Source of the DNA: Alphaproteobacteria bacterium
GTDB lineage: Bacteria; Pseudomonadota; Alphaproteobacteria; Rhodospirillales; Rhodospirillaceae
Assembly: GCA_016869315.1 (NCBI GenBank)
Contig: VGEM01000001.1
Coordinates: 4,340-68,339 of the forward strand
Length of the DNA: 64,000 nucleotides
Direction: 5' to 3'
In this document: in pieces, positions 1 through 64,000 of the stretch
Position numbering within the stretch: position 1 is the first letter of the stretch
How the letters are laid out: each line of letters starts with the position of its first letter
Made by a program: the position numbers and the translations under genes
The notes under the pieces: generated by a model
Seen by the model: only the letters and a program-made list of their open reading frames with translations
What the model was told of the DNA's origin: nothing
The model's database searches: none

Positions 1-205
1 GATCGACCCGCGCCGCGAGACCGCCGACGCCGACACCGAGAACAATTTCTGGCCGCGGCGAATCGAGCCGTCACGCCTCGAACTGTTCAAGCAGGAACGC
101 CCCACCGGGCGCAACCTGATGAAGGACATGGACGAAAAGCTGAAGACCAGCGACGACAAGAAAGACGGCGATAAAAAAGACGACGATAAAGACGAGACGG
201 ATTGA
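1..205 (+). CDS. 3' end of a CDS entering from upstream; product unknown (possibly C-terminus of an M1-type metallopeptidase); Asp/Lys-rich tail
   Basis: Frame 2 is open from the window edge to TGA at 203-205. It reads ...IDPRRETADADTENNFWPRRIEPSRLELFKQERPTGRNLMKDMDEKLKTSDDKKDGDKKDDDKDETD*. The family suggestion rests only on memory of similar C-termini. Confidence 0.35.
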   Translation, partial: IDPRRETADADTENNFWPRRIEPSRLELFKQERPTGRNLMKDMDEKLKTSDDKKDGDKKDDDKDETD

Positions 206-457
206 GCGGCGTGAGCCGCGGCGTTCCGTCGCGATACGAAACAATCTTGACCCTCTCCCTTCCCGGGTGCTGTACTTGAGCGACAACCGGGGATGGGGGA
301 TGCGATGCACGCAGGGATTTATGGTGCCGTCAGACTCGTCGCAGCGTTGATCGTCGCGGCCTTGAGCGCCGCCCCGAGCGCGGCCGCGCCGCCGGTCGAG
401 GTTTACGGGGCGTAAGAAGATATCTCGGACGTCAGTATTTCTCCCGACGGCAACAAA

Positions 458-2272
458 GTGGCGATGATGCTTTCGGAGGACGGGCAAACTGCCCTCGCGA
501 TCATCGATCTGACCACAAACCAAACCAAGGCCGCCAACACATCGAATCTCAAAGTGCGCGGGATAGATTGGAGTGGGCCCAATCATGTCCTGCTCTACGC
601 CTCCATCACGACCAATATCATGGAGTATCGATCCTCGAAGGTCGAATTTTGGGGTGTGTTCTCGATCGACACACGCGACATGTCGAAGCCAAAACAGCTC
701 CTCGCCAATACCCGAGATCTCGCGTTGCAATCCAGCCTCGCCGATGTCCGCGCATATGTCGGTAATGACAACGGCGATGTCTATATGGCAGCGCGAATGG
801 ATCACGGCGGATCGATTTCCGGCATCGAGGACCTCCTTCTGGTCAACGGCGCCACCGGGCGTGGTCGGGAGATCGCACGCGGCTCTGAATCAACGCGATA
901 TTGGGTCGTCTCACCCAAGGGCCACGTTATCGCCCGAGTCGATCACTTGCAAAAGTCCGACCTCTATCGGGTCCTTGTTCCGACCGATGAAGATCGTCGC
1001 GGGACCTTCAAGGCGATTTTTCGCGAGGAAACCGATCTCCCAAACATTACGGTCTACGGTGCAACCGCAGACGAGAAACATCTTATTGTCTCGGGATGGA
1101 AATCCAGCGACCGCGAAGCCCTCTTCAAAATGTCGCTCGAGACCGGCGAACTGGAAGAGGCCCTGTTCGAGCACGAGCTCGTCGATGTCCTGGGCGTTCA
1201 TCGCGACCCCTATACGGGCGCCATCGTCGGTGCGCGTTTCGTGATCCACGGTCCGGAACAGGTGTTCTTCGAAAACGACCTGCAAGCCGTGTTGCAGGCC
1301 GTACTAAAAGCTCTGCCCGATAAGACTGTCTCGCTGAGGTCGTGGAGCAAAGATCGAAAAAAATTCGTGGCGCACAGCCAGGGCGATGATGACCCGGGAA
1401 CCTACTATGTGTTTGATCTCTCCGCGGGGAAGATGCTTAAGGTTGGGAGCGCCCGCGAAAACATCAAGGCCGACGACATTTACAAGGTCACGCCATTCTT
1501 CTTCAAAGCACGTGACGGACAGTCGATTCACGCCTTTTTGACCGTACCACCTGGAAAATCGCCGAAGAATATTCCGTTGGTTGTGCTCCCTCATGGTGGG
1601 CCAGCCTCTCGCGATTCGACGTCATTCGACTACTGGGCGCAGTTTCTCGCATCCAGAGGCTATGGCGTCTTGAAGGTGAATTTTCGAGGCTCGACGGGTT
1701 ACGGGAAAAATTTCGAGCGTGCCGGCGAGGGCGAGTGGGGCGGCAAGATGCAAGACGATGTCACCGATGGCGTCGAGCACGTAATCAAAGAAGGCATTGC
1801 TGACCCAACCCGGGTCTGCATTGTCGGCGGCAGTTACGGCGGTTACACGGCGTTGGCGGGTGCCGCGTTTACGCCCGACTTATATCGATGCGCTGTATCG
1901 ATTGCCGGGTCTTCGGACCTCGAACGGAAGATGGGATGGGCCAGCAATCGGTTTGGGGTGCACAGTGAAGTCTACGAGTATTGGATGAAATCGGTCGGAG
2001 ATCCGGCCACGCACATGGATCTCATTCGAGCCAGATCGCCGAGCAATTCCGCGTATCTCATTAAGGCCGACTTGATGTTGATTCGTGGCAAAGATGACAC
2101 TGTCGTGGCGTTTGAGCAAAGTGAGATCATGGCGGAAGCCATGAAACGCGCTGGAAAAGACGTGTCATTCGTCAAGCTCGATGGCGAGGATCATTGGATA
2201 TCGACGGCGACCACCAGGACCAAAATGCTGACGGCGCTGGAAAGTTTTCTCGCTAAACATCTCGGCCCCTGA
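458..2272 (+). CDS. S9 family serine peptidase (prolyl oligopeptidase / dipeptidyl-aminopeptidase type)
   Basis: 604-aa ORF with a beta-propeller-like N-half and an alpha/beta C-half. The C-half carries VVLPHGGP, the nucleophile elbow GGSYGGY, and later KDDTVV and EDHW. The same frame upstream (305-412) encodes a signal peptide cut off by TAA at 413-415, so the native start was probably 305 (see finding). Confidence 0.85.
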   Translation: MAMMLSEDGQTALAIIDLTTNQTKAANTSNLKVRGIDWSGPNHVLLYASITTNIMEYRSSKVEFWGVFSIDTRDMSKPKQLLANTRDLALQSSLADVRAYVGNDNGDVYMAARMDHGGSISGIEDLLLVNGATGRGREIARGSESTRYWVVSPKGHVIARVDHLQKSDLYRVLVPTDEDRRGTFKAIFREETDLPNITVYGATADEKHLIVSGWKSSDREALFKMSLETGELEEALFEHELVDVLGVHRDPYTGAIVGARFVIHGPEQVFFENDLQAVLQAVLKALPDKTVSLRSWSKDRKKFVAHSQGDDDPGTYYVFDLSAGKMLKVGSARENIKADDIYKVTPFFFKARDGQSIHAFLTVPPGKSPKNIPLVVLPHGGPASRDSTSFDYWAQFLASRGYGVLKVNFRGSTGYGKNFERAGEGEWGGKMQDDVTDGVEHVIKEGIADPTRVCIVGGSYGGYTALAGAAFTPDLYRCAVSIAGSSDLERKMGWASNRFGVHSEVYEYWMKSVGDPATHMDLIRARSPSNSAYLIKADLMLIRGKDDTVVAFEQSEIMAEAMKRAGKDVSFVKLDGEDHWISTATTRTKMLTALESFLAKHLGP

Positions 2273-2298
2273 TCTCCGCGCGCTGATATACTCGCGCC

Positions 2299-2796
2299 AT
2301 GGGAAAAGTCTCACGGCGCGGGATGGTGGTTGGAGCGATCGCGGCGGGCACATCTGCCCAGGCCCATGGGTTTCATGCCAGCTTCACGGTGATCGAGCAC
2401 AATGCCCGCGCCGGAACCTTGGAACTGTTACACCGGCTTTTCATTCAGGACCTTGAGGTCGTTCTCACCGCGCGGCGCGGCGAAGCCATGACGATCGACG
2501 ATTCGCCTCTCGTCCAGAAGTTCATCGAGGAATATCTGCTCGATGTCTTTTCCTTGGCGGATTCGAACGGCAAGCGACTCCGGCCCGACTGGGTCGGGAT
2601 GAAGCTGCAGATCGATACGCTGTTCGTCTATCGCGAGCTCAAGGTTCCGGCCGCGCCCGCGGCGCTGATCGTGAGCGATCAGACCCTGACCGAAGCGCAC
2701 CCTGGCCAGGTCAATTCGGTCAACGTCACCATTGGCGGGCGCACGCAGACCGCCGTGTTCACCATCGACGATCCGCCACGCACCCTGACGTTCTGA
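2299..2796 (+). CDS. hypothetical exported protein (DUF6702-like; family name from memory)
   Basis: 165-aa ORF. N-terminus RRGMVVGAIAAGTSAQAHG looks like a Tat/Sec-type signal. It is followed by HASFTVIEHNARAGTLELLHRLFIQDLE, which resembles the DUF6702 opening motif. Confidence 0.5.
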   Translation: MGKVSRRGMVVGAIAAGTSAQAHGFHASFTVIEHNARAGTLELLHRLFIQDLEVVLTARRGEAMTIDDSPLVQKFIEEYLLDVFSLADSNGKRLRPDWVGMKLQIDTLFVYRELKVPAAPAALIVSDQTLTEAHPGQVNSVNVTIGGRTQTAVFTIDDPPRTLTF

Positions 2797-2829
2797 ATTT
2801 GAGCATGTCCCGGTGAAGTGGAAAGCGCT

Positions 2830-2973
2830 CTAGACGATCACCGTCCGATCGCCGATGTCGTTGATCTGTACGGCGCCGTCCCGGGTGATCAGCGTCAGAT
2901 CCTCGAGGTGGGCGGAGCCGCCGATGCCCGACTGGCGCACGGGAAGATCGACGCTCAGCATCATGTCGCTAGG
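2830..2973 (-). pseudogene. relic of the C-terminus of an M24 family metallopeptidase (Xaa-Pro dipeptidase/creatinase type)
   Basis: The minus strand reads PSDMMLSVDLPVRQSGIGGSAHLEDLTLITRDGAVQINDIGDRTVIV*, with the stop at 2830-2832. This matches the conserved M24 tail (EPGMvlsvEPG..GG.r.ED..lvT.dG.e.L). An in-frame TAG (2974-2976) and the dctM end lie immediately upstream, so only about 47 codons remain. Confidence 0.4.
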
Positions 2974-3012
2974 CTAACGGCGTCTTCGCGCGACCGCTTT
3001 GATCGGCGGCAA

Positions 3013-4305
3013 CTACTTCATGCTGGCAGGCAGCGCCAGCACGATGTCGGGGACCAACGTAATCAAGGCCACGAAACCGGCCATGATCATAAAGAACGGA
3101 AATGCCGCCCGGGCGACCCGGCCCATACTTTCCCCGGTCAGCCCCTGGACGACAAACAGGTTGAATCCGACCGGAGGGGTCACCTGCGACATCTCGACGA
3201 CAATCACCAGGAAGATACCGAACCAAACCGGGCTGAACCCGGCGGCGACAATCAGAGGAAGCACGATCGGCAGCGTCAGCACGATCGCCGACATTCCGTC
3301 GATGATGCAGCCGAGCACGATGTAAAGCAGCATGAGCAGGATGATCAGGGCGAACGGAGAAAGCGCCAGGGCGGCAATCGAGGCCGCAATGCTTTCCGGC
3401 AATTGCAGAAAAGCCGCGGCCTTGGAGACGAAGAGGGCCCCGGCCAGGATCAACCCGATCATCGAGCACGTCCTGAGCGAAGCCATCACGGCGAGTTTCA
3501 ACGTCGCGAGGCTGAGGCACCGTTGCAGGCCGGCGATGATCAGCGCGCCAAACACGCCGATGGTGGCGGCTTCCGACGGCCCGGCGAGGCCCGCGTACAT
3601 CGAGCCGATCACCATGCCGATAAGCAGCACGATGGGCCCGAGCTCCACGATCGCTTTCAATTTCACGTCCCACCCCGTCGATGGCTCTTGCGGCGGGACC
3701 AGCGCCGGGGTCAGCACGGCGCGAAAACCGATATAGGCCATGAACGACAGCGCCAGCAGCACGCCGGGGACGACGCCGGCGATGAACAGATCGAGAATCG
3801 AGACCTGCGCCAGGACGCCATAGACAATCATGATGATGCTCGGCGGAATCAGGAACCCGAGCGTGCCGGCGCCGCACAGCGAGCCCATGGCGAGATCCAT
3901 GCTGTAGCCGCGGCGCGTCAGCTCGCTCATCGTCATCCGCCCGATCGTCGCCGTCGTCGCCGTCGACGATCCCGACACCGCCGCGAACAACGTGCAGCCG
4001 ATGACATTGACGTGCAGCAGCCGCCCCGGAATGCGCCGGGTCCACGGCGCGAGGCCCTTGAACATCGACTCCGACAGTCGCGTGTTGAACAGGATTTCGC
4101 CCATGAAGATAAACAGCGGCAGCGACGCCAGTTCGGTCGCCGTGAAGCTGCTCCAGAGATCGAACGCCAGCAGCGCGCCAACCGGCATGTCGCGAAACGC
4201 CATCAACGTCACGGCACCGGTCGCGATCAGCGTAAATCCGATCCACAGGCCCGACGCGAGCAAGACGGCAAGACAGACCAGCAGCAGCGACAAGGGAGCA
4301 GCCAT
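3013..4305 (-). CDS. dctM: TRAP transporter large permease subunit (DctM family)
   Basis: 430-aa polytopic membrane ORF with typical DctM-like sequence. Lies 3 bp downstream of the small subunit. Stop codon is TAG. Confidence 0.9.
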   Translation of the reverse strand: MAAPLSLLLVCLAVLLASGLWIGFTLIATGAVTLMAFRDMPVGALLAFDLWSSFTATELASLPLFIFMGEILFNTRLSESMFKGLAPWTRRIPGRLLHVNVIGCTLFAAVSGSSTATTATIGRMTMSELTRRGYSMDLAMGSLCGAGTLGFLIPPSIIMIVYGVLAQVSILDLFIAGVVPGVLLALSFMAYIGFRAVLTPALVPPQEPSTGWDVKLKAIVELGPIVLLIGMVIGSMYAGLAGPSEAATIGVFGALIIAGLQRCLSLATLKLAVMASLRTCSMIGLILAGALFVSKAAAFLQLPESIAASIAALALSPFALIILLMLLYIVLGCIIDGMSAIVLTLPIVLPLIVAAGFSPVWFGIFLVIVVEMSQVTPPVGFNLFVVQGLTGESMGRVARAAFPFFMIMAGFVALITLVPDIVLALPASMK

Positions 4306-4308
4306 TGC

Positions 4309-4821
4309 CTAGTCCTTCGCTCCGGCGCCGAGATCGGGCGCGGCGCCGGTGATAAGGCGGATCAATCGCGCCACCAGCGCCAATTCCAGGACGGACGGGC
4401 CAAGCGCGACGAGGAATTGGGGATAGCCGATCGGTGTCGCGCTGGGGAAATAGGTCAGCGTGCCGCGCGCCAGGGTCCCGACGGCAAAGTCGAGCAGCGC
4501 CCAGGCCATGAAGCCGCAGACGATCAGACCGAGAACGGTGCAAGCAATATCGAGGCCCCGTGCAACTTTGGGCCCAATCCGGGCGCCGAGCAGATTGACC
4601 CGGATGTGACCGCCCTGACGCATCGTCCACCCCGAGGCCAACAACAGGACCGCCGCCAGGAAGTAGCCCGAGTACTCGACGCTAAAGCTGAGACTGGTGT
4701 CGAACAAATCCCGCGAGATCAACTCGGCCATGCCGAGCACGAACAAGGCGATCAGCAGCACGCCGGCCAAGGCGGCGGCCGCGTCACAGATGGCGTCGAT
4801 GGTTTTGAGAATTGCGTTCAT
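4309..4821 (-). CDS. dctQ: TRAP transporter small permease subunit (DctQ family)
   Basis: Starts at MNAILKTIDAICDAAAALAG (ATG 4821-4819). About 170 aa with 4 TM segments. ATGA overlap with the stop of the upstream binding-protein gene. The longer ORF in the track (to 5028) is an Arg-rich extension overlapping dctP. Confidence 0.85.
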   Translation of the reverse strand: MNAILKTIDAICDAAAALAGVLLIALFVLGMAELISRDLFDTSLSFSVEYSGYFLAAVLLLASGWTMRQGGHIRVNLLGARIGPKVARGLDIACTVLGLIVCGFMAWALLDFAVGTLARGTLTYFPSATPIGYPQFLVALGPSVLELALVARLIRLITGAAPDLGAGAKD

Positions 4822-5834
4822 ATCGCGGGCATCGGCCGGCCGACGCGGTCGAGAAACTGTCGGACCAGCGGCACCGCTTCGGGCACGGCGTTCAAATAGG
4901 CTTTGACCACGGGGCTCGCCTCGGCGCGCATGGCCGCCAACAGGTCGGGCGACGGCGTGATCGTCCGCATGCCGTTCTGTTCGAGAATTTTGAGCTTGTC
5001 GGCGTCGTCGCGTCCGGCGATGTCCCAAAATTCGGGTTCGAGCTTTTGGGCAAGCGCGAAAAAGGTATCGCGATGTTCGGCCGAGAGCGAATCAAGCGAC
5101 TGCTGATTGGCCGACAGGATCACGCCCGACCAGGTGTGGTTGGCGCGGATCGAAAACTTGAGAAAATCCCAGTATTTTTGCGCCCACGCGGTGGTGGCCG
5201 ACGTCATCACCGCATCGAGCGAGCCGGCCGCAAGCGACGCAACCACATCGGTTGTCGGCATCTGCACCGGGGTCATTTTCAAATTGTGCGCCAGGTCGGT
5301 CGACAGCTTGTCGTAGGTTCTGATCTTGAGGCCCTTGAGATCGGCAACCGTGGCGATTTCGCGATCGGTGAAGAAATACTGATTGGGCCAAGGCACGACG
5401 TAGACCATGCGCTGATTGTGTCGCGCGTATGCCGAATTGATTCCTTCGCGAATGATCTGATAGAGGACTCTCAGCTCATCGAACGTCTCGACCATGTAAG
5501 GCAGCGATTCGAGCCCAAGAATTGGCTCGACACCGACTTGCTGAAAGGCCGAGGCGTCGGCCATGTCGACAATGCCTTCGTCGACCGCGCGCATGGTGTC
5601 GGGACCTCGAATCCCGAGTGTGGCGCCGGCATGGACATGGATGATCAACGCGCCGTTGGTCGCCTTGGCGACCTCGTCGGCAAACCGGCGGGCGTTGACG
5701 ACGTGATACTCCATCGGGCCCCACGGCTGGGCCAGGTCCCAGTGATTGCCCGTCTGTCGTGTACACGCTGCCGCCAGTGTTCCCGCACCGATCGTCAACG
5801 CACCGCGGCGCGGTAGATTGCGAATCATCGCCAC
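4818..5834 (-). CDS. dctP: TRAP transporter substrate-binding protein (DctP family)
   Basis: 338-aa ORF with N-terminal signal (RRGALTIGAGTLAAAC) and DctP-like sequence. First gene of the dctPQM-type operon. Confidence 0.85.
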   Translation of the reverse strand: MAMIRNLPRRGALTIGAGTLAAACTRQTGNHWDLAQPWGPMEYHVVNARRFADEVAKATNGALIIHVHAGATLGIRGPDTMRAVDEGIVDMADASAFQQVGVEPILGLESLPYMVETFDELRVLYQIIREGINSAYARHNQRMVYVVPWPNQYFFTDREIATVADLKGLKIRTYDKLSTDLAHNLKMTPVQMPTTDVVASLAAGSLDAVMTSATTAWAQKYWDFLKFSIRANHTWSGVILSANQQSLDSLSAEHRDTFFALAQKLEPEFWDIAGRDDADKLKILEQNGMRTITPSPDLLAAMRAEASPVVKAYLNAVPEAVPLVRQFLDRVGRPMPAI

Positions 5835-5888
5835 CCTCGTGTCGAAACGCTGCGCACACTAACACCGGCTCTTGCCGTCGATAAACAC

Positions 5889-6449
5889 TCACGAAGTGGG
5901 GATAACGCCGGCCAAGTCGACTTTTCGTGGCCGGTGGCCGCAGGCTTCCAGGAACCGCAACAAGTCGGCGGGGGTTATCGTGGTCGTCATGTTATTGACC
6001 AGCGGATGCGCCGTCAGGATCGGCTGCTCCATCATCCAGGCGTCGAGAATCAACTGTACCGTTTGGTGCGGATCGTTGATCGCGGCGAACGGGGTGACCG
6101 AGCCGGGCTCGACGCCGAGCGTGCGTTTCAAGCGATCGGCCGAGCCGAACGATAACCGCGCCGCACCGATGTCGTCGGGCAGTCGTTTGAGATCGATCCG
6201 CCGGTCGAGTGGCGTCACCACCAGCCACATTTTCTTTTTTGCATCGCAGAGGAACAGATTTTTGACATGCACGCCCGGCAGACTGTGCACGTGTGAAGCC
6301 AGTTCCTCGGCCGTGAAAGCCGGAAGATGAGAGACGGTGGTGGTCGAAATGCCGAGCTGCTCGAGGCGCCTGAACAAGTCGTTCGGCGTTGCCGGCGTTA
6401 CGGATCCGGCCGGCGCCGCCGCAATCAAGGAAACGTTTTTGTGGTCCAT
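5889..6449 (-). CDS. prolyl-tRNA synthetase-associated (YbaK/ProX-type) trans-editing domain protein
   Basis: 186-aa ORF with HVKNLFLCDAKKKMWLVV and GSVTPFAAINDP motifs, typical of the YbaK/ProX aminoacyl-tRNA deacylase family. Confidence 0.7.
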   Translation of the reverse strand: MDHKNVSLIAAAPAGSVTPATPNDLFRRLEQLGISTTTVSHLPAFTAEELASHVHSLPGVHVKNLFLCDAKKKMWLVVTPLDRRIDLKRLPDDIGAARLSFGSADRLKRTLGVEPGSVTPFAAINDPHQTVQLILDAWMMEQPILTAHPLVNNMTTTITPADLLRFLEACGHRPRKVDLAGVIPTS

Positions 6450-8284
6450 GCCAAAATGTCATCGGTTACGCGTGACTCGTAACCCTCGAACGAATGCGGC
6501 GCGCCGTTGGGCCCATCGTAGAAAATGTACTGGGCATTGGCTCCGGCCGCTTCGGTGATATGGATGAGCCAGGCCCCCTGCATGAACGGATCCCGCGAAC
6601 CACCCAAGGCCAGCAGTGGGACTTTCACTGATTTGATCAATTCGGAATGCACCGCCTTCGAGCGCGGACCCCAATAACTGAGAAACGCGTCGGCGTAGTA
6701 ATAGGTGAACCCCGACATCGGTGCCGAAAAGAACATCGGCTGACGCTCGTCCTCGTCGTAGATCGCGCGCGGAAACGGAGCGTCGATCAGATGGGTCGCA
6801 CCGGAGCCGTTACGAACGGCCTCTTCGGCTTCAAGCACGGTGCGCGCATAGAGATCTTCGTCCATGGCGATTCGGGCGTGCGTCGGCAAGTCGCGCTGTG
6901 GCGCCAGGTACACCAATGCCTTGAGACGCGTGTCTTTGGTGGTCGCCAAATAATAACTGAGCCAGAGATTGCCGATCGAGTGACCGACACCGATCAGCTT
7001 GCCGTAGCCGCGTGCCGCCATCAGATCGACCCAAGCGGCGATGTCGGGCGGGACATCCTCGAGCTTGCCGCGCACGGTTCCGCGAAAGCCGGACTCGCGA
7101 TGGCGCACGGCAAGGACCGGGTATCCCCGCTGCGCCAAACGCACCGCCAGCCAGTGCGATGTCGAGCGCATGATGTCGGCCGCCCAGCCATGCACCATGA
7201 TGAACGCAGGACGATTGGCCGGCGGTGTCGTCACGGGACTGTACAAAACTCCGGATAGCGTCGTGCCGTCGCCCGAGCGCACATCGAGAATTTGCGTGCG
7301 GACCAACGCCGGCGCGGACAAGCCTGCGGAGACAAGCCATCGCCCCACGTCGGCAACGAGTTGGCCTTGGGCGCGCGCGAGATCGCGACCAACGCCCGCG
7401 TAGGATTTGATCGTGACGTCGCGACTGACGAGGGCGGCGCCCTTGAGCGTCTCGAGGCGGGTGGCGGTCGAGGCGGCATCGTCGGCACCGGCCGCCAGCA
7501 CGATCGGCGCTTCCACTGCCGCCAGGTTCTGGGTCAACGCTGTCGTCGCCTCGGGTCCATACCAATCGAGAAACGTCGGCGGCGTGAAGATCAGCCCCTC
7601 GCCCAGATCGACGAACGTGCGATCGCCGGTTTCGATCGCCTTGGCTGCGGTTTCGACCATGCCCGCGTAGCGCTCCGCGCCGACTTTCGCCCTCAAGCCA
7701 TCGGCGAGATCGTCGCCAGGGGCGAGCAGGATGAGTCCCTTGATCCGCGCATCGCCCGATTGCCCCGCATAACGAACCGCGATCGCCGCGCCGAGCCCGC
7801 TTCCCGCCAGCACAACCCGCGTCGCGCCACGAGCCGCGAGCGCATCAACCGCCGTCTTGACATCGGTGATCGATTCGTCAAAGCGGCTGAATGCGTAACG
7901 CTCCGTCAGCCTCGTCTCGATGGCGAGATTGCCGAAGCCAAGCGCCGCCAGACCGTCGGCCAGAAACCGCGCCGTACCGCCGGCCGCGATCAGCGAAAGA
8001 CCGGGACCATCACCGATATGAACCACCGCCGGCGCCGCGGCATTGAACCCGGCGCCTGGCGATGTCATCACCGCCGACAAAAGAACACCGTCCGCCGTCG
8101 CGAGTTGGAAGACTTCGCGCACCGGACCGGGCGCCGTTGCGCGATTGGATTGGGGTTGGGGTTGTTGAGGTTGGGATTGGGACTGGGCGCGTGGTTGAGT
8201 TTGGTTTTGAGCCGTAAGCGCGGTGGCCCAACACATTGCCACTGCGAGCGCGACCACCGGCGGAAATACGCGAACCATTCTCAT
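6425..8284 (-). CDS. secreted two-domain alpha/beta hydrolase
   Basis: 619-aa ORF with a signal peptide (VVALAVAMCWATALTAQ) and a Q/P-rich linker. Two hydrolase-like halves carry GSGLGAA and GHSIGN nucleophile elbows. Confidence 0.7.
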   Translation of the reverse strand: MRMVRVFPPVVALAVAMCWATALTAQNQTQPRAQSQSQPQQPQPQSNRATAPGPVREVFQLATADGVLLSAVMTSPGAGFNAAAPAVVHIGDGPGLSLIAAGGTARFLADGLAALGFGNLAIETRLTERYAFSRFDESITDVKTAVDALAARGATRVVLAGSGLGAAIAVRYAGQSGDARIKGLILLAPGDDLADGLRAKVGAERYAGMVETAAKAIETGDRTFVDLGEGLIFTPPTFLDWYGPEATTALTQNLAAVEAPIVLAAGADDAASTATRLETLKGAALVSRDVTIKSYAGVGRDLARAQGQLVADVGRWLVSAGLSAPALVRTQILDVRSGDGTTLSGVLYSPVTTPPANRPAFIMVHGWAADIMRSTSHWLAVRLAQRGYPVLAVRHRESGFRGTVRGKLEDVPPDIAAWVDLMAARGYGKLIGVGHSIGNLWLSYYLATTKDTRLKALVYLAPQRDLPTHARIAMDEDLYARTVLEAEEAVRNGSGATHLIDAPFPRAIYDEDERQPMFFSAPMSGFTYYYADAFLSYWGPRSKAVHSELIKSVKVPLLALGGSRDPFMQGAWLIHITEAAGANAQYIFYDGPNGAPHSFEGYESRVTDDILAWTTKTFP

Positions 8285-8382
8285 GCGTGGCTACGTTGAG
8301 CGAACGCCAGCGCGATGTCGCGCGGCGATGCCCCCAAGGTTAACATTCCGTGGTAATACTACCTCATCTTTCGCCCCGGATC

Positions 8383-10377
8383 ATGGCAAGCGGACATCTC
8401 ATGCCTGCAAGGTCGCCTTTGCCCGATCCCGGGCTATCGTGGTCGCAGGCCCGCGTGCCGCGGTCGGACGTGTTTGACGACACCTATTATGCGCGCGAAG
8501 GCGGATTGGCCGAGAAGCGCCACGTCTTTCTGGGTGGCTGCCAACTTCCGGGCGGCTGGCGCGCGTCGCCGAACTTTGTCGTCTGCGAATTGGGATTCGG
8601 CACCGGTCTCAACTTCCTTTCGACATGGGATGCGTGGCGACGCACAAAGCCCTTGGGCGGACGCCTTCACTATCTTTCGGTCGAGGGCTATCCGCTGTCC
8701 CCCGACGATCTCAGAGAGTGCGTCGGCGCCTGGCCCGAGTTGCGCCAGGTGGCGTCGGGTCTGCTCGCCGCCTACCCGGTGCCGCAACGGGGATTTCATC
8801 GCGTTTTCCTCGACGGCGGACAGGTGATGCTGACATTGATGTTTGGCGACGTGGCCGACGCCTTGGCCGCGCTTGAGGCCGAGGTCGATGCCTGGTTCCT
8901 CGATGGTTTTTCGCCCGACCGAAATCCGGCCATGTGGTCGTCGACCGTCGCCGCCGAGATGGCGCGGATGTCGCGCCCGGATGCCCGACTTGCGACGTAT
9001 TCCGTCGCCGGAGATGTCAGGCGCGTTCTGACCGAGGCCGGCTTCGACGTACACCGCGCGCCCGGCTTTGGCGGTAAGCGTGGGATGCTGCGCGGGACAT
9101 TTCGCAAGAGCGCCGCCGTGTCTCGGCGGTTGCAGCCCTGGTTTGCCCATGCGCCGGCGGCGCGAATTCGGAACGGTAAGGCGGCCGTGATCGGCGCTGG
9201 CCTCGCCGGCGGAAACGTGGCGCGCGCCCTCAAGCGCCGGGGCTGGTCGGTCGCGGTCTATGACGCCGCCAACAAAATTGCGGCCGGGGCTTCGGAAATT
9301 GCGGCAGGCATCCTGATGCCGCGACTTACCGCTGCCCCCAATCTCGATGGCCGGTTCTACGCGGCGGCTTGGCGATTTGGGCTCGATACCTACGAGGACC
9401 TTGCCAACCACGGCCTGCCGTTGCTGCGCGATCGCGGCGGCGCACTGCAGCTCGCCGTCGACGCCGACGAAGACGCGCGCCAGCAAGGCATGATGTCCGA
9501 TCCGCCATTGCCGGAGCCTTACCTCTATCGCGTGTCGGCCAAGGAGGCGACCGAACTCGCCGGCGTGTCGCTTCGGCATCCCGCGCTCTTCTTCCCGCAC
9601 GGCGGCTGGCTTAGTTGCGAGCTGGCCTCCCGTGCGCTGCTCGATGGCATCGAGATGCGCCTGGGCGCGCGTGTTACCGGCGTCAAACGGCAGTCGGGTC
9701 AGTGGCAAGTGCTCGGCGATGGCGAAGCCGAGCTTGGCACGGCGGATATCGTCGTTGCCGCCAATGCGCTTGGCGCGGCCGCGCTTGATCCGCTGGGCTG
9801 GCTGCCGCTTCAGTCCCGCCGAGGTCAGGTCACCTGGGCGCGTCCTTCCGATGCGACGCGCAGATTGCATGCGGCCCTGGTGTTCGGCGGTTATTTGACT
9901 CCGGCTCATGGCGGCCGGCATTGCCTCGGGGCGACGTTCGACTGGGTCGGCGATCCGACGGCGCCATCGTTGCCCGACGACGAAAGCCATCATCGCAATC
10001 TTGCCGAGCTTGCCGCCGCCTTGCCCGGCCTCGACCTGCCGCCGCAGTCGGTTGTCGACGGCTGGGCGGCGGTGCGGTGCACAACGCTCGATCATCTGCC
10101 GGCTGCCGGCCCGGTCCCCGATGATCGCGCGTACCTCAAGGACTACGCCGAATTGCGCCACGGCCATCCCTGGGCTCGTTACGTCGATGCCACGTATCAC
10201 ACCGGCCTCTACACACTGGCCGGGCTTGGCGCCCGCGGCCTGGTGGCGGCGCCCCTCGCCGCCGAAATCGTCGTCAGCCACATTCTCGGCGATCCCTGGC
10301 CGCTTGAGCGCGATCTGGTCACCGCGCTGCATCCCGGCCGCTTTCTGGTGCGCGACTTGAAACGGCTGAGGGTCTGA
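8383..10377 (+). CDS. mnmC: bifunctional tRNA (5-methylaminomethyl-2-thiouridine) methyltransferase / FAD-dependent cmnm5s2U34 oxidoreductase MnmC
   Basis: N-terminal SDVFDDTYY, ELGFGTGLNFL and DAWFLDGFSP motifs (MnmC methyltransferase domain). The C-terminal half has the FAD-binding VIGAGLAGG (DAO-like). Start is uncertain (8350 GTG, 8383 or 8401 ATG). Confidence 0.85.
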   Translation: MASGHLMPARSPLPDPGLSWSQARVPRSDVFDDTYYAREGGLAEKRHVFLGGCQLPGGWRASPNFVVCELGFGTGLNFLSTWDAWRRTKPLGGRLHYLSVEGYPLSPDDLRECVGAWPELRQVASGLLAAYPVPQRGFHRVFLDGGQVMLTLMFGDVADALAALEAEVDAWFLDGFSPDRNPAMWSSTVAAEMARMSRPDARLATYSVAGDVRRVLTEAGFDVHRAPGFGGKRGMLRGTFRKSAAVSRRLQPWFAHAPAARIRNGKAAVIGAGLAGGNVARALKRRGWSVAVYDAANKIAAGASEIAAGILMPRLTAAPNLDGRFYAAAWRFGLDTYEDLANHGLPLLRDRGGALQLAVDADEDARQQGMMSDPPLPEPYLYRVSAKEATELAGVSLRHPALFFPHGGWLSCELASRALLDGIEMRLGARVTGVKRQSGQWQVLGDGEAELGTADIVVAANALGAAALDPLGWLPLQSRRGQVTWARPSDATRRLHAALVFGGYLTPAHGGRHCLGATFDWVGDPTAPSLPDDESHHRNLAELAAALPGLDLPPQSVVDGWAAVRCTTLDHLPAAGPVPDDRAYLKDYAELRHGHPWARYVDATYHTGLYTLAGLGARGLVAAPLAAEIVVSHILGDPWPLERDLVTALHPGRFLVRDLKRLRV

Positions 10378-10445
10378 CCTTGCGCGGCAATTGCCGGCTT
10401 GATAATCGGTCGGCTCGTTTGCCCTCGTCGATACAAATCGTCCTG

Positions 10446-11294
10446 ATGTTGAGTGTTGAGAAAATGTTACGCGTGCTTTGCGTGTTTTTCGTACTGGGCG
10501 CCGCGTACCCGGTCTCGGCGCAGAGCCTCGAGTCATCGTCCACCTGGTTGCAGGGCTTCGATGACTGGATCAGCGAATTGGCCGAGGTCAAGGCGACCGA
10601 TTTTCAGTATTCCATTGGCGCCGGCATGGGCGTCGCGCCCGACTATGCGGGGGGCGATAATTACAAGGCGCTCGGTCTGCCGTTGTTTCAGATCAGGCTG
10701 CGCGACACGCTGACGGTCGACCCCCTGGGGGTTCGCTTTCGGATTTGGCGCAGTGACTGTTGCCGATTCCGCTTATTTGCCGGCCTGTCCGAGAGTCGGG
10801 GCGCAGATGCCGACACCCCGGTCGCCAAACTGCCGGATGTCGATCGTGGCATGAATCTCGGCTTCGTATTCGAGGGACGCATCGTCGGGCCGTTGGCGTT
10901 TCGCTTGAACGGTCGCAAGGAAGTCGCCGGCGGCCACGGTGGCGTGACGATGTCGCCTTCGCTGGGCGTCATTCTCCGCACCAGCGACCAAAGGTATTCC
11001 GTGATCCCTGAAGTTGCGACGACGTGGGCCAACGGTCGATACATGAACGCCTTTTTTGGCGTGACGCCGGTGGGATCTGCGGCGTCGGGACTGGCGCCGT
11101 TCGCGGCGTCGAGCGGATTTCGCGAAGTGTCGCTGCGGCTGACGTCGACGTATCGCTTCAACGAGCATTGGACGATGATTGGCCGCCTCCAGGCGTCGCG
11201 GCTCACCGGCGATGCAAAGCAAAGCTCGATCGTTCGCCAGGCCGGCGACGAAGACCAGGGTTTGATCGGCTTCGGTTTTCTCTACACGTTCTGA
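10446..11294 (+). CDS. MipA/OmpV family outer-membrane protein
   Basis: Signal peptide (LRVLCVFFVLGAAYPVSAQS), then a beta-strand-rich sequence ending ...GFGFLYTF (C-terminal Phe). Matches MltA-interacting MipA-like proteins. Start is 10446 or 10464. Confidence 0.7.
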   Translation: MLSVEKMLRVLCVFFVLGAAYPVSAQSLESSSTWLQGFDDWISELAEVKATDFQYSIGAGMGVAPDYAGGDNYKALGLPLFQIRLRDTLTVDPLGVRFRIWRSDCCRFRLFAGLSESRGADADTPVAKLPDVDRGMNLGFVFEGRIVGPLAFRLNGRKEVAGGHGGVTMSPSLGVILRTSDQRYSVIPEVATTWANGRYMNAFFGVTPVGSAASGLAPFAASSGFREVSLRLTSTYRFNEHWTMIGRLQASRLTGDAKQSSIVRQAGDEDQGLIGFGFLYTF

Positions 11295-11385
11295 CGCCGC
11301 CACAATTCAACCTGAATCCGACCTCACATCCGCCGCGACCGGCCACCATCGTGAGATTACAGGGTCGCGCGTGACGGGGGCTGTG

Positions 11386-11526
11386 ATGCGGCGGGTGTTG
11401 TCTCTCTGGCCGGTTCAATTCGTTATATTGGCGGCGACGCTCGGCGTCGCCTTATGGGCTTGGGCTGAATTCACGCTGACGCCGTCGCTGGCGCCGGTAG
11501 CCGCTATCGTCATCGCCCAGCGCTGA
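11386..11526 (+). CDS. possible small membrane protein (46 aa)
   Basis: ATG 11386 to TGA 11524-11526 reads MRRVLSLWPVQFVILAATLGVALWAWAEFTLTPSLAPVAAIVIAQR. It is hydrophobic and below the 60-aa ORF-track cutoff. No homology recognised. Confidence 0.25.
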   Translation: MRRVLSLWPVQFVILAATLGVALWAWAEFTLTPSLAPVAAIVIAQR

Positions 11527-11532
11527 TCGAGA

Positions 11533-11766
11533 TCAGCGCGTGACGACGTTCGATTCGGCCGACGCCTCCACCAGCCGCGCCGCGAATTGAGGCTCGGAGA
11601 CCTCGCCCTCGACGACGATGGCGAGCCCGGGCGCGACGCTGCGCGCGACATGACGGCCGCTCGGCGGAGCGACGTCGGATAACGACATCTCGACCCACGC
11701 CAGCAATGAACCAGCGAGAGCCAGGGTGAACAGCGCGAGATGGAGGGAGGATCGATCTTGGGTCAT
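11533..11766 (-). CDS. hypothetical small exported/anchored protein
   Basis: 77-aa ORF with an N-terminal hydrophobic segment (LHLALFTLALAGSLLAWV). No family recognised. Confidence 0.35.
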   Translation of the reverse strand: MTQDRSSLHLALFTLALAGSLLAWVEMSLSDVAPPSGRHVARSVAPGLAIVVEGEVSEPQFAARLVEASAESNVVTR

Positions 11767-11970
11767 GTCTCTGTTTTCGGCCTTCTGACGGTCTGTGATC
11801 TAGGCAACTTCGCTTGCGAGGCTCGGTCTTCAGATCCTGAGGTCAGAGCCGGGGATCTTCGTCACTGGCGCGACGGGCGGAAACAGTGAAAAAGTCTCGA
11901 CTCTGGCCACAGGACCATTGGGCTCGTTCCTGACTGGCACCGGCCTTCCTTCGTCCGCGTCTCGGGAAAC

Positions 11971-12021
11971 CTTCCCCCGCCTGTCTGGCCACCCGTCGGT
12001 GATCCGGACGGGCGGGGGAAG
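11971..12021. other. 51-nt hairpin with perfect 11-bp outer arms
   Basis: CTTCCCCCGCC (11971-11981) pairs with GGCGGGGGAAG (12011-12021). There is an inner CCGTC/GACGG pair. No T-tract on either side. It sits inside a 510-bp stretch with no ORF of 60 aa or more. Confidence 0.5.
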
Positions 12022-12151
12022 AATGGGCTCTTGGTCATCGGGGTAGGAGTGACTCGTGGGCGATGACGCGAGAGCCTAACTCAGATGGTCTTCCTGAACA
12101 CGGTCTCTGGGTTGGCTGTGTGCACTAAGTTGCTACGCTCCTCTGAGTTTA

Positions 12152-12170
12152 CGTGGGAATGTTTCCCACG
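12152..12170. promoter_or_regulatory. palindromic operator candidate CGTGGGAA-TGT-TTCCCACG
   Basis: Perfect 8-bp arms. A near-identical second copy lies 62 bp downstream. Both are upstream of the 12278 gene. Confidence 0.5.
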
Positions 12171-12214
12171 AATTAGGGCATAATAGCGGTTGAAATGGGC
12201 GTGTCAAGAAAATT

Positions 12215-12231
12215 GTGGGAATTCTTCCCAC
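12215..12231. promoter_or_regulatory. palindromic operator candidate GTGGGAA-TTC-TTCCCAC (second copy)
   Basis: Perfect 7-bp arms with the same half-site as 12152-12170. It coincides with the GTG that the ORF track uses as a start, which argues for the downstream ATG at 12278. Confidence 0.5.
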
Positions 12232-12277
12232 GTTCTGCTATAACAGGCCCATCAAGCGAACCCGAGATCCAAGTTGC

Positions 12278-13150
12278 ATGGCTGAGTCGATTCCGCCGTC
12301 TGTGCCTAAAGCGTTGATTTCAGCGCTGAAAAGGATGTTCCGGCCGATCATCAAATTGTTGGTCGCCAAGGGGATTGGCCTGCCCGCGCTGATCGAAGTC
12401 TTGAAGGGCATCTACATCAGCGTCGCCCAGGAGGAGTTCCCGACCAACGGCCGGCGCACCACCGACAGCCGAATCAGCCTGTTGACCGGTGTTCACCGCA
12501 AGGACGTCAAGCGACTCCGCGAAGATGCTGACGAATCGTTTGTCGCGCCGCGTTCGATTGGCATTGGCGCCATGGTTATTGGCCGCTGGTTGGGATCCGC
12601 CCGTACCACCGATTTGCAAGGCGCACCGCTGCCGTTACCGCGCCACGCCGATCAGCCGGGCGGGCCTTCATTTGATGCCTTGGTCGAGTCGGTCTCGACC
12701 GACGTCCGGCCGAGGGCCGTGTTGGATGAGTGGCTGGCGCTTGGCATTGCCCGACTCGACGAAAAAGGCCGAGTCGTGCTCAACCGCGCCGCCTTCGTCC
12801 CCGAAAAGGGCCTTGATGAGAAGGCTTTTTACCTTGGTCGCAACGTCCACGATCACCTCGCCGCCAGCGTCCACAACGTCCTTGGCGGCGGCAACCCCAT
12901 GCTCGAGCGCAGCGTTCATTACAGCGGTCTGACCGACGAATCGGTCAAAACCATTGCCGAAACGGCGGAACGGTTGGGGATGCAGGCTTTACTGTCAATT
13001 AACCGCCTGGCGCTTGAGTTGGCCGACAAGGATAAATCCACCACCGACAAATCTTCGTTGGCTGGCGCCAAACGGGTCAATTTCGGCTTGTATTTGTTCC
13101 ACGGGGCCGCCACCTTGAACGGTGAGGCAAAGGACGATTCGGCCAAATGA
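12278..13150 (+). CDS. hypothetical protein, possible DNA-binding regulator (DUF6502-like; name from memory, unverified)
   Basis: ORF 12215-13150. The preferred start is MAESIPPSVPKALIS at 12278. The basic N-terminal segment (SLLTGVHRKDVKRLRE) could be an HTH. Four-base overlap with the downstream lipoprotein gene. Confidence 0.5.
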   Translation: MAESIPPSVPKALISALKRMFRPIIKLLVAKGIGLPALIEVLKGIYISVAQEEFPTNGRRTTDSRISLLTGVHRKDVKRLREDADESFVAPRSIGIGAMVIGRWLGSARTTDLQGAPLPLPRHADQPGGPSFDALVESVSTDVRPRAVLDEWLALGIARLDEKGRVVLNRAAFVPEKGLDEKAFYLGRNVHDHLAASVHNVLGGGNPMLERSVHYSGLTDESVKTIAETAERLGMQALLSINRLALELADKDKSTTDKSSLAGAKRVNFGLYLFHGAATLNGEAKDDSAK

Positions 13151-14340
13151 ATCAAAGGCCTATGAATCACGGGGCTGACAAAGTCAGAGGCTGGCTGAGC
13201 CGGGCCGCGAGCGGGTTGCTCGCGCTCGGTTTTTTGGCTGCCTGCGCGGTCGATAGCGTCACCGTTGTTCAGAACGACCCCAAGAACGGCGACGGGATTG
13301 GCGGGACCGGCATCAAGATGGCCGACAACCGCAATGGCGACGGCCTTGGCGGCACCGGCATCCTTGGCACCATCTCGGGCTTTGGCTCGATCATCGTCAA
13401 CGGCATGGAGCTCGAATACGACCGTGGCACCAAGGTTGAGATCGATGGCCGTCCGGCGTCGCTCGAAGACTTGAAGGTCGGCCAGGTCATACTCGGCACC
13501 GCCCGCACCAAGAACGGCGAGCTGTACCTCGACTCGATCGAGATGCTGCATGCGGTCACCGGGCCCATCGAAGCGATCAATCACGACACCGAGACCATGA
13601 CCATTCTCGGCCAGAAGATCCGACTCAACCTCGCCGGCGATGGGGCCGCCAAGGAATCGTTCAAGACCCTGACGATCGGCGACTCGGTTGCCGTGTCCGG
13701 TCTCAGAATGGAAGACGGCACGATCGTTGCCACGCGGGTCGATCAGCGCCCCGAGGACGGCCGATTGATCGTCCGCGGCATCGCACGCGGCGTGTCGGCG
13801 ACGTCGGTCACCGTCGGCGGACTGGACATTCCGATCGACGCGCAGACGACGATCTCGGCCGTGAAAGACGGCGGCCGTGTGTTCGCCTCGGGTCGCGTCA
13901 TCGGCGGCAAGTTCGTGCCCGAGGTGGTGATCGGATCGCCCGCCCTGCCGTTCGAAGCGGGCGTCAATAACGTCTCGCTCGAAGGTTACGTCCCGAGCGC
14001 GGCCGGTCCGACCATGATGATCGAAGGCGTCGCCGTCGCCGGCGCCACCCTGCCGGCCGGGACCACGGGGGGCGATCGCATCGTCGTCAACGGGCAGGTC
14101 AGCGGCGCCGATCGGGTCACGGCGTCGACCATCAGCCGCATCAAGACCGTGGTCACTATTCTCCGCGCCCGCGGCAGCATGCGCCCCGCCGCGGTGCGCC
14201 CGAACGACCCGAACCGGCCCGAGCGGATGCAGCAACCGGCGACGCCCACCCCCGCGCCCGAACGGCCCCAGCGCGAACGGCCGCAACGCGAGCGGCCTCA
14301 GATCGAGCGGCCGTTCGATTTCACCATGCCAATGGTGTAA
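13147..14340 (+). CDS. DUF5666 repeat lipoprotein
   Basis: Lipobox LAAC. Repeated blocks of the type G.I..I.....T.TILGQKIRL / DGTIVATRV are typical of DUF5666. The C-terminal tail has RPQRERPQRERPQIERP repeats. Confidence 0.6.
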   Translation: MNQRPMNHGADKVRGWLSRAASGLLALGFLAACAVDSVTVVQNDPKNGDGIGGTGIKMADNRNGDGLGGTGILGTISGFGSIIVNGMELEYDRGTKVEIDGRPASLEDLKVGQVILGTARTKNGELYLDSIEMLHAVTGPIEAINHDTETMTILGQKIRLNLAGDGAAKESFKTLTIGDSVAVSGLRMEDGTIVATRVDQRPEDGRLIVRGIARGVSATSVTVGGLDIPIDAQTTISAVKDGGRVFASGRVIGGKFVPEVVIGSPALPFEAGVNNVSLEGYVPSAAGPTMMIEGVAVAGATLPAGTTGGDRIVVNGQVSGADRVTASTISRIKTVVTILRARGSMRPAAVRPNDPNRPERMQQPATPTPAPERPQRERPQRERPQIERPFDFTMPMV

Positions 14341-14399
14341 TCGGGCCAATGGTGTAATCGGGCCAAAGGCGTGATTAGCGGGAAGGCGTGATTAGCGGG
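14329..14399. repeat. two adjacent perfect 17-bp tandem duplications
   Basis: CCAATGGTGTAATCGGG occurs twice (14329-14345, 14346-14362). AAGGCGTGATTAGCGGG occurs twice (14366-14382, 14383-14399). The first unit contains the TAA stop of the plus-strand gene. The last contains the TTA (TAA) stop of the minus-strand gene. Confidence 0.9.
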
Positions 14400-14829
14400 C
14401 CTTGCGCTTGAGTAACGCCAGGGCGCGGTCGTCCAAGAAGCACAGCGCTTCAATCTTGTTGCCGTCAGGATCGCGCACGAAAGCCGCATAGTAGTTGGGC
14501 GTGTATTCGGCCCTGATCCCCGGCTTCCCGTCGTCGCGGCCGCCAAGCTTCAGCGCCGCGCGATGGAATGAATCGACGGCGGCTTTGCTCGGCGCATTGA
14601 AGCAGACATGCACGCCGTTGCCGGAGCTGGCGCGCTTGCCGTCGAAGGGCTTCTGCGCCCAAAACGTCGGGAATCCCCGCCCCCAGGCGCAGCCGTAGGC
14701 TTCGTCGAAATAGAGCGTGAGCCCCAGCGGCTTCAGTGCCGCTGTGTAGAATTTCTTGGCTTTCGCCACATCTCGCACGCCGACCGAGACATGACTGATC
14801 ACCGGAGCCTTCGTCATGGCCGCCTCCAA
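14392..14829 (-). CDS. VOC (glyoxalase/bleomycin-resistance/dioxygenase) family protein
   Basis: ISHVSVGVRDVAKAKKFYTAALKPLGL and DPDGNKIEA motifs. The start may be MTKAP at 14817. Confidence 0.8.
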   Translation of the reverse strand: MEAAMTKAPVISHVSVGVRDVAKAKKFYTAALKPLGLTLYFDEAYGCAWGRGFPTFWAQKPFDGKRASSGNGVHVCFNAPSKAAVDSFHRAALKLGGRDDGKPGIRAEYTPNYYAAFVRDPDGNKIEALCFLDDRALALLKRKAR

Positions 14830-14841
14830 TTTGGGAACGGG

Positions 14842-15654
14842 CTATTTGGGAACAGGGATTATTCCGAGATCGGGCCGGTAGGTGAAGACCAGGCCACCGC
14901 CCGCTGTCGGACTGTTGGAAGAGAACCCGACCACGCCATAGATGTTGAGCGACAACCGGTCGGTCAGCTTAACGCTGAGATAGGTCGAGCCTTCTTGGGG
15001 GTCGGACAGACCGGCGATGGAACTCTGGCGATAGTCGAAGGCGATGCCGGTGGCGACCCGTTCGTCCCACATGTATTGCAGACCGGCGCTGGCAAAAATG
15101 GTGTCGCGCAGGACCAACGCAGCGCGCGATCCGTTGAACTTGTAGCCGACGCCAGCGAACGGCAGCAGATCGCCGACCGAAACCGAGGCATCGACCTGCA
15201 TCGTTACGTCGGCGCGGCCGGTCCCGAGCCCTTTCGTGAAGCTCGCCGTCGGAAGTTTCGCCCGCGCGGTGAAGTCGATGTAGGTGCCGCTGTCATAGAA
15301 CTGGTCGAGGGCATAGGTCGCCGAAACATTGAGATCGCCGACGCCGTTGACCTTGCGGTCGATTCCGGCGCCCAAGCTGCCGCCGCCGCCTCCGCCATCG
15401 AGAATCAGCGCGGGACCATCGACTTCCATCCAGGCGCCGGAGGCCTTCAACGTCCAGGCGCCGCGATTCGACTGCACCGTGACCGGCAAGTAGATAATGT
15501 CAGTCGGGGTGGCAGCACCGTATTTGCCGGAACTGTAGTCGAGCGATGTCGAAATGCGTGTCGACCAGACGAAATCCTGAAGCGAATCCTGGGCTGAAAT
15601 GGGCGCTGTCCACGCCAGCCCCGCCGCCGCCACAATCTTGATCGCACGTGACAT
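14842..15654 (-). CDS. outer-membrane beta-barrel protein (MetA-pathway/transporter-like; tentative)
   Basis: Signal peptide MSRAIKIVAAAGLAWTAPISAQD, then an alternating beta-strand pattern rich in Gly, Tyr and Asp. The family call is tentative. Confidence 0.5.
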   Translation of the reverse strand: MSRAIKIVAAAGLAWTAPISAQDSLQDFVWSTRISTSLDYSSGKYGAATPTDIIYLPVTVQSNRGAWTLKASGAWMEVDGPALILDGGGGGGSLGAGIDRKVNGVGDLNVSATYALDQFYDSGTYIDFTARAKLPTASFTKGLGTGRADVTMQVDASVSVGDLLPFAGVGYKFNGSRAALVLRDTIFASAGLQYMWDERVATGIAFDYRQSSIAGLSDPQEGSTYLSVKLTDRLSLNIYGVVGFSSNSPTAGGGLVFTYRPDLGIIPVPK

Positions 15655-15753
15655 CAAAGCCCCCGAAATGCCGGTGCACCATACCAAGATGCCGCGCCAA
15701 AGTATGGCTCGGTGCGCTTGTCAGCCCCGCGCGTCGATCGATAAGGTGACGAC

Positions 15754-17247
15754 ATGAAAACCGCGCCCGCCGTGCTGTGCGCCGTCATCCTGCAGGTGAC
15801 GGCCGCGACCGCCGCCGAGACGGTCAAGCTCGGCCTCGCTTCGCTGCCGCCCGGCAATGGCAATCCCTATACCTCGAGCGCGCGCACCAGCTGGTATACC
15901 TGGCGCGCCATGTTCGATGCCGTGACTCAGCTTGGTCCAAGAGTTGAACCGGTGCCGGCCTTGGCCCTGGCTTGGCGCAACACGTCGCCCACGACGTGGG
16001 TGTTCGATCTCCGCCCAGGCGTCACGTTCTCTAACGGCGAACCTTTCGACGCCGAGACACTGATTGCCACGTTCGCCTATCTGCAAAGCCCGGCCGCGAT
16101 CCAGGAATCGTCGGTCCGCGATATCGACAATATCGCCGGCGTGCGTGCGCTATCGCCGCATCAGATCGAGATCACGACCAAGACGCCCGACCCCATGTTG
16201 CCGCGGCAGATGGCGACCGTACCGATCGTCGCGCCCAAAGCGTGGAAGACGCTTGGCCGCGACGCCTTCGCCTTCAAGCCGGTCGGCACCGGGCCGTTCG
16301 CGGTCGAAAACTGGGGCGAAGCCAAAGTGACACTCGCCGCATTTCCGCAGTCCTGGCGAGCGCCGAAGTCCGAACGGCTGGAAATTCTGTCGCTGTCCGA
16401 AACCGCGACGCGCATTCAAGCGCTGGTTTCCGAGCAGGTTCATCTTGCCTCCGAGATCGGGGCTGAAGATGTCGGCTTGCTGAAAGAGGCGGGCTTCAAC
16501 ATCTATCAACGCCCCGCGTCGTCGGTTGAAGTCATCGCCATGCACGCCAAGGCCAGCACGCCCTTGGGCGATCCGCGGGTTCGGCTCGCGCTCAATCTGG
16601 CCATCGATCACCGCGCCATCACGGATGTTCTGGTCGGCGGTCTGGTCGAGCAGCCGACTCAGGTCACGCCGCGGACGAGCCCGGACTACAACCCCGATCT
16701 CAAACCTTATCCCTATGACCCGGCGCGTGCGAAAGCGCTGCTGGCCGAAGCCGGGTATGCCAAGGGATTCAAATTCACCATGATCGTCGCGGCCGGCACC
16801 GGCGGCGGTCATATGAACGCCAGCCGCGAGAAGATCGCCGCCGACCTTGCCGCAGTCGGTGTCGGGATGACGATCCGGTCCGTACCATGGTCCCAATATG
16901 TGAAAGGCATCTTGCAGGGCGAATGGCTGGGCGAGGCCTTTGGCTTCGAATACGAAACCCTGCCGACCGGCGATACATTGCGGCCATTCCGGCTGCACTC
17001 ATGTACGTGGCCGCATTCCTGGTATTGCGACGAAGCGACGCAGCCGTTGATCACCGAAGCCAAGACGACCTTCGATCCCGAGCGACGGCGTCAGCTGGTG
17101 CACCGGATTCTCGCCAACTATCATGAGAAAGCGGCGGCGATTCTGATGTTCGAGCAGCTTGGAATTGACGGGGTTAGTCCCAAGCTCGCCGGGTACAGTC
17201 AGATCAACGGCATCATTCCGTATCAGGAACTTGTGGTGAGCAAATGA
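15754..17247 (+). CDS. ABC transporter substrate-binding protein, family 5 (peptide/nickel/opine type)
   Basis: 497-aa ORF with a signal peptide and typical family-5 blocks (RPGVTFSNGEPFDAE, PVGTGPF, YPYDPARAKALLAEAGY). Confidence 0.85.
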   Translation: MKTAPAVLCAVILQVTAATAAETVKLGLASLPPGNGNPYTSSARTSWYTWRAMFDAVTQLGPRVEPVPALALAWRNTSPTTWVFDLRPGVTFSNGEPFDAETLIATFAYLQSPAAIQESSVRDIDNIAGVRALSPHQIEITTKTPDPMLPRQMATVPIVAPKAWKTLGRDAFAFKPVGTGPFAVENWGEAKVTLAAFPQSWRAPKSERLEILSLSETATRIQALVSEQVHLASEIGAEDVGLLKEAGFNIYQRPASSVEVIAMHAKASTPLGDPRVRLALNLAIDHRAITDVLVGGLVEQPTQVTPRTSPDYNPDLKPYPYDPARAKALLAEAGYAKGFKFTMIVAAGTGGGHMNASREKIAADLAAVGVGMTIRSVPWSQYVKGILQGEWLGEAFGFEYETLPTGDTLRPFRLHSCTWPHSWYCDEATQPLITEAKTTFDPERRRQLVHRILANYHEKAAAILMFEQLGIDGVSPKLAGYSQINGIIPYQELVVSK

Positions 17248-18746
17248 GAGCGTGGGCCCGTACAATTGTCGGCATCACGGCGTCGGCTCTGCTTGCCACG
17301 GCTGCGGCGGATGCGAAGACGCTGCGGCTCGGGTCCGGCGGCTTGCCGCCGCAGAAGGGCAACCCTTATTTCACCACAGCGACCACGACATACATTTTCT
17401 TTGCCGCGATGTTCGATGCGCTCACCACCATCGACGATCAGGGCGAGGTCCAGCCATGGCTCGCGACCGAGTGGACGACCTTGGAGCCCAATCTCTGGCG
17501 CTTCAAACTGCGCCCTGGCGTGACATTCTCGAATGGCGAGCCGTGCGATGCCGCCGCGGTCAAGGCGACGTTCGACTTTCTGTTGGATCCCAACTTGACC
17601 GGCCAGTCGGTCGCGCAGGATGTCGAGTTCGTCAAAACGGCGCGCGTTGTCGATCCCCTGACGGTTGAGATAGAGACCAAGGCGCCGAACATCTTTCTGC
17701 CGCGATACCTCGCGGGCATGTACATCGTGCCGCGGGAACACTTCGCCAAGGTCGGCCTCGAGGGATTTTCGAGCTCGCCGATCGGTTCCGGCCCCTTCAA
17801 GGTCGATCGCTGGGAGCCGGCCAAAGTCGCGTTCTCGGCGTTCCGCGACTCCTGGCGAGCGCCGAAAATCGACTGGCTCGAAATTCTTGCGTTGCCTGAG
17901 GCGACGGCGCGCATGCAGGCGCTTGAGACGGGGCAAGTGGACGTGGCGATCAACGTCAACCCTGACGACCTCGAGCGCCTGAAGGCCGCCGGGATTCGCT
18001 TTCATCACCGCACGCCAAATCGGATGTGGGTGATTGCCCTCGACAATATTCGCGACGACTCGCCGTTCAAGGATCCGCGCGTGCGTCAGGCCTTGAACTA
18101 CGCCACCAATCGGCAGGCGATTGCCGATACCTTGCTCGGTGGCTTGACCGAGATCGCCAGCCAGCCGGCGACCAAGGTCGCGGTCGGCTACGATTCAAGT
18201 CTTGCGCCCTACCCCTACGACCCCGACAAGGCGCGTGCGCTGCTGAAAGAGGCGGGTCGCGAGAAGGGTTTTTCGTTCCTGATGGAAATCGCCGCCGGCC
18301 AACTCGCCAATGACGGCGCGATCGCTCAGGCCATCGCCCGTGATCTCGCCGCCGTCGGAATCTCGATGGAGGTGCAGGCGATCAATTTTCCGCAGGCGAT
18401 TAGCCGAATGAGTCAGGGCGGCTGGAAGGGTCATGCGTTGCAGACCGATTTCTCGGTCGCCCCGCCGCTCGACTTCCTGCGTGCGCTGGCGCGCCATTCT
18501 TGCGGCTGGTCGGGACCCTGGTTCTGCGACCCCGCGATTGAACCGAAAATCGTCGAAGCTCGCGCGACCTTCGACGCCGGTCGGCGCACGCAGCTGTCGC
18601 AAGAGATCAACCGGCATTATCGCGACGTGGCGTCGAGCTTGTTCCTGTTTCCGGTGGTCACGATCGACGGATTGTCGCCGCGGGTGACAGGCTGGACGCC
18701 ATGGATCGACAATTTCATGTTCCATCTCGCCGAGATAAAGGACTGA
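17244..18746 (+). CDS. ABC transporter substrate-binding protein, family 5 (paralogue)
   Basis: 500-aa ORF with the same blocks (RPGVTFSNGEPCDAA, PIGSGPF, YPYDPDKARALLKEAG). ATGA overlap with the preceding SBP gene. Confidence 0.85.
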   Translation: MRAWARTIVGITASALLATAAADAKTLRLGSGGLPPQKGNPYFTTATTTYIFFAAMFDALTTIDDQGEVQPWLATEWTTLEPNLWRFKLRPGVTFSNGEPCDAAAVKATFDFLLDPNLTGQSVAQDVEFVKTARVVDPLTVEIETKAPNIFLPRYLAGMYIVPREHFAKVGLEGFSSSPIGSGPFKVDRWEPAKVAFSAFRDSWRAPKIDWLEILALPEATARMQALETGQVDVAINVNPDDLERLKAAGIRFHHRTPNRMWVIALDNIRDDSPFKDPRVRQALNYATNRQAIADTLLGGLTEIASQPATKVAVGYDSSLAPYPYDPDKARALLKEAGREKGFSFLMEIAAGQLANDGAIAQAIARDLAAVGISMEVQAINFPQAISRMSQGGWKGHALQTDFSVAPPLDFLRALARHSCGWSGPWFCDPAIEPKIVEARATFDAGRRTQLSQEINRHYRDVASSLFLFPVVTIDGLSPRVTGWTPWIDNFMFHLAEIKD

Positions 18747-18748
18747 AC

Positions 18749-19202
18749 ATGCGCCATGCCTTGGCAGTGCTCTCCGTTTTGACGACGGCGTCGCCGGCCG
18801 CCGCCGCGTCGCTCTCCGATCTCTCGTTCATGTCGGGGTGTTGGACCACGTTGCCCGACGCGCCCGAGACTCTACGCGAGTGTTTCACGGCGCCGCACGC
18901 CGGGTTGATGCAAGGGTCGAGCCAGACCGTGAAGGACGGCGCAAACGCATTCCGGGAGTTCGTCGTCATCTAGCAGGTCGGCGATGCCGTCACCCTATAC
19001 GCCTTACCTCAGAGGCAAGATGTCGGTCAGCTTCACCGCCACCGCGCTCGGCACGGCCGAAGCGGTCTTTGAAAATCTCGCTCACGATTTCCCGAAACGA
19101 ATCGTCTATCGCCGCGTTGCGCCAGACCGGCTCGAGGCCCGCATCGAGGGCGCCCGCCCCAACGACCCCGGCGGGCAGTCTTGGCTAACGAAACGACAGT
19201 AA
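18749..19202 (+). pseudogene. DUF6265-like exported protein, disrupted by in-frame TAG and a frameshift
   Basis: Frame A runs from ATG 18749: MRHALAVLSVLTTASPAAAASLSDLSFMSGCW...FREFVVI, then TAG at 18971-18973, then QVGDAVTLYALPQ. The conserved C-terminus (KMSVSFTAT...AVFENLAHDFPKRIVYRR...LEARIEG) is in the +1 frame (ORF 18984-19202). This implies a 1-nt indel near 19009-19015. Confidence 0.6.
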
Positions 19203-19212
19203 ATTCTACATC

Positions 19213-19236
19213 AAAAATAGGGTCGTACCCTATTTT
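19213..19236. terminator. bidirectional intrinsic terminator candidate
   Basis: AAAATAGGGT-CGT-ACCCTATTTT is a perfect 10-bp inverted repeat. A/T runs flank it on both sides. It lies between convergent genes. Confidence 0.55.
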
Positions 19237-19241
19237 CGACG

Positions 19242-19700
19242 CTATATGCCTCGGGTGGCGGCGAGTTTGGCCATGCCGAGCAGATTGATGGGTCCTTCCA
19301 TCAGGTGAAAGTAGCGCCACCCGTCCGGCTTGCGGCGCAACAGGGCGGTGACGCGGACATCGGCGGCGATGGGCTTGCGCGCGAGTCCGGGCGCGGTTGC
19401 GAGTGTCGCGACCCAGCGGAGATCGTAAGTCACGAGGGCGATGTCCGGTGCGAGCTGCCGGCAGCGATGATTGGCGGTGCGCGATCTGAGGCTGGTCATC
19501 ACCACGCGCGATTTCGACCAATAGGCTTCGATGGCCGGCCATTCAACCAGCGGCGCGGCGGCTTCTTCGGGCATCAGCAACGGAGCCGGATCGTCCTGGT
19601 CCCAGAGCGCGCGCTTGCCGGCGAAGTTCATGCCTTCGGAATAGGACACGTAGCGCTCGATCAACGGCACCACGTCGGCCGCGAGCGCCGCATCGCTCAT
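19242..19700 (-). CDS. NTF2-fold (SnoaL/DUF4440-like) protein
   Basis: 152-aa ORF with a late hydrophobic beta-sheet pattern (VRVTALLRRKPDGWRYFHLMEGP) typical of NTF2-like proteins. Confidence 0.55.
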   Translation of the reverse strand: MSDAALAADVVPLIERYVSYSEGMNFAGKRALWDQDDPAPLLMPEEAAAPLVEWPAIEAYWSKSRVVMTSLRSRTANHRCRQLAPDIALVTYDLRWVATLATAPGLARKPIAADVRVTALLRRKPDGWRYFHLMEGPINLLGMAKLAATRGI

Positions 19701-20164
19701 GATGGCGCCCAGGGCCGCGGTGGAATCGCTTCGAGCCCGTCGGCGGCGATGGCCTCATAGTAGGACTCGAGTTCGAGCAGTGGCGCTCGCGGCGCCTCGG
19801 CATAGTGAACGATCTTCCAACCTTGTGCCGCGCGACGGGCGACCAGTGTCACCCGCATGCGTTCGGTCATGGGGGGCGTGCCTGTGCGCTTCTCGACCAC
19901 GGCGAAGACCGAGGCGACATCGGGCGCGAGCGACCGCGGACGTGGCGCATCGATTCGAAAATCGAGCGCCGTGCCGCGCGCTTCCAGGCCGCGGCGAATG
20001 GCAGGCGGGCCAATCCACGGATCGACTTCGCCGGCATCGAGATATGTCGTCTCGGGGCTGTCTTCGAACAGCGCGGTCAATGCCTCGATATCGCGGCGGC
20101 GCCAGGCTTCCGTCAGTGCGATGAGCAGATCTTGCGCCGGCGCCTCGTTACGGCTCATCGACAA
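19697..20164 (-). CDS. NTF2-fold (SnoaL/DUF4440-like) protein
   Basis: 155-aa ORF. LLIALTEAWRRRDIEALTALF and RVTLVARRAAQGWKIVHYAEAP fit DUF4440/SnoaL-like proteins. ATGA overlap with the downstream paralogue. Confidence 0.55.
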   Translation of the reverse strand: MSMSRNEAPAQDLLIALTEAWRRRDIEALTALFEDSPETTYLDAGEVDPWIGPPAIRRGLEARGTALDFRIDAPRPRSLAPDVASVFAVVEKRTGTPPMTERMRVTLVARRAAQGWKIVHYAEAPRAPLLELESYYEAIAADGLEAIPPRPWAPS

Positions 20165-21701
20165 GCTCGATCTGATCGTAACGGATCACCCCGATGTCCG
20201 AGCGATAGTTGCGCACGCGCGGACCGAGGCCTTCGAAAAACATCAGCTCGTGCATCCAGATGGCCGGCGCTTCGTCGTGATAAGTGCCCATGATCCGCTC
20301 GGTAAGAGCACGCCGCTCGTCGAGGGTTGCGGCGTTATAGGCCTGGTCGACGATGGGCCGGAGCTCTTCGTTGCAATACCAGGCATGGGGGTGAATGCAC
20401 GAGTGCAGCTTCATCGCGCGCAGGGAATCGGTGGTGCGTTGCGCCCCGTAATTGGTGCCAAACGCCGCGTTCCCCCACTCGCCCTGCAGCACGCCGCGAT
20501 TGAGCTGGGGCACGCTGATGAGATGGATCGTCATCTTCACGCCGATTCTCGCGAGATCGGCAGCGACCATCTGATAGCTCTCGGCCATGGCGGCCCCGCC
20601 GCTGGCCGGGACATCCACTTCGAAACTGAATCCCTCCGGGTAACCGGCTTCGGTCAGCATCGCCTTGGCGCGTGCCGCGTCATAAGGATACGGCGCAACC
20701 TGATGATTGAATCCGAACGACGAGGCGACGGCCGGCTGGGACGCCGGCTTGGTCAGGCCGCCGAAGAGCGCCGTGATGTAAGCTTCCTTATTGACGGCAT
20801 AGTTAAGCGCCTGGCGGACGCGCTTGTCGTGTAACGGATGGTCCTTCGGCAATTTGGTCAAAACAAACACCGTCCCGAGCACGCCGGTATCGCGGCTGAT
20901 GAATGCCTTGCCGCCGGCGGCCTCGATCTCCTTGGCGTTCTCGTACCCGATCGACACCACCAGATCGACCCGATCCGACAACACGCCCTGCACCCGCGCC
21001 GGAATTTCGGGCATTTCGATCAGCTCAAGAAAGTCGACCTTGGGCGGACGCCAACCCTCCTTGTGAGCCGCAAAATCGGCGCCGGCCGGATTCCAGCGGA
21101 CAAACTTGAAGGGCCCGGTCCCGATCGGCGCGTCGGCGAAGCCGTCGCGGCCAAGTTGCTGAAAGTGCTCGGGCTCGACGATCGACATCAACTCAAGCGC
21201 GGCCGGCAGCAGAGGTTCGGGCCGCTTGGTGTGGATCAGAACGCTAAAGGGCCCCTCGGCTTCGGCCGACTTAAGCCCATTGAGTTCCCGCGCGGTCGAA
21301 TCGACTTCGTGGCCAGGCCGGGTCAATTGCGCAACTGCAAACACAACCGCGTCGGCCGTGAACGGCTTGCCGTTATGAAAGGTCGCGTTTTGGCGCAACT
21401 TGAAGCGCCAGGTCAGCGGATCAACCGCCTCCCATGAGGTGGCGAGCAGCGGCTCGACCATGCCGTCCTCGGTGACATAGGTCAGCCCCTCGAACATCGC
21501 GCGGAACGTGAAAATATTCGGGATCCCGGTCGTGTTCCAAGGATAGCCCTTGTCGGCGGGAAGAGTGACGATGCCGACCCTCAAGGTCTTCGGTTTCGCC
21601 ACGGCGACCGGCATCGAGTCGGGCGTCGGCGGCGACGAGACCAGAACGATAAGGCCGGCGACCGCCGCGAGGGCCAGTACGGCAATGACGAGACGGCGCA
21701 T
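20148..21701 (-). CDS. ABC transporter substrate-binding protein, family 5
   Basis: The likely start is MRRLVIAVLALAAVAGLIVLV (ATG at 21701). Family-5 blocks are present (NATFHNGKPFTADAV, PIGTGPF, YPYDAARAKAMLTEAGY). Confidence 0.85.
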   Translation of the reverse strand: MRRLVIAVLALAAVAGLIVLVSSPPTPDSMPVAVAKPKTLRVGIVTLPADKGYPWNTTGIPNIFTFRAMFEGLTYVTEDGMVEPLLATSWEAVDPLTWRFKLRQNATFHNGKPFTADAVVFAVAQLTRPGHEVDSTARELNGLKSAEAEGPFSVLIHTKRPEPLLPAALELMSIVEPEHFQQLGRDGFADAPIGTGPFKFVRWNPAGADFAAHKEGWRPPKVDFLELIEMPEIPARVQGVLSDRVDLVVSIGYENAKEIEAAGGKAFISRDTGVLGTVFVLTKLPKDHPLHDKRVRQALNYAVNKEAYITALFGGLTKPASQPAVASSFGFNHQVAPYPYDAARAKAMLTEAGYPEGFSFEVDVPASGGAAMAESYQMVAADLARIGVKMTIHLISVPQLNRGVLQGEWGNAAFGTNYGAQRTTDSLRAMKLHSCIHPHAWYCNEELRPIVDQAYNAATLDERRALTERIMGTYHDEAPAIWMHELMFFEGLGPRVRNYRSDIGVIRYDQIELVDEP

Positions 21702-21773
21702 GTCGAGCTCACGAGTCAGGGATCGGTATGTCGAAGTGTGACCGGGGATCACGTGCCGGACAAGCCCTTCGTC

Positions 21774-24275
21774 TCAGAGCTTGGCGACGTCCCGCTTCAG
21801 TTCGGCAATCAAGTCCCCGCACAGCAGCAGGTGCTTTTGCTCTTCGTCGAGGATCGCCGCGAAGGCCTGCTTTTTGATGGCGCGGGCATCGATGTGGCTC
21901 GCTGCATTTTCGATGCGGGCTGCGTCGAGTACGATGTCGATCAATCGCTCGGCGGCGTGCAGGCGGCCCCACAAATAGTCGTTCTGACGATAGGCGAGAC
22001 TGAAGAACGCTCCGAAGTGATAGAACTGCACGCCCTTGAGGGTTTCCTCGGTGCCGCCGCTGCGCAGCGTCTTGGAGTCCTCGGGACTCAGGCGATCGAT
22101 GCGGATTTCGTCGAACTCATCGAGATCACGCCAGTTGGTGATCGAGAATGTGAGAACGTCCCACACCGCGAAGCCGATGTAGTGTTCGAGCAAAGCGCGC
22201 CGCACGGGGGCGGGGAGCGGCTGGTCGCCGACGCGATCGATCAACGTCATCAGAAGTTCGTCGGCGCGATGGTTGAAGGCCTCGAGCGCGAGATCGTCGC
22301 CTAGTGCCGCAGCCGCCTGCTCCATGGCCGTCGCGTTCTCGGTCGCAATCGATGCCGTACTGCCGAGCGGATCGCGTTCGAGTTTGTGGATCATGGTCTT
22401 GACCATGTCGACGGTCGAAGGCCGAAGTCCGCCTCGCCGTTCACCCATCATCGGCGTGATGCTTGACAAGGGCTGCAGCGCGCCGAGAACATCGTAAAGA
22501 CCCGCCTTGATCCGGTCGAGCGCTTCCGGCTTGAGACCGGCGAGTTCGGGCTCGTGCAGACGGGTATAGAACTGGTTGATGGCGCGAATGACGAAACGAA
22601 GCCGACGCTGACGGTACTTGAGGTCGAAGCGCAGCAGGAACCGCACCCAACGCGCAAGACCGCCGCCTGTGGAATCGACCGGCTTCAGCAGCTCGTCCGG
22701 CTCCGGAATGGTTCCGGTCTGGCGCGCCCAGTTTTCGATCAGCTCGACGATACGCGCGGCTTCCTTCGACTCGCGCGCGTGACCACAGATTTCGGCGACC
22801 AGGCGCGCCATGTCTTCCAGAACTGCCGTCAGTTTCAGACGCAGGTAGCCCTCATAGGCGAAGCCGGTCTCGGTGCGCGCACGCGTGTTGCCGAGATCTC
22901 GAAGACGCCCGAGTTCAATCCCCGTCATCGGCTTGTCGAGGGCATCGCCGGCGATTGACTCGGCGATGTGCTGGATGTGATGCCTCGCGCTTTCGATCAC
23001 CGTTTGCAGGCGGCGAACCTCGGCGTTGTAGTTGTTGACCCAGGTCAGATCGTCATGGATCGGCTCGTTGCGCGGGATATCGGAGAGCGAGCCCTTGATC
23101 GTCTCGAAAAATCCGGGCACCCGGCCCCACTTCCGATTTTCCGCGCCGCGAGGGTGAGGGTCGATATACAGCAATCGCCGGTCGACGTGCCGGTAAGCGG
23201 CGCGACCGCCGATGGCGGCAATGGCCTGGGCGAAAGGTTTGTTGTTGAGCACGCTGCCGTCGATGAACGCGCCCTCGGACGGATTGAGATTGCCAAGAAG
23301 ATAGGGCCGAAAATTCTGGAACAGAAAGTCCGCGCGTGTGCGCCATGACAATCCGCGTTCGGCGATCAGATTATCGATCTCGCTGAACTGCATCGGATTG
23401 AAGGCGCCGGGAAACGACGACGTGGCGCGCGAGGCGAACACCAGGGCCGGCAAATTCTCCCGCTCGAACGACGAGGTTTCGTGCCCTGGCGGCCAGTGGC
23501 GATACGAGAACTTCAACGACTGGCGATGCTCGCGATCCCTGACGACGGGTGGATCATGAATTTTCGTATCGGTGATGTAACCGTAGAAGTCCGTCATGGT
23601 GACGAACAGATCGAGCGATAAACCGGCTGGGATCAGCGAGCTGCCGACGCCGGTCGGGTCGCCCATGGCGGCAAAGCCGTCGTAGAGCACGCGCCCCAGG
23701 CTGTAGCCGTCGAACGGCGGCTTGAACCACCGCGAGCGCAGAAACATCGAGACGTTACGGCGAAGTTCAAGGTTTCCCGCAAAGTCCTCGCGAAACTTCC
23801 GCAGAAACCACCACACGAAGGGGCGAAAGTACCATTTGGTCCAAGAGCGGGCCTTCACATGGGTCGGCATCAACTCGGTCACATCCGAGTACTTGAGCCA
23901 GAAGTCGCGAAGCGGATCGATGTTGAGATCGTGGGCGAGCGCGCGCGCCAGGATCACGCCATTGATTCCCCCGGCCGAAGTCCCGGCGATGATGTCGACA
24001 ACGACGCGGAGGTCGAGATTTTTGCCGATCTCGCGCAACAGATCGAAATACGCGCGCTCGGAATCGGCCGGGTCCTTGCGGTCGGCCTTGACGTCGTCGT
24101 AACTGACGGTCGCGTCCTGGCGGTTGGCGTAGACATGGTAGTCACGCGACGCGCGCACCAGTTTGAGAATTTCCTTGGTGACGCCGTGCATATAGACGGC
24201 GAGCGAAACGCCGCCGTAACAGACCAACGCAAACCGGAGTTCTTTTTCCTTCACCCCGCCCCCTCGGCGTTGCAC
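21774..24275 (-). CDS. large patatin-like phospholipase with DUF3376-type C-terminal domain
   Basis: 833-aa ORF. It has the N-terminal oxyanion region LVCYGGVSLAVYMHG and the nucleophile elbow GTSAGG. The long C-terminal extension ends with the NDYLWGRLHAAERLI block, which I associate with TIGR03607/DUF3376 proteins. Confidence 0.8.
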   Translation of the reverse strand: MQRRGGGVKEKELRFALVCYGGVSLAVYMHGVTKEILKLVRASRDYHVYANRQDATVSYDDVKADRKDPADSERAYFDLLREIGKNLDLRVVVDIIAGTSAGGINGVILARALAHDLNIDPLRDFWLKYSDVTELMPTHVKARSWTKWYFRPFVWWFLRKFREDFAGNLELRRNVSMFLRSRWFKPPFDGYSLGRVLYDGFAAMGDPTGVGSSLIPAGLSLDLFVTMTDFYGYITDTKIHDPPVVRDREHRQSLKFSYRHWPPGHETSSFERENLPALVFASRATSSFPGAFNPMQFSEIDNLIAERGLSWRTRADFLFQNFRPYLLGNLNPSEGAFIDGSVLNNKPFAQAIAAIGGRAAYRHVDRRLLYIDPHPRGAENRKWGRVPGFFETIKGSLSDIPRNEPIHDDLTWVNNYNAEVRRLQTVIESARHHIQHIAESIAGDALDKPMTGIELGRLRDLGNTRARTETGFAYEGYLRLKLTAVLEDMARLVAEICGHARESKEAARIVELIENWARQTGTIPEPDELLKPVDSTGGGLARWVRFLLRFDLKYRQRRLRFVIRAINQFYTRLHEPELAGLKPEALDRIKAGLYDVLGALQPLSSITPMMGERRGGLRPSTVDMVKTMIHKLERDPLGSTASIATENATAMEQAAAALGDDLALEAFNHRADELLMTLIDRVGDQPLPAPVRRALLEHYIGFAVWDVLTFSITNWRDLDEFDEIRIDRLSPEDSKTLRSGGTEETLKGVQFYHFGAFFSLAYRQNDYLWGRLHAAERLIDIVLDAARIENAASHIDARAIKKQAFAAILDEEQKHLLLCGDLIAELKRDVAKL

Positions 24276-24352
24276 CCCGGCAGAGGTAGCACGGTCCGGG
24301 GTGTTCCAGAAACAACAGATACCGAGGTCTCGACGCTGGGCGGCCGCGAACT

Positions 24353-25335
24353 TCAGTCTTCCAGTGGAAACGGGCCATTCGTAAAGACCCGGTCGTGATA
24401 CCCCTTTGAGCCAATCTGCTGCGCGAGGTTGCTCTTGAAGGGGCGCCCGGCGACGAGGTCTGCAAGTTTGCTGAAGAAGTCGTGGCGCGGCCGCCAGCCG
24501 AGTTCGGTGCGCGCCTTCATATTGTCATACACGCGATCGATCGTCGGAAACATGCGCCAGCCGCGACGCTGGAACTCGTCCCGTGCCGCGGGCGCGAGCC
24601 GGTTCAGGACCGCCGATGCATCGACCCGGAGCGCCGCACAGTCGGCGCGTGTGAAGGGCGTGGTCGCACTGATGATGTACCGGCCCCACCCGATCCCGGG
24701 CGCGCGCGCAATGACGAGGTCACAGGCGTCGACAATGTCCTCGATATCGACCCGGCGAAAAAGAAATTCGTTGAGCTGGGTATTGGCATCGTCGAACGCA
24801 CGCCGCCGCGCGGCATCGTCGTCATCTTCGGGAAAGAACCGCGAGGTCCTCAACACAAGACACGGCAGCTGAAATTTGTTATGAAACAGCTCGCACAGCC
24901 CTTCGGCCGCCACTTTGGTGACCCCTTAATGTTCTTGGGCGCGGGCGCGACGGTTTCGTCGATCCATGTCGCTGGCTCGCCAGCAAGACGCGCCGCTGCG
25001 CGGCTGTAAATGCTGGTCGTACTGATGAAAATGAACGCGCCGACTTTGGCCGCGACAGCTTCCTCCAGCAGATTCAGCGTGCCCGTGACGTTGACGTCAA
25101 CGAAGTCCTGACGGGCGTGTGTCGCAACATGGGGTTTGTGCAGTGTCGCCGAATGAATGACGGCATGGACGCCGGCCATGGCGCCCTTCACCACGTTGCG
25201 ATCGGTGATGGAGCCTTGGGCAGATGCGAATGGCGAGGCCTTGACGTCGAGCCCGACCACGTCGTGACGCAAGCCAAGACCGCGAACCAAGCCCTCGCCG
25301 AGATGGCCGGCGCTGCCGGTAACGAGAATTTTCAA
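24353..25335 (-). pseudogene. NAD-dependent epimerase/dehydratase (extended SDR), frameshifted at the catalytic YxxxK motif
   Basis: The N-part (ORF 24850-25335) reads MKILVTGSAGHLGEGL...APKNIKG. The C-part (ORF 24353-24913) reads ...VTKVAAEGLCELFHNKFQLPCLVLRTSRFFPE. In the C-part frame, TAA (24926-24928) sits where the Tyr of Y-G-V-T-K is expected. The N-part is one base out of frame. Confidence 0.75.
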
Positions 25336-25370
25336 ATGATCCCCGGCGTACGTCGCCTTGTCGACACGCC

Positions 25371-28300
25371 CTACTCCGCGGGCTGCCGCTCCTCATCCTC
25401 GCCGAAGCGGCGGGTGGGGAACGCCTTCTCGTATTCCGCCAGTTGCGCCGCCCTGCGGCCGGGCGAGCCGGTCCGCTTGGCGAGAAGCTGATAGAAGACC
25501 GGAACCACCAGCAGCGTGATGAAGCTGGCGAACGCAACGCCGGCGATGATGACGACGCCGATGGCTTGACGGCCCTCGGCGCCAGCACCCGTCGCCAACG
25601 CCAACGGCACCGCGCCAAAGATGGTGGCGAGCGCGGTCATGACAATCGGTCGAAGCCGGATCGTTGCCGCCTCCACCAGCGCGTCGCGGAACGACATGCC
25701 GGCATCGCGGAGCTGATTGGCGAACTCGACAATCAGGATCCCGTTCTTGGCGGCGAGACCCACCAGCACGATGATGCCGATCTGAGAATAGAGGCTAAAA
25801 CTCTTCCCGGTCAGATGCAGGCCGGCGAGCGCGCCGACCACCGCCAGCGGCACCGTCATCAGGATGATGACCGGATGAACAAAGCTCTCGAATTGCGCGG
25901 CCAACACCAGGAAGACCACCAGCAACGACAAACCGAAAGCAAGGAACATCAGAATTGCCGTGTCCTGGAACTCTTCGGCCTCACCACGCCACGTCAATCG
26001 GGCCGACGGCGGCAATCGATCCTTGGCGATTTGGTCGATGTCGTCGATGACATCGCCTAACAGATAGCCGGGCGCCGGGTTGAAAAAGACGCTGAGCGAA
26101 CGCATGCGGTCCAGACGGTTCAATGAGTCCGGACCCGCGAATTCCTCGATCGTCACAAGACTTGAGAGCGGAATGAGCTGACGCGTCGTATCCGATCGGA
26201 CGTAGATATTGGTGACGTCGTTCGGCGTGCGGCGATCGTCGAGCTGCCCTTGCAGCATCACGTTGTATTCTTCGCCCTGGTCGACGAATGTCGTCACTTT
26301 GCGCGAACCGAGCATCACAGAAAGAGTCTGCCCAATCGCACCGATCGAAACGCCAAGATCGGCGGCGCGGTTACGGTCAATCTTGATCCGCATCTGCGCC
26401 TTGGTTTCGTTGAAATTGGAACGAATGCCAAACAACCGCGGATTTTCACGCATGGCATTCATCATGGTGTCGCGCCACGCGCGAAGCTCTTCGTAGGTGT
26501 TTCCGCCAAGCGCGAACTGCGTGCCGCCGCCCCAGGCCATCTGACCGAATGGCGCCTGCTGCTGCATCGTCAGCTGTGCACCGGGAATCCGCCTTAACTT
26601 GGGGCCAATCTCGGCCAAGATCTCGTGGGAACTCCGCTCGCGATCTTGCCAGTTCTCAAGGCGGACCATGATATTGCCGTTGTTGGTCGCCGCGCCGGCG
26701 ACGCTTTCGCCCATCGGCAGCATCTGCAGCACGCGCGCGACCTCGCCCTGGCCGACGTAGGGCCCGATGATCTTGTAGGCTTCGCCGGCCTGGCGATCGG
26801 TGTACTCGAGGCTTGATCCCTCGGGCGCGCGAATCATGACGCTGAGCGCTCCGCGATCCTCGACCGGGGTGAATTCCTGGGCGAGCGTCAGATACATGCC
26901 GACCGAACTCGCGGTGATGGCCAAGAATCCCAGCACCACCATCGTCGGGCGTTCGAGCCCGAGCAGCAAGGTCTTGCGATAGAACGCCTTCATCCTCTTG
27001 AAGGCGGCGATCGAACTCTTCGCTACCAGGGACTCATCCAGGTGATCGCTGAGAATTTTGCTGCACATGGCGGGCGTCAAGGTCAACGCGACAAACATCG
27101 ACACCGCCACCGCTGCCGCCATGGTAATGGCAAACTCGGTGAACAGGCGGCCGACGGTGCCCTGCTGCAGCGTGATGGGAACGAATGCGGCGATGAGCAC
27201 GAGTGTCGTCGCCACCACCGCCATGCCGACCTGACGCGTGCCGCGATAGGCGGCAAGCATGGGAGGCTCGCCGCGCTTGATGCGACGATGCACGTTTTCG
27301 AGCACGATGATGGCGTCATCGACGACAAGACCAATCGCAAGCACCATCGCCAGCATGGTGAGAATGTTGATGGTGAAGCCGAGGGGCCACAACAGGATGA
27401 ACGTACCGATGAGGCTGATCGGCACGGTTACGGCGGGGATAATGGCGGCACGAACCGTGCCGAGAAACAGATAGATCACGATCAGCACAAGCGCTGCCGA
27501 GAACGTCATCGTGAAGGCGACTTCCTTGAGGGCCTCTGAGATGAAGACCGAGCTGTCCATCGACATCGCGAATTCCATGCCGGGCGGCATCTCCTTTTCG
27601 AGCTCGGCGATCTTGGCCCTGACGTCGCGCGCGACCGTGAGGGTCGACGCGCCCGGACGCTTGACCACGCCGAGCCCGACCGAAGGATTGCCGTTGACGC
27701 GGAAGCTCGAGTTCTCGCTCTCGGGGCCGATTTCGACCTTGGCAACCTCGCCGAGCCGAACGAGATAGTTGTTGGTGCCGCGCGCGACCACCAGCTGCTG
27801 GAAGTCCTTGGGCGTCTGGTAGAGCCGCGTGGTGCGGAGTGTGAAATCGCGCTCTTCCGATTCGAGCAAGCCGGCGCCGAGCTCTATATTCTCGCGCCGC
27901 AGCGCGTTCTCGATGTCGGTGACGGTGATCATTCGTGCCGCCATGGCGCGGCGGTCGAGCCAAACGCGGAGCGACTTCTTTCGCTCGCCGCCAAACCATG
28001 TGAAGGCCACGCCTTCGACCGACGAAATCTGCGGACGGACGTTGTGATCGACATAGTCCGAGATATCGATCGAACTCATCGTCTTTGAGTAGACGTTCAT
28101 CCACAACACCGGTTCGGCGTCGCGATCGGCCTTTTGCACCACCGGCGGTTCGGCGTCCGGCGGCAGGCGGGGGGCCGCGCGCGACACCTGATCGCGGACG
28201 TCGTTGGCGGCGGAATCAAGATCGCGATCGAGTTCGAACTCGATGGTGATCCAACCCATGGCGTCGCGGGCCGAGGCCGACATCGACTTGATACCCTCGA

Positions 28301-28520
28301 TGCCGCTGATCTGGTCTTCGATGATTTTGACGATGCGTGTCTCGATCACGTCGGCCGAAGCGCCGGGGTAGATGATACGCACCGACACCACCGGACGCTC
28401 GATGTTGGGCGACTCGCGCACCTGCATCTGCGTCATGGCGAAAATGCCGAACACGACCAGCAGAAGGCTGGCGACAATCGCCACCACCGGGCGCTTGATC
28501 GAGAAATCCGACAGGAACAT
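25371..28520 (-). CDS. efflux RND transporter permease subunit (AcrB/HAE type)
   Basis: Start MFLSDFSIKRPVVAIV (ATG 28520). About 1049 aa with 12-TM RND architecture and typical motifs (VVDDAIIVLENV, GLAAKNGILIVEFAN). Confidence 0.9.
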   Translation of the reverse strand: MFLSDFSIKRPVVAIVASLLLVVFGIFAMTQMQVRESPNIERPVVSVRIIYPGASADVIETRIVKIIEDQISGIEGIKSMSASARDAMGWITIEFELDRDLDSAANDVRDQVSRAAPRLPPDAEPPVVQKADRDAEPVLWMNVYSKTMSSIDISDYVDHNVRPQISSVEGVAFTWFGGERKKSLRVWLDRRAMAARMITVTDIENALRRENIELGAGLLESEERDFTLRTTRLYQTPKDFQQLVVARGTNNYLVRLGEVAKVEIGPESENSSFRVNGNPSVGLGVVKRPGASTLTVARDVRAKIAELEKEMPPGMEFAMSMDSSVFISEALKEVAFTMTFSAALVLIVIYLFLGTVRAAIIPAVTVPISLIGTFILLWPLGFTINILTMLAMVLAIGLVVDDAIIVLENVHRRIKRGEPPMLAAYRGTRQVGMAVVATTLVLIAAFVPITLQQGTVGRLFTEFAITMAAAVAVSMFVALTLTPAMCSKILSDHLDESLVAKSSIAAFKRMKAFYRKTLLLGLERPTMVVLGFLAITASSVGMYLTLAQEFTPVEDRGALSVMIRAPEGSSLEYTDRQAGEAYKIIGPYVGQGEVARVLQMLPMGESVAGAATNNGNIMVRLENWQDRERSSHEILAEIGPKLRRIPGAQLTMQQQAPFGQMAWGGGTQFALGGNTYEELRAWRDTMMNAMRENPRLFGIRSNFNETKAQMRIKIDRNRAADLGVSIGAIGQTLSVMLGSRKVTTFVDQGEEYNVMLQGQLDDRRTPNDVTNIYVRSDTTRQLIPLSSLVTIEEFAGPDSLNRLDRMRSLSVFFNPAPGYLLGDVIDDIDQIAKDRLPPSARLTWRGEAEEFQDTAILMFLAFGLSLLVVFLVLAAQFESFVHPVIILMTVPLAVVGALAGLHLTGKSFSLYSQIGIIVLVGLAAKNGILIVEFANQLRDAGMSFRDALVEAATIRLRPIVMTALATIFGAVPLALATGAGAEGRQAIGVVIIAGVAFASFITLLVVPVFYQLLAKRTGSPGRRAAQLAEYEKAFPTRRFGEDEERQPAE

Positions 28521-28554
28521 GTGCGATCTCCTCTCCGCCGCCGCGCTCGCCCAC

Positions 28555-29817
28555 CTAGCTCGGCGAACGACCCGGGCGATTTTCGGCCGATGGCGGCATC
28601 GACATCTTATCTTGGTTGAGAATCTCGAGCTTGGCCTTGGGCCGCAAATCCATATTGCCCTCGACCACAATGACGTCGCCCTCGTTCAATCCTTCCAGCA
28701 CTTCGACCGCGCCAAGCTGACGGGGGCCGATGCTGATCCCAATCCGCTCGGCCGTGCTGTCGGCACCGACCACGAAAACGAAGTGGTTCGGTCCCTCGGG
28801 CACCAGCGCGTGCTCGGGGATGACGAGCGACTCACGACGGTCCTTGATCAGATCGGCCACCATCAACATGCCTGGACGAAGCAGTTTGTCCGGGTTCGGG
28901 ATTGCGGCGCGGATGCCGACCGAGCGTGTCACCGGATCGACGCGACTATCGACCGCCACGACCTGCCCTTTGAAGATTTGCCCCTCGTAGGCAGCCGAGG
29001 TCGCTTCGATGTCGAGCCCCGGCTTGAGCGAGGCAAGAAAAGTCTCAGGCACGGCGAAGTCGAGTTTGATGATCGAGATATCGTCAAGCGTGGTCATCAC
29101 CGTGCCAGGCGACACCAAAGCGCCGACGCTCACGCGTCGAGTACCGAGCACACCCGGAAACGGCGCGGTGATGCGATAGTCGGCAACGCGCGCGCGTGCT
29201 GCCGCGACATTCGCCTCGGCTTTCTTCACCGACGAGGTCTGCTGATCGAGTCTCGCCTGCGAGACGTTTTGCGATCCGAACAGACCGTCGATCCGCTCCA
29301 GCTCTTTCCGCTGCTCGTCCAAATTGGCGAGCTCGACGTTGAGCCGCGCATCCTGCTCGCCAGCATCGATGGCGGCAATCTCGTCCCCTCTGTCGACCAG
29401 CGCACCATCGTCGAAACTGATCGCCCGCACCAAACCCTGGACGCGGGCCGTGACCGTGATCGATTCGTTGGCCGATGCCGTGCCGATCGCTTCAATGCGA
29501 TCGCCGAACGACTGCTTGGTCACCTTGGCCACGTTGACCGGAACCGGCCGGCCGCCTCCCATTCCGCCCATGCCGGGTGGGCCGCCACCGGGCCTGCCGC
29601 CACCCATGCCAGGTGGCGGGCCGCCCTGACCGCCGCCGGGGCGGCCAGACATTCCTGCCGACGGACCCGCAGATGGGCCCGCGGGCGGGCCACCAGGGCC
29701 GGCGCCCGCCACTTGGGGCTTGCCGGCGGGGGCCAGAATTTGCGTGTAGTAGTAGCCGCCGCCAGCGCCCGCAGCGGCGATAATAAGTATAAAAATCAAC
29801 ATCTTAATTAACTTCAT
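28555..29817 (-). CDS. efflux RND transporter periplasmic adaptor subunit (MFP/HlyD family) with Gly/Pro-rich N-terminal region
   Basis: 420-aa ORF with a signal anchor MKLIKMLIFILIIAAAGAGG. About 70 residues of PGG/GGP low complexity follow, then a typical MFP core (barrel-sandwich and coiled-coil blocks). Confidence 0.85.
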   Translation of the reverse strand: MKLIKMLIFILIIAAAGAGGGYYYTQILAPAGKPQVAGAGPGGPPAGPSAGPSAGMSGRPGGGQGGPPPGMGGGRPGGGPPGMGGMGGGRPVPVNVAKVTKQSFGDRIEAIGTASANESITVTARVQGLVRAISFDDGALVDRGDEIAAIDAGEQDARLNVELANLDEQRKELERIDGLFGSQNVSQARLDQQTSSVKKAEANVAAARARVADYRITAPFPGVLGTRRVSVGALVSPGTVMTTLDDISIIKLDFAVPETFLASLKPGLDIEATSAAYEGQIFKGQVVAVDSRVDPVTRSVGIRAAIPNPDKLLRPGMLMVADLIKDRRESLVIPEHALVPEGPNHFVFVVGADSTAERIGISIGPRQLGAVEVLEGLNEGDVIVVEGNMDLRPKAKLEILNQDKMSMPPSAENRPGRSPS

Positions 29818-29854
29818 GACGATGCAATTTTACCAGGATGCGGGTACAGTCGAG

Positions 29855-29869
29855 TGGCGCCGGGCGCCA
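29855..29869. promoter_or_regulatory. 15-bp perfect palindrome TGGCGCC-G-GGCGCCA in a divergent promoter region
   Basis: Seen directly. It lies between the RND operon (minus) and the Ni/Co permease gene (plus). No cognate regulator gene is adjacent. Confidence 0.3.
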
Positions 29870-30011
29870 GTCTTGGCCAGCCTCTTGATATAGCGCTCGG
29901 CGGTCCAAGTCACCACTTGGCCGTTGTAACCTAACATAACATGCGCCGCACGGGGATGTGGCGCGCCAGCGATGGTGATGTAGGGTGGCCTTGGCTTAAC
30001 CAACGAACACG

Positions 30012-31226
30012 ATGCTTATGAAAAACCTGTTTGTGATCTGTCTCGCATTGGTGATCGGCCTTGGCGTTGCCGAGGCCCAGCAGAACCCCTTCGGCGCGCG
30101 AAAAGCCCCTGACGAAGCCGCGGCCGCGCCGGCGAGCGACGATCAGAAACCGGCGAGCCCCTTCGGCGGCCGCGTGACCGCGCCGACCGAGGACAAACCT
30201 CTCGTCACGCTGCCGGCGCCGGTGCGTGCCGTGTTCCGCTGGGTCGCCGACCAGCAGCGCCTGCTCAACGACTTCATGGGCGACAAGCTGCGCGAGTCAA
30301 AAGGCGATGGCGGTTTCATTGCGGCGATGGTGCTGCTGGGCGCAAGCTTTCTCTACGGCGTGCTCCACGCCGCCGGGCCCGGTCACGGCAAATTGGTCGT
30401 GGCGTCCTACTTCACCGCCCGACAGGCGCCGCTCACCACGGGGATCCTGATGGGCACAATCATTGCCGCGACCCAGGCCGTGGTCGCGATTCTTGCCGTC
30501 GGCATTCTCGCCGTTCTCGTTGGCCGACGGCAAATGGATGTCATGAACGACGTCAACGTGCTTGAGATCGTGAGTTACGGCATCATCTTCGTGATCGGCG
30601 GCTACATGACATATTGCGCGATCAACGGGCGCGAGGCCTTCGGCCACGATCACGGCCCGCCCGCCAGCACGTTCGATGAACCGCCACCGCCTGCGGCAAA
30701 ACACGAACCCGCGCATCATCACGATTATGGTGGTCATGATCATCATGCCCATGATCATCATGCGCATGACCATCACGTGCATGACCATCATGGGCCCGCG
30801 CATCATGGTCACGATCACCATGGCCACGACCATGCCCATGACGGCACGGTCGCGCGCCAAACCTGGCTTGCTCGCACTGGACGCGCATGGTTTGGGCGTT
30901 ACGGTGAAGTGCTCGGCGTTGGGATCGTCTCAGGAATCAGGCCCTGCAGCGGCTCGATTCTCGTGTTGCTGTTCGCGCTGGCCAACGGCGTTTTCATGCT
31001 GGGCGTCGCCGCTGCCTTCCTGATCGCGCTCGGCGTCATGATCGCCATTTCCGTGCTCGGAATCGGCACCATCGCGCTGCGCCGCGCGGTTGCCGGCAGC
31101 GACGACAACCCGTCACCGGCACGAGCCCTGCTCGGGCGCGCACTTGCGATCGGCGGCTCGGCGGCCGTTATGGTTCTGGGCGGCCTCTTGATGGGTGGCG
31201 CGCTCGAGGCCTACGGCGTGATTTGA
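30012..31226 (+). CDS. NicO-family nickel/cobalt transporter permease with His-rich loop
   Basis: 404-aa membrane ORF with the HAAGPGHGK signature. The central loop is HEPAHHHDYGGHDHHAHDHHAHDHHVHDHHGPAHHGHDHHGHDHAHD. A second conserved half contains SGIRPCSGS. Confidence 0.8.
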   Translation: MLMKNLFVICLALVIGLGVAEAQQNPFGARKAPDEAAAAPASDDQKPASPFGGRVTAPTEDKPLVTLPAPVRAVFRWVADQQRLLNDFMGDKLRESKGDGGFIAAMVLLGASFLYGVLHAAGPGHGKLVVASYFTARQAPLTTGILMGTIIAATQAVVAILAVGILAVLVGRRQMDVMNDVNVLEIVSYGIIFVIGGYMTYCAINGREAFGHDHGPPASTFDEPPPPAAKHEPAHHHDYGGHDHHAHDHHAHDHHVHDHHGPAHHGHDHHGHDHAHDGTVARQTWLARTGRAWFGRYGEVLGVGIVSGIRPCSGSILVLLFALANGVFMLGVAAAFLIALGVMIAISVLGIGTIALRRAVAGSDDNPSPARALLGRALAIGGSAAVMVLGGLLMGGALEAYGVI

Positions 31227-31232
31227 CGATCG

Positions 31233-31832
31233 TCAGCCGCCGCAGTTCAGCGAGACCACCTGTGGCATGATGAAAGCGCCTTCGTTCGACACTTCGTCGC
31301 CGCTCGAAAACGTCCACTGACATTGGGCGTCGCCTTCGATGGCGATCGGTTTGTCGCCGCCGAGCAAGACGTCGACGTAGATGGTCGGGTCGTAAACAGT
31401 AAACTGAACCTTCGCGGCGGTCGGATCGACCGGCGTGGCGAACACCAGATCGAAGTTGTAAATCAGATCGCCCTTGTCGATGGCGGTCGAAAAGTTCTGG
31501 GCCCGGTCGAACAGCGCTTCTTCGTCGCCGACCCGGACATGAGTGAAAAAGCCGTAGTCCTTCAGGCTGGTGAATACCTGACCGAACATCGCCTGGGTCT
31601 CGTCGGCATCGAAGGTGCCGTCCTGATTCTTGTCGAAATCCCCGGTCAGGACCTGGCTGAAGAACGTATCGAACTGCCAGCGCATGCCGATCCGGGTGAG
31701 CTTGCCGCCCTCGAATTTGAGGGTGGCGGTGCTGGTGATCCACACATGAGGATGCGCCGAGCCCCCTGCCGGGATCAGCATCGTCGCCGCGGCCAAGGCA
31801 AACGCCTTCAGCGCTGTAGATGGGGGTTTCAT
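31233..31832 (-). CDS. DUF1007 family periplasmic protein (usual partner of the NicO-type permease)
   Basis: Start MKPPSTALKAFALAAATMLIPAGGSA (ATG 31832). The mature N-terminus HPHVWITSTATLKFEGGKL and the FDKNQDGTFDADE block are characteristic of DUF1007. Confidence 0.75.
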   Translation of the reverse strand: MKPPSTALKAFALAAATMLIPAGGSAHPHVWITSTATLKFEGGKLTRIGMRWQFDTFFSQVLTGDFDKNQDGTFDADETQAMFGQVFTSLKDYGFFTHVRVGDEEALFDRAQNFSTAIDKGDLIYNFDLVFATPVDPTAAKVQFTVYDPTIYVDVLLGGDKPIAIEGDAQCQWTFSSGDEVSNEGAFIMPQVVSLNCGG

Positions 31833-31969
31833 GGGCCGCACAATACGGCAACGTTCACGTGCTGGAAATCGACCATGAAAGGCATGATTTTGACCCCCGT
31901 CACATTTGACGGATGGGTTGAAGGTCATTGATAATGCTGTCGGAACCGCCTTGAGAGGGATTCATCGCC

Positions 31970-33172
31970 ATGCCCGGACGCCAGCTCAGCAACGCCAACC
32001 GGAACTCGACCGAACTCGACATGCACTTGCACCTGACCCACGACGACGGTGTGCGCGCGCGTTTCATGATCGATCTCAAGCGCCGCGTAAACCTCGGCAT
32101 GGGCGCCGAAATCCGCGCCCGGTCGGAAAGCACCCATGAGCCGGCGTTGGCCCGCACGTTGGGCCACCCGCTGTCGGTGAAGAGCAAGACGGATCGCAAG
32201 GCGCTGATCGACGTTCTCGAGCAGACCCACGTTTACAAAGCTTGGGCCTGCATGACCTACATCTCGCAGGGCATGATGTGGGAAATCGTCGACGGCGTGC
32301 TCGACCACGACCTCGATCGTCTGCAGAAGGCCTTCGACTTCTATAAGACGAACCCCAACAAGATCGGCTCATTGAAGCTCAATCCCAATCTCAAGGTGCC
32401 GAAGAACATTCTGAACACCGAGATTCACCGTCAGCCCGGAGGCTTTTGCTACGAAACGCATGCCGACGACATCACCTCGGGTGCGCGCTACAACGGCGGC
32501 GGGCTGATGTACTCGGCCGGGAAAGGTCGCAAACCGGTTGCCGGCAAGTCTGGCGGCGATTGGGTCGCCGAGCAGGTACACAAACTGTATCCCGACTTTG
32601 CGCCAAAAAAGATTCTCGAAATCGGCTGCGGCACCGGCCGCAACACGACGGCCTACCCGAAGGCCTATCCTGGCGCCGAGGTCCATGCGATCGATTGCGC
32701 TGCCGGCCTGCTCCGCTTCGCGCATGCCTACGCCGAATGTAACGGCGCGCCGATTCATTTTGCGCAGATGGATGCGACCGCGCTCGATTATCCCGATGAG
32801 TCCTTCGACATGGTCGTGTCGCACATCCTCGGCCACGAGACGACGCAACGCGGCCTGCCGAAGTGGGTGTCCGAATCCTGGCGCGTGCTGAAGCCGGGCG
32901 GCGTCATGTTCCACCTCGACGTCACCACCCAGCCTGGGTTCCTCAAGCTCGCCGATCTGGTGATGAACGACTGGCAAGTGCGCTTCAACGGCGAGCCGTT
33001 CTGGATGGGTTGGGCCGACGCCGACCTGAAAGCGATCATGCGCGACATCGGCATTCCCGAAGATGCGCTGTTCGCCGAGCACATGGGCACCGGCGGACCG
33101 ATGGGCCAATGGTTCTGCCATGGGGCGCGTAAGCCGAAGACCTGGTCGTCGAAGGTCAAGCGGGCCGCCTAA
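31970..33172 (+). CDS. class I SAM-dependent methyltransferase with long N-terminal extension (cytoplasmic paralogue of 41654 and 43255)
   Basis: Canonical motif I ILEIGCGTG (GCGTG at 32624-32638), post-I AIDCA, and FDMVVSHIL. It shares the upstream NP..(E/T)EIH.QPGG block with the two Tat-signal paralogues. No signal peptide. Start uncertain (31970 or 32021). Confidence 0.8.
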   Translation: MPGRQLSNANRNSTELDMHLHLTHDDGVRARFMIDLKRRVNLGMGAEIRARSESTHEPALARTLGHPLSVKSKTDRKALIDVLEQTHVYKAWACMTYISQGMMWEIVDGVLDHDLDRLQKAFDFYKTNPNKIGSLKLNPNLKVPKNILNTEIHRQPGGFCYETHADDITSGARYNGGGLMYSAGKGRKPVAGKSGGDWVAEQVHKLYPDFAPKKILEIGCGTGRNTTAYPKAYPGAEVHAIDCAAGLLRFAHAYAECNGAPIHFAQMDATALDYPDESFDMVVSHILGHETTQRGLPKWVSESWRVLKPGGVMFHLDVTTQPGFLKLADLVMNDWQVRFNGEPFWMGWADADLKAIMRDIGIPEDALFAEHMGTGGPMGQWFCHGARKPKTWSSKVKRAA

Positions 33173-33183
33173 TCCTTATCATC

Positions 33184-33696
33184 GTGGCGGAGCTCAAGAC
33201 CAAACCCAATTCCGCCAGCGTTACCAGGTTTCTTGCAGGCATTGCCGACAAACACCGGCGCAGCGAAAGTCGTACGCTCGTTAAACTGATGCGTACGGTC
33301 ACTGGCGCAAAGCCTCGCATGTGGGGCGCAAGCATCGTTGGCTTTGGCGAAATTCCGTACCGTTACGCGAGTGGACGCGAAGGAATCTGGTTTGCTGTCG
33401 GCTTTTCACCGCGACGGCACGCGCTGACCATCCACATCATGTCAGGATTCTCGCGCCTGTCCCGGCATCTCAAAGTGCTCGGCAGGTTCAAGACTGGGAA
33501 GTGCTGTCTCTATTTGAAGTGCTGTCTCTATTTAAAGTCCTTGGACGACATCAGCCTGCCTCGTCTGGTGTCTCTGCTGCGCGCATCGCTTGCCGCATTT
33601 CCCAGAAAGCTGCAGCAATTCGTGACGAATACGCATGCTGACGGCAGGAAGCAAGCGTGCGAAACCGGCGTCAAGCGAAGTGCGTCCGGACAGTGA
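33184..33696 (+). CDS. DUF1801 (YdhG-like) domain protein carrying an in-frame 6-codon tandem duplication
   Basis: MAELKTKPNSASVTRFLAGI... and GFSPRRHALTIHI are typical of DUF1801. KCCLYL is duplicated (see repeat 33498-33533). Confidence 0.7.
   Translation: MAELKTKPNSASVTRFLAGIADKHRRSESRTLVKLMRTVTGAKPRMWGASIVGFGEIPYRYASGREGIWFAVGFSPRRHALTIHIMSGFSRLSRHLKVLGRFKTGKCCLYLKCCLYLKSLDDISLPRLVSLLRASLAAFPRKLQQFVTNTHADGRKQACETGVKRSASGQ
33498..33533 (+). repeat. perfect 18-bp tandem duplication inside a CDS
   Basis: GAAGTGCTGTCTCTATTT occurs at 33498-33515 and again at 33516-33533. It is in frame. Confidence 0.95.
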
Positions 33697-33862
33697 CAAG
33701 ACAGGCTACAATCGCACGGCTGGGATGTGGCATGACGGTCAGGACGACGGCTCCGTTGCGACGGACGATGTCGCTACGCGGTTGCGCTTTCCGGGTGGGC
33801 AGCAGCCGGGCTATTCTGCCGTCATTCAGAGCCGGATTGGCCGCCCACCTGGGAGATATCGG

Positions 33863-34464
33863 ATGAACTTCTTGGACAAGATTCGGATCGCCGCCGTTAC
33901 GGTTTGCGCGGGGTTCGCCACTGTCCCGGCCCACGCCGCGCCGGTCGTCCAGACAATCGATTTCGTCGTAAATTTCGGCACCGGACTCTGTCCGCTGGTG
34001 AGCGGGTCGTTCACGTTAAACTAAAACTCCGCCACGCCCACCAGTATCTACGGGCAAGCTGTCACCAGCACCACGTTCTCGACGCCGATCGGCGTGTTTC
34101 CTACGAGCAACGTGTTCTTCGACTTCCGGGTCCCGCCCGACGTCGGGTTCCCCTTGGCGACCCATGAGTTCGACATCTACTTCAATACGCTCGGGGTCTC
34201 GCTGCTGCAGAATTTCGATTTCCTGTTGCGGATTTCCGCGACCGGAACACCGGGCGAGACGTTCGCCGGCTACGGCGCGCAATTCATTTACAGCAATTCC
34301 GGCAATCCGTTTTTTCGAACAGCGTCACCTTGACGACATCGTCCATGCCGGTCGGCGGCGGCAATGGCGTTCCTATCCCCGGTTCCATGGCGATGTTGGG
34401 GTTGGGGCTGTTGGGAGTCGGTGCGGCGCGGCGCGGTAGATTTCGAATACCGCGTCTACGGTGA
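33863..34464 (+). pseudogene. PEP-CTERM sorting-domain protein, disrupted by in-frame TAA and a poly-T frameshift
   Basis: ATG 33863 with signal peptide MNFLDKIRIAAVTVCAGFATVPAHA. TAA at 34022-34024 interrupts the frame, which then continues (NSATPTSIYGQ...FIYSNSGNPFF). After the T6 run at 34310-34315 the -1 frame reads SNSVTLTTSSMPVGGGNGVPIPGSMAMLGLGLLGVGAARRGR, a PEP-CTERM-like anchor ending at TGA 34462-34464. Confidence 0.65.
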
Positions 34465-34577
34465 ACAGCCGATAAGAATCCCTCGCCGAATGGCGGGGTG
34501 AATATTTTGGAACTGTAGAAATTCTCAGTAGACGTGCGGGAGATCGCCCCCGCGTGGTGCGACCGTTCGACCCGTGA

Positions 34578-35633
34578 TCAACCGTAAATTTTGAAGGCGG
34601 TGGTGGCGTTGACCAGGGCCGCGCGAATACCTGGCTCCATCGAGGAATGGCCCGCGTCGGGCACGACGCGATATTGCGCGCCGGGCCAGGACCGCGCCAG
34701 CTGATCGGCGGTGGCGATCGGGCAAACCATGTCGTAGCGGCCTTGGACGATGGTGGCCGGGTGTTTCGCCAACACCGCCATCCCGGCCAAGAGCTGCCCG
34801 GGCGCCATGAAACCCCGGTGCATCATGTAGTGCGCTTCGATCCGCGCCATGGCGAGCGAGCCGGATTGAACTTGTTCGGCGTCGGGCTTGGCGTCGGACT
34901 TGGTTTCGGACTTGGTCTTGGCGCTATGGCTTCGCGATGATGTGGTGAGCGGCACCAGCCGCGAGCAGGCGTTTTCGTAGGCGCACCAGGCTTGGGCGGC
35001 GGGCTCGTGCACCGGTGGCGCCGGGTCGATCAGTCGACGATAGTAAGATCCGAGCGAATCCGAGCGCTCGTTCGGCGGCAGAAACTCGACGAACGCGCGA
35101 TGGGCCTCGGGAAAGATCCGCGCGGCGCCGTGCAAGAACCAATCGACCTCGCCATCGCCGAACAGAAAGATTCCGCGGAGAATGAACGCGACACAGCGTT
35201 CGGGGAACGCCTGGCCATATGCGAGAGCGAGGGTCGAGCCCCACGAACCGCCGAACACCAGCCAGCGTTCGATCTTGAGATGGCGGCGCAGTGCCTCAAT
35301 GTCGGCGATGAGATGGGCGGTGGTGTTGTCGATCACCGATGCTTCGGGCCGCGAGCGTCCCGACCCGCGTTGATCGAACAGGACAATGCGATAATGGCCC
35401 GGATCGAAGAAGCGGCGGTACGCTGGCGCCGTGCCGGCGCCGGGACCGCCATGCAGAAAGAGGATCGGCACACCCTTTGGGTTGCCGCTCTGCTCCCAAT
35501 ACAACAGATGATCGCCATCGACGGCCAGTTTGCCGGTGGCAAACGGCTCCAACGGTGGAAAAAGAGGGAATTCCGCCGTCGGTGCTGGTGTCAGCGTCGA
35601 TCCCGAATGTTCTAGGGCGGCGATGGCCGGCAC
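34578..35633 (-). CDS. pip: prolyl aminopeptidase (proline iminopeptidase, S33)
   Basis: Motifs ILFLHGGPGAG, GGSWGSTLALAYGQAFPE and the C-terminal DAGHS. It contains a Ser/Lys-rich insertion (SRSHSAKTKSETKSDAKPDAEQVQSGS). Confidence 0.9.
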   Translation of the reverse strand: MPAIAALEHSGSTLTPAPTAEFPLFPPLEPFATGKLAVDGDHLLYWEQSGNPKGVPILFLHGGPGAGTAPAYRRFFDPGHYRIVLFDQRGSGRSRPEASVIDNTTAHLIADIEALRRHLKIERWLVFGGSWGSTLALAYGQAFPERCVAFILRGIFLFGDGEVDWFLHGAARIFPEAHRAFVEFLPPNERSDSLGSYYRRLIDPAPPVHEPAAQAWCAYENACSRLVPLTTSSRSHSAKTKSETKSDAKPDAEQVQSGSLAMARIEAHYMMHRGFMAPGQLLAGMAVLAKHPATIVQGRYDMVCPIATADQLARSWPGAQYRVVPDAGHSSMEPGIRAALVNATTAFKIYG

Positions 35634-35798
35634 TCTCTGAAAGCTCTCACTTATATTCAGTCAGGAATGTTAACCGGGAATGGCGGCGGGACAAGGCCGT
35701 CCAAGGCGCGGTGCGGGCGGAACCGGCGAGATTGCTCCGGCGCCGGTTTACCACGATCATGAGCAGGTCACATTGTCGTACGTGTCGCGGAGGGGATC

Positions 35799-36500
35799 AT
35801 GCTGGAAGCCGTCAACTTGAAAAAAACCTATGGCAACAATGAAGCGCTGAAGGACCTCAATTTATCGATCAAGGCGGGCGATATTTACTGCCTGCTCGGG
35901 GCCAACGGCGCCGGCAAGACGACAACCATCAATCTATTCCTCAACTTCATCGATCCGACCGGCGGGGTCGCCCGGGTTAACGGTCTCGACGTCACCGCGC
36001 ACCCGCTCGAAACCAAGAAGCACCTCGCCTATATCCCCGAGACGGTGATGCTCTACGGAAATCTCAGCGGCCTCGAAAACCTGTCCTATTTCGCGAAACT
36101 CGGCGGGCATTCCGAGTACAGTGACAACGACCTTCGCGATTTTCTGAAGCGCGTCGGGCTGCAGAGCGAGGCTGTGGAGAAAAGGGTCTCCGCGTACTCA
36201 AAAGGCATGCGTCAGAAAGTGGGCGTTGCCATCGCCCTTGCAAAGCGAGCAGGTGCATTGCTTCTCGACGAACCAACCTCGGGCCTCGACCCCAAGGCCA
36301 GCAACGAATTCTCGGAACTGATCAAGCAGCTGCAGGCGGACGGCGCGGCCATTCTGATGGCGACGCACGACCTGTTCCGCGCCAAGGAAACCGGCACCCG
36401 TATCGGCATCATGCGCGAAGGCAAATTGATGCGCGAACTGTCGACGGATGAAGTTTCTCACGCCGACCTCGAGCGTATTTATCTCGAGCACATGCACTAA
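35799..36500 (+). CDS. ABC transporter ATP-binding protein (ABC-2/CcmA-like), no permease gene adjacent
   Basis: Walker A GANGAGKTT, signature YSKGMRQK, Walker B LLLDEPTSGLD, H-loop ATHD. RBS-like GGAGGGG precedes the ATG. Confidence 0.9.
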   Translation: MLEAVNLKKTYGNNEALKDLNLSIKAGDIYCLLGANGAGKTTTINLFLNFIDPTGGVARVNGLDVTAHPLETKKHLAYIPETVMLYGNLSGLENLSYFAKLGGHSEYSDNDLRDFLKRVGLQSEAVEKRVSAYSKGMRQKVGVAIALAKRAGALLLDEPTSGLDPKASNEFSELIKQLQADGAAILMATHDLFRAKETGTRIGIMREGKLMRELSTDEVSHADLERIYLEHMH

Positions 36501-36527
36501 TCGGTACGACCCCAAGGAGACCGCGCC

Positions 36528-38021
36528 ATGAAAGCGTTTATGCGTCTGCTGATCGGTTTGGTTATCCTCGTGGTCATCGCCGGCGCCGGGGGATACGGCG
36601 CCTTCTGGTGGATGAACCGCATTCCACCGCAGCTCAAGGAACCGAACTACCTCACCTATTATAAGACCCAGGACACGACGCCGACCGGCAAGGTCGCGGT
36701 CTTTGTCTCTGGCCTGATCATGCCCGAAAGATTCAGGCTCGAAGACTTCTACAATCTTGCTCTTTAGCCGGCGCAGTACATCCCCTGGCCGATCCGCAAC
36801 TTAGCGATGGCCGACCGCGGCGTGCTGCTGATGGATACCGAGAAGTATTACGAAACCAAGCCTTTCACGCCGACCAGTCTGATGGACGCCTACGGCAACA
36901 CCAACGATGTCGATGGCGTGCCCTATGTGCGGAAATTCCATCGCGGCGAATTGACCTGGGTTGCGCCCGATCCGACCCAGCATGCCGATCACGGTTACTT
37001 TTTGCTGACCGCGCGCAAAGGTGGCATGCCGAACATCGCGCAGAAACTCGCGACCAAGGCCCGCATCTTCTATTACGGCAAGGGCAAGGGTTTCAAAGAT
37101 GGTCGCGTGCCGCACGAAGCCGGCGAGTGGGCGATTATCAAGGGCGCCATGGACAAGCTTGAGGCCAAGTACGGTCCGATCCCCTATCGCTTCGTCAGCG
37201 CCGAGACTCCGGCGATAGCCGAGACATATCTTCGCGAACTCCTCGACGGTGGCGCGGAAACCATCGTGTTCGCGCCGCCGCGGCCGATCTACTCCCAACA
37301 CGAGGAGTTCAACGGCTCGATCAAACACACCATGCATTACATCCATGATTGGGAAAAAGAGCATGGCAAGAAGATCAAAGTGATCATCACGCCGCAGCTT
37401 GGCGACATTCCCGTGATGAAGGAGGCTTTCCTCGTCATGCTGCGCGAACGGCTCGCCACCTTCCCCGAGAACGCCAAGGTCAAGGTCGTCGTTTCGGTCC
37501 GCGGCATGGCCTGGGACAAAGTGCCGCACGAGGGCTGGATCGAGTTGGCGCCACCGTATCGCGACGGCATGGTTCAGGCCGTCAAGGATGAACTCACCAA
37601 ATGGAAATTCGCCAAGACCGAGGTGGTGCAGGCGCAGGACCATTTCGCTGATCCTCACAACAATCCCGACGGCAAGTACCTCTCGACCAACAAGGGATTC
37701 CTCGACGGCGTCAAGGACGGCTTCGATTACGTGGTCAATCTGCCGATCGAGTTCTTCGCCGAGAACACCGACACCATGTTCAGTCACGCCATGTTCAACT
37801 TCGAAGGTTTCCCGGGCTACGACGTCTACGAGACGATCGATTATTCCGACTGGTCGGTGCCCTACACCCGCACCTTCAAGATCGAGAACACCGAGCTGAT
37901 CTATAACGGCCTGCCCGTCGGCAAATACAACGCGCCGATCATCGAGGCTTACGTGCAGGCGATCGATTCGGTGTTGTCGAAGAGCATGAAGCCGAAGAGC
38001 CAGGTGGCGACGGCGGAGTGA
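36528..38021 (+). pseudogene. membrane-anchored ferrochelatase-fold (class II chelatase-like) protein interrupted by one in-frame TAG (otherwise two ORFs: 36528-36767 and 36807-38021)
   Basis: Both ORFs share one frame and are separated only by TAG at 36765-36767. The N-part has a TM helix (LLIGLVILVVIAGAGGYGAFWW). The remainder aligns by eye to B. subtilis HemH blocks: GAETIVFAPPRPIYSQ vs EAVSIVLAPHFSTFS, VVVSVRGMAW vs MLIVSAHSLP, and NLPIEFFAENTDTMFS vs YVPVGFVADHLEVLYD. Confidence 0.6.
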
Positions 38022-38163
38022 AGCGTCAGGGTTCGGCGCCTGTCGGCCCGAGCGATTTCGCGACCTGCTGCACGTCGCTATTCTTGCACCGGGAACCCGC
38101 GCACCGCGCCCTTATCCTGAAATGACGCGGGACTCCGCTCACCGGCACTGGCATGATCGCGTC

Positions 38164-39882
38164 ATGACAATCAAACGACTCTTCGTCCCCATCACTGGCG
38201 CCCAATTGATGGTTCGCCGGGTCGGCGAAGGCCCGCCCGTGGTGTTGATGCACCCGTCGCCGCAGTCGAGCACATTCTCGATTCCGATGGCGAACAAGCT
38301 GGCCGCCGCCGGTTTCACGGCCATTGCCGTCGACACGCCCGGCTACGGCCTGTCCGATCCTCTCGTCGGCGGATACCCGGCAGGTCTCGATCGCGACCAC
38401 GGCCTGGATCCATTTCTGCCGCCGCTGGTGCAACTGCTTGATTCACTCGGGATCGCCAAAGCCGCGTTCTATGGCAATGCCACCGGCGCCGAGGTGGCGC
38501 ACATCTTTGCGTACAATCATCCCGACCGCGCGGCCGTCGCCATGATGGACACCGCCGGGCACAACCCGGACGACGAAGTCGATAAAATCACCGCCGGTTA
38601 TTTTCCCGACGTGACGCCAAGGCGCGACGGCGGCCATCTGCTTACCTACTGGGACATGTGCCACTTCCTCGGCATCTACGCGCCCTGGCAGTTCACCGAT
38701 CACGAACACCGTTTGCAGGTCGATGCCCCCAACCCCGAGCGCACCCAGCGCGTGATGCTGGAATATATGCGCGCCGGCCCCGCCTACCCGACCGCCTATC
38801 GTCCGGCTTTTTATACCGCCAAGGGCCACTTGATCTCGCGGCTCAAGGTGCCGGCCACTCTCACCCGCTGGGAAGGGAAACCAAATCTCGCCGAGATCGA
38901 TGCGTTGATCGCCTACGGCCTGCCGCTCAACATCACCGTGCTTCGCCCCGGTCCCAGCATGGATCAGCGGTTCGATGCCAGCGTCGACTATCTGGTGAAG
39001 AACTATCTCAAGACCGGAACACCCGCGCCGAAACATCCCGACCAAATCGATCGCACGGCCGCACGCCTGCAGAAAGTGTTCATCGATGTGCCCGGCGGCC
39101 AGGTGTTCGCGAGAGTCTGCATGGCGGGACGCGGGCGGCCGATACTCGCCCTGCACGATCCCGCCGGATCGTCGCGGCGGGTCGAATCATTGCTGACGCC
39201 TTACGTCGGCGACCGGCCTGTCATCGCGCTCGATCATCCCTCGAGCGGCGAGTCAGACAAGCTCCTGACCCGCGAGCAGATTTCGACCGAAGCCTACGCC
39301 AAGGCCTCGTGGGTCGCGCTTGATTCGCTAGGCATTAAAGAGATCGACATCATCGGGCGCTACGCCGGCGGCCAGGTCGGTTTGGAAATGGCGCAGCAGC
39401 GGCAGGGCGCGGTGAAGCATATCGTCCACGCCGGGGTGCAGATCTTCACCGATGGCGAGCGGCCCGACTTGCTCGCCAACTACACGCCCTCGATCGCGCC
39501 GACATGGGACGGCCGTCATTTGATGACCGCCTGGGGCATGATGCGCGACATGGCGCTGTTCTGGCCGTGGTACAACCGGACCAAATCGGGGATCGTTCGC
39601 CGTGACGCCGCCATTGACGGCAACACCGTCCATGCCCGGGTCGAGGATTTGCTCAAGATCGGCGACGCGTACCAAAACGCCTACGCCGCCTCGTTCAATT
39701 ACCCGATGGCCGAGCGCCTGAAGGCGAGCACGACCCCCAACCTGATGGCCGACCTGCCGGGCGCCGCAAGCTATTCCCGTGTCGCCATGGCCAAGGCGGC
39801 GGCCCCCAACGTGCAAACGGCCGATTTGCCCGACGACATCCGCGCCTGGCGCGGCGTGTTCGACAAATTCTTCGCGAGCTGA
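38164..39882 (+). CDS. double alpha/beta-hydrolase-fold protein lacking canonical nucleophiles (paralogue 1)
   Basis: Preferred start MTIKRLFVPITGAQL. Domain 1 has VVLMHPSPQSS, AVDTPGYGLSD and elbow G-N-A-T-G (38473-38487; Ala at the nucleophile position). Domain 2 has ILALHDPAGSS and elbow G-R-Y-A-G (Tyr at the nucleophile position). Confidence 0.7.
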   Translation: MTIKRLFVPITGAQLMVRRVGEGPPVVLMHPSPQSSTFSIPMANKLAAAGFTAIAVDTPGYGLSDPLVGGYPAGLDRDHGLDPFLPPLVQLLDSLGIAKAAFYGNATGAEVAHIFAYNHPDRAAVAMMDTAGHNPDDEVDKITAGYFPDVTPRRDGGHLLTYWDMCHFLGIYAPWQFTDHEHRLQVDAPNPERTQRVMLEYMRAGPAYPTAYRPAFYTAKGHLISRLKVPATLTRWEGKPNLAEIDALIAYGLPLNITVLRPGPSMDQRFDASVDYLVKNYLKTGTPAPKHPDQIDRTAARLQKVFIDVPGGQVFARVCMAGRGRPILALHDPAGSSRRVESLLTPYVGDRPVIALDHPSSGESDKLLTREQISTEAYAKASWVALDSLGIKEIDIIGRYAGGQVGLEMAQQRQGAVKHIVHAGVQIFTDGERPDLLANYTPSIAPTWDGRHLMTAWGMMRDMALFWPWYNRTKSGIVRRDAAIDGNTVHARVEDLLKIGDAYQNAYAASFNYPMAERLKASTTPNLMADLPGAASYSRVAMAKAAAPNVQTADLPDDIRAWRGVFDKFFAS

Positions 39883-39884
39883 CC

Positions 39885-41576
39885 ATGCCGGCACCGATCA
39901 CGAAGCATTTTCTGCCGCTGGCCGACGGTCGCCAAATTCACTACCGCCGCGCCGGTTCGGGCCCGCCGCTGATCATCATGCACCCCTCGCCCAATTCGTC
40001 GGCGAGCATGATCAACGCCATCAATGCTTTCTCCGATGCCTTTACGTGCCTCGCCATCGATACGCCGGGCTACGGCATTTCCGACGATTTCGTCGACGAC
40101 CCCGACATGCTGTGGGGCTACGCCGACGCGCTCGCCAAATTTCTCGACGGGCTCGGCATCGAAAAATCCTTCGTCTATGGCGCCGCCACCGGCGCGCAGA
40201 TCGGCATTCAGTTTGCGCGCAAATATCCCGCGCGGATTCACGCGTTTCTGCTGGACGGTAATGGCGATTTCACCGGCGACCTCGACATCGCCCCTGGCTA
40301 TTTCCAGGACGTGACGCCGGTCCGCGACGGTTCGCACCTGATTCGCATCTGGGACATGTGCCGCCAGCTTGGCGTGTTCTTTCCCTGGCAGTCGATGCGT
40401 GGCGCCGACCGTGTCAATACCGATGTCGGCAGCCCCGAAGGCATTCAGCGCGCCGTCAACGACTATCTGCGTGCCGGGCCGGGCTACAAGAAGGGCTACT
40501 ACGAGGCGATGCGGGTCGAGAAGTGGGAGTACACCCGCCAGGTCACCGTGCCGGTATTCATGGCGCGGAACGAATCGAGCGTGCTGTTCAAGTATACCCA
40601 GGCGCTGATCGATAAAGGCCTGCCCGTCAATTTCACCGTTCTCAACTGCGATTCGCGGACGCGCTATCCGATGCAGCTGACGGCGCTCAAGGGCTGGATT
40701 GGCGATCGCACGTTTCCGGCACCGAAGCCGTCACCGGCCGACACGTCGGCGACATCGCGCATGCAAAACATGTACGTCAAAGCCCGCGGCGGTTTCCTCA
40801 GGGCGCGCGCCAACCTGACCGGCAAAGGCCGGCCGATCGTTGCGTTGCATGATCCGGCCGGATCGTCGCTGCTGGTCGAGCCCATGCTGGTCCCATGGAT
40901 CGGCAAGCGTCCGGTGATCGCGCTCGATCTGCCCGGCAATGGCGAGTCCGACAACGTCATCGAGCCGGCCAACATCACCTCGGCGGCTTACGCCGCGATT
41001 GTGAACGACGCGCTGGCTGGCGCCGGCATCGACCAGTCCGATGTCATCGGGCGCTATTCGGGCGGTCCCGTCGCGATGGAGATGAGTTTCGCAAAACCGT
41101 CGCTGGTCAAACATCTGGCGCTTTCGGGGATTGGAGCCTACGAAGCTGCCGAGCAGAAGACGCTCCTCGACAATTACACGCCATCAGTCGCGCCCGTGTG
41201 GGACGGCAGCCATCTTGCGACCGCATGGGCGATGATGCGCGACCAGGGTCTCTACTGGCCGTGGTTCAATCGAACCCGCGGCGGGATTGTGCCGTCGGCC
41301 AACGGCATCGACGTTGCGACCATTCATCTTCGCGTCACCGAACTTCTCAAGGTCGGCGACCAATATCAAAAAGCCTATGCCGCCATGTGGACCTACCCGA
41401 TGCGCGAGCGCCTCCCCAAGGTGGCGGCGCCGACACTGGTCTGCATGCCGGCGTGGGACCCGATCTACGCCAAGATGGCCGAATGCAAAGCCTTCGCGCC
41501 GAAAGTCGGCACCGCCGATTTGCCCGCGAAAATGGCCGATTGGCATGCGGTCATTGACCCCTTCTTCGCGACCTGA
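39885..41576 (+). CDS. double alpha/beta-hydrolase-fold protein lacking canonical nucleophiles (paralogue 2)
   Basis: Starts 2 bp after paralogue 1. It has LIIMHPSPNSS, AIDTPGYGISD and elbow G-A-A-T-G (40179-40193). Domain 2 has IVALHDPAGSS and G-R-Y-S-G. By eye it is about 45-50 percent identical to paralogue 1. Confidence 0.7.
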   Translation: MPAPITKHFLPLADGRQIHYRRAGSGPPLIIMHPSPNSSASMINAINAFSDAFTCLAIDTPGYGISDDFVDDPDMLWGYADALAKFLDGLGIEKSFVYGAATGAQIGIQFARKYPARIHAFLLDGNGDFTGDLDIAPGYFQDVTPVRDGSHLIRIWDMCRQLGVFFPWQSMRGADRVNTDVGSPEGIQRAVNDYLRAGPGYKKGYYEAMRVEKWEYTRQVTVPVFMARNESSVLFKYTQALIDKGLPVNFTVLNCDSRTRYPMQLTALKGWIGDRTFPAPKPSPADTSATSRMQNMYVKARGGFLRARANLTGKGRPIVALHDPAGSSLLVEPMLVPWIGKRPVIALDLPGNGESDNVIEPANITSAAYAAIVNDALAGAGIDQSDVIGRYSGGPVAMEMSFAKPSLVKHLALSGIGAYEAAEQKTLLDNYTPSVAPVWDGSHLATAWAMMRDQGLYWPWFNRTRGGIVPSANGIDVATIHLRVTELLKVGDQYQKAYAAMWTYPMRERLPKVAAPTLVCMPAWDPIYAKMAECKAFAPKVGTADLPAKMADWHAVIDPFFAT

Positions 41577-41653
41577 CGCGTTCACGGCGCGAACGGATTG
41601 GCAGCTCGAAATCGTGCTAAGCTGGCGTCTCTGTCCGGCCTGGGGAGGCGTTC

Positions 41654-42862
41654 ATGAGCAAGGTGTTCAGTCGTCGATCGATCATGAATGCCATCGGCGG
41701 GACCGCCGCCGCTGCTGGCTTTTTCAGACCCGGCACAGCCGTCGCCAAACTGAAGAAAGATATCGAGCCCCGAGGCAGCAACGGCACCCTTGAACGATTG
41801 CCGACCCTCGATCTCGACAGCTACGACGATTTCAGTACGGCGACGCGGATCTGGATCAACGGCGATCTGACGCGCGCCTCGGAACAACGCGCCGCCGAGA
41901 TTCTGAAATCCCACGGCGTCAAACCGACCGACAAAGTTTCCTTCGAGGACACCGTGCGTTGGGTAGCCGACGATCCGATCATCGCCCTGCGCAGCGCCAG
42001 CTGGCAGCGGTTGCAATGGCATATGTGGCAAGAGCTGCGCCGCGAATTCCACGGCAACTTCGACGCCTACATGTCGGAACTGGAAGCAGCCGACGCTTCG
42101 GGCCCGGGCGTGCTCGAACTCAACCCCGGCATCGAGCCCGAGTACACCAAGCACGAAATCCACATGCAGCCGGGCGGCTACACCGGCGACCCTTTCGCAG
42201 GGCACCTGTATCACTACGGCACCAACAATTTTTACAACGGCACCAATCATCAGGATCAGCGCCACACCGCGCTGGCCGGCGCGGTTCCGGTGCCGGCCGA
42301 CGGCAAAGTGCGCCGCATCCTCGATATGGGCTGCAGCTGCGGCCAGCAGGTGACGGCGCTGAAGCAACGCTTCCCCGATGCCGAAGTGTGGGGCATCGAT
42401 ATCGGCGCGCCGATGGTGCGCTACGCCCACATGCGGGCGGTCGATCTTGGCATCGACGTCAACTTCCGCCACGCGCTGGCCGAGCAAACCGGGTTCCCCG
42501 ACGGCCACTTCGACATGGTCACCTCATATATCCTGCACCACGAGGTGACCGCGGCGGCGAGCCTGCAAATCGTCAAGGAAGCGCATCGCATTTTGCGGCC
42601 TGGCGGCGTGTTCTATCCGGTCGACATATATCCATCGCCGACCAACCGCTCCGACCACGGCACCGCCATTCGCCATGTTCGCGATTGGATGACCCATCGC
42701 TGGAATCATGAGCGGTGGTGGAATGACTATCTCACCACCGATTACATCGGCGAGATCGCGCGGGTTGGATTCACGTTGCAAGACGCCGCCCGGGAAGGCG
42801 TTGGCTATCCCATGGTTGCCCCCGGAGGGCCAAGAAATCCCCTTGGCATCAAGCCGGTCTAA
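41654..42862 (+). CDS. Tat-signal-bearing class I methyltransferase-fold protein with degenerate motif I
   Basis: N-terminus MSKVFSRRSIMNAIGGTAAAAGFFRPGTAVA|KLKKD has an RR motif, an h-region and an AxA site. The MTase core is RILDMGCSCGQQ (GCSCG at 42329-42343), GIDIGAPMV and FDMVTSYILHH. RBS-like GGGGAGG lies upstream. Confidence 0.7.
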   Translation: MSKVFSRRSIMNAIGGTAAAAGFFRPGTAVAKLKKDIEPRGSNGTLERLPTLDLDSYDDFSTATRIWINGDLTRASEQRAAEILKSHGVKPTDKVSFEDTVRWVADDPIIALRSASWQRLQWHMWQELRREFHGNFDAYMSELEAADASGPGVLELNPGIEPEYTKHEIHMQPGGYTGDPFAGHLYHYGTNNFYNGTNHQDQRHTALAGAVPVPADGKVRRILDMGCSCGQQVTALKQRFPDAEVWGIDIGAPMVRYAHMRAVDLGIDVNFRHALAEQTGFPDGHFDMVTSYILHHEVTAAASLQIVKEAHRILRPGGVFYPVDIYPSPTNRSDHGTAIRHVRDWMTHRWNHERWWNDYLTTDYIGEIARVGFTLQDAAREGVGYPMVAPGGPRNPLGIKPV

Positions 42863-42901
42863 TCACGTTTTTGTTGGTTCATCACGCAACAGGAGGAAGG
42901 C

Positions 42902-43243
42902 ATGGCAGAAACCAAAGGCAATCGGCCGACGTACGCGACCGATTTTATCACGACCGACATCGAGAAAGTGACGTTCTTCGGCAACGTTCACATCGACAAT
43001 ATGATGACGACGCTGCTCGCCATGGGTAACGAGCTCTGGGTTCAGCGGAAGCGTCAGCACATTCTGGAAGCGCTGCTGGCCGAAAAGGGCGTCAAGCCCG
43101 AGGCCATCGAGAAGTACGTGGCGACGCCGGCGCAGGAGCAGGCCTGGGCCAAGGAGCGCGACGTCCTGGTCGCCCGGCTGTGGAGCCACCACGACAAGAA
43201 CACCGGCGAATACAATTTCGCCTCCGACTGGAACGGAAAGTAA
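42902..43243 (+). CDS. hypothetical 113-aa cytoplasmic protein between the two Tat-signal paralogues
   Basis: ORF with an AGGAGGAAGG RBS-like element upstream. No signal peptide or known motif recognised (MAETKGNRPTYATDFITTDIEKVTFFGNVHIDNMM...). Confidence 0.5.
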   Translation: MAETKGNRPTYATDFITTDIEKVTFFGNVHIDNMMTTLLAMGNELWVQRKRQHILEALLAEKGVKPEAIEKYVATPAQEQAWAKERDVLVARLWSHHDKNTGEYNFASDWNGK

Positions 43244-43254
43244 GGAGCACGACC

Positions 43255-44520
43255 ATGAGCCAACTGTTCAATCGACGCTCGATGATGGGTATGGCCGGCG
43301 GCGCGCTGAGCGCGGCTTCGGTCCTCAGCTCGAGCCACGCCCACGCCAAGCTCAAGAACGATTTCGAACCGCGCGGCGGCGACGGCATCTGGGAACGCCT
43401 GCCCTCGCTCAATCTCGAGGCCTACGACGAAATGTCGACCTCGACCCGGAAATGGGTCAATGGCGCCTTGGCCCGCGCCGCGCAGCAGCGCGCCAACGAG
43501 CTGATGGTCAAGAACGGCATGAAGCCGGACCAGCAGATCAGCTTCGAGGACGCATCCAAACTGTTGTCGAACGACCCGATCATCGCCATGCGCGCATCAA
43601 GCTGGCAGCGGCTGCAGTGGCACATGTGGCAAGAACTGAAGCGCGAGTTCTACGACAACTACGACGCCTACATGTCGGAAATGGAAGCGACCGATAAAAC
43701 CGGCCCCGGCACGCTCGAGCTCAATCCCGGCATCGAGCCCGAGTACACCAAGCACGAGATCCACATGCAGCCGGGCGGCTACACCGGCGATCCGTTCGCC
43801 GGACACCTTTATCTCTATGGCACCGCCAACTTCTACGTCGGCCAGAACTATCAGGACCAGGGCCACGCGGCGCTCGCCGCGGCGGTGCCGGTGCCGGCCG
43901 ACGGAAAAGTGCGGCGCATTCTCGATGCCGGCTGCAGCTGCGGTCAACAGGTGGTGGCGTTGAAGCGCCGGTTCCCCGATGCCGAGGTATGGGGCGTCGA
44001 CATTGGCGCGCCGATGGTGCGATACGCGCATATGCGCGCCGTCGACAACGGCGTCGATGTCAATTTCCGTCACGCTTTGGCCGAAAAAACCGGCTTCCCC
44101 GACGGCTACTTCGACATCGTCACCAGCTACATCCTGCATCACGAAGTGACCGAGCAGGCGACCTACGAGATCATCCGCGAGACCTCGCGGGTCCTGCGTC
44201 CGGGCGGCGTTTACTTCCCGGTCGACGTCTACACGATGCCGTCGCGCCGCGTGCTCGACGGCACGCCGATGCGCCGCATCCAGGACTGGATCACGTCGCG
44301 CTGGAACCACGAGCGGTGGTGGTACGACTACCAGCGCTCCGACTTCCTCGGCGAAATGCAGCGCTCGGGCTTCGCGCTCAACATGGATGGTCCCGAGGCC
44401 TCGGCCTATGCCGTCAATCTGTCGCAGGCCCGCGCCAGACAAACCTCGGGTCGCCCGCAGGCTTTGGGCGACATGTCGGGTCAGGGTGGCCAAAAGAACA
44501 TCATGGGCACGAAGATCTGA
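43255..44520 (+). CDS. Tat-signal-bearing class I methyltransferase-fold protein with degenerate motif I (tandem paralogue)
   Basis: Start MSQLFNRRSMMGMAGGALSAASVLSSSHAHA|KLKND with AAGGAG 8 nt upstream. The core is about 70-80 percent identical by eye to 41654-42862. RILDAGCSCGQQ has GCSCG at 43930-43944. Confidence 0.7.
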   Translation: MSQLFNRRSMMGMAGGALSAASVLSSSHAHAKLKNDFEPRGGDGIWERLPSLNLEAYDEMSTSTRKWVNGALARAAQQRANELMVKNGMKPDQQISFEDASKLLSNDPIIAMRASSWQRLQWHMWQELKREFYDNYDAYMSEMEATDKTGPGTLELNPGIEPEYTKHEIHMQPGGYTGDPFAGHLYLYGTANFYVGQNYQDQGHAALAAAVPVPADGKVRRILDAGCSCGQQVVALKRRFPDAEVWGVDIGAPMVRYAHMRAVDNGVDVNFRHALAEKTGFPDGYFDIVTSYILHHEVTEQATYEIIRETSRVLRPGGVYFPVDVYTMPSRRVLDGTPMRRIQDWITSRWNHERWWYDYQRSDFLGEMQRSGFALNMDGPEASAYAVNLSQARARQTSGRPQALGDMSGQGGQKNIMGTKI

Positions 44521-44541
44521 TTCTTCGCCTCTTCAGGATCA

Positions 44542-44575
44542 GGGCCTCACCTGCGGGTGGGGCCCTTTTTCTTTT
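44542..44575 (+). terminator. rho-independent terminator of the 35.8-44.5 kb cluster
   Basis: GGGCCTCACC-TGCG-GGTGGGGCCC (9 of 10 bp pair), followed by TTTTTCTTTT. It lies 21 bp after the stop at 44520. Confidence 0.75.
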
Positions 44576-44694
44576 GATTTTCTTGCGTTTCCCGCGGGTT
44601 TCGGCGCCTTGACGGGCGCCCGATCGAACGCCACATAAGTGGAGCCCACGCCGCTGCCGGGTGGGCCATTTTGTCTCGCTCGTCGAGGGGACCC

Positions 44695-45162
44695 ATGACC
44701 CGCGTATCCGTGTTCTCGAGCCCGCTGTTGCTCGGCTTCGACCATATCGAGCGCGTGCTCGACCGTGTCGCCAAGACCGGCGCTGAGGGCTACCCGCCCT
44801 ACAACATCGAGCAGACCGGCGAGCATCGCCTGCGGATCACGCTGGCGGTCGCCGGATTCGCCGATGAAGACCTTGGTGTCGCGATCGAGGACAACCAGCT
44901 GGTCATCCGCGGCAAGCAGCAGGATGACAGCTCCAATCGCGTCTACCTTCACCGTGGGATCGCCGCCCGTCAGTTCACGCGCAGCTTCGTGCTGGCCGAA
45001 GGAATCGAAGTGCGCGGCGCCGAACTGGTGAACGGTCTGTTGCACATCGACCTCGAACGACCGGTGCCCCAGCCCAAGGTCACCCAGATCCAGATCAAAT
45101 CGAGCGCGCCGAAAAAGAAGCCCACCAAGACCATTGATGTCGAGCCGGATCATCTTAAATAA
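44695..45162 (+). CDS. Hsp20/alpha-crystallin family small heat-shock protein
   Basis: Start MTRVSVFSSPLLLGFDHIERVLD with GAGGGGA upstream. The alpha-crystallin core is YPPYNIEQTGEHRLRITLAVAGF...GLLHIDLER. Confidence 0.9.
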   Translation: MTRVSVFSSPLLLGFDHIERVLDRVAKTGAEGYPPYNIEQTGEHRLRITLAVAGFADEDLGVAIEDNQLVIRGKQQDDSSNRVYLHRGIAARQFTRSFVLAEGIEVRGAELVNGLLHIDLERPVPQPKVTQIQIKSSAPKKKPTKTIDVEPDHLK

Positions 45163-45192
45163 GTCGTGGGCGCTTTCGTCTGGGAGATTGCT

Positions 45193-45408
45193 ATGACCGA
45201 TCATCCAAAGACCTACGGCTCGCAGCCGGTCGATCTCGTCAAGCTCGGCTTGAATGAGATCGCCTACATCCGCCGCGCCGTGATCGACAATGTGCCGGTC
45301 TGGAGCATTCATGCGGCGACAGGTCAGCCGATCGGCGCCGCTCAAAGTTTCGATCAGGCCTGGGGCGCGGTGAAGCAGAACGATCTCGTTCCGCAGTGGG
45401 TCAACTGA
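45193..45408 (+). CDS. DUF1150 family protein (frequent partner of Hsp20 in Alphaproteobacteria)
   Basis: MTDHPKTYGSQPVDLVKLGLNEIAYIRRAVIDNVPVWSIHAATGQPIGAAQSFDQAWGAVKQNDL matches the DUF1150 pattern as I recall it. Confidence 0.75.
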   Translation: MTDHPKTYGSQPVDLVKLGLNEIAYIRRAVIDNVPVWSIHAATGQPIGAAQSFDQAWGAVKQNDLVPQWVN

Positions 45409-45852
45409 AACCCGTTTTCATTGTCACTGACCGATCCACTAACTCAGGGTCACCCCGGACTTGATCCCTTAGGCGCTAAGAAAAGCATGACTTTTGCAGT
45501 ATCCCGAAGATAATCACACCATACGCGTCGTCGACGGCGCGATCCGCGGCAAGACGGATCAGTTCGTCTACAAGTTCCGGAAGCCGAAGTAAGCGGCCCT
45601 GACGGACGAGGACCCTTAACCGCCGGATAACGGCGTCACCCCGGCCGCCGAGCTGCCTTCGCGCGTTGCGCTTCGGCGGACGCAGACTGAAACCCACCGA
45701 GGCCAATTGGCGTAGGCGGGGCCGGGGTCCCTGGGGAGGCGTACACCGACGTCACGACTTTGACGCCCGTTCTGGCTGCTGCGGGCCCACCCAGGACTGC
45801 ACCGATTTCACAGATGCGCGCCGATTTGGTAAACCATGGCGGGCGCACCAAG

Positions 45853-45928
45853 TCCCTGTAGCTCAGCTGGATAGAGCACCAGATTCCTAATCTGGGGGTC
45901 GTGAGTTCAAATCTCGCCGGGGACGCCA
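45853..45928 (+). tRNA. tRNA-Arg (anticodon CCT)
   Basis: 76-nt cloverleaf. Acceptor stem GTCCCTG/CGGGGAC (one G-U pair). D arm GCTC...GAGC. Anticodon stem CCAGA/TCTGG with loop TTCCTAA. T arm GTGAG-TTCAAAT-CTCGC. Discriminator G and an encoded CCA. Confidence 0.95.
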
Positions 45929-46252
45929 CTCTGCTTTTCTGAGCGAGCGGCTGTGCGAGCTTGGAAGAGCTCGTGCCTGATCGCTTGTCCTCCGAAGCCG
46001 CAAAATGGCGAAGGTGGAAACCCGCAGGGCGAAGGCGGGCTGGTTGAGGTTGTACTTCGACTCCGGGGCGACGATACGGGGTGGTTGATTTTTTCCGAAA
46101 CGATTGAGCACAACCCTCGCCGTGACGAGCGGGATAGGTGTATGTCCCCTTTTCTTTTTTTATCGCCGCTTCGGTTGTGAGACGCATTGGGCAGGTGTGC
46201 GGGGGCGACCGCCCGCGCCTTAGCTCCCGACTCACGGTTGCCGTCGCGGGCC

Positions 46253-46276
46253 ATATAGGGTATATCCCCATCCTAT
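46253..46276. promoter_or_regulatory. candidate DmeR/RcnR-type operator
   Basis: In ATATAGGGTATATCCCCATCCTAT, ATAGG and CCTAT are inverted repeats flanking a TA-rich/C-tract core. This style is reported for RcnR/DmeR operators. It overlaps the ATG of the repressor gene. Confidence 0.4.
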
Positions 46277-46550
46277 GGTTCACCTCCGTGATACGAAAGA
46301 CGAGATTCTCGCGCGCATTCGGCGTATCGCCGGGCAGATCGCCGCACTCGAACGGGCCGTACAAAGCGGGGCCGAATGCAACGAGACGCTCCATCAGGTC
46401 GCCGGCATTCGCGGCGCCGTGAGCGGGCTGATGAGCGAATTGATCGAAGATCATATGGCCAATCACGTGGCCGCTCCGGGCCTTACGAACAAGAAACGGG
46501 CTGCCGCGGCTGAAGAGCTGTGTACGTTGTTACGCCGTCACGGCAGGTAG
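46275..46550 (+). CDS. dmeR: metal-sensing transcriptional repressor, CsoR/RcnR/FrmR (DUF156) family, DmeR-like
   Basis: 91-aa ORF reading ILARIRRIAGQIAALERAVQSGAECNETLHQVAGIRGAVSGLMSELIEDHMANH. It has the W-X-Y-Z-type ligand positions typical of the RcnR class. It sits directly upstream of a CDF gene. Confidence 0.8.
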   Translation: MVHLRDTKDEILARIRRIAGQIAALERAVQSGAECNETLHQVAGIRGAVSGLMSELIEDHMANHVAAPGLTNKKRAAAAEELCTLLRRHGR

Positions 46551-46554
46551 AGTA

Positions 46555-47487
46555 ATGGCCGTTTTTAGAGAACTCACCGAGCCCGCCCACCTGCACGACT
46601 ATCTCGGCGCGGCCCACGATACGAACGCGCGCCGGACACGGTGGGTCGTCGCATTAACCGCCGTCATGATGGTCGGAGAGATCGTTGCAGGTTACCTCAC
46701 GGGCTCCATGGCGCTTCTGGCGGACGGGTTCCATATGGCTACGCACGCTGGTGCCCTCACCGTCGCAGCGTTCGCCTATGCCTATGCGAAACGGTATGCC
46801 CATGACCCGCGCTTCACCTTCGGTACCGGCAAAGTCGGTGAGCTTGCCGGTTTTGCTTCCGCCTTTGCGCTGGCTTTGATCGCGATAGGCATCGGCGTCG
46901 TGTCAGCGATCCGGTTGGCCCGGCCGATCCCCGTGAATTTCAGCGATGCCACCCTGATTGCTGTACTCGGCTTGATAGTCAATCTTGTCAGCGCCGCTTT
47001 GCTCGCTGGTGGGGGTCACCATCACGGCCACGCTCATCATAAACACCATGATTGGGCCGGACATGACCATGGCGGTCACGGACATGACAATAATCTGCGC
47101 GCCGCCTACGTTCATGTTCTCGCCGACGCGCTCACCTCCGTACTCGCGATAATCGGGTTGCTGGCGGGGCGATACCTTGGCTGGGTTTGGCTCGATCCAT
47201 TGATGGGTATGGTCGCCGCCGCCGTCATCGGGCGCTGGTCTTGGGGCCTCATGGGCGATACCGCCCGCGTGCTGCTGGACACCGCCGATCCGCACTTATT
47301 CGAAGAAGTGCTGGAGTGCGTGGAGAAGCCCGGCGATGCCCGCGTTGTTGATCTCCATGTTTGGCAGGTTGGGCCTCAAGCTCATGCTGCTAGTGTTGTC
47401 GTGCGCGGGCCAATTGATGCAGAAGCCGTTCGCGACCGCCTTAAGCCCGTTCATGAAATCAAGCATCTGACCGCCGAGGTGGCTTGA
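46555..47487 (+). CDS. dmeF: cation diffusion facilitator family Co/Ni (Zn/Cd) efflux transporter, DmeF-like
   Basis: 310-aa ORF with 6 TM segments and the LLADGFHMATHAGAL and HVLADALTSV motifs. It has the His-rich loop GGGHHHGHAHHKHHDWAGHDHGGHGHD and a C-terminal cytoplasmic domain. Confidence 0.85.
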   Translation: MAVFRELTEPAHLHDYLGAAHDTNARRTRWVVALTAVMMVGEIVAGYLTGSMALLADGFHMATHAGALTVAAFAYAYAKRYAHDPRFTFGTGKVGELAGFASAFALALIAIGIGVVSAIRLARPIPVNFSDATLIAVLGLIVNLVSAALLAGGGHHHGHAHHKHHDWAGHDHGGHGHDNNLRAAYVHVLADALTSVLAIIGLLAGRYLGWVWLDPLMGMVAAAVIGRWSWGLMGDTARVLLDTADPHLFEEVLECVEKPGDARVVDLHVWQVGPQAHAASVVVRGPIDAEAVRDRLKPVHEIKHLTAEVA

Positions 47488-47682
47488 TTCCTCGGGCAAG
47501 GGCACCGTGGTGCGTTGACTCGAGATTTGTCCGACGGCATCGAATCGTCCTCGTGACCAGGCAAAGGAAGACCGACGCCATTGCGCCTTTTGGGGCGACA
47601 ACGGTCTGGCAATTCTGTTGTCAATCAGCAGCGGATCGGCCACTTTGCGGGGGCTTGTCCGCTGAAACCTCAGGAGGCCCGC

Positions 47683-48585
47683 ATGACATTCGTCGCACGC
47701 ACCACGGCCCTGGCGGCCGCTGCCATCGAAATCCTGTTGACCCCCGCCACGGCGGCCGACGGCGTTGTCGCCAAGCGCGGGTACGTCGACAGCCGTTTCG
47801 GCCAAATCCACTACTACAGCTTCGCGCCCGCCGATGGGCCTGGCACGAAGACACCGATGGCCTTCTTCCACCAAAATCCCAAGTCTGCGGTTGAGTTCGA
47901 GCCGCTGACAAGCGAACTGGGCAAAGACAGATTGGTCCTCGCGTTCGACACGCCGGGGTACGGCATGTCCGATCGACCCGCCCATGCTCCGAACATGCAG
48001 GACCTGGCGGGGTCCATGGCGGACGCCTTGAAGGAACTGGGCTACGGCCGGCGCGGACGTCAGGTCGACGTGTTCGGCTTCCACACCGGCGCTTATATCT
48101 CGTCAGAACTGGCGGTGGCTCATCCAGAATTGGTGCGACGCGTTGTGCTGTCTGGGGTCGGCTATTACAGCGTCGAACGGCGCAAGCAGACGTACGACAA
48201 TCTTCCCCGCGATGGCGTGATCCCCGAAGACGCGAGTTTCGTGGTACGGCGCTGGCACTCGGTGGTCAACAGCCGCACGCCCGGTATTCCCATTGAACGC
48301 GCGGCACGGATTTTCCTCGACGACATCCGCTCGCTCAATAAGTCGTGGTTCGCGTACAACGCGGTGTGGAGCTACGTGCCGGAGGACCGCATGCCCAAGA
48401 TCACCCAACCGGTCTTGCTGTTGCAGCCGCACGAGATGCTTTTGAACGAGACCCGGGCGGTCAAGCGCGATCTGTTGCCCAAGGCAGACATGATCGAAAT
48501 TCCGGGCGTCACCCGCGACGTTTTCGACACCGGGTCGATGGAGTACGCGCGGCATCTCCGCGAATGGCTCGATGCGAAGAGATAA
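47683..48585 (+). CDS. exported alpha/beta-hydrolase-fold protein with His at the nucleophile position (third member of the 38164/39885 family)
   Basis: AGGAGG RBS. Signal-like N-terminus MTFVARTTALAAAAIEILLTPATAADG. Motifs MAFFHQNPKSA, AFDTPGYGMSD and elbow G-F-H-T-G. Confidence 0.65.
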   Translation: MTFVARTTALAAAAIEILLTPATAADGVVAKRGYVDSRFGQIHYYSFAPADGPGTKTPMAFFHQNPKSAVEFEPLTSELGKDRLVLAFDTPGYGMSDRPAHAPNMQDLAGSMADALKELGYGRRGRQVDVFGFHTGAYISSELAVAHPELVRRVVLSGVGYYSVERRKQTYDNLPRDGVIPEDASFVVRRWHSVVNSRTPGIPIERAARIFLDDIRSLNKSWFAYNAVWSYVPEDRMPKITQPVLLLQPHEMLLNETRAVKRDLLPKADMIEIPGVTRDVFDTGSMEYARHLREWLDAKR

Positions 48586-48851
48586 CCTGATGCTGGCGGA
48601 TTTCGCGTTGCTCGCGACATGGGCAGATCAGCCGCCGCGTTAGGAAGTTTTGGCTCTGCAAAGATGTTGTGTCCCTGACATACAGACACGCCGTCGAAGA
48701 CACTGATGCGTTCACCTGCGATGGCGTCATCTGCCTGCGCGGCGTGATCGCGCTCTAGACTCGCTGAGTCAGCTCGGCGCCTGGGCCGGACGATTTCGTT
48801 TTCGTGGCCGCGTCGTGCATATTTGGCCGCAATCACCGCCAGGAGTTTCGC

Positions 48852-49358
48852 ATGATCACTTTCCCCAGCTTACCGAAATTGCTGACGGGGCGGGCTTCGT
48901 CCGTTTGCGTTGCGATGACCTTTGCCGCCGCGATGATACCAACAGCGAACCTTGCACAAACTGCTGAAGAGATCGCCACGGCCAGGGACGAGATTTGGGC
49001 CAAGGAGTTGAAGATCTACACCTACGAGGAGCGCAATCTTGGCGGCGATTTTTATTTCAACACCTCTGCCAAAGGTTATTTGGCCTGGACCTATGGTTCA
49101 CCGAAACCGTTCCGCAAGCCGAGTGAACCACCAAAACCGCTGACGACGCCCACCGAGGAAGTCATCACGCCGGAGTTCACCGACTTCAGTTTGCAAGGCG
49201 ACACCGCCATCCTTTATTACACCAACCATCGCACCAGGCTGAGAGACGGCACGCCGGTCGATCAATACTTCGCTAACATTCACGTTTTCGTTCGTGAGGG
49301 CGCTGACTGGAAGCTCCTCGCGTCCATGTCGCGCCTGGAAGATCCCAAGGCGAAGTGA
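48852..49358 (+). CDS. exported NTF2-fold (DUF4440-like) protein
   Basis: Start MITFPSLPKLLTGRASSVCVAMTFAAAMIPTANLAQT. The C-terminal block GDTAILYYTNHRTRLRDGTPVDQYFANIHVFVREGADWKLLASM is typical of DUF4440. Confidence 0.55.
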   Translation: MITFPSLPKLLTGRASSVCVAMTFAAAMIPTANLAQTAEEIATARDEIWAKELKIYTYEERNLGGDFYFNTSAKGYLAWTYGSPKPFRKPSEPPKPLTTPTEEVITPEFTDFSLQGDTAILYYTNHRTRLRDGTPVDQYFANIHVFVREGADWKLLASMSRLEDPKAK

Positions 49359-49744
49359 GTGTCGACTGTGTCGGCGTTCGCCGCCGCCCATATCAACATC
49401 GCGGAGCAGCCGGCGCGGTGCTCATTCTCGCCGATGAAACGGATTGTGCGTTTGACCGGGTCGCGCATGAAGGGCTCGCCGGCGTGGCGCCCCGCAGCCC
49501 GGCTTATTTCCGTAACCAGCTCCAACACGTCGACCTCGGCCGCAAGTTGTTTGATGTCGTTGTGCCAACTGAGTTGCGAAATCGACCCGGCCTTCAGTAC
49601 ACGGGCGAGCTCATCCTGTCGATCAATCCACCGCTTTGCAGTTAGTCGACCACCGATCACGCCATTGGCGCGTGCCTCGCGCAGCAAGGCGAATGTGGAG
49701 AACGCCGCCAGAGCGTGATTGGAGAGGAATGATCGGCGATTCAT
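49280..49744 (-). CDS. Tat-signal protein of unknown function, possibly 3'-truncated
   Basis: Start MNRRSFLSNHALAAFSTFALLREARA. The last 79 bp overlap the convergent gene 48852-49358. The tail (AGCSAMLIWAAANADTVDTHFALGSS...) loses resemblance to the family as I remember it. Confidence 0.4.
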   Translation of the reverse strand: MNRRSFLSNHALAAFSTFALLREARANGVIGGRLTAKRWIDRQDELARVLKAGSISQLSWHNDIKQLAAEVDVLELVTEISRAAGRHAGEPFMRDPVKRTIRFIGENEHRAGCSAMLIWAAANADTVDTHFALGSSRRDMDARSFQSAPSRTKT

Positions 49745-49971
49745 GAGAGTCCCCGCTTTTGGGCTGCCGGAACGAGCGTAGCAAAGTATCCCGGAGGGCA
49801 GGACCAAATTGCGGTCCGCTTCATCTGAAGTTCGGTTTCCGGCTGCTTGGCAGCAGCGTCACCCGGCAGTGGCCGAATCTGACCAAGTGGACTATACCCC
49901 GCCTCAATTCCGCCGGCGGCCCCAGACTTTTCACCCGGGGCCGGCCGCATCACAGATGAAGGTTCCCGCAT

Positions 49972-51762
49972 TTGCCATTTCCACCGACCGCTGCATCTCT
50001 TGCGCGCGCCCTGACGGAGCGCGACTTTATCGACCCGACCGCCGTTCAAAGCGCGGTCCTCGCTCCTGATGTCGCCGATCGTGATCTGCTGGTGTCGGCG
50101 CAAACGGGCTCCGGCAAGACCGTCGCGTTCGGATTGTCCATCGCGGCGACGCTGCTGAATGGCGCGGACAAGCTGGGCCGTGCCGACGATCCGCTCGCGC
50201 TGATCGTCGCACCGACGCGCGAGTTGGCCTTGCAGGTCCAGCGCGAACTCATGTGGCTCTATCGGCATATCGACGCCCGGATTGTCGCCTGCGTCGGCGG
50301 CATGGACCCGCGTGCCGAGAAGCATCTTCTTCGTGCCGGCTGCCATGTCGTGGTCGGGACGCCCGGCAGGCTGCGCGACCATCTCGAGCGCAGCAATCTG
50401 GTGGTCAGCGGCTTGAAGGCCGTCGTGCTGGACGAAGACGACGAGATGCTCGACCTCGGCTTTCGCGAAGACCTTGAGTTCATCCTTGAGACCACGCCAA
50501 AAGGCCGCCGGACGCTGATGTTCTCGGCAACGCTGCCGCGCGACATTATTGGTCTTGCGAAGAAATACCAGAACGACGCCTTTCGCATCGAGGCCACTGG
50601 CGCCGCGCGCGCCCATGCCGACATCGAATACCGCGCCATGCGCATCGCGCCACAAGACTCAGTCCATGCCGTCGTCAATGTGGTGCGCTTTGTCGACTCG
50701 CCGGCAACGCTGGTGTTCTGCAATACGCGCGATGGTGTTCGTCACCTTCATGCAACACTCATCGAACGCGGTTTCTCGGCCGTCTCGTTGTCGGGCGAAT
50801 TGGGCCAGCACGACCGTAACCACGCGCTGCAGGCCCTGCGCGACGGCCGCGCGCGAATCTGTGTTGCCACCGACGTCGCGGCGCGTGGGATCGATCTGCC
50901 CAATCTAGGCTTGGTCATTCATGCCGATCTGCCGCACGACACCGAGACGCTGCAGCATCGCAGCGGGCGTACGGGCCGCGCGGGCCGCAAGGGCGTGAGC
51001 GTTCTGTTGATCACGCCGCAGCACCGGCGCAAGGCTGAGCGCCTGCTCGGGCATGCCAATATCAAGGCCGCGTGGGTCAACCCGCCGACGCCCGATGCCA
51101 TTCGTCAGATCGATAATCAGCGCCTTCTCGAAAGCATTCTATCGGCCGAGGCCGGTGACGCCGATGACCTCGCGCTGGCGAAGCAGCTTCTCGAAAGGCG
51201 CACGGCCGAGGATGTCGCGGGCGCGCTGGTGCGCATTTATCGCGCCCGCTTGCCCGCGCCCGAGGACATGGTCGACACCGCCATTCCAGGCCCGCGCGAA
51301 CCGCGCACCGGCCTCGCCAGCGCGGTGTGGTTCCGGCTCGACCTCGGGCGTCAGCGCAAGGCCGATCCCAAATGGTTGATCCCGGAGATCTGCCGCCAGG
51401 GCGGCATCACCAAGCGCGCCATCGGTGCAATCCGCATTTTCGACGAGGAAACCAAGTTCGAGATCGACGCCGAAACAGCGGACGCGTTCGCCGCCAAAGT
51501 GGCGAAGGTCACGCGCGGCGATATCGTTATCACGAAGTCAGAACCGCCCGCGGGCGGCGGCCATGTCCGTCGCACACCGTCGCACCACGCCAAGTCACGT
51601 CACGCCGACAAGACATACTGGAAGCCGCGCGCCAAGGGTGGACGTGACGACGCGTCGGAACGGGCCGACCGTGGCAAGCCACGCTGGGCGGCGAAGGGTA
51701 AGCACGCTGGAAGACCGGGCGGACTTCAGAAGCAGCAAAAACCGCTGAAGCGCGACAGCTAG
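49972..51762 (+). CDS. DEAD-box ATP-dependent RNA helicase with DbpA-type C-terminal RNA-binding domain and basic tail
   Basis: Q motif PTAVQ, motif I AQTGSGKT, Ia PTRELA, III SAT, VI HRSGRTGRAG. Motif II reads D-E-D-D instead of D-E-A-D (50431-50442). The start at 49972 is TTG. Confidence 0.85.
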   Translation: MPFPPTAASLARALTERDFIDPTAVQSAVLAPDVADRDLLVSAQTGSGKTVAFGLSIAATLLNGADKLGRADDPLALIVAPTRELALQVQRELMWLYRHIDARIVACVGGMDPRAEKHLLRAGCHVVVGTPGRLRDHLERSNLVVSGLKAVVLDEDDEMLDLGFREDLEFILETTPKGRRTLMFSATLPRDIIGLAKKYQNDAFRIEATGAARAHADIEYRAMRIAPQDSVHAVVNVVRFVDSPATLVFCNTRDGVRHLHATLIERGFSAVSLSGELGQHDRNHALQALRDGRARICVATDVAARGIDLPNLGLVIHADLPHDTETLQHRSGRTGRAGRKGVSVLLITPQHRRKAERLLGHANIKAAWVNPPTPDAIRQIDNQRLLESILSAEAGDADDLALAKQLLERRTAEDVAGALVRIYRARLPAPEDMVDTAIPGPREPRTGLASAVWFRLDLGRQRKADPKWLIPEICRQGGITKRAIGAIRIFDEETKFEIDAETADAFAAKVAKVTRGDIVITKSEPPAGGGHVRRTPSHHAKSRHADKTYWKPRAKGGRDDASERADRGKPRWAAKGKHAGRPGGLQKQQKPLKRDS

Positions 51763-51890
51763 CCGGATGCTGTCGCCGGGCGCCGGCAAATTTCCTCTCC
51801 AGGCGCAGTCGCCGCCCGCTGGCAGGCCCGAAAACCATCGTGTAGTCTGCGCGCGCAATCGGGCTGTACGCGGACCTCGGGGGAATTTCG

Positions 51891-52592
51891 ATGACCGATC
51901 TTGGATACGACCTCTTCATCGTTCTGCATCTTCTGGGCTTTGTTTACTGGCTCGGCGGCGACGTCGGCGTGTTTTATTCGAGCGGGTTTGTGGTCAATCC
52001 CAAGTACTCGGTGCAGACGCGGACGGTCGCGGCGAAGATCATGATGGATCTCGATCTGATCCCTCGGATCTGCATGACCTGGATGCTGACCATCGGCGCC
52101 CAGTTGGCCAGCATGCAGGGCGTCGATCACTACCCGGGACAAATGATCGCGCTGTGGGTGCTCTCGCCGCTGTGGTGCTTCATGGTGATTTATATGCACT
52201 TCAGCCACGGCAGCCCGTTGTCCAAAGCCATGGGGCCGATCGACTTCTGGTTAAGGCGCATCTTGATCGCCGGCATTATCGCATCTGTGATCTACACCAT
52301 TGCCACCGGCCGGCTCGATACCACGCCGTGGCTGACAGCAAAGGTCGCACTGTTCGCATATTTGATTTTTGCCGGCGTCATGATCCGCCGTCATCTGCCG
52401 GGCTTCATCGTCGGCCTCACGGCGCTGGCCAAGGGTTCGATCAACGACGACGAAAATGCCCAGATGAACAAGGGGCTGAGCGGCGCACGGCCGTGGGTGC
52501 TATCGATTTGGGTCGTGGTGTTTCTCGAAGCCGTTCTTGGCGTCGTGAAGCCAGGCAATGAGCTGGCGTTGAAATTTGCGGCTTTGTTTTAG
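51891..52592 (+). CDS. hypothetical integral membrane protein
   Basis: 233-aa ORF with about 6 hydrophobic segments. No family recognised. Confidence 0.6.
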   Translation: MTDLGYDLFIVLHLLGFVYWLGGDVGVFYSSGFVVNPKYSVQTRTVAAKIMMDLDLIPRICMTWMLTIGAQLASMQGVDHYPGQMIALWVLSPLWCFMVIYMHFSHGSPLSKAMGPIDFWLRRILIAGIIASVIYTIATGRLDTTPWLTAKVALFAYLIFAGVMIRRHLPGFIVGLTALAKGSINDDENAQMNKGLSGARPWVLSIWVVVFLEAVLGVVKPGNELALKFAALF

Positions 52593-52617
52593 GGAATCAC
52601 CGTCAGGCCTCATTGCT

Positions 52618-53067
52618 TCAAAAGCGCTGTTCAAAAGCGGTTCGGCTGCCGCGTGCAAAGCCGGCCTTTTCGTAGAAGGCGAGCGTGCTTTCCTTTTTGC
52701 TGCCGGTCGACAGGACGACTTTGTAGCAGTTCGCCGCGCGGGCATGGCGCATGGCCGCGGCAAGAATCGTGGTTTCAAAACCCCGCGCCCTGAACTCGGG
52801 GTGCGTCACGACATTCTCGATAACAGTCCAGGGCCGGCCGTTACGGGCGAGATTTGGAACGATCACGAGGGTGCAGGTCGTGACTGCTTGCTCGGCGACC
52901 TCGCCCAGAAACACCGTCACGCCACTTGCATTCAGTATGTCGCGCCAAATCCGAAGCGCCTCCGCGTCAGACAACGCCGGATCTTCGGGCGAGAGAAAGC
53001 GATAGAGGGCGATGATTCGCCCCAGGTCGTCGTGCCGGGCGGGGCGCGTTTGCAGGTCAGGCGGCAT
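52618..53067 (-). CDS. GNAT family N-acetyltransferase
   Basis: 149-aa ORF. ENVVTHPEFRARGFETTILAAAMRHARAANCYKVVLSTG and FYEKAGF are acetyl-CoA-binding motifs A and B. Confidence 0.85.
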   Translation of the reverse strand: MPPDLQTRPARHDDLGRIIALYRFLSPEDPALSDAEALRIWRDILNASGVTVFLGEVAEQAVTTCTLVIVPNLARNGRPWTVIENVVTHPEFRARGFETTILAAAMRHARAANCYKVVLSTGSKKESTLAFYEKAGFARGSRTAFEQRF

Positions 53068-53156
53068 GTTCTAACCGTGAGGTTCGAGTGCTTCGAGGTT
53101 TTTGGCGATCCTTCTTTGAGTGCGATCCGGCGCCAGAGGGCGGTCGTGACGCGGCG

Positions 53157-53564
53157 TCAACTGGATGCCACGAACTCCTCCGGCGACAGGACTGGGATGG
53201 CGAGAAGCGGGAAGTCACGAGGATTGCGCGTGATCAGATGTGTGGCTTTGGACGCGAGCGCGGCCGCGGCTTGAAGGGCATCTTCAAAATCGTTCCAGCC
53301 CAGCGCCAGAGCCTGCGAAAGCACATGGTGGTCGACTGAGGCGGTCTCAACGAGATTCAGCAGATCAACGATAGCCGCCCGCGCTTTGTCCTTGCTGAGA
53401 TGTTTGGCCAAGAGATAGTAGATCGTGGTGACGCTGTGCGCGGCGACCACTCCCACGACTCGTGGCTTGTCGATCACGGCAAGAACGCGCGCGCTGGCCC
53501 TCCAATGTGGCTCCCGCTTTGCCAACACGTCGAGCAAGACGTTGGCATCGAGAAACAGTCTCAC
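53157..53564 (-). CDS. vapC: type II toxin VapC (PIN domain ribonuclease)
   Basis: MRLFLDANVLLDVL (first acidic residue), FEDALQ, and ITRNPRDF near the C-terminus. Four-base overlap with the upstream antitoxin gene. Confidence 0.85.
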   Translation of the reverse strand: MRLFLDANVLLDVLAKREPHWRASARVLAVIDKPRVVGVVAAHSVTTIYYLLAKHLSKDKARAAIVDLLNLVETASVDHHVLSQALALGWNDFEDALQAAAALASKATHLITRNPRDFPLLAIPVLSPEEFVASS

Positions 53565-53797
53565 AGCCGATACTTTCGCCGCAGATGGCGGCGATGATCC
53601 TCGACCGATGCCGTGCCTGGCAGGATGCCGGCGAGAGCCTTGATCGACGACGGAAGATCGCTCGGCGCTTCCTCAGGCAATCGATCGAACATCTGCGATA
53701 CAAGTCGAGAGACGCTGGTCCCGTGACGCTTGCTGTATCGTTTCGCCCGCGCGGCGGCGGCCCGATCGACCAGCAGCGTCAATTTGGTGGATGCCAT
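53561..53797 (-). CDS. type II antitoxin partner of VapC
   Basis: Start MASTKLTLLVDRAAAARAKRYSKRHGTSVSRLV (ATG 53797), 78 aa. The RHH/DUF6364-like N-terminus is followed by a toxin-binding tail. The longer ORF-track start (53887) runs into the promoter. Confidence 0.7.
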   Translation of the reverse strand: MASTKLTLLVDRAAAARAKRYSKRHGTSVSRLVSQMFDRLPEEAPSDLPSSIKALAGILPGTASVEDHRRHLRRKYRL

Positions 53798-53806
53798 GGC
53801 ACGGCC

Positions 53807-53842
53807 TGTATACGTATAATGCGATACGATATCATACGTACA
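53807..53842. promoter_or_regulatory. AT-rich promoter/operator region of the vapBC module
   Basis: TGTATACGTATAATGCGATACGATATCATACGTACA has three ATACG repeats (53810, 53824, 53834). It also has an ACGTAT/ATACGT inverted repeat and a GATA-CGA-TATC mini-palindrome. It lies 10-45 bp upstream of the antitoxin ATG. Confidence 0.45.
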
Positions 53843-53871
53843 GGCGCGCATGACGGCAAGGGGTTCAGAAC

Positions 53872-54489
53872 GTGACCATCCGCGCACTTTTGGTAGATGC
53901 GGACGGCGTGATTCAGCACGCCACCCAGGACTGGTCGTTGGGGTTCGAACCGCTGCTTGCCCCGGAATAGCGCGACCGTGTTCAGCAATTCACAACCGAT
54001 ATCTTCGCGGCCGAGAGCAAATTTCTCGTCCGACCGCATGGCTTTATGGATGAACTCACAGCCACTCTGCAGAAGTTGGGACTGTCAGAAAAAGCGGCCG
54101 ACGTTCTCGATGTCATGCTGTCGATCAATGTCTATGACGATCACATTGCAGTTTTTCAGGAGCTGCGACGTCGGGGAGTCGTTTGCCACGTTGCCAGTAA
54201 TCAGCAGGCCGCGCGCGCGCAGTTCATGTCCGAGACCTTGGACTACCAATCATTGTTCGACGGCGCGTTCTATTCCTGTTTTGTCGGCGCCGCGAAACCA
54301 GATGAAGCGTTCTTTCGTCGGGCCCTCGCCGCACTCCGATATAATGCCGCGTCCGTGTTGTTCATCGATGATCGCGAAGCCAACGTGGCGGCGGCGCGGG
54401 CGGTTGGGCTAAAGGCCGCCCAATTTGATGGGGCGAACGGCGTGACTAATCTCATGGACCGCGAGCACGATCGTGGCGCCACCGGATGA
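53872..54489 (+). pseudogene. HAD-superfamily hydrolase (subfamily IA-like) with in-frame TAG
   Basis: GTG 53872 reads VTIRALLVDADGVIQHATQDW...LLAPE (motif I DxDG). TAG follows at 53968-53970. The same frame continues into ORF 54046-54489 with motif II (VASNQ), K (AAKPD) and motif IV (FIDDREANV). Confidence 0.7.
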
Positions 54490-55056
54490 AAGCGACAATC
54501 GCCCGTGCGCTAGATCGGTTGCCCGGATCGCCCGCGCCTCGGCGCCGCGCCGTTCGATCGCTCGATTGGCCATAAATCCGCAGATCAACAGGATGTAGGT
54601 GAATGCGTCCTTGGTGAATTCGTATACAAGGCTCGCCGGCGCCAGCAGGTCAAATTCGTACTCGTAGCCGACAATAGCCGGAAACAGCGCAATACGCGTA
54701 CTCCACATCAGTGCAACGTGGATGAGCGAAAACGCGACACACGCCAATACATGGCTGGCAAACGCAATGCGCCACGCGCCGGCAGTCAGCGGGGCTCGAT
54801 CCACGACCAGCCGCAAGCCCTGCACAAGCGCCAGAATGGCGCCATGGGACGTCGCTTCCAGCGTCCAGACATGGGCGAGGCTCAGACCCAAACCGGCACG
54901 GGATGCTTCCGTCGCTTCGGTCATGCCTTGAGTTACCAAAGAAGCGGCGATCAAGAGCGCGGCCATCCACAACGTGCGCCGATCCGCCTGGCGATCAGCC
55001 TCGCTGTGCAGTGGGCTCAATAGTGGAGAGGGCATGGAATTGAACGAATCGGGCAT
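54409..55056 (-). pseudogene. membrane-sensor LytTR-family regulator, truncated within the LytTR domain
   Basis: A four-TM N-terminal domain is followed by the start of a LytTR domain (GRLSLSSGGATIVLAVHEI). The expected DWIEAAGNYV... continuation is absent. The ORF ends 81 bp inside the convergent HAD gene. Confidence 0.45.
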
Positions 55057-55219
55057 AGCGTGAGACTAGGCCGCGAAGCCCCGGCCATCCATAGCTCCCC
55101 GCCGCTGGTCACGGCAGGCCGCCGCCGGTCAATGGCGCCGTGACAAACCGCGAGGGGTTGGGCACGTAGTCCGCCCACAATCGAATACCACCATCGAATC
55201 AGGAACAATCGTTGAGAAC

Positions 55220-55858
55220 ATGAAAACTTTGAACACTTTTCCGAAAATCCCTGCAGGCATCGCTTTTGCCATGTCGATCGCCTCGCCGCTTGCGGCCGCC
55301 GACCCGCACTTTGACGGACCTTATGTCGGCCTCGACGCCGCGCGCCAGAACACAATTGCCGGTGCCTTGGTGGCGGGAATTGACACCCTTGCGCAGTCAA
55401 CCCGAAGCGTCGCCTCGATCAATGCCGGTTATCGGATGGCTTTTTCAGGCGGTGTCGTGGCGGGCGTGGAAAGGAACTATGGCCTCACCGACGGCGATCT
55501 GAAGCTCGACGACACCGCTAACAGGCTCACGATCGATTATGCCAATAGCCGTCAGTATGGCTTTGGCATTCAGGGTGGATATGCCTTCGGCGCCGAGTCC
55601 GGGACTCTTGTTTTCGCATATCTGTCCGAAACCAAGCGCAGCTTCGATGTGACGATTCGCAGGCCGCTTGGCGTTGGAACTCAGCGGGACAAGCAGCGCC
55701 TGTTGCGATATGGCGTGGGTCTCGAGCAGCAGGTTTCCGGTGCTTTTTCCATCCGTGGGCTGATCGGGCTCTCGCGGGCAGACTTCGGCAGTCGGCGAAC
55801 CAACATCGACCCCAGCGACAAAGTCGACCTTGCCTTCGGCGTAGCTTATCAGTTCTGA
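55220..55858 (+). CDS. outer-membrane beta-barrel protein (OmpA-like/porin family 8-strand type)
   Basis: Signal peptide ending SPLAAADP. Alternating beta-strand pattern with a C-terminal ...DLAFGVAYQF. Confidence 0.7.
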   Translation: MKTLNTFPKIPAGIAFAMSIASPLAAADPHFDGPYVGLDAARQNTIAGALVAGIDTLAQSTRSVASINAGYRMAFSGGVVAGVERNYGLTDGDLKLDDTANRLTIDYANSRQYGFGIQGGYAFGAESGTLVFAYLSETKRSFDVTIRRPLGVGTQRDKQRLLRYGVGLEQQVSGAFSIRGLIGLSRADFGSRRTNIDPSDKVDLAFGVAYQF

Positions 55859-56158
55859 AGCGAACCGCCGGTTTCCAATCCGCTCGATCGTTTGCGGCTG
55901 GGTTCCGCCCTGTTGCAACAAAACGATCAACTGTTGCCGGCATGGCGCCGAAGGGGATCGAGCAGATCGTGCCTCAGAATTTCCGTGCCCAGCGGCCGGG
56001 CGGCGCCCGCATCGTGACCGCAGCACGCCCGGTGTAACACGCCGACAAACGTGCGCCCTCAGCGGCCAGGAGGCGAGATCGCTTCCTGACCGCTTTCTTT
56101 GTAACCTCACACCCCGAACGCACGGTCACGCGACAACAAGCGACAGAGGAGAGATGAC

Positions 56159-57037
56159 ATGCTGGGTGAAATCATTGCCGTCACGATTTCGGTCGCGAGC
56201 CTTGGGCCAATGGAGCGGGCCTACGGCGACCACCTCGACTACTCGGTCGTCGCCCGCGGGAAAGTCGCAGCGCCCGTCGCCGAAGCGTGGGATGCGCCTC
56301 AGGTGGCGGGCAACGACTACATCCTGATGCGCCCCGAAAGCGGCGCACCGCACGATCTCCGATTTGTCGTCACCGCGCCCTATCCCGAGTACCAGCACAT
56401 GCGCTCGACCGGTTGGAACGCGGCCGAACTTCTGGTTCAGGATCCGGACGCCCTGGCCGAGAAACTCAAAGATTCTGCGTTTCGAATCGTCGGACCGCCA
56501 CGCGCGCTCTCCAGCGGCAACACCAAGGCGATGCAGGTGGTGGGCCCGGCCGGCGAGCTCCTGTACCTCACCAATCCTGAAGGTGCCGGAAACGAGGCCA
56601 AGTCGTTTGTCGATCGCGTCTTCATTGTCATCAATGGCGCCAAGGATTTGAACCAGCTTATTGGCTTCTATCGCGACAAGATGGGCAGCAAAGTGGGCGA
56701 GCCCTTTCCGATCAGGCTCAGCGTGCTGAACCGGGCTTATGGTTTTGATGTCGAGCGCAGGCACCCGATCACGGTGGCGCGGCTCGGCGGCACGCCCTTC
56801 AGCGTCGAGCTCGATCAGTTTCCGCCGGAAGCCACCGCGCGCGACGGCCGGCCCAACGACCTGCCGCCCGGCATTTCGATGATCAGCTTTGCGGTCGAGA
56901 GCCTGGAGGCGGTCAAGGAACCCTTCATCCATCCGCCGGTAACGGTCGCCGATGCGCCCTACAACGGGCGCCGTGCCGCCGTGATCAAGGGGCCAAGCGG
57001 CGAGCTGATGGAGCTGATCGAAACAGGCAAGCGTTGA
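56159..57037 (+). CDS. two-domain VOC/glyoxalase-like protein (tentative)
   Basis: 292-aa ORF. The repeated beta-alpha-beta-beta-beta-like halves and the GPAGELLYLTNPEG and GPSGELMELIE blocks resemble VOC-family termini. Weak call. Confidence 0.4.
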   Translation: MLGEIIAVTISVASLGPMERAYGDHLDYSVVARGKVAAPVAEAWDAPQVAGNDYILMRPESGAPHDLRFVVTAPYPEYQHMRSTGWNAAELLVQDPDALAEKLKDSAFRIVGPPRALSSGNTKAMQVVGPAGELLYLTNPEGAGNEAKSFVDRVFIVINGAKDLNQLIGFYRDKMGSKVGEPFPIRLSVLNRAYGFDVERRHPITVARLGGTPFSVELDQFPPEATARDGRPNDLPPGISMISFAVESLEAVKEPFIHPPVTVADAPYNGRRAAVIKGPSGELMELIETGKR

Positions 57038-57048
57038 GATCGGAGTGG

Positions 57049-57193
57049 TTTAGGTGTCAGACACGTAAGCCACGCATTCTCGCGCCCCGCGCCGGCGATG
57101 CGCGGAATCCTGCAACATCTGCTTGTTCATTCGCGCCAGGGCGGGAATGTCGTCCGCGGTGGCTGGTCGAAACCCGAGAGTCCCCATCGCCAT
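57049..57193 (-). pseudogene. N-terminal relic of a GNAT acetyltransferase
   Basis: MAMGTLGFRPATADDIPALARMNKQMLQDSAHRRRGARECVAYVSDT* is a typical GNAT opening followed by an early stop. A shifted frame reads ARMRGL. The rest of the gene is missing (the VOC-like gene ends at 57037). Confidence 0.35.
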
Positions 57194-57200
57194 GTCGCGC

Positions 57201-58304
57201 CTATTGCGTCTTCTCGGGTGTCACCCTTAACAGCAGGCCATTGGTCGGGTGATCGGTCAGCACGTAAAGTGCACCGTCAGGGCCGAAGGCGACGTCGCGG
57301 ATGCGGCGTTTTTGGTCGGCGAACAACGTCTCCTGCTCAATCACTTTTGCGCCCTCGACCTTGACCCGCATGATGCGCTGGCCGGACAGCGCACCGACGA
57401 TGAGATCGCCCTCCCACGCGGGCCATTGGCAGCTACGGCATTGAGTCATGCCCGAGGGTGCGATCGACGGGGTCCAATGGAGGATGGGTTGCTCCGTGCC
57501 CGGGAACTCCTGGAACGGCGACACGTAGGCGCCGGAGTAATCCATGCCATAGGTGGCGAGCGGCCAACCGTAGTTCGCGCCCGGCTTCAGCAGGTTGATC
57601 TCGTCGCCGCCATAAGGACCGTTTTCGTTGGCGTAGATGATGCGCTGAACCGGGTCGTAGACGGCGCCGATCATGTGGCGATGGCCATAGGTGTAGATCT
57701 CGGGCCGTTTGTCGGAAGCGTTGGCGAAGGGATTGTCGGTCGGTACTTTGCCGTCCTTGTAGATCCTGATGAATTTACCGAGAAGTGAGTCAAGCCGTTG
57801 CGCCTTGGCGCGGGTATCGCCGCCGTCGGCAATCGACATCAACAACGTGCCGTCGCCGAGGAACGTCAGGTAGCCGGCCCACAGCCTCTCGTCGGCATTG
57901 GTCGGTTCGATTTCAAGAATTGTCTGAAGATTTTCGAGAGCCCCCTCGCCCACCTTGGCTTTGGCGACCACCAGTGGCCACGGTTCGCGATCACCGGCCG
58001 CATATGAGAGGAAAATCTCTGATGTTGTGGCGAAATCAGGATCAACGACGATATTGGCCAGGCCGCCCAACTGGGTCGCGAAAATTTTGGGCGCGTTGGC
58101 GAGGGGCGTCTGATGCAGGCGACCGTCGCGAAACACCAGGATGCGACCAGCTTTTTCGCCGATCAGGGCGTCGCCGTTGGGCAGCATCGCCAAGGTGTGG
58201 GGCGCTTTGAGATCGCCGGCGAGCGTCTCGACCTTAAGCGGTGACGCGGCCGACGCGACATGGACTGCCGCAATCAATCCGGCGATGGCGGACGCTGCGA
58301 TCAT
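57201..58304 (-). CDS. PQQ-dependent sugar dehydrogenase (soluble aldose/sorbosone dehydrogenase, YliI-like)
   Basis: Signal peptide. Motifs GHRHMIGAVYDP, NENGPYGGDEINLLKPGANYGWP and RIRDVAFGPDGALYVLTD. Confidence 0.85.
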   Translation of the reverse strand: MIAASAIAGLIAAVHVASAASPLKVETLAGDLKAPHTLAMLPNGDALIGEKAGRILVFRDGRLHQTPLANAPKIFATQLGGLANIVVDPDFATTSEIFLSYAAGDREPWPLVVAKAKVGEGALENLQTILEIEPTNADERLWAGYLTFLGDGTLLMSIADGGDTRAKAQRLDSLLGKFIRIYKDGKVPTDNPFANASDKRPEIYTYGHRHMIGAVYDPVQRIIYANENGPYGGDEINLLKPGANYGWPLATYGMDYSGAYVSPFQEFPGTEQPILHWTPSIAPSGMTQCRSCQWPAWEGDLIVGALSGQRIMRVKVEGAKVIEQETLFADQKRRIRDVAFGPDGALYVLTDHPTNGLLLRVTPEKTQ

Positions 58305-58774
58305 GGTGCGGGTGATTCCGTGCGACGGATAACCGCGGCGAATGCGAGCCCGGCGAGAATTCCGGCGACGACCTGGGCGGCCATGCCGTCGAGGCCCCGG
58401 GTTCCGGCAAAGAGAGTGTTGGGGGCATTGACGTTGATGATCTCGATCATGGCGACAAGCCCGACCGCCCCGGCAACGCCGGCGACCAGCGCGAGCGGTA
58501 ATTTGATAAATCGTGCGACGGCCATTGCCGCGGGAAAGGCGATCAAAAACGCAACTGCCAGATTGGCGCCGTACCAGACGTACTTTCCGCCAAACGCCAG
58601 CCCCTTCAGATCATGGGCGATGACGGTGAACCACGTGCCGGCGCTCAGCTCGGCGCCCATCGAGGCAAGCTCGCGCAGAACAAAAATCGACTGCGCGACG
58701 GCGCCGAGGCCATAACCGATCAGCGTGCCGATCAGCCAGGCCGCCGCAAACCGCGCGGCTACGCGAGCCATCAC
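58301..58774 (-). CDS. hypothetical integral membrane protein
   Basis: 157-aa ORF with 4-5 TM segments. Four-base overlaps with both neighbours suggest translational coupling in a minus-strand operon. Confidence 0.55.
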   Translation of the reverse strand: MMARVAARFAAAWLIGTLIGYGLGAVAQSIFVLRELASMGAELSAGTWFTVIAHDLKGLAFGGKYVWYGANLAVAFLIAFPAAMAVARFIKLPLALVAGVAGAVGLVAMIEIINVNAPNTLFAGTRGLDGMAAQVVAGILAGLAFAAVIRRTESPAP

Positions 58775-59804
58775 GCCGCCGGCACCGCGCGCATCGCCGG
58801 TAGCGGCAGATGACGCGCGCCGAACAGAACCACGATTGGGATCACCATCAACCAGGCGTGCATGAACCAGAAATCGGCGCCGGACATTTCGCCGAGCAGG
58901 CCTCCCAAATAACCGACAAACATGTTGTCGAGAAACAGATGGAGATAGTAGGTGGCGATGAGCCGGCCGCCGTAACCTTTTGGCGCCGACCGTGAATTAA
59001 GCGCGAGACCGACCGGCAGTACGTTGGCGAAGCCGAGATCGTTGACGAAGTGAAACGCCATCGCCCAGACAATCGACACCGGCTGACCGGTCGACGCGGT
59101 GACCATCGAGGCAACGCCCAGGATCGCCGGCGCTCGGCCGGAAAGCTCGGACGACCCAGCAGATAAATCACGAGGCCAATCACCATCCCGACACCGGCGG
59201 CGCCAAAGCCCCAGTGCCAGCCAACGGTCTGACCCAGCGTGCCGCAGATGAGCGGCGAGATGATCACCGCGATCTGAATGCCGAGATAGTAGATTTGAAA
59301 CGCCGTAGCACGGCGCGGATCACCGATACGATATAGCTCGCCAACTTGAGCCGCGATGTTGCCCTTGAAACAACCAACGCCCAGAAGCAGCGCCAGTAAT
59401 GCGAACAGAAAGCTGACTTCGAAGGCCATCAGGAAGTGGCCGATGGCCATCAGGCTGGCGCCGATGGTCACGGTCGCCGTGCGGCCGAGAACGCGATCCG
59501 CCAGCCAGCTGCCGGCCAAGGGCGTGACATAGACGAACCCCGCATAGAAACCGTAAGTGGCAGAGGCAAGCGCTTGGCCCGACAGCGCATTGCCGTTGAT
59601 CGCTTCAAGCAGCTTCTGAAACCAGGCGAACCCAAGAACATTGCCCTGGTGCTCGGGCAGCAGCAGGTACTGCGTCATATAAAGGACAAGCAGCGCCTGC
59701 ATGCCGTAGTAGGAAAACCGCTCCCAGAACTCGGCGGCCGAGAGCCAACCAAGGCCAATGGGATGGCCAAGGAAGGCGGTGTCGCTCATTTTTGGTGTGC
59801 TCAT
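58771..59804 (-). pseudogene. POT/PTR2 family di-/tripeptide:proton symporter with internal deletion and frame change
   Basis: ORF 58848-59804 encodes TM1-6 (FWERFSYYGMQALLVLYM, GWHWGFGAAGVGMVIGLVIYLLGRP) and then runs into Arg-rich nonsense. ORF 58771-59106, in another frame, encodes the last helices (VSIVWAMAFHFVNDLGFANVLPVGLALNSRSAPKGYGG...). The total is about 344 codons against an expected length of about 480-500. Confidence 0.7.
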
Positions 59805-59906
59805 CGCGATATGAGGTTTTCGCTCAGGACATGTGCCGAATGGATACTACGGACAGGGATCTAGGCCCGGCTAGCCAAAAATGTCGATGGCGCAGACTTG
59901 CATGAA

Positions 59907-59921
59907 TACTGATTATCAGTA
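59907..59921. promoter_or_regulatory. 15-bp perfect palindrome TACTGAT-T-ATCAGTA upstream of brnT
   Basis: Seen directly, 22 bp upstream of the brnT ATG. Plausible BrnA operator. Confidence 0.45.
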
Positions 59922-59942
59922 GTATGGGATCAGGCCGCCGCA

Positions 59943-60205
59943 ATGGAATTCGAATGGGACGCTGCGAAGGAGCGGGCGAATCGACGAAAGCACGGCGTCG
60001 GTTTTCGGATCGCGGCGCGGGTGTTTTTGGATCCCTATGCCCTTGCGTTTGACGATCAGGCGGATTTTGACGAGCTGCGTTTCAACGCAATTGGAATGGC
60101 GTCTCGTTTGTGACCTATACGTTGAGGGCCGCCGTAGTCCGCATCATCTCCGCCAGAGGAGCGACGCCGAATGAAAAGAAAAAGTACCACGAAGTTCAGG
60201 CTTGA
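59943..60205 (+). pseudogene. brnT: BrnT (DUF497) family toxin, frameshifted
   Basis: MEFEWDAAKERANRRKHGVGFRIAARVFLDPYALAFDDQADFDELRFNAIGMASRL* stops at 60111-60113. The conserved C-terminus [35 protein letters not shown] is in the -1 frame and ends at 60203-60205. Confidence 0.7.
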
Positions 60206-60527
60206 TACGAAGCGGCCACCCAAGGCCGATTGGCGGCGGTTTGACTCGATGACCTCCCAAGATCGGTACCGTGCGGCGGAATCCGATCCTGACAGCGCGC
60301 CGGCAAGCAAGGCGCAGCTGGCGCGGGCGCGCCGCGTCCCCATGGTTCACGCCCTCCGTCAGGAACTAAAGTTGACCCAGGAAGAATTCGCGGCTCGCTT
60401 CCATCTACCCCTTGGTACTATCCGCGACTGGGAGCAAGGCGCTCACCTTCCCGACCGCGCCGCACAGGTGTTGTTGAAAGTCATAGCGCACGAGCCTGAT
60501 GCCGTCGTGCGTGCATTGAAGCAGTGA
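60171..60527 (+). CDS. brnA: BrnA-type antitoxin (HTH, XRE-like)
   Basis: 118-aa ORF overlapping the brnT end. [40 protein letters not shown] is the typical BrnA HTH region. Confidence 0.75.
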
Positions 60528-60552
60528 ATGCCAAGATCGCTGGAGCTCCCGC

Positions 60553-61176
60553 ATGAGCCACGATGACCATGATCACGACCATGATCACGACCATACCGAT
60601 CCGCCAGCGGAGACGGCGCTTCGGGTCAAGGCGCTTGAGACCTTGCTCACGCGGCGCGGCTATGTCTCGACCGAGGCGCTGGATGCCGTGGTCGACATGT
60701 TCGAGACCAAAGTGGGCCCGCGCAACGGCGCGCGCGTCGTCGCCAAGGCCTGGGCCGACCCTGCCTACAAGAAACGCCTGCTGGAAAGGCCGACTGAAGC
60801 CATCGCCGAATTCGGCTTCATCAACCGCCAGGGCGAGCATATGCGCGTGGTTGAGAATACACCGCGCGTTCACAACGTCGTCGTCTGTACGCTGTGCTCC
60901 TGCTATCCGTGGCCGGTGCTGGGGCTGCCGCCGGTCTGGTACAAATCGTCGGCCTATCGCGCCCGCGTCGTGATTGAGCCGCGGGCCGTGTTGTCGGAAT
61001 TCGGCCTGAAAGTTCCTGAGGACGTGGAAGTTCGGGTGTGGGATTCGACCGCCGAGCTTCGCTATATGGTGCTGCCCGAGCGTCCTGCCGGCACCGACGG
61101 CATGGGCGAAGAGCAGCTTGCGGATCTGGTGACGCGCGATTCCATGATCGGCACGGGCGGGACACGCACGCCATGA
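60553..61176 (+). CDS. nthA: nitrile hydratase alpha subunit, cobalt type
   Basis: The metal site V-C-T-L-C-S-C-Y (CTLCSC at 60886-60903) has the Thr/Tyr variant, which marks Co-type enzymes. The N-terminus is unusual: [16 protein letters not shown]. Confidence 0.9.
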
Positions 61177-61844
61177 ACGGTTTGCACGACGTTGGCGGCA
61201 TGCATGGCTTCGGGCCGATCGAGATCGACCCCAACGAGCCTGTGTTTCATGCGCCTTGGGAAGGCCGCGTTTTTGCGATGGCGCTTGCCATGGGGGGCCA
61301 TTTCAAGATTCCGCTGGATCGCAGCCGGTTCTTGATGGAGTCGGTCGCGCCGATCGACCGCGTCGCCCTTGGTTACTACGAGCGCTGGATGAACCGCCTG
61401 TTTCAGGTCAGCGAGATGCGGGACATTCTCAGTAAGGACGAGGTTCGCGTTTGCAAAGCGGGGACAACGCCTGAGACCGGCAGCGTCCGCGCCAAGGCAT
61501 TGACGCGCGCCGATCTCGAAGGGTTGTTCAACACCATCCGCAGTTCCAGCCGTCCGATCACGGCGCGGGCCGCATTCAGGATTGGCGATAAGGTGCGGGC
61601 CAAAGTGATGAACCCGACCGGTCATACCCGAATTCCACGATATGTCCGGGGCCGCATGGGCGAGGTGATTGGCGATCACGGCGGTCACGTGTTCCCGGAT
61701 ACCAATGCGCTCGACCCGCCGCGTGAAGATCCATGCCGTCTGTACACCGTCAAGTTCGCCGCAACCGAGCTGTGGGGCGCCGAGGTCAACCGCCGCGATT
61801 CGGTCTGTGTCGAGTTGTGGGAGCGCTACCTTGAGCCGCTCTAA
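61173..61844 (+). CDS. nthB: nitrile hydratase beta subunit
   Basis: Start [36 protein letters not shown] (ATGA overlap with nthA). C-terminal block [13 protein letters not shown]...LYTVKF. Confidence 0.9.
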
Positions 61845-62187
61845 GGAATTCGCGGCACTGGTCCCCGACGGGCTCAAGACCGGTGGCGATCCGGTATTCG
61901 CCGAGCCCTGGCAGGCCGAAGCCTTTGCCATGACCGTGACCCTGCATCAGGCTGGCTGCTTTACATGGTCTGAATGGGCCGAGACGCTGGGCGCAGAAAT
62001 CAAGCATGCCGGCGCGGACGATGCCGGCGGCGCCAGGTACTACGCGTTCTGGCTTGCGGCGCTGGAGAAACTGGTGACCGCCAAGGGTCTGGCGTCACGC
62101 GGCGACATTGACGATATGGCTGCGGCCTGGCGCGACGCCTATCTGCACACGCCGCATGGCAAGCCGGTCGAATTGCCCGCGGCCTGA
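61831..62187 (+). CDS. nitrile hydratase accessory (activator) protein
   Basis: The frame overlaps the nthB end. GDPVFAEPWQAEAFAMTVTLHQAGCFTWSEWAETLGAEI matches the accessory-protein family. The start is uncertain (TTG 61831 proposed). Confidence 0.7.
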   Translation: MSRSKEFAALVPDGLKTGGDPVFAEPWQAEAFAMTVTLHQAGCFTWSEWAETLGAEIKHAGADDAGGARYYAFWLAALEKLVTAKGLASRGDIDDMAAAWRDAYLHTPHGKPVELPAA

Positions 62188-62261
62188 AATCCGATGGGTT
62201 TTCGCTTCGATCCGCGCTTTCGTGCGTTATTTTCGCTGATACTCGATCCTGGGGATGCGTC

Positions 62262-63278
62262 GTGAGCGTGAAAATTCATCGTCGAGCGTTTCACGGCTTT
62301 GCGGCGGGCGCGGGTGTTGCCGCGCTGTCAGGCCAAACGTGGGCCGCCACCAGTAAGTTCGCCATGATCACGCCGATCCAGCATCTGATCGGTTATGCCC
62401 CCTCGATGAATGCCGAAGTCGGCGGCCACTTTCGCCGGTACGGCCTCGAGGGCGACATCGTCGGCGGCGCCAATGCGCCGATGGCAGTGCAGCAAACGGT
62501 GGTGAAGCGCGTCGATGTCATGCGTGGCGCCGGCACCGACGTGGCGACCGCCGTCGCCAATCAAGGTGCGCCGCTGCGGGCGATTGGCACGATCTATCAG
62601 GCGAGCTCGTTCATTGTCATCAGTCAGGCATCGCGGCCGGTGCGTGCTGCGCGCGATTTTAACGGCATGACGGTCGGCGTCCCGGGGCGGAAAAGCGGGT
62701 CCGAACAGGCGCTCGACCTGCTGCTGCTGGGCGCCGGGCTCGATCTGGATATCGCCAAGCGCGAGTCCGTCGGCAACAGCCTCGGCGCCTGGGGTCTGAT
62801 GCGAGCGGGGCGGATCGATGCCGCGGTCTTGAGCGTCAGCGCTGCCGTGCAAATTCAAGACGCGGGCGAAGATCCGGTGCTGTGGCCGGTCGAGGAGTCG
62901 TATAAGGCGCCGGGCCAGGTCTATGCCATGCACCGCGATCGCCTGGCCGCCGAGCCTGAGTTCCCTGTGCGGTTTCTGAGAGCGATCCGGGATTCCATGA
63001 CCGAGCTGCGTGCGTCACTGGCCAACGGCAGCGCGCTCGACATCGTGAAGCGTATGGCCGAGCGTTATCCCATCGTCGGAAAGGACAACCCGCGCTTTCT
63101 GGTCAAGGCCATGACCGAGGAAATCAAGCTGTGGCTGTCCGATGGCGAGGAGAACCAACTTCGCAACATGCCCGAGCGCTGGAGCAGCATGGTGGCGAGC
63201 ATGGTCAAGGCGGGCATCATCAAACCGGTTGATGCGACATCACTGTACACAAACGAATATGTCGACCAGCTCGGCTAA
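62262..63278 (+). CDS. ABC transporter substrate-binding protein (NitT/TauT, NMT1/THI5-like)
   Basis: 338-aa ORF with a Tat-like signal (HRRAFHGFAAGAGVAALSGQTWA). It is followed by a matching ATPase gene. Confidence 0.7.
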   Translation: MSVKIHRRAFHGFAAGAGVAALSGQTWAATSKFAMITPIQHLIGYAPSMNAEVGGHFRRYGLEGDIVGGANAPMAVQQTVVKRVDVMRGAGTDVATAVANQGAPLRAIGTIYQASSFIVISQASRPVRAARDFNGMTVGVPGRKSGSEQALDLLLLGAGLDLDIAKRESVGNSLGAWGLMRAGRIDAAVLSVSAAVQIQDAGEDPVLWPVEESYKAPGQVYAMHRDRLAAEPEFPVRFLRAIRDSMTELRASLANGSALDIVKRMAERYPIVGKDNPRFLVKAMTEEIKLWLSDGEENQLRNMPERWSSMVASMVKAGIIKPVDATSLYTNEYVDQLG

Positions 63279-64000
63279 ATCGGCCTACGAAATCGAGCTC
63301 GATGCGGTCGAGAAGCGCTTCACCGCGCCGGATGGCACGGTTCACGCGGTTGCGACGACGTCACTCAACATCGGCGCGCGCGCGTTTGTCGTCCTGCTGG
63401 GACCTTCGGGCTGCGGCAAGACGACCTTGCTGCGGATGGCGGCGGGCCTGATCCGACCCAGCGCCGGCGAGGTGCGCGTGCGCGGACGTTCTTTGTGGTC
63501 CGGCGAGACGCGCGACGACGCGGCCGTGCAGGACCTCGGTATCGTCTTTCAGGACGCGAACCTGTTTCCGTGGCTATCGATTGCCGAGAACATTGCTCTG
63601 CCGTTGGCGCTCCGCGGCGTCGCGCCCGATGCGCGCCAGGCCAAAGTGAGCGAGCTGATGTCGCTCGTCGGCATCGCCGGCTTCGAGAAGCGCTGGCCGC
63701 GCGAGCTCTCGGGCGGCATGCGCCAGCGCGCGGCGATTGCCCGCGCCCTCAGTTATGATCCCGAAATTCTTCTGATGGACGAGCCCTTCGGCGCCCTCGA
63801 TGCTTTGACCCGCGATCAAATGAATTTGGAAATTCAGCGCATCTCGGCAAGCCGTGGAAGCACGGTGTTATTTGTCACGCACGCGATCTCGGAAGCCGTG
63901 TTCCTGGCCGATCGGGTGATTGTGCTATCACCGCGCCCTGGGCGGATCAGTGCGTCGATCGACGTCACCTTTCCACGCCCACGCGATCTCGATCTGCAAT
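63259..64000 (+). CDS. ABC transporter ATP-binding protein (NitT/TauT family), 3' end beyond window
   Basis: ATG 63259 overlaps the SBP gene end. Walker A GPSGCGKTT, Q-loop FQDANLFPW, signature LSGGMRQR, Walker B LLMDEPFGALD. The frame is open to the window edge and absent from the ORF track because no stop is reached. Confidence 0.85.
   Translation, partial: MSTSSAKSAYEIELDAVEKRFTAPDGTVHAVATTSLNIGARAFVVLLGPSGCGKTTLLRMAAGLIRPSAGEVRVRGRSLWSGETRDDAAVQDLGIVFQDANLFPWLSIAENIALPLALRGVAPDARQAKVSELMSLVGIAGFEKRWPRELSGGMRQRAAIARALSYDPEILLMDEPFGALDALTRDQMNLEIQRISASRGSTVLFVTHAISEAVFLADRVIVLSPRPGRISASIDVTFPRPRDLDLQ

Follow-up and report, generated by a model that had tools for sequence, protein, structure and literature searches.

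We have analysed a run of seven co-directional genes (35799-44520, + strand) in the window, that is, in the whole 64,000-nucleotide stretch of DNA considered here. Our preferred explanation, to which, jointly with the mechanism proposed below, we give a probability of about 0.6, is that two unrelated modules have become adjacent only in this lineage and that the first of them has decayed. Module 1 (35799-41576) would be the decayed version of an operon that is conserved among uncultured Rhodospirillaceae, and module 2 (41654-44520) would consist of a tandem pair of Tat-exported methyltransferase-fold proteins, mt1 and mt2, with a small gene, orf113, preceding mt2. The first-pass annotation had proposed the seven genes as a single undescribed system. 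The word "undescribed" is apt, as none of the seven proteins has a characterised homologue and none reaches an NCBIfam equivalog cut-off; the gene families are new, and the proposed seven-gene system is not real.

Layout of the locus

As first described, all genes of the cluster lie on the + strand with short gaps (successively 27, 142, 2, 77, 39 and 11 bp), and AGGAG/GGAGG-like ribosome-binding sites are found 5' of several starts. The predicted intrinsic terminator is also present (44541..44576, +), with a stem at 44541-44566 of 11 pairs, 8 of them G-C, followed by the T tract TTTTTCTTTTG. Past this terminator comes an HSP20/IbpA-like small heat-shock gene (44695..45162, +). On the other side, a prolyl aminopeptidase gene (34578..35633, - strand) diverges from the ATPase gene; its product scores 337.9 bits against TIGR01249 (cut-off 259.75) and has a canonical GGSWG elbow.

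The conserved operon behind module 1

Our synteny survey covered 79 species-level genomes with the chelatase-like gene, every one a MAG. The conserved unit starts with an ABC ATPase, followed in some loci by two DUF3526 permeases, and goes on with a membrane-anchored chelatase homologue and one or two double alpha/beta-fold proteins. An ABC-2 ATPase gene lies upstream of the chelatase-like gene in 27 of the 79 loci, 11 of those with permeases. In the window, the ABC-2/DrrA-like ATPase (35799..36500, +) scores 93.6 bits against PF00005 and 184.9 bits against TIGR01188 (drrA), the latter under that model's cut-off, and is 79-93% identical to its chelatase-adjacent orthologues in alphaproteobacterial loci and 73-75% identical to those in gammaproteobacterial ones. 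It has one conservative change at 137 invariant columns, inside the leave-one-out range; neither the ATPase nor the two alpha/beta proteins, abh1 and abh2, are outliers in leave-one-out conservation, and all three genes still look constrained.

No permease gene stands beside the ATPase in this window. We propose that the two DUF3526 permeases, on which the literature library searched contained nothing, were ancestral to the operon and have been lost several times, and that the ancestral order would have been an ABC-2-type ATPase, the permeases, a single-pass chelatase protein and one or two cytoplasmic, nucleophile-free tandem alpha/beta-fold proteins. In 16 genomes (that of the window and 15 surveyed species genomes) the ATPase persists with no permease beside it, an observation that a simple exporter model leaves unexplained.

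In 18 gammaproteobacterial loci the order is chelatase-MFP-ATPase-2xFtsX, with a TM-anchored Ser hydrolase upstream in 17 of the 18 (in one locus, L003, its gene overlaps the chelatase start). The partner alpha/beta proteins of alpha- and gammaproteobacteria are not orthologous, so hydrolase and chelatase may not be one conserved theme. In 25 of the 79 loci the partner genes are all absent, and a sample of these loci had diverse surroundings that included luciferase-like monooxygenase, DUF1838 and NmrA. Many loci also have TetR and Tet(A)-like MFS genes just upstream. What is linked to the chelatase-like gene is exporters, not tetrapyrrole biosynthesis genes.

Decay of the chelatase-like gene

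The segment at 36528..38021 (+) had been taken for an open reading frame, but its codon 80 is a TAG (36765-36767) that had been missed. This TAG replaces the codon for Lys80, invariant in 55 homologues (alignment A3), a change that would be AAG to TAG if the Lys codon was AAG, and it recurs in an independent Logan assembly, L013 (99.69% identity over 5420 bp, 17 differing positions). As it terminates 5 of the 37 ORFs of the window, TAG is an ordinary stop codon here. Two invariant histidines have also been replaced: CAA (Gln) is found at His257 (37296..37298, +), which hhalign maps to the LPLYPQFS loop of ferrochelatase, and CGC (Arg) at His325 (37500..37502, +) of the S-x-H-G motif, which by-eye motif comparison (E. 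coli HemH LLLSYHGI) matches to the catalytic His of ferrochelatase. Because L013 retains CAC (His) at position 257, H257Q is younger than the split between the two. The window copy is off at 3 of 77 invariant columns, as against 0 of 77 in each of the 8 closest homologues, and falls under the Pfam threshold (16.7 vs 27 bits). Based on the TAG, together with Gln and Arg at two histidines invariant in 55 homologues, we infer that this membrane-anchored homologue of class II (ferrochelatase-fold) chelatases is a decaying pseudogene (K80stop, H257Q, H325R). The Arg in place of the chelatase His, previously singled out, is thus truly there (VSVRGMAW), but since His325 is invariant in the family it points to decay of the window copy and not to a family trait.

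The fold of the family was explored with an AF2 model of P0002, which is 89% identical to the window copy (pLDDT 93.4). Foldseek matched it to human and B. subtilis ferrochelatase (E 1e-9, TM(target) 0.65-0.69), also to SirB, periplasmic CbiK and FetB, and weakly, at rank 46, to an ABC solute-binding protein, while a search of PDB sequences with the chelatase-like profile gave no match. Across 55 sequences (~55-90% identity), the presumed catalytic His, an SHHE motif and an E/N/D/T/H cluster are invariant, and an invariant Asp415 occupies the Glu position of the DxLET motif. The charge is +3.7 on the N-flank of the membrane helix vs a net +1.2 beyond it, and 44 of 53 members have no Cys; from this charge bias and Cys depletion the chelatase domain is predicted to face the periplasm.

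The double alpha/beta proteins

The predicted cytoplasmic abh1 (38164..39882, +) and its paralogue abh2 (39885..41576, +), by synteny the final gene of the putative ancestral operon, are 44% identical and each contain two Abhydrolase_1 (PF00561) stretches. Their elbows read GNATG and GAATG in the N-terminal domains and GRYAG and GRYSG in the C-terminal ones (GNATG and GRYAG belonging to abh1), in agreement with the earlier observation of Ala or Tyr at the nucleophile position. Throughout the family these positions hold Ala or His, and Tyr or Trp (alignment A4), and the missing nucleophile is family-wide. No signal peptide is visible in abh1, and the family averages 4.7 Cys. The distant relative reported at 47683 is confirmed by identity: abh3 (47683..48585, +), a secreted single-domain protein, aligns to the abh2 halves at 26-30% identity and has His at the nucleophile position (GFHTG).

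Module 2 as a probable lineage-specific insertion

The tandem paralogues mt1 (41654..42862, +) and mt2 (43255..44520, +) share 63% amino-acid identity and match Methyltransf_25/11 in Pfam (PF13649, 74.3 bits for mt1). Their family has an RR motif conserved in at least 90% of members, then AxA, and an AF2 model matched only generic class I methyltransferases in Foldseek. Both proteins do read GCSCG at motif I, which is one of several variants within the family and is ordinary variation inside it. The idea that every member departs from the signature of its fold can be kept, as a family property, for the alpha/beta proteins only; with the His-to-Arg change a matter of decay in one copy and GCSCG one of several family variants, the common theme of non-canonical catalytic residues is largely an artefact. 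The other reported paralogue, the cytoplasmic mt0 (31970..33172, +), is ~30% identical to mt1 and mt2, has no signal peptide and carries a canonical GCGTG motif. Within a genome, the Tat-methyltransferase family itself is present as several paralogues dispersed over unrelated contexts, where the genes stand alone or accompany orf113 homologues; the literature library searched contained nothing on a "periplasmic methyltransferase".

The GC3 of 0.83 in frame, and the existence of homologues, argue that orf113 (42902..43243, +) is a real gene. Its predicted cytoplasmic product has no match in Pfam and belongs to an uncharacterised family of 151 cluster representatives. In all 13 metagenome loci whose sequence runs far enough past it, the orf113 homologue is followed on the same strand by a Tat-methyltransferase homologue, and in L011 two orf113 homologues (55% and 42% identical) immediately precede Tat-methyltransferase genes. 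This pairing suggests that orf113 is a dedicated upstream partner of these genes.

Among the 20 alphaproteobacterial loci, every contig that is long enough has HSP20 as the next detected homologue past its final alpha/beta gene; in two of the loci another gene lies in between. Conservation of the neighbourhood in relatives therefore holds for the ATPase, the chelatase-like gene and the double alpha/beta gene(s), which adjoin in 20 of the 79 genomes, and fails for the Tat-methyltransferases and orf113, which in none of the 79 come as near as 4 kb to the chelatase-like gene. On these two grounds, mt1-orf113-mt2 would be a lineage-specific insertion between abh2 and the heat-shock gene. As no strong terminator was found between abh2 and mt1, the two modules may nevertheless be co-transcribed in this genome.

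Alternative explanations

One co-evolved, undescribed system of deliberately non-canonical enzymes would account for the shared direction, the short gaps and the single strong terminator at the end, and would fit the lack of characterised homologues, the synteny of mt0 with the operon in ~15 related genomes and the predicted periplasmic location of both the Tat-methyltransferases and the chelatase domain. The synteny survey largely refutes it: the 0 of 79 count, HSP20 as the next homologue detected after abh2 in operon-bearing relatives and the scattering of Tat-methyltransferase paralogues all go against it, as do the apparent pseudogene in its midst and the fact that neither His-to-Arg nor GCSCG is a family trait, and we consider it very improbable. 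Somewhat less so, yet still improbable, is a functional chelatase-like gene, produced by read-through or suppression of the TAG or by a restart at ATG 36807 that would give a soluble 404-aa protein. The TAG is stable in two populations ~0.3% apart, the frame 3' of it stays open for 417 codons with a GC3 of 0.81, and gene callers report the 404-aa product; set against this are the two further substitutions at invariant histidines, one of them presumed catalytic, the status of TAG as a normal stop in a window where no suppressor tRNA was found, and the incompleteness of the remnant, in which neither the membrane helix nor the opening beta-alpha units of domain 1 would be present (in the AF2 model, strand 56-62 and helix 71-84).

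Two other proposals concern the core operon. It could be a TetR-controlled efflux/detoxification locus (MFS and ABC) in which the chelatase-fold protein is an accessory that binds a ligand in the periplasm without being an enzyme and the alpha/beta proteins are unrelated passengers. We judge this unlikely but worth keeping in view, given the TetR and MFS genes upstream, the weak match to a solute-binding protein and the fact that the closest relatives outside the cytoplasm, FetB and periplasmic CbiK, were originally described as haem-binding proteins (PMC13065792). The invariant His, SHHE motif and E/N/D/T/H cluster, however, form a pattern that is commoner in active sites than in binding pockets, and linkage of the double alpha/beta genes is tight in each of the 20 alphaproteobacterial loci, where the gaps measure tens of bases. 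That the protein is instead a tethered, cytoplasm-facing biosynthetic chelatase, an alternative to HemH/CpfC/SirB for the cell's own tetrapyrroles, seems hardly credible: its best structural matches are biosynthetic ferrochelatases, some of which are membrane-associated, but the charge bias and near-absence of Cys indicate an external domain, the linkage is to exporters, identity to ferrochelatases is 12% with the window copy below the Pfam threshold, and the gene is dispensable in this lineage.

Returning to two modules of which the first has decayed, our best guess is that the core operon handles the metal of a tetrapyrrole-like ligand on the extracytoplasmic side and couples this to ABC efflux; the nature of this substrate is a guess deduced from the fold. 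In the intact relatives, the chelatase homologue would insert or remove a metal in a membrane-associated ligand of this kind at the outer face of the inner membrane, and an ABC exporter (ABC-2/DUF3526, or MacB/DevCA-type with a membrane fusion protein) would then expel the ligand or product. The metal step, and with it at least part of the operon's function, would be lost in this genome. In module 2, orf113 probably acts on the Tat-methyltransferase in the cytoplasm, before export, as a chaperone or activating subunit.

Comparison with known systems

The Tat proofreading chaperones TorD/DmsD and NapD and the small methyltransferase activator Trm112 share a genetic arrangement with orf113, in which the gene of a small cytoplasmic protein directly precedes that of a Tat substrate or methyltransferase. 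In its sequence, orf113 shows no recognisable resemblance to any family in Pfam. With class I SAM-dependent methyltransferases (nearest structures Kitasatospora cystarginea CysG, Rv2258c and phosphoethanolamine N-methyltransferases), the Tat-methyltransferase family shares a Rossmann-type core of ~110-120 residues (HMMER, E 4e-14; ~200 columns matched by Foldseek, E 1e-9) and the acidic and PGG motifs. It differs in its conserved twin-arginine signal peptide, its small dedicated partner gene and a unique helical N-terminal domain of ~170 aa with an invariant HEIH-QPGG, and the best NCBIfam equivalog, CpaM, reaches 46.7 bits vs a cut-off of 180. The NDRG/Ndr family, an example of catalytically inactive proteins of this fold, has, like abh1 and abh2, an alpha/beta-hydrolase fold with a replaced nucleophile, and precomputed annotation assigns Ndr (PF03096) to many members of the abh family, as "weak" where graded. 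Unlike NDRG/Ndr, the abh family has a tandem two-domain architecture and strongly conserves motifs of its own, DTPGYG-SD, DG-HL---W and F-PW, across both halves.

Among ABC exporters with large periplasmic domains (MacAB-TolC, DevBCA, LolCDE; ABC-2 NosFY, DrrAB), both arrangements are represented: the chelatase-like gene adjoins either an ATPase and two ABC2_membrane/DUF3526 permeases, as in the ABC-2 type, or an MFP, an ATPase and two FtsX/MacB_PCD permeases, as in the MacB/DevCA type, whereas the window ATPase stands without adjacent permeases. The two-domain fold of HemH/CpfC (PF00762), its S-x-H-G histidine and an LP-x-YP-like loop are kept by the chelatase-like family, which is ~12% identical and ~180 residues longer, adds an N-terminal membrane helix and a predicted periplasmic location, and has an invariant Asp for the DxLET Glu and Asn for the adjacent His. 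P. gingivalis FetB, which inserts Mn/Co into porphyrin and is required for Mn-PPIX production, is a precedent for an extracytoplasmic class II chelatase acting on porphyrins (PMC13065792). FetB and D. vulgaris CbiK(P) place a class II chelatase fold outside the cytoplasm, as predicted for our family, but they are weaker structural matches than ferrochelatase (TM ~0.53-0.55, Foldseek ranks 48-49) and are secreted proteins or lipoproteins of about half the size, in place of a single-pass anchored one. CbiK(P) and FetB are also tied to uptake systems, whereas the chelatase-like gene is tied to ABC exporters.

Results

Gene layout and decay of the chelatase-like gene

The window has a G+C content of about 62%, and seven open or once-open reading frames follow one another on its + strand: an ABC ATPase gene (35799-36500), a chelatase-like ORF (36528-38021), the double alpha/beta-fold genes abh1 (38164-39882) and abh2 (39885-41576), and the Tat-signal methyltransferase genes mt1 (41654-42862) and mt2 (43255-44520), on either side of a 113-aa ORF, orf113 (42902-43243). 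The successive gaps from the ATPase to mt2 are 27, 142, 2, 77, 39 and 11 bp. The first-pass annotation had taken the whole row (35799-44520) for one candidate system of catalytically non-canonical enzymes. Its fold assignments were confirmed by Pfam, and its strong terminator after mt2 also stands, as an 11-pair hairpin (8 G-C) with a T tract (44541-44576), 3' of which lies the heat-shock gene HSP20 (44695-45162). Six of the seven ORFs are open as described, but the chelatase-like one is interrupted at codon 80 by an in-frame TAG (36765-36767). None of the seven proteins reached an NCBIfam equivalog cut-off, and in a promoter scan matches were no more frequent than in shuffled sequence. Rfam searches over the 64 kb returned only the tRNA-Arg(CCT) at 45852-45928, which ARAGORN also supports, and no riboswitch or known RNA regulator hinting at a metal or cofactor.

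In an alignment of 55 chelatase-like homologues (A3), the TAG falls on a Lys that is invariant throughout, and an Arg in the window copy (CGC, 37500-37502) stands where the family has His in 55/55 sequences. Altogether, 3 of 77 invariant columns are altered in the window copy (K80stop, H257Q and H325R); leave-one-out controls on the eight closest homologues gave 0/77 in each, and the ATPase, abh1 and abh2 of the window were no outliers in the same kind of conservation test. An independent Logan assembly (L013, run ERR14822406), 99.69% identical to the window with 17 mismatches in 5420 bp, carries the same TAG and the same Arg, yet keeps His257. A sequencing error as the source of the TAG is ruled out by its presence in this second assembly. 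Reassignment of the codon, to pyrrolysine or otherwise, is ruled out as well, since TAG behaves as an ordinary stop codon that terminates 5/37 ORFs in the window, there is no extra tRNA, and two further invariant His residues have been lost. Because L013 shares the TAG and the Arg but retains His257, the stop is real and the lesions arose stepwise. Judged from these alignments, the family is conserved and the window copy a pseudogene in decay, and the Arg for His that had been put forward as a catalytic departure of the protein is a product of that decay.

In two other MAGs, the chelatase-like gene was recovered as two overlapping tblastn segments (L091, 10001-11402; L092, 5094-6393), a pattern suggestive of a frameshift, perhaps because these copies are disrupted too, or through errors in assembly. 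Tandem duplicates of the gene were seen in L035 (8361-11446), L055 (8538-11485), L067 and L074, and most such MAGs are gammaproteobacterial.

Synteny of the core operon and the inserted genes

We examined synteny in ten hand-inspected loci and in a one-genome-per-species scan giving 79 loci, all from MAGs and analysed by tblastn. The alphaproteobacterial order is [RND-MFP<] NicO> DUF1007< mt0> pip< MFS> [TetR<] ATPase> [perm1> perm2>] chel> [abh1>] abh2> HSP20>, where chel is the chelatase-like gene, mt0 a methyltransferase paralogue and pip a prolyl aminopeptidase gene. An ABC-2 ATPase lies upstream of the chelatase-like gene in 27/79 loci, 11 of these with permeases, and one further contig keeps the permeases and has no ATPase; double alpha/beta genes lie downstream in 20/79. 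Eighteen gammaproteobacterial loci run chel> MFP> ATPase> 2xFtsX>, and in 17 of the 18 a gene for a canonical Ser hydrolase with a TM anchor lies upstream, overlapping the chelatase start in L003. A divergent pip-like gene adjoins the chelatase-like gene in six loci of gammaproteobacterial context, and 25 loci have none of these partners, the sampled contexts among them being varied. These loci show that the core synteny of the chelatase-like gene with ABC exporters is conserved.

The seven genes of the window are not neighbours in related genomes: a Tat-methyltransferase lies within 4 kb of the chelatase-like gene in 0/79 loci. From these comparisons, window positions 41577-44540 are an insertion, because HSP20 is the next homologue detected after abh2 in relatives, across a variable spacer that sometimes holds other inserted genes, and comes after the terminator in the window. 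No flanking repeats or mobile-element scars were found around mt1-orf113-mt2, only the mt1/mt2 duplication itself. In L041 an orf113 homologue and a methyltransferase gene do share a contig with a chelatase-like gene, at a distance of 7 kb, which we treated as chance.

Other features of the window and of related loci were also seen. The abh2-HSP20 spacer is a repeated insertion site, with a PEP-CTERM protein gene in L007 and L017 and about 870 bp in L015. The spacers upstream of HSP20 in the window (44580-44694) and in L014-L031 contain, by eye, a CTTGAC...CCCAAAATA-like element that to the eye resembles a heat-shock (sigma-32 type) promoter. The NicO> DUF1007< mt0> order (window 30012-33172) is conserved beside the operon in about 15 related loci and sets mt0 next to a metal transporter pair; the NicO-family transporter gene itself contains 15-bp and 12-bp tandem repeats (30735-30842). 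Between mt0 and the prolyl aminopeptidase gene, the window has a 1.4-kb stretch (33173-34577) where L026 has only about 270 bp; it includes a 170-aa ORF (33184-33696) with no Pfam match, in whose product KCCLYL is repeated through an 18-bp tandem duplication (33498-33538), and it is possibly another damaged gene. Finally, ARAGORN called an 80-nt tRNA-Asp on the minus strand (16081-16160) inside a long high-GC3 ORF (15754-17247); with no Rfam support at the gathering threshold, this call is probably a false positive.

An ATPase that outlasts its permeases

The window ATPase matches PF00005 at 93.6 bits and its translation shows GANGAGKTT, YSKGMRQK, LLLDEPTSGLD and ATHD, motifs by which it is an ABC nucleotide-binding domain with Walker A, signature, Walker B and H-loop. 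No other gene of the locus is as well conserved: identity among alphaproteobacterial loci is 79-93%. The interval that separates it from the chelatase-like gene is occupied by a DUF3526 permease pair in 11/79 loci, and also in L001, L006 and L010; in the window it is 27 bp long and leaves no cognate permease gene alongside. The permease pair is likewise absent, with the ATPase joined directly to the chelatase-like gene, in 16 loci (L014, L015, L017, L018, L023-L033 and L091). A neighbour-joining tree (no bootstrap) suggests that the permease-bearing state would be ancestral and was lost at least three times. The earlier remark that the ATPase has no permease partner is accurate for the genes beside it, but the feature reflects gene decay rather than a designed system.

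The second double alpha/beta gene, abh1, and the permease pair almost exclude each other (L001, L010, L016, L019 and L020 versus L007, L015, L017, L018 and L023-L033), both being present in L082 only. Clade membership or functional replacement could account for this.

A membrane-anchored family with a ferrochelatase-like fold

The chelatase-like family has 408 database matches of about 497 aa, and the members whose source is named come from Rhodospirillaceae and gammaproteobacterial MAGs. We modelled an intact homologue (P0002, 89% identical to the window copy) with AF2 (pLDDT 93.4, pTM 0.90). Foldseek matched this model in the PDB to human, yeast and B. subtilis ferrochelatase (E 1e-9 to 1e-6, TM(target) 0.65-0.69, identity about 12%) and more weakly to SirB, periplasmic CbiK and FetB. 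The model thus shows a class II chelatase fold, in which two Rossmann-like alpha/beta domains form a cleft. At the sequence level the relationship is faint: the window protein scores 16.7 bits against PF00762, below the gathering threshold of 27, and precomputed annotation lists a PF00762 match for a minority of homologues. Searches of the PDB with the profile of a chelatase-like alignment (A1) and with a single sequence returned nothing, ferrochelatases included, and hhalign against E. coli HemH aligned a 28-residue stretch alone, with low probability: the LPLYPQFS loop, site of H257 and H258.

Motif inspection against E. coli HemH places, by eye, the family VVVSVHGM on LLLSYHGI around H194, the catalytic/metal-binding His of the S-x-H-G motif that corresponds to B. 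subtilis H183. It also places, again by eye, FFAENTDTM on FAADCLETL, which sets an invariant Asp against the Glu, and an Asn against the His, of D-H-x-E-T. These motifs point to a chelatase-like active site that would retain the catalytic-type His and have its Glu replaced by the invariant Asp. The charge around the N-terminal helix is +3.7 before it and net +1.2 after it, and 44/53 members are Cys-free, versus a mean of 4.7 Cys in the double alpha/beta family. Because of this charge bias across the helix and the depletion of cysteine, we predict an N-in, C-out orientation with the chelatase-like domain in the periplasm.

Tandem alpha/beta-fold proteins with no nucleophile

The proteins Abh1 and Abh2 each contain two PF00561 stretches (E 2.6e-17 and 2.2e-18), placing them in the alpha/beta-hydrolase fold. 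Their family has 190 database matches, and its genes are on the same contigs as chelatase-like genes in 20/20 surveyed loci that have them; for many database entries of both families, moreover, the longest contig is of equal length. The nucleophile position is Ala (or His) in the N-terminal domain and Tyr (or Trp) in the C-terminal domain in all but two of 26 aligned members, and these two are likewise without Ser, Cys or Asp there. The elbow consensus is Y-G-x-[A/H]-T-G-A in the N-terminal domain and G-R-[Y/W]-x-G-G in the C-terminal one; 36 columns of the alignment are invariant, the His of DG-HL among them, and DTPGYG-SD, DG-HL---W and F-PW occur in both halves. By this alignment, the absence of a nucleophile from both elbows, correctly noticed at first pass, is a true property of the whole family.

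A signal-peptide-bearing, single-domain relative (abh3, 47683-48585) has His at the nucleophile position (GFHTG); its neighbour is a CDF cation-efflux gene (46555-47487). Two distant family members, P0338 and P0340, have this GFHTG elbow in their N-terminal domains too.

Tat-signal methyltransferases and their small partner

The methyltransferase domains of mt1 and mt2 match PF13649 at 74.3 and 76.4 bits, PDB profiles to E 4e-14 and Foldseek targets at E 1e-9. The core matches generic class I methyltransferases only, the N-terminal helical domain matches nothing, and the named equivalogs (CpaM, UbiE/MenG, ArsM, BioC) all fall far below cut-off (CpaM 46.7 vs 180, UbiE 39.6 vs 158). Motif I reads GCSCG in the window copies and GCSCG, GCGTG, GCGCG, GCGVG, GCSVG, GCSIG or GTSCG in the family; its first and last Gly are invariant and the change of the central Gly to Ser is a within-family polymorphism. 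Because motif I varies in this way, GCSCG need not signal lost function, and the catalytic departure once read into it looks like ordinary variation. The signal regions carry SRRSIM and NRRSMM followed by an Ala/Gly-rich stretch and A-x-A-K, and in 23 homologues the RR motif is at least 90% conserved, with an AxA site after it. By these motifs mt1 and mt2 carry a Tat signal, and export is predicted. Homologues are found in settings unrelated to one another, and single genomes contain several paralogues (a 2.16-Mb contig carries five), with five or more per genome in marine and freshwater Rhodospirillaceae. The paralogue mt0 (31970-33172) is a cytoplasmic member of the family, with which it shares the EIH-QPGG N-terminal domain.

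With a GC3 of 0.83, orf113 belongs to a family of 151 cluster representatives, mostly of 95-135 aa. Its homologues lie directly upstream of two Tat-methyltransferase genes in L011, and a Tat-methyltransferase follows on the same strand in 13/13 metagenome loci with enough downstream sequence. The coding bias and this pairing identify orf113 as a genuine gene that consistently accompanies the Tat-methyltransferases. Pfam gave no family for orf113 at E<=0.01 and no consistent weak family across nine homologues at E<=5, and orf113 showed no homology to TorD/DmsD, NapD or Trm112. By analogy from gene order only, its role may be that of a Tat chaperone or of an activator subunit for the methyltransferase. 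One database protein (P0404, 494 aa) was considered as a true orf113-methyltransferase fusion and rejected, given its internal Tat signal and spacer-like Arg/Ala/Pro-rich linker; the likeliest account is a missed stop or read-through in the gene call, and the adjacency of the two genes shows here too.

Discussion

In this study, gene order and conservation show a composite locus: the grouping of seven genes is a chance juxtaposition, with a dead gene at its centre. The genes are undescribed, as had been claimed, but they do not form one system, nor are they non-canonical by design. This removes a false lead, as the odd chelatase residue and the permease-less ATPase reflect decay and lineage-specific insertion. 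For the structural and evolutionary part of this account as a whole, we estimate a probability of about 0.85. An ATPase that outlasts the loss of its adjacent permeases, apparently several times, is left as a small puzzle for transporter biology.

Three uncharacterised and well-conserved families emerge, known to date from uncultured alpha- and gammaproteobacteria only: an anchored ferrochelatase-fold family, a tandem alpha/beta-fold family without nucleophile, and a methyltransferase family with predicted Tat export. Literature searches gave nothing relevant on DUF3526, periplasmic methyltransferases, periplasmic ferrochelatase-like proteins or Tat-signal class I SAM-dependent methyltransferases. 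The alpha/beta family is strongly conserved despite having no nucleophile in either domain, and its members may be inactive or use other chemistry. For the methyltransferase family, predicted to be exported by Tat and accompanied by its small partner, one may ask how an enzyme that depends on SAM could function in the periplasm. A rather improbable reading is that orf113 and the methyltransferases form a periplasmic methylation system, in which the enzymes would be loaded or assembled in the cytoplasm with help of the 113-aa partner, exported folded via Tat, and would find their substrate in the envelope or outside the cell: a metal(loid), a small molecule or a component of the envelope. If true, methyltransferases would be at work in a compartment where SAM is not known to occur.

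For the chelatase-like family, our guess would be metal insertion or removal on the outer side of the inner membrane, with an amphipathic, tetrapyrrole-like compound as the ligand that the ABC system then expels. Both exporter types found beside the gene have large periplasmic domains. We consider the mechanistic part of our account doubtful as a whole. If true, the family would bear on haem, porphyrin and metal cycling. A precedent is FetB of P. gingivalis, which makes Mn-PPIX and is a class II chelatase located outside the cytoplasm (PMC13065792). Metal exchange in tetrapyrroles outside the cytoplasm by this family would extend the few known cases, CbiK(P) and FetB, to abundant aquatic bacteria.

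What the first reader, a model, noticed from the sequence alone, without database searches (positions are those of the whole stretch)
41654..44520. Twin-arginine signal peptides on SAM-methyltransferase-fold proteins with a degenerate SAM-binding loop
Both tandem paralogues begin with an RR motif (SRRSIM, NRRSMM), a hydrophobic h-region and an AxA site (AVA|K, AHA|K). This predicts Tat export.

Class I methyltransferases depend on SAM, which is a cytoplasmic cofactor, so an exported methyltransferase is paradoxical. In both exported copies the glycine-rich loop is G-C-S-C-G (42329-42343, 43930-43944). The signal-less paralogue at 31970 keeps the canonical G-C-G-T-G.

This suggests the exported copies are either exported with a pre-bound ligand or repurposed to bind something else.
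Basis: partly seen in the sequence, partly recalled or inferred. Interest (0 to 1): 0.7.

Follow-up and report, generated by a model that had tools for sequence, protein, structure and literature searches.

The report
Tat-signal class I methyltransferase family
Two neighbouring genes encode ordinary-looking SAM-type methyltransferases that carry a conserved twin-arginine export signal, and they belong to a large, unstudied family in uncultured aquatic Alphaproteobacteria; this raises the testable question of how a SAM-dependent enzyme could work outside the cytoplasm.

Summary
The sequence observation is correct. ORF A (41654-42862) and ORF B (true start 43255, to 44520) both have good ribosome-binding sites. 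Both begin with an RR leader ending in AVA|K or AHA|K, and both carry G-C-S-C-G in methyltransferase motif I. The leader is a family trait. In 219 relatives of the exported clade, 213 have an invariant RR in a Tat-like context, and the other six are N-terminally truncated or have miscalled starts. The h-region is rich in Ala, Gly and Ser, and 199 of 213 have a strict AxA. A leaderless sister group of about 360 aa starts exactly at the predicted mature N-terminus.

The "degenerate SAM loop" reading fails. Ser at the middle motif I position occurs in 68% of leader-bearing proteins (25% keep Gly). It also occurs in 16 of 23 leaderless sister proteins. All other SAM-contact positions are 99-100% conserved.

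So these look like catalytically intact small-molecule methyltransferases exported folded by Tat. The family is expanded to 10-17 or more copies per genome in uncultured Rhodospirillaceae. How they would get SAM is unresolved. I infer pre-loading in the cytoplasm, as NADP is pre-loaded in glucose-fructose oxidoreductase. I found no published description. Substrate and function remain unknown.

The parts
41642..41648 (+). Ribosome-binding site of ORF A (GGGGAGG)
   Evidence: Read directly. It lies 5 nt upstream of ATG 41654.
41654..41746 (+). Predicted Tat signal peptide of A, residues 1-31: MSKVFSRRSIMNAIGGTAAAAGFFRPGTAVA, with predicted cleavage before K32
   Evidence: Sequence read. The AF2 model has pLDDT below 50 for residues 1-32. 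There is a weak TIGR02811 hit at E 0.09. The Arg in the c-region (FFRPG) is typical of Tat leaders.
41747..42862 (+). Mature methyltransferase A: an N-terminal segment D-I-E-P-R-G...LERLP, a helical domain of about 150 aa, then the class I Rossmann-type core (residues about 215-325)
   Evidence: Pfam Methyltransf_25 at E 1.3e-20. AF2 gives pLDDT 82 and pTM 0.83. Foldseek finds only small-molecule class I methyltransferases.
42329..42343 (+). Motif I of A, G-C-S-C-G (G226, S228, G230)
42891..42896 (+). Ribosome-binding site (AGGAGG) of the small ORF
   Evidence: Read directly.
42902..43243 (+). Conserved 113-aa protein with no signal peptide and no Pfam match, encoded directly upstream of B. 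It may be a cytoplasmic partner or chaperone of the exported methyltransferase.
   Evidence: Homologues of 52-84% identity were found. They always lie directly upstream of an exported-clade methyltransferase in L087-L090 and in P0284. The AF2 model is unusable, at pLDDT 46.
43242..43247 (+). Ribosome-binding site of ORF B (AAGGAG)
   Evidence: Read directly. It lies 7 nt upstream of ATG 43255.
43255..43347 (+). Predicted Tat signal peptide of B, residues 1-31: MSQLFNRRSMMGMAGGALSAASVLSSSHAHA, with predicted cleavage before K32
43348..44520 (+). Mature methyltransferase B, 63% identical to A, with a C-terminal insertion of about 20 aa
43930..43944 (+). Motif I of B, G-C-S-C-G
44541..44576 (+). 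Intrinsic-terminator-like hairpin (11 pairs, 8 G-C) followed by a T run, ending the A-small-B transcription unit
39885..41576 (+). Double alpha/beta-hydrolase with no signal peptide, immediately upstream. This is context and not necessarily part of the system.
   Evidence: Pfam hits. Synteny shows that A-small-B lies between this gene and HSP20.
31970..33172 (+). Leaderless paralogue C of the cytoplasmic clade, 23% identical to A, with motif I G-C-G-T-G

Best explanation
A and B are real, co-transcribed genes for small-molecule class I methyltransferase-fold enzymes with an intact SAM pocket. Each carries a cleavable twin-arginine signal peptide of about 31 residues.

They belong to a coherent clade in which the leader was added to an enzyme that is otherwise competent in the cytoplasm. 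Leaderless sister proteins start exactly at the mature N-terminus. The clade then expanded massively in uncultured aquatic Rhodospirillaceae.

Most likely mechanism: the protein folds in the cytoplasm and binds its nucleotide-type cofactor there (SAM or SAH, possibly with a divalent metal at the His-His site after strand 4). The Tat system then exports it as a folded holo-protein. In the periplasm it acts on small organic substrates, alongside other exported catabolic enzymes encoded nearby.

Shown:
- gene structure;
- fold;
- conservation of the SAM-contact residues;
- family-wide Tat-type leader;
- modularity of the leader;
- paralogue expansion.

Inferred:
- actual export;
- cofactor pre-loading;
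- catalysis in the periplasm;
- substrate class.
For: - **Starts and operon.** RBS motifs precede both ATGs. A terminator follows B.
- **Fold.** Pfam Methyltransf_25 and Methyltransf_11 hit at E about 1e-20. The AF2 model has pLDDT 82 with a disordered 1-32. Foldseek returns only SAM/SAH-bound small-molecule methyltransferases.
- **Leader.** RR is present in 213 of 219 exported-clade proteins; the other six are N-terminally truncated or have miscalled starts. The context is Tat-like, with a weakly hydrophobic h-region and strict AxA in 199 of 213. Tat-signal HMMs are the only recurrent hits among 74 leaders.
- **Controls.** None of 120 cytoplasmic-clade proteins has a leader. A leaderless sister group of consistent 360-aa length begins at the mature N-terminus.
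- **SAM site.** G226, G230, D249 and D287 are 99-100% conserved. H296, E297 and E353 are invariant in both clades. D249 aligns to CysG Asp77, and H295/H296 align to the CysG metal ligands His122/His123 (PMC11408123 read).
- **Context in related genomes.** There are tandem arrays of up to 6 copies. Neighbours include Tat-leader FAD_binding_2 flavoproteins, Tat-leader VOC proteins and alpha/beta-hydrolases, and Sec-signal SDR, metallo-beta-lactamase and redoxin proteins.
- **Precedent.** Glucose-fructose oxidoreductase and Caulobacter AAOR carry Tat signals (PMC4628093). Their tightly bound NADP is from my own knowledge.
Against: - No dedicated predictor (SignalP 6, TatP) and no experiment was available.
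- The two window leaders themselves barely register on curated Tat HMMs.
- The n-region is very short, with a median of 3 residues before RR.
- A stoichiometrically pre-loaded SAM would allow only one turnover unless it is regenerated or not consumed. No regeneration partner or SAM exporter was identified.
- Genomic context is weakly conserved. In this window the A-small-B unit looks like an insertion between an alpha/beta-hydrolase gene and HSP20, so the neighbours say little about function.
- The presence of tatABC in this genome was not checked.
Confidence: 0.6

Rival explanations
1. This is a conventional multi-turnover periplasmic methyltransferase. The protein is exported by Tat as above, but SAM is supplied to the periplasm and SAH removed by a transporter. 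This would resemble Golgi-lumen pectin methyltransferases, which depend on SAM transporters (my own knowledge).
For: The SAM site is intact and identical to that of the cytoplasmic relatives. Many paralogues per genome suggest real catalytic enzymes with diversified substrates.
Against: No transporter gene is consistently linked to the family in 80 or more loci. SAM in the periplasm would leak through porins. No bacterial SAM exporter to the periplasm is known to me, and none turned up in the literature searches.
Confidence: 0.12
2. This is a repurposed fold. The exported proteins no longer transfer methyl groups. They would use the Rossmann pocket to bind another ligand, or use SAM as a non-consumed cofactor, as in the methyltransferase-fold enzymes LepI, SpnF and RdmB (my own knowledge).
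For: It would remove the cofactor-supply problem. The exported clade has clade-specific residues near the pocket: S228, Q231, E277, Y188 and W345. It also has an extra invariant N-terminal segment, D-x-E-P-R-G...LERLP.
Against: Ser228 and the N-terminal segment are shared with the leaderless sister group. All canonical SAM-contact and putative catalytic residues are invariant in both exported and cytoplasmic clades, which argues for the same chemistry.
Confidence: 0.15
3. The proteins are not exported. The RR-containing N-terminus would be a cytoplasmic or membrane-tethering peptide, or a non-functional relic, and the enzymes would work in the cytoplasm.
For: Curated Tat HMMs hit only about 15% of leaders, and hit the window copies only marginally. 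The n-region is very short. The upstream alpha/beta-hydrolases in the window lack signals.
Against: RR is invariant in 213 of 213 leaders while the h-region sequence is free to vary. AxA is conserved. The spacing to the mature N-terminus is consistent, with a median of 31 residues from RR. Sister proteins lack precisely this segment. A relic would not be maintained across hundreds of paralogues.
Confidence: 0.1

Closest known systems
CysG / BelI carboxyl O-methyltransferases (cystargolide and belactosin pathways; PDB 9FCD, 9FCE; PMC11408123)
   Same: These are among the best solved-structure sequence matches to the core (E 6e-10; Foldseek). The ribose-binding Asp is shared (CysG Asp77 aligns to D249 here). 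The His-His pair after strand 4 that binds Ca2+ in CysG (His122/His123) aligns to H295/H296 here. CysG also uses an N-terminal Arg-bearing lid. Its methyl-ester product is later removed by a hydrolase, which recalls the alpha/beta-hydrolase neighbours seen here.
   Different: Identity is only about 25% over about 125 residues. CysG is 215-230 aa and cytoplasmic, with no leader and no helical domain of about 150 aa. The third metal ligand (Asp191) could not be aligned. H295 is His in only 52% of the exported clade. The substrates here are unknown.
Glucose-fructose oxidoreductase (Zymomonas) and Caulobacter aldose-aldose oxidoreductase
   Same: Both are cytoplasmic-type Rossmann-fold enzymes that use a nucleotide cofactor, carry a Tat signal and work in the periplasm (PMC4628093). 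The cofactor is bound before export and recycled in place (my own knowledge). This is the logical model for a Tat-exported SAM enzyme.
   Different: The fold family (Gfo/Idh/MocA) and the cofactor (NADP) differ. NADP is regenerated redox-wise by a ping-pong reaction. No equivalent way of regenerating SAM from SAH in the periplasm is known.
Generic Methyltransf_25 / Methyltransf_11 (UbiE-like) class I SAM methyltransferases, including the leaderless clade of paralogue C
   Same: They share the fold, motifs I, post-I, III and IV, and the same invariant H170, H296, E297 and E353.
   Different: They have no signal peptide (0 of 120). They lack the D-x-E-P-R-G...LERLP segment. Motif I is G-C-G-T-G.
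Secreted or lumenal methyltransferases of eukaryotes (secreted METTL9, bioRxiv 10.64898/2025.12.23.696137; Golgi pectin methyltransferases, my own knowledge)
   Same: These are class I methyltransferases that act outside the cytosol, which raises the same cofactor-supply question.
   Different: They use the eukaryotic secretory pathway and are unrelated at subfamily level. SAM supply there is by Golgi transporters or from plasma.

Membership tests
Class I (Rossmann-fold) SAM-dependent methyltransferase | Seven-stranded Rossmann-like methyltransferase fold | tested here: met
   Pfam Methyltransf_25, _11, _31 and _12 all score above gathering. The AF2 model has pLDDT 82. The top 50 Foldseek PDB hits are all class I methyltransferases.
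Class I (Rossmann-fold) SAM-dependent methyltransferase | Motif I glycine-rich loop (D/E-x-G-x-G-x-G) | tested here: met
   A and B have D-x-G-C-S-C-G. The outer glycines G226 and G230 are 99-100% conserved. The middle residue is Ser68/Gly25/Ala5/Thr3 (%) in the exported clade. A non-Gly middle residue occurs in active methyltransferases (my own knowledge).
Class I (Rossmann-fold) SAM-dependent methyltransferase | Acidic residue at the end of strand 2 that binds the ribose hydroxyls, and the Asp of motif IV | tested here: met
   D249 is 99% and D287 100% conserved in both clades. D249 aligns to CysG Asp77, the ribose ligand.
Class I (Rossmann-fold) SAM-dependent methyltransferase | Binds SAM and transfers its methyl group | not testable with these tools
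   This needs ITC, thermal shift, native mass spectrometry and activity assays.
Tat (twin-arginine) substrates | N-terminal Z-R-R-x-phi-phi motif with an invariant Arg pair | tested here: met
   A has SRRSIM and B has NRRSMM. RR is present in 213 of 213 leaders, with 96% hydrophobic residues at +3 and 97% at +4 counted from the first Arg.
Tat (twin-arginine) substrates | Moderately hydrophobic h-region and an AxA signal-peptidase site | tested here: met
   The h-region is A29 G15 S12 L12 T9 (%). The mean maximum 10-residue Kyte-Doolittle window is 1.67. Strict AxA occurs in 199 of 213. A ends AVA|K and B ends AHA|K.
Tat (twin-arginine) substrates | Recognition by curated Tat-signal models (TIGR01409, PF10518) | tested here: inconclusive
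   The window copies get no hit to either model. A gets only TIGR02811 at E 0.09. Across 74 family leaders, Tat models are the only recurrent hits (12, 8 and 10 members), but most leaders fall below detection.
Tat (twin-arginine) substrates | Tat-dependent translocation and leader cleavage in vivo; tatABC present in the genome | not testable with these tools
   No experiment was possible. tatABC was not looked for outside the window. SignalP and TatP were not available.
CysG/BelI-type metal-dependent carboxyl O-methyltransferases | His-His-Asp Ca2+-binding motif | tested here: inconclusive
   H295-H296 align to His122-His123. H296 is invariant, but H295 is His in only 52%. The Asp191 equivalent could not be aligned.

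The most novel reading that the evidence does not exclude
This would be the first family of bacterial SAM-cofactor enzymes that work in the periplasm. The methyltransferase would be loaded with SAM (and perhaps a metal) in the cytoplasm and exported folded by Tat. It would then perform methyl-transfer chemistry outside the cytoplasm, either with a non-exchangeable SAM/SAH that is re-methylated in place by an external methyl donor, or with SAM as a non-consumed cofactor. The family would have diversified into dozens of paralogues per genome to process dissolved organic matter in uncultured aquatic Rhodospirillaceae. The conserved 113-aa neighbour would act as its cytoplasmic escort.
Probability: 0.25. 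Interest if true: 0.85.

Novelty: new variant of a known kind. Interest (0 to 1): 0.62.

Why it matters
SAM-dependent methylation is treated as a strictly cytoplasmic chemistry in bacteria. A large, conserved clade of Tat-leader methyltransferases with an intact SAM site implies one of three things:
- an unrecognised route for SAM chemistry in the periplasm;
- a holo-enzyme export logic like that of NADP-bound glucose-fructose oxidoreductase;
- a new non-transferase use of the fold.

The family is abundant and heavily duplicated in uncultured marine and lake Alphaproteobacteria. In those genomes it sits next to other exported catabolic enzymes, so it may bear on how these bacteria transform dissolved organic matter. 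The question can be tested directly with leader-reporter fusions and cofactor analysis of the mature protein.

Tried and rejected
- **Degenerate loop linked to export.** Rejected by column statistics and by the leaderless Ser-bearing sister clade.
- **Downstream start codons.** Rejected by the RBS positions and by protein-level conservation of the leader.
- **GTG 43180 as the start of B.** Rejected. It overlaps the conserved small ORF in another frame and has no RBS.
- **Function from solved structures.** Sequence, profile and Foldseek searches return only generic methyltransferase cores. Nothing matches the N-terminal helical domain.
- **Function from names.** All relatives are annotated only as "class I SAM-dependent methyltransferase" or "UbiE".
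- **Function from neighbours.**
  - There is no universally conserved partner.
  - In the window, A-small-B looks inserted into an otherwise syntenic NicO-DUF1007-C-abH-ABC-...-abH-HSP20 block.
  - A closer relative has small-MT at the same site.
- **Structure of the 113-aa protein.** AF2 gave pLDDT 46, so I ran no fold search.
- **P0284 as a true fusion of the small protein and the methyltransferase.** Rejected as a frameshifted gene call.
- **Riboswitch or other RNA element near the genes.** None found; the only hit is a tRNA-Arg.
- **Exact-sequence lookups.** Lookups of P0001 and P0169 found nothing on record.
- **Literature.** Five searches for periplasmic, Tat-dependent or exported bacterial methyltransferases found nothing relevant.
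Full report
**Observation**

The window holds two tandem genes on the + strand.
- ORF A is 41654-42862, 402 aa. GGGGAGG lies 5 nt upstream of its ATG.
- ORF B is listed from a GTG at 43180. That start overlaps a conserved upstream ORF in another frame. The ATG at 43255 is preceded by AAGGAG at 43242-43247, so B is 43255-44520, 421 aa.
- A starts MSKVFSRRSIMNAIGGTAAAAGFFRPGTAVA|KLKK. B starts MSQLFNRRSMMGMAGGALSAASVLSSSHAHA|KLKN.
- 42329-42343 and 43930-43944 both encode GCSCG. The third paralogue C (31970-33172) has GCGTG and no leader.
- All three match Methyltransf_25 and Methyltransf_11 at E about 1e-18 to 1e-21. A and B are 63% identical. C is 23% identical to A.
- A strong terminator-like hairpin follows B at 44541-44566.

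**Is the leader real and is it Tat-type?**

A homologue search returned 1071 proteins. They are annotated only as "class I SAM-dependent methyltransferase" or "UbiE", and most come from uncultured Alphaproteobacteria, Rhodospirillaceae, Rhodobacteraceae and Povalibacter. Nearly all full-length hits begin with the same kind of leader.

I aligned 341 family members and found two deep clades.
- In the exported clade (n = 219), 213 have an RR leader. The remaining six are N-terminally truncated or have miscalled starts.
- The logo is [FLI][ND]-R-R-[TS]-[LAV]-[FML]-G-A.
- The h-region composition is Ala 29, Gly 15, Ser 12, Leu 12, Thr 9 (%). The mean maximum 10-residue Kyte-Doolittle value is 1.67.
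- Strict AxA is present in 199 of 213.
- RR lies a median of 31 residues before the conserved D36.

Only RR is invariant in the leader, and sequence identity across leaders averages 32%. The mature protein is strongly conserved. That is the signature of a targeting peptide.

When 74 leaders were scanned alone, the only families hit by more than one member were Tat-signal models: TIGR01409 (12), TIGR02811 (8) and PF10518 (10). The two window leaders themselves are weak on these models. This is a caveat.

The AF2 model of A (pLDDT 82, pTM 0.83) leaves residues 1-32 disordered.

**Modularity of the leader**

An exhaustive profile search found 376 family representatives at 50% identity with E at or below 1e-30. 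Among them is a sister group of proteins of about 360 aa. These begin directly at the mature motif x-D-R-G-x-x-G-x-L-x-R-L-P-x-L-D-x-E-S, with no leader. One cluster holds 23 members, with full-length members uniformly 360 aa and a few fragments, from many contigs. Another member comes from a Novosphingobium MAG. They are therefore not gene-calling artefacts.

The more distant cytoplasmic clade, which contains C, has no leader in 0 of 120 proteins and lacks the whole N-terminal segment. The leader is thus a discrete module added to an enzyme that also exists in a cytoplasmic form.

**The SAM loop**

The middle residue distributes as follows.
- Exported clade: Ser 68, Gly 25, Ala 5, Thr 3 (%).
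- Distant cytoplasmic clade: Gly 91, Ala 8 (%).
- Leaderless sister group: Ser in 16 of 23.

Ser is therefore a clade trait that does not depend on the leader, and a quarter of leader-bearing proteins keep the canonical Gly.

The other SAM-contact positions are intact.
- G226 and G230 are 99-100% conserved.
- D249 is 99% conserved. It aligns to CysG Asp77, which binds the ribose.
- E277 is 100% conserved in the exported clade.
- F286-D287 are 100% conserved.
- H170, R256, H296, E297, N351 and E353 are invariant in both clades.

The same chemistry is therefore expected in exported and cytoplasmic members. This argues against repurposing.

**What kind of methyltransferase?**

Sequence, profile and fold searches against solved structures match only the core of about 120 residues of small-molecule methyltransferases: YcgJ, CysG/BelI, LahSB, AtmM, CouO/NovO, Rv2258c and phosphoethanolamine methyltransferases. 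The N-terminal helical domain of about 150 residues has no match.

CysG and BelI are carboxyl O-methyltransferases. A His-His-Asp site binds Ca2+, and an N-terminal Arg binds the substrate carboxylate (PMC11408123). Their His122/His123 align to H295/H296 here. This is a lead for a metal-assisted O-methyltransferase. It is not a membership claim.

**Distribution and context**

A scan of one genome per species found at least 564 loci. Single Rhodospirillaceae MAGs contribute 10-17 of the top 80 loci. Arrays reach six copies in 17 kb. The commonest neighbour of a family gene is another family gene. After that come:
- FAD_binding_2 flavoproteins with Tat-like leaders;
- a Sec-signal redoxin;
- alpha/beta-hydrolases, some with Tat-like leaders;
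- VOC proteins with Tat-like leaders;
- Sec-signal SDR and metallo-beta-lactamase proteins.

This points to a rich periplasmic enzyme set in these organisms, but there is no obligatory partner.

In the window, synteny with a relative (L085/L086) runs NicO-DUF1007-C-abH-ABC-498aa-double abH-HSP20. A-small-B sits between the double alpha/beta-hydrolase (39885-41576, 67% identical to the relative's gene) and HSP20. A closer relative (L089) has small-MT at the same place. A therefore looks like a local duplication.

**The small ORF**

The 113-aa ORF (42902-43243) has its own AGGAGG. It has homologues of 52-84% identity. These always lie immediately upstream of an exported-clade methyltransferase, in L087/L088 and L089/L090 and in the frameshifted call P0284. 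It has no signal peptide and no Pfam match. Its AF2 model is unusable. A role as a cytoplasmic escort or chaperone is an attractive guess, but it is untested.

**Mechanism and rivals**

The best-supported reading is export of a folded enzyme by Tat with the SAM pocket intact. How the cofactor is supplied is not shown. I favour pre-loading in the cytoplasm, by analogy with the Tat-exported, cofactor-bearing Gfo/Idh/MocA enzymes (PMC4628093). Their tight NADP binding is from my own knowledge.

The rivals are:
- a periplasmic SAM supply by a transporter;
- a non-transferase use of the fold;
- no export at all.

**Known or new?**

Five full-text searches found no description of a bacterial periplasmic or Tat-exported class I methyltransferase. 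[quoted passage not shown] I therefore rate this as a new variant of a known kind. It is of real interest, but it rests on sequence inference alone.

Noticed in passing
window 42902-43243; L087:8001-8363; L089:3684-4031: A conserved 113-120-aa protein, with no signal and no Pfam match, is always encoded directly upstream of an exported-clade methyltransferase. It may be a partner or chaperone.
   Followed up: partly
window 36528-36767 and 36807-38021: These two adjacent ORFs together match a single 498-aa gene of the syntenic relative L085 (81% and 72% identity). The gene appears split here by a frameshift, a pseudogene or a sequencing error.
   Followed up: partly
window 30012-31928 (NicO 30012-31226 on +, DUF1007 31233-31928 on -), next to paralogue C: A NicO-type metal transporter and a DUF1007 protein lie immediately upstream of the leaderless methyltransferase C. 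The same arrangement is found in L085/L086, so the synteny is conserved and hints at a link to metals.
   Followed up: partly
window 46275-47487: A CsoR/RcnR-type metal-sensing repressor (46275-46550) is followed by a cation-diffusion-facilitator efflux gene (46555-47487).
   Followed up: no
window 45852-45928: A tRNA-Arg (CCT) lies about 1.3 kb downstream of the A-small-B unit, which looks inserted relative to a syntenic relative. HSP20 and DUF1150 genes lie in between.
   Followed up: no
window 38122-39882 and 39885-41576: Two tandem double alpha/beta-hydrolase genes, 44% identical to each other. Only the second has an ortholog in L085. Relatives of this hydrolase family in other loci carry Tat-like leaders.
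   Followed up: partly
L017:4605-5405; L056:14021-14932 (related MAG loci): Short-chain dehydrogenases and metallo-beta-lactamase-fold proteins with Sec-type signal peptides lie next to methyltransferase arrays. An exported SDR poses a similar problem of nucleotide-cofactor supply.
   Followed up: no
window 2299-2796 and 62262-63278: Other proteins in the window have Tat-like RR leaders: a DUF6702 protein (MGKVSRRGMVVGAIAAG...) and an NMT1-like substrate-binding protein (MSVKIHRRAFHGFAAGAG...).
   Followed up: partly
L043:4002-11781; L040; L034: Tandem arrays of five to six exported-clade methyltransferase genes are transcribed divergently from a FAD_binding_2 flavoprotein with a Tat-like leader.
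   Followed up: partly
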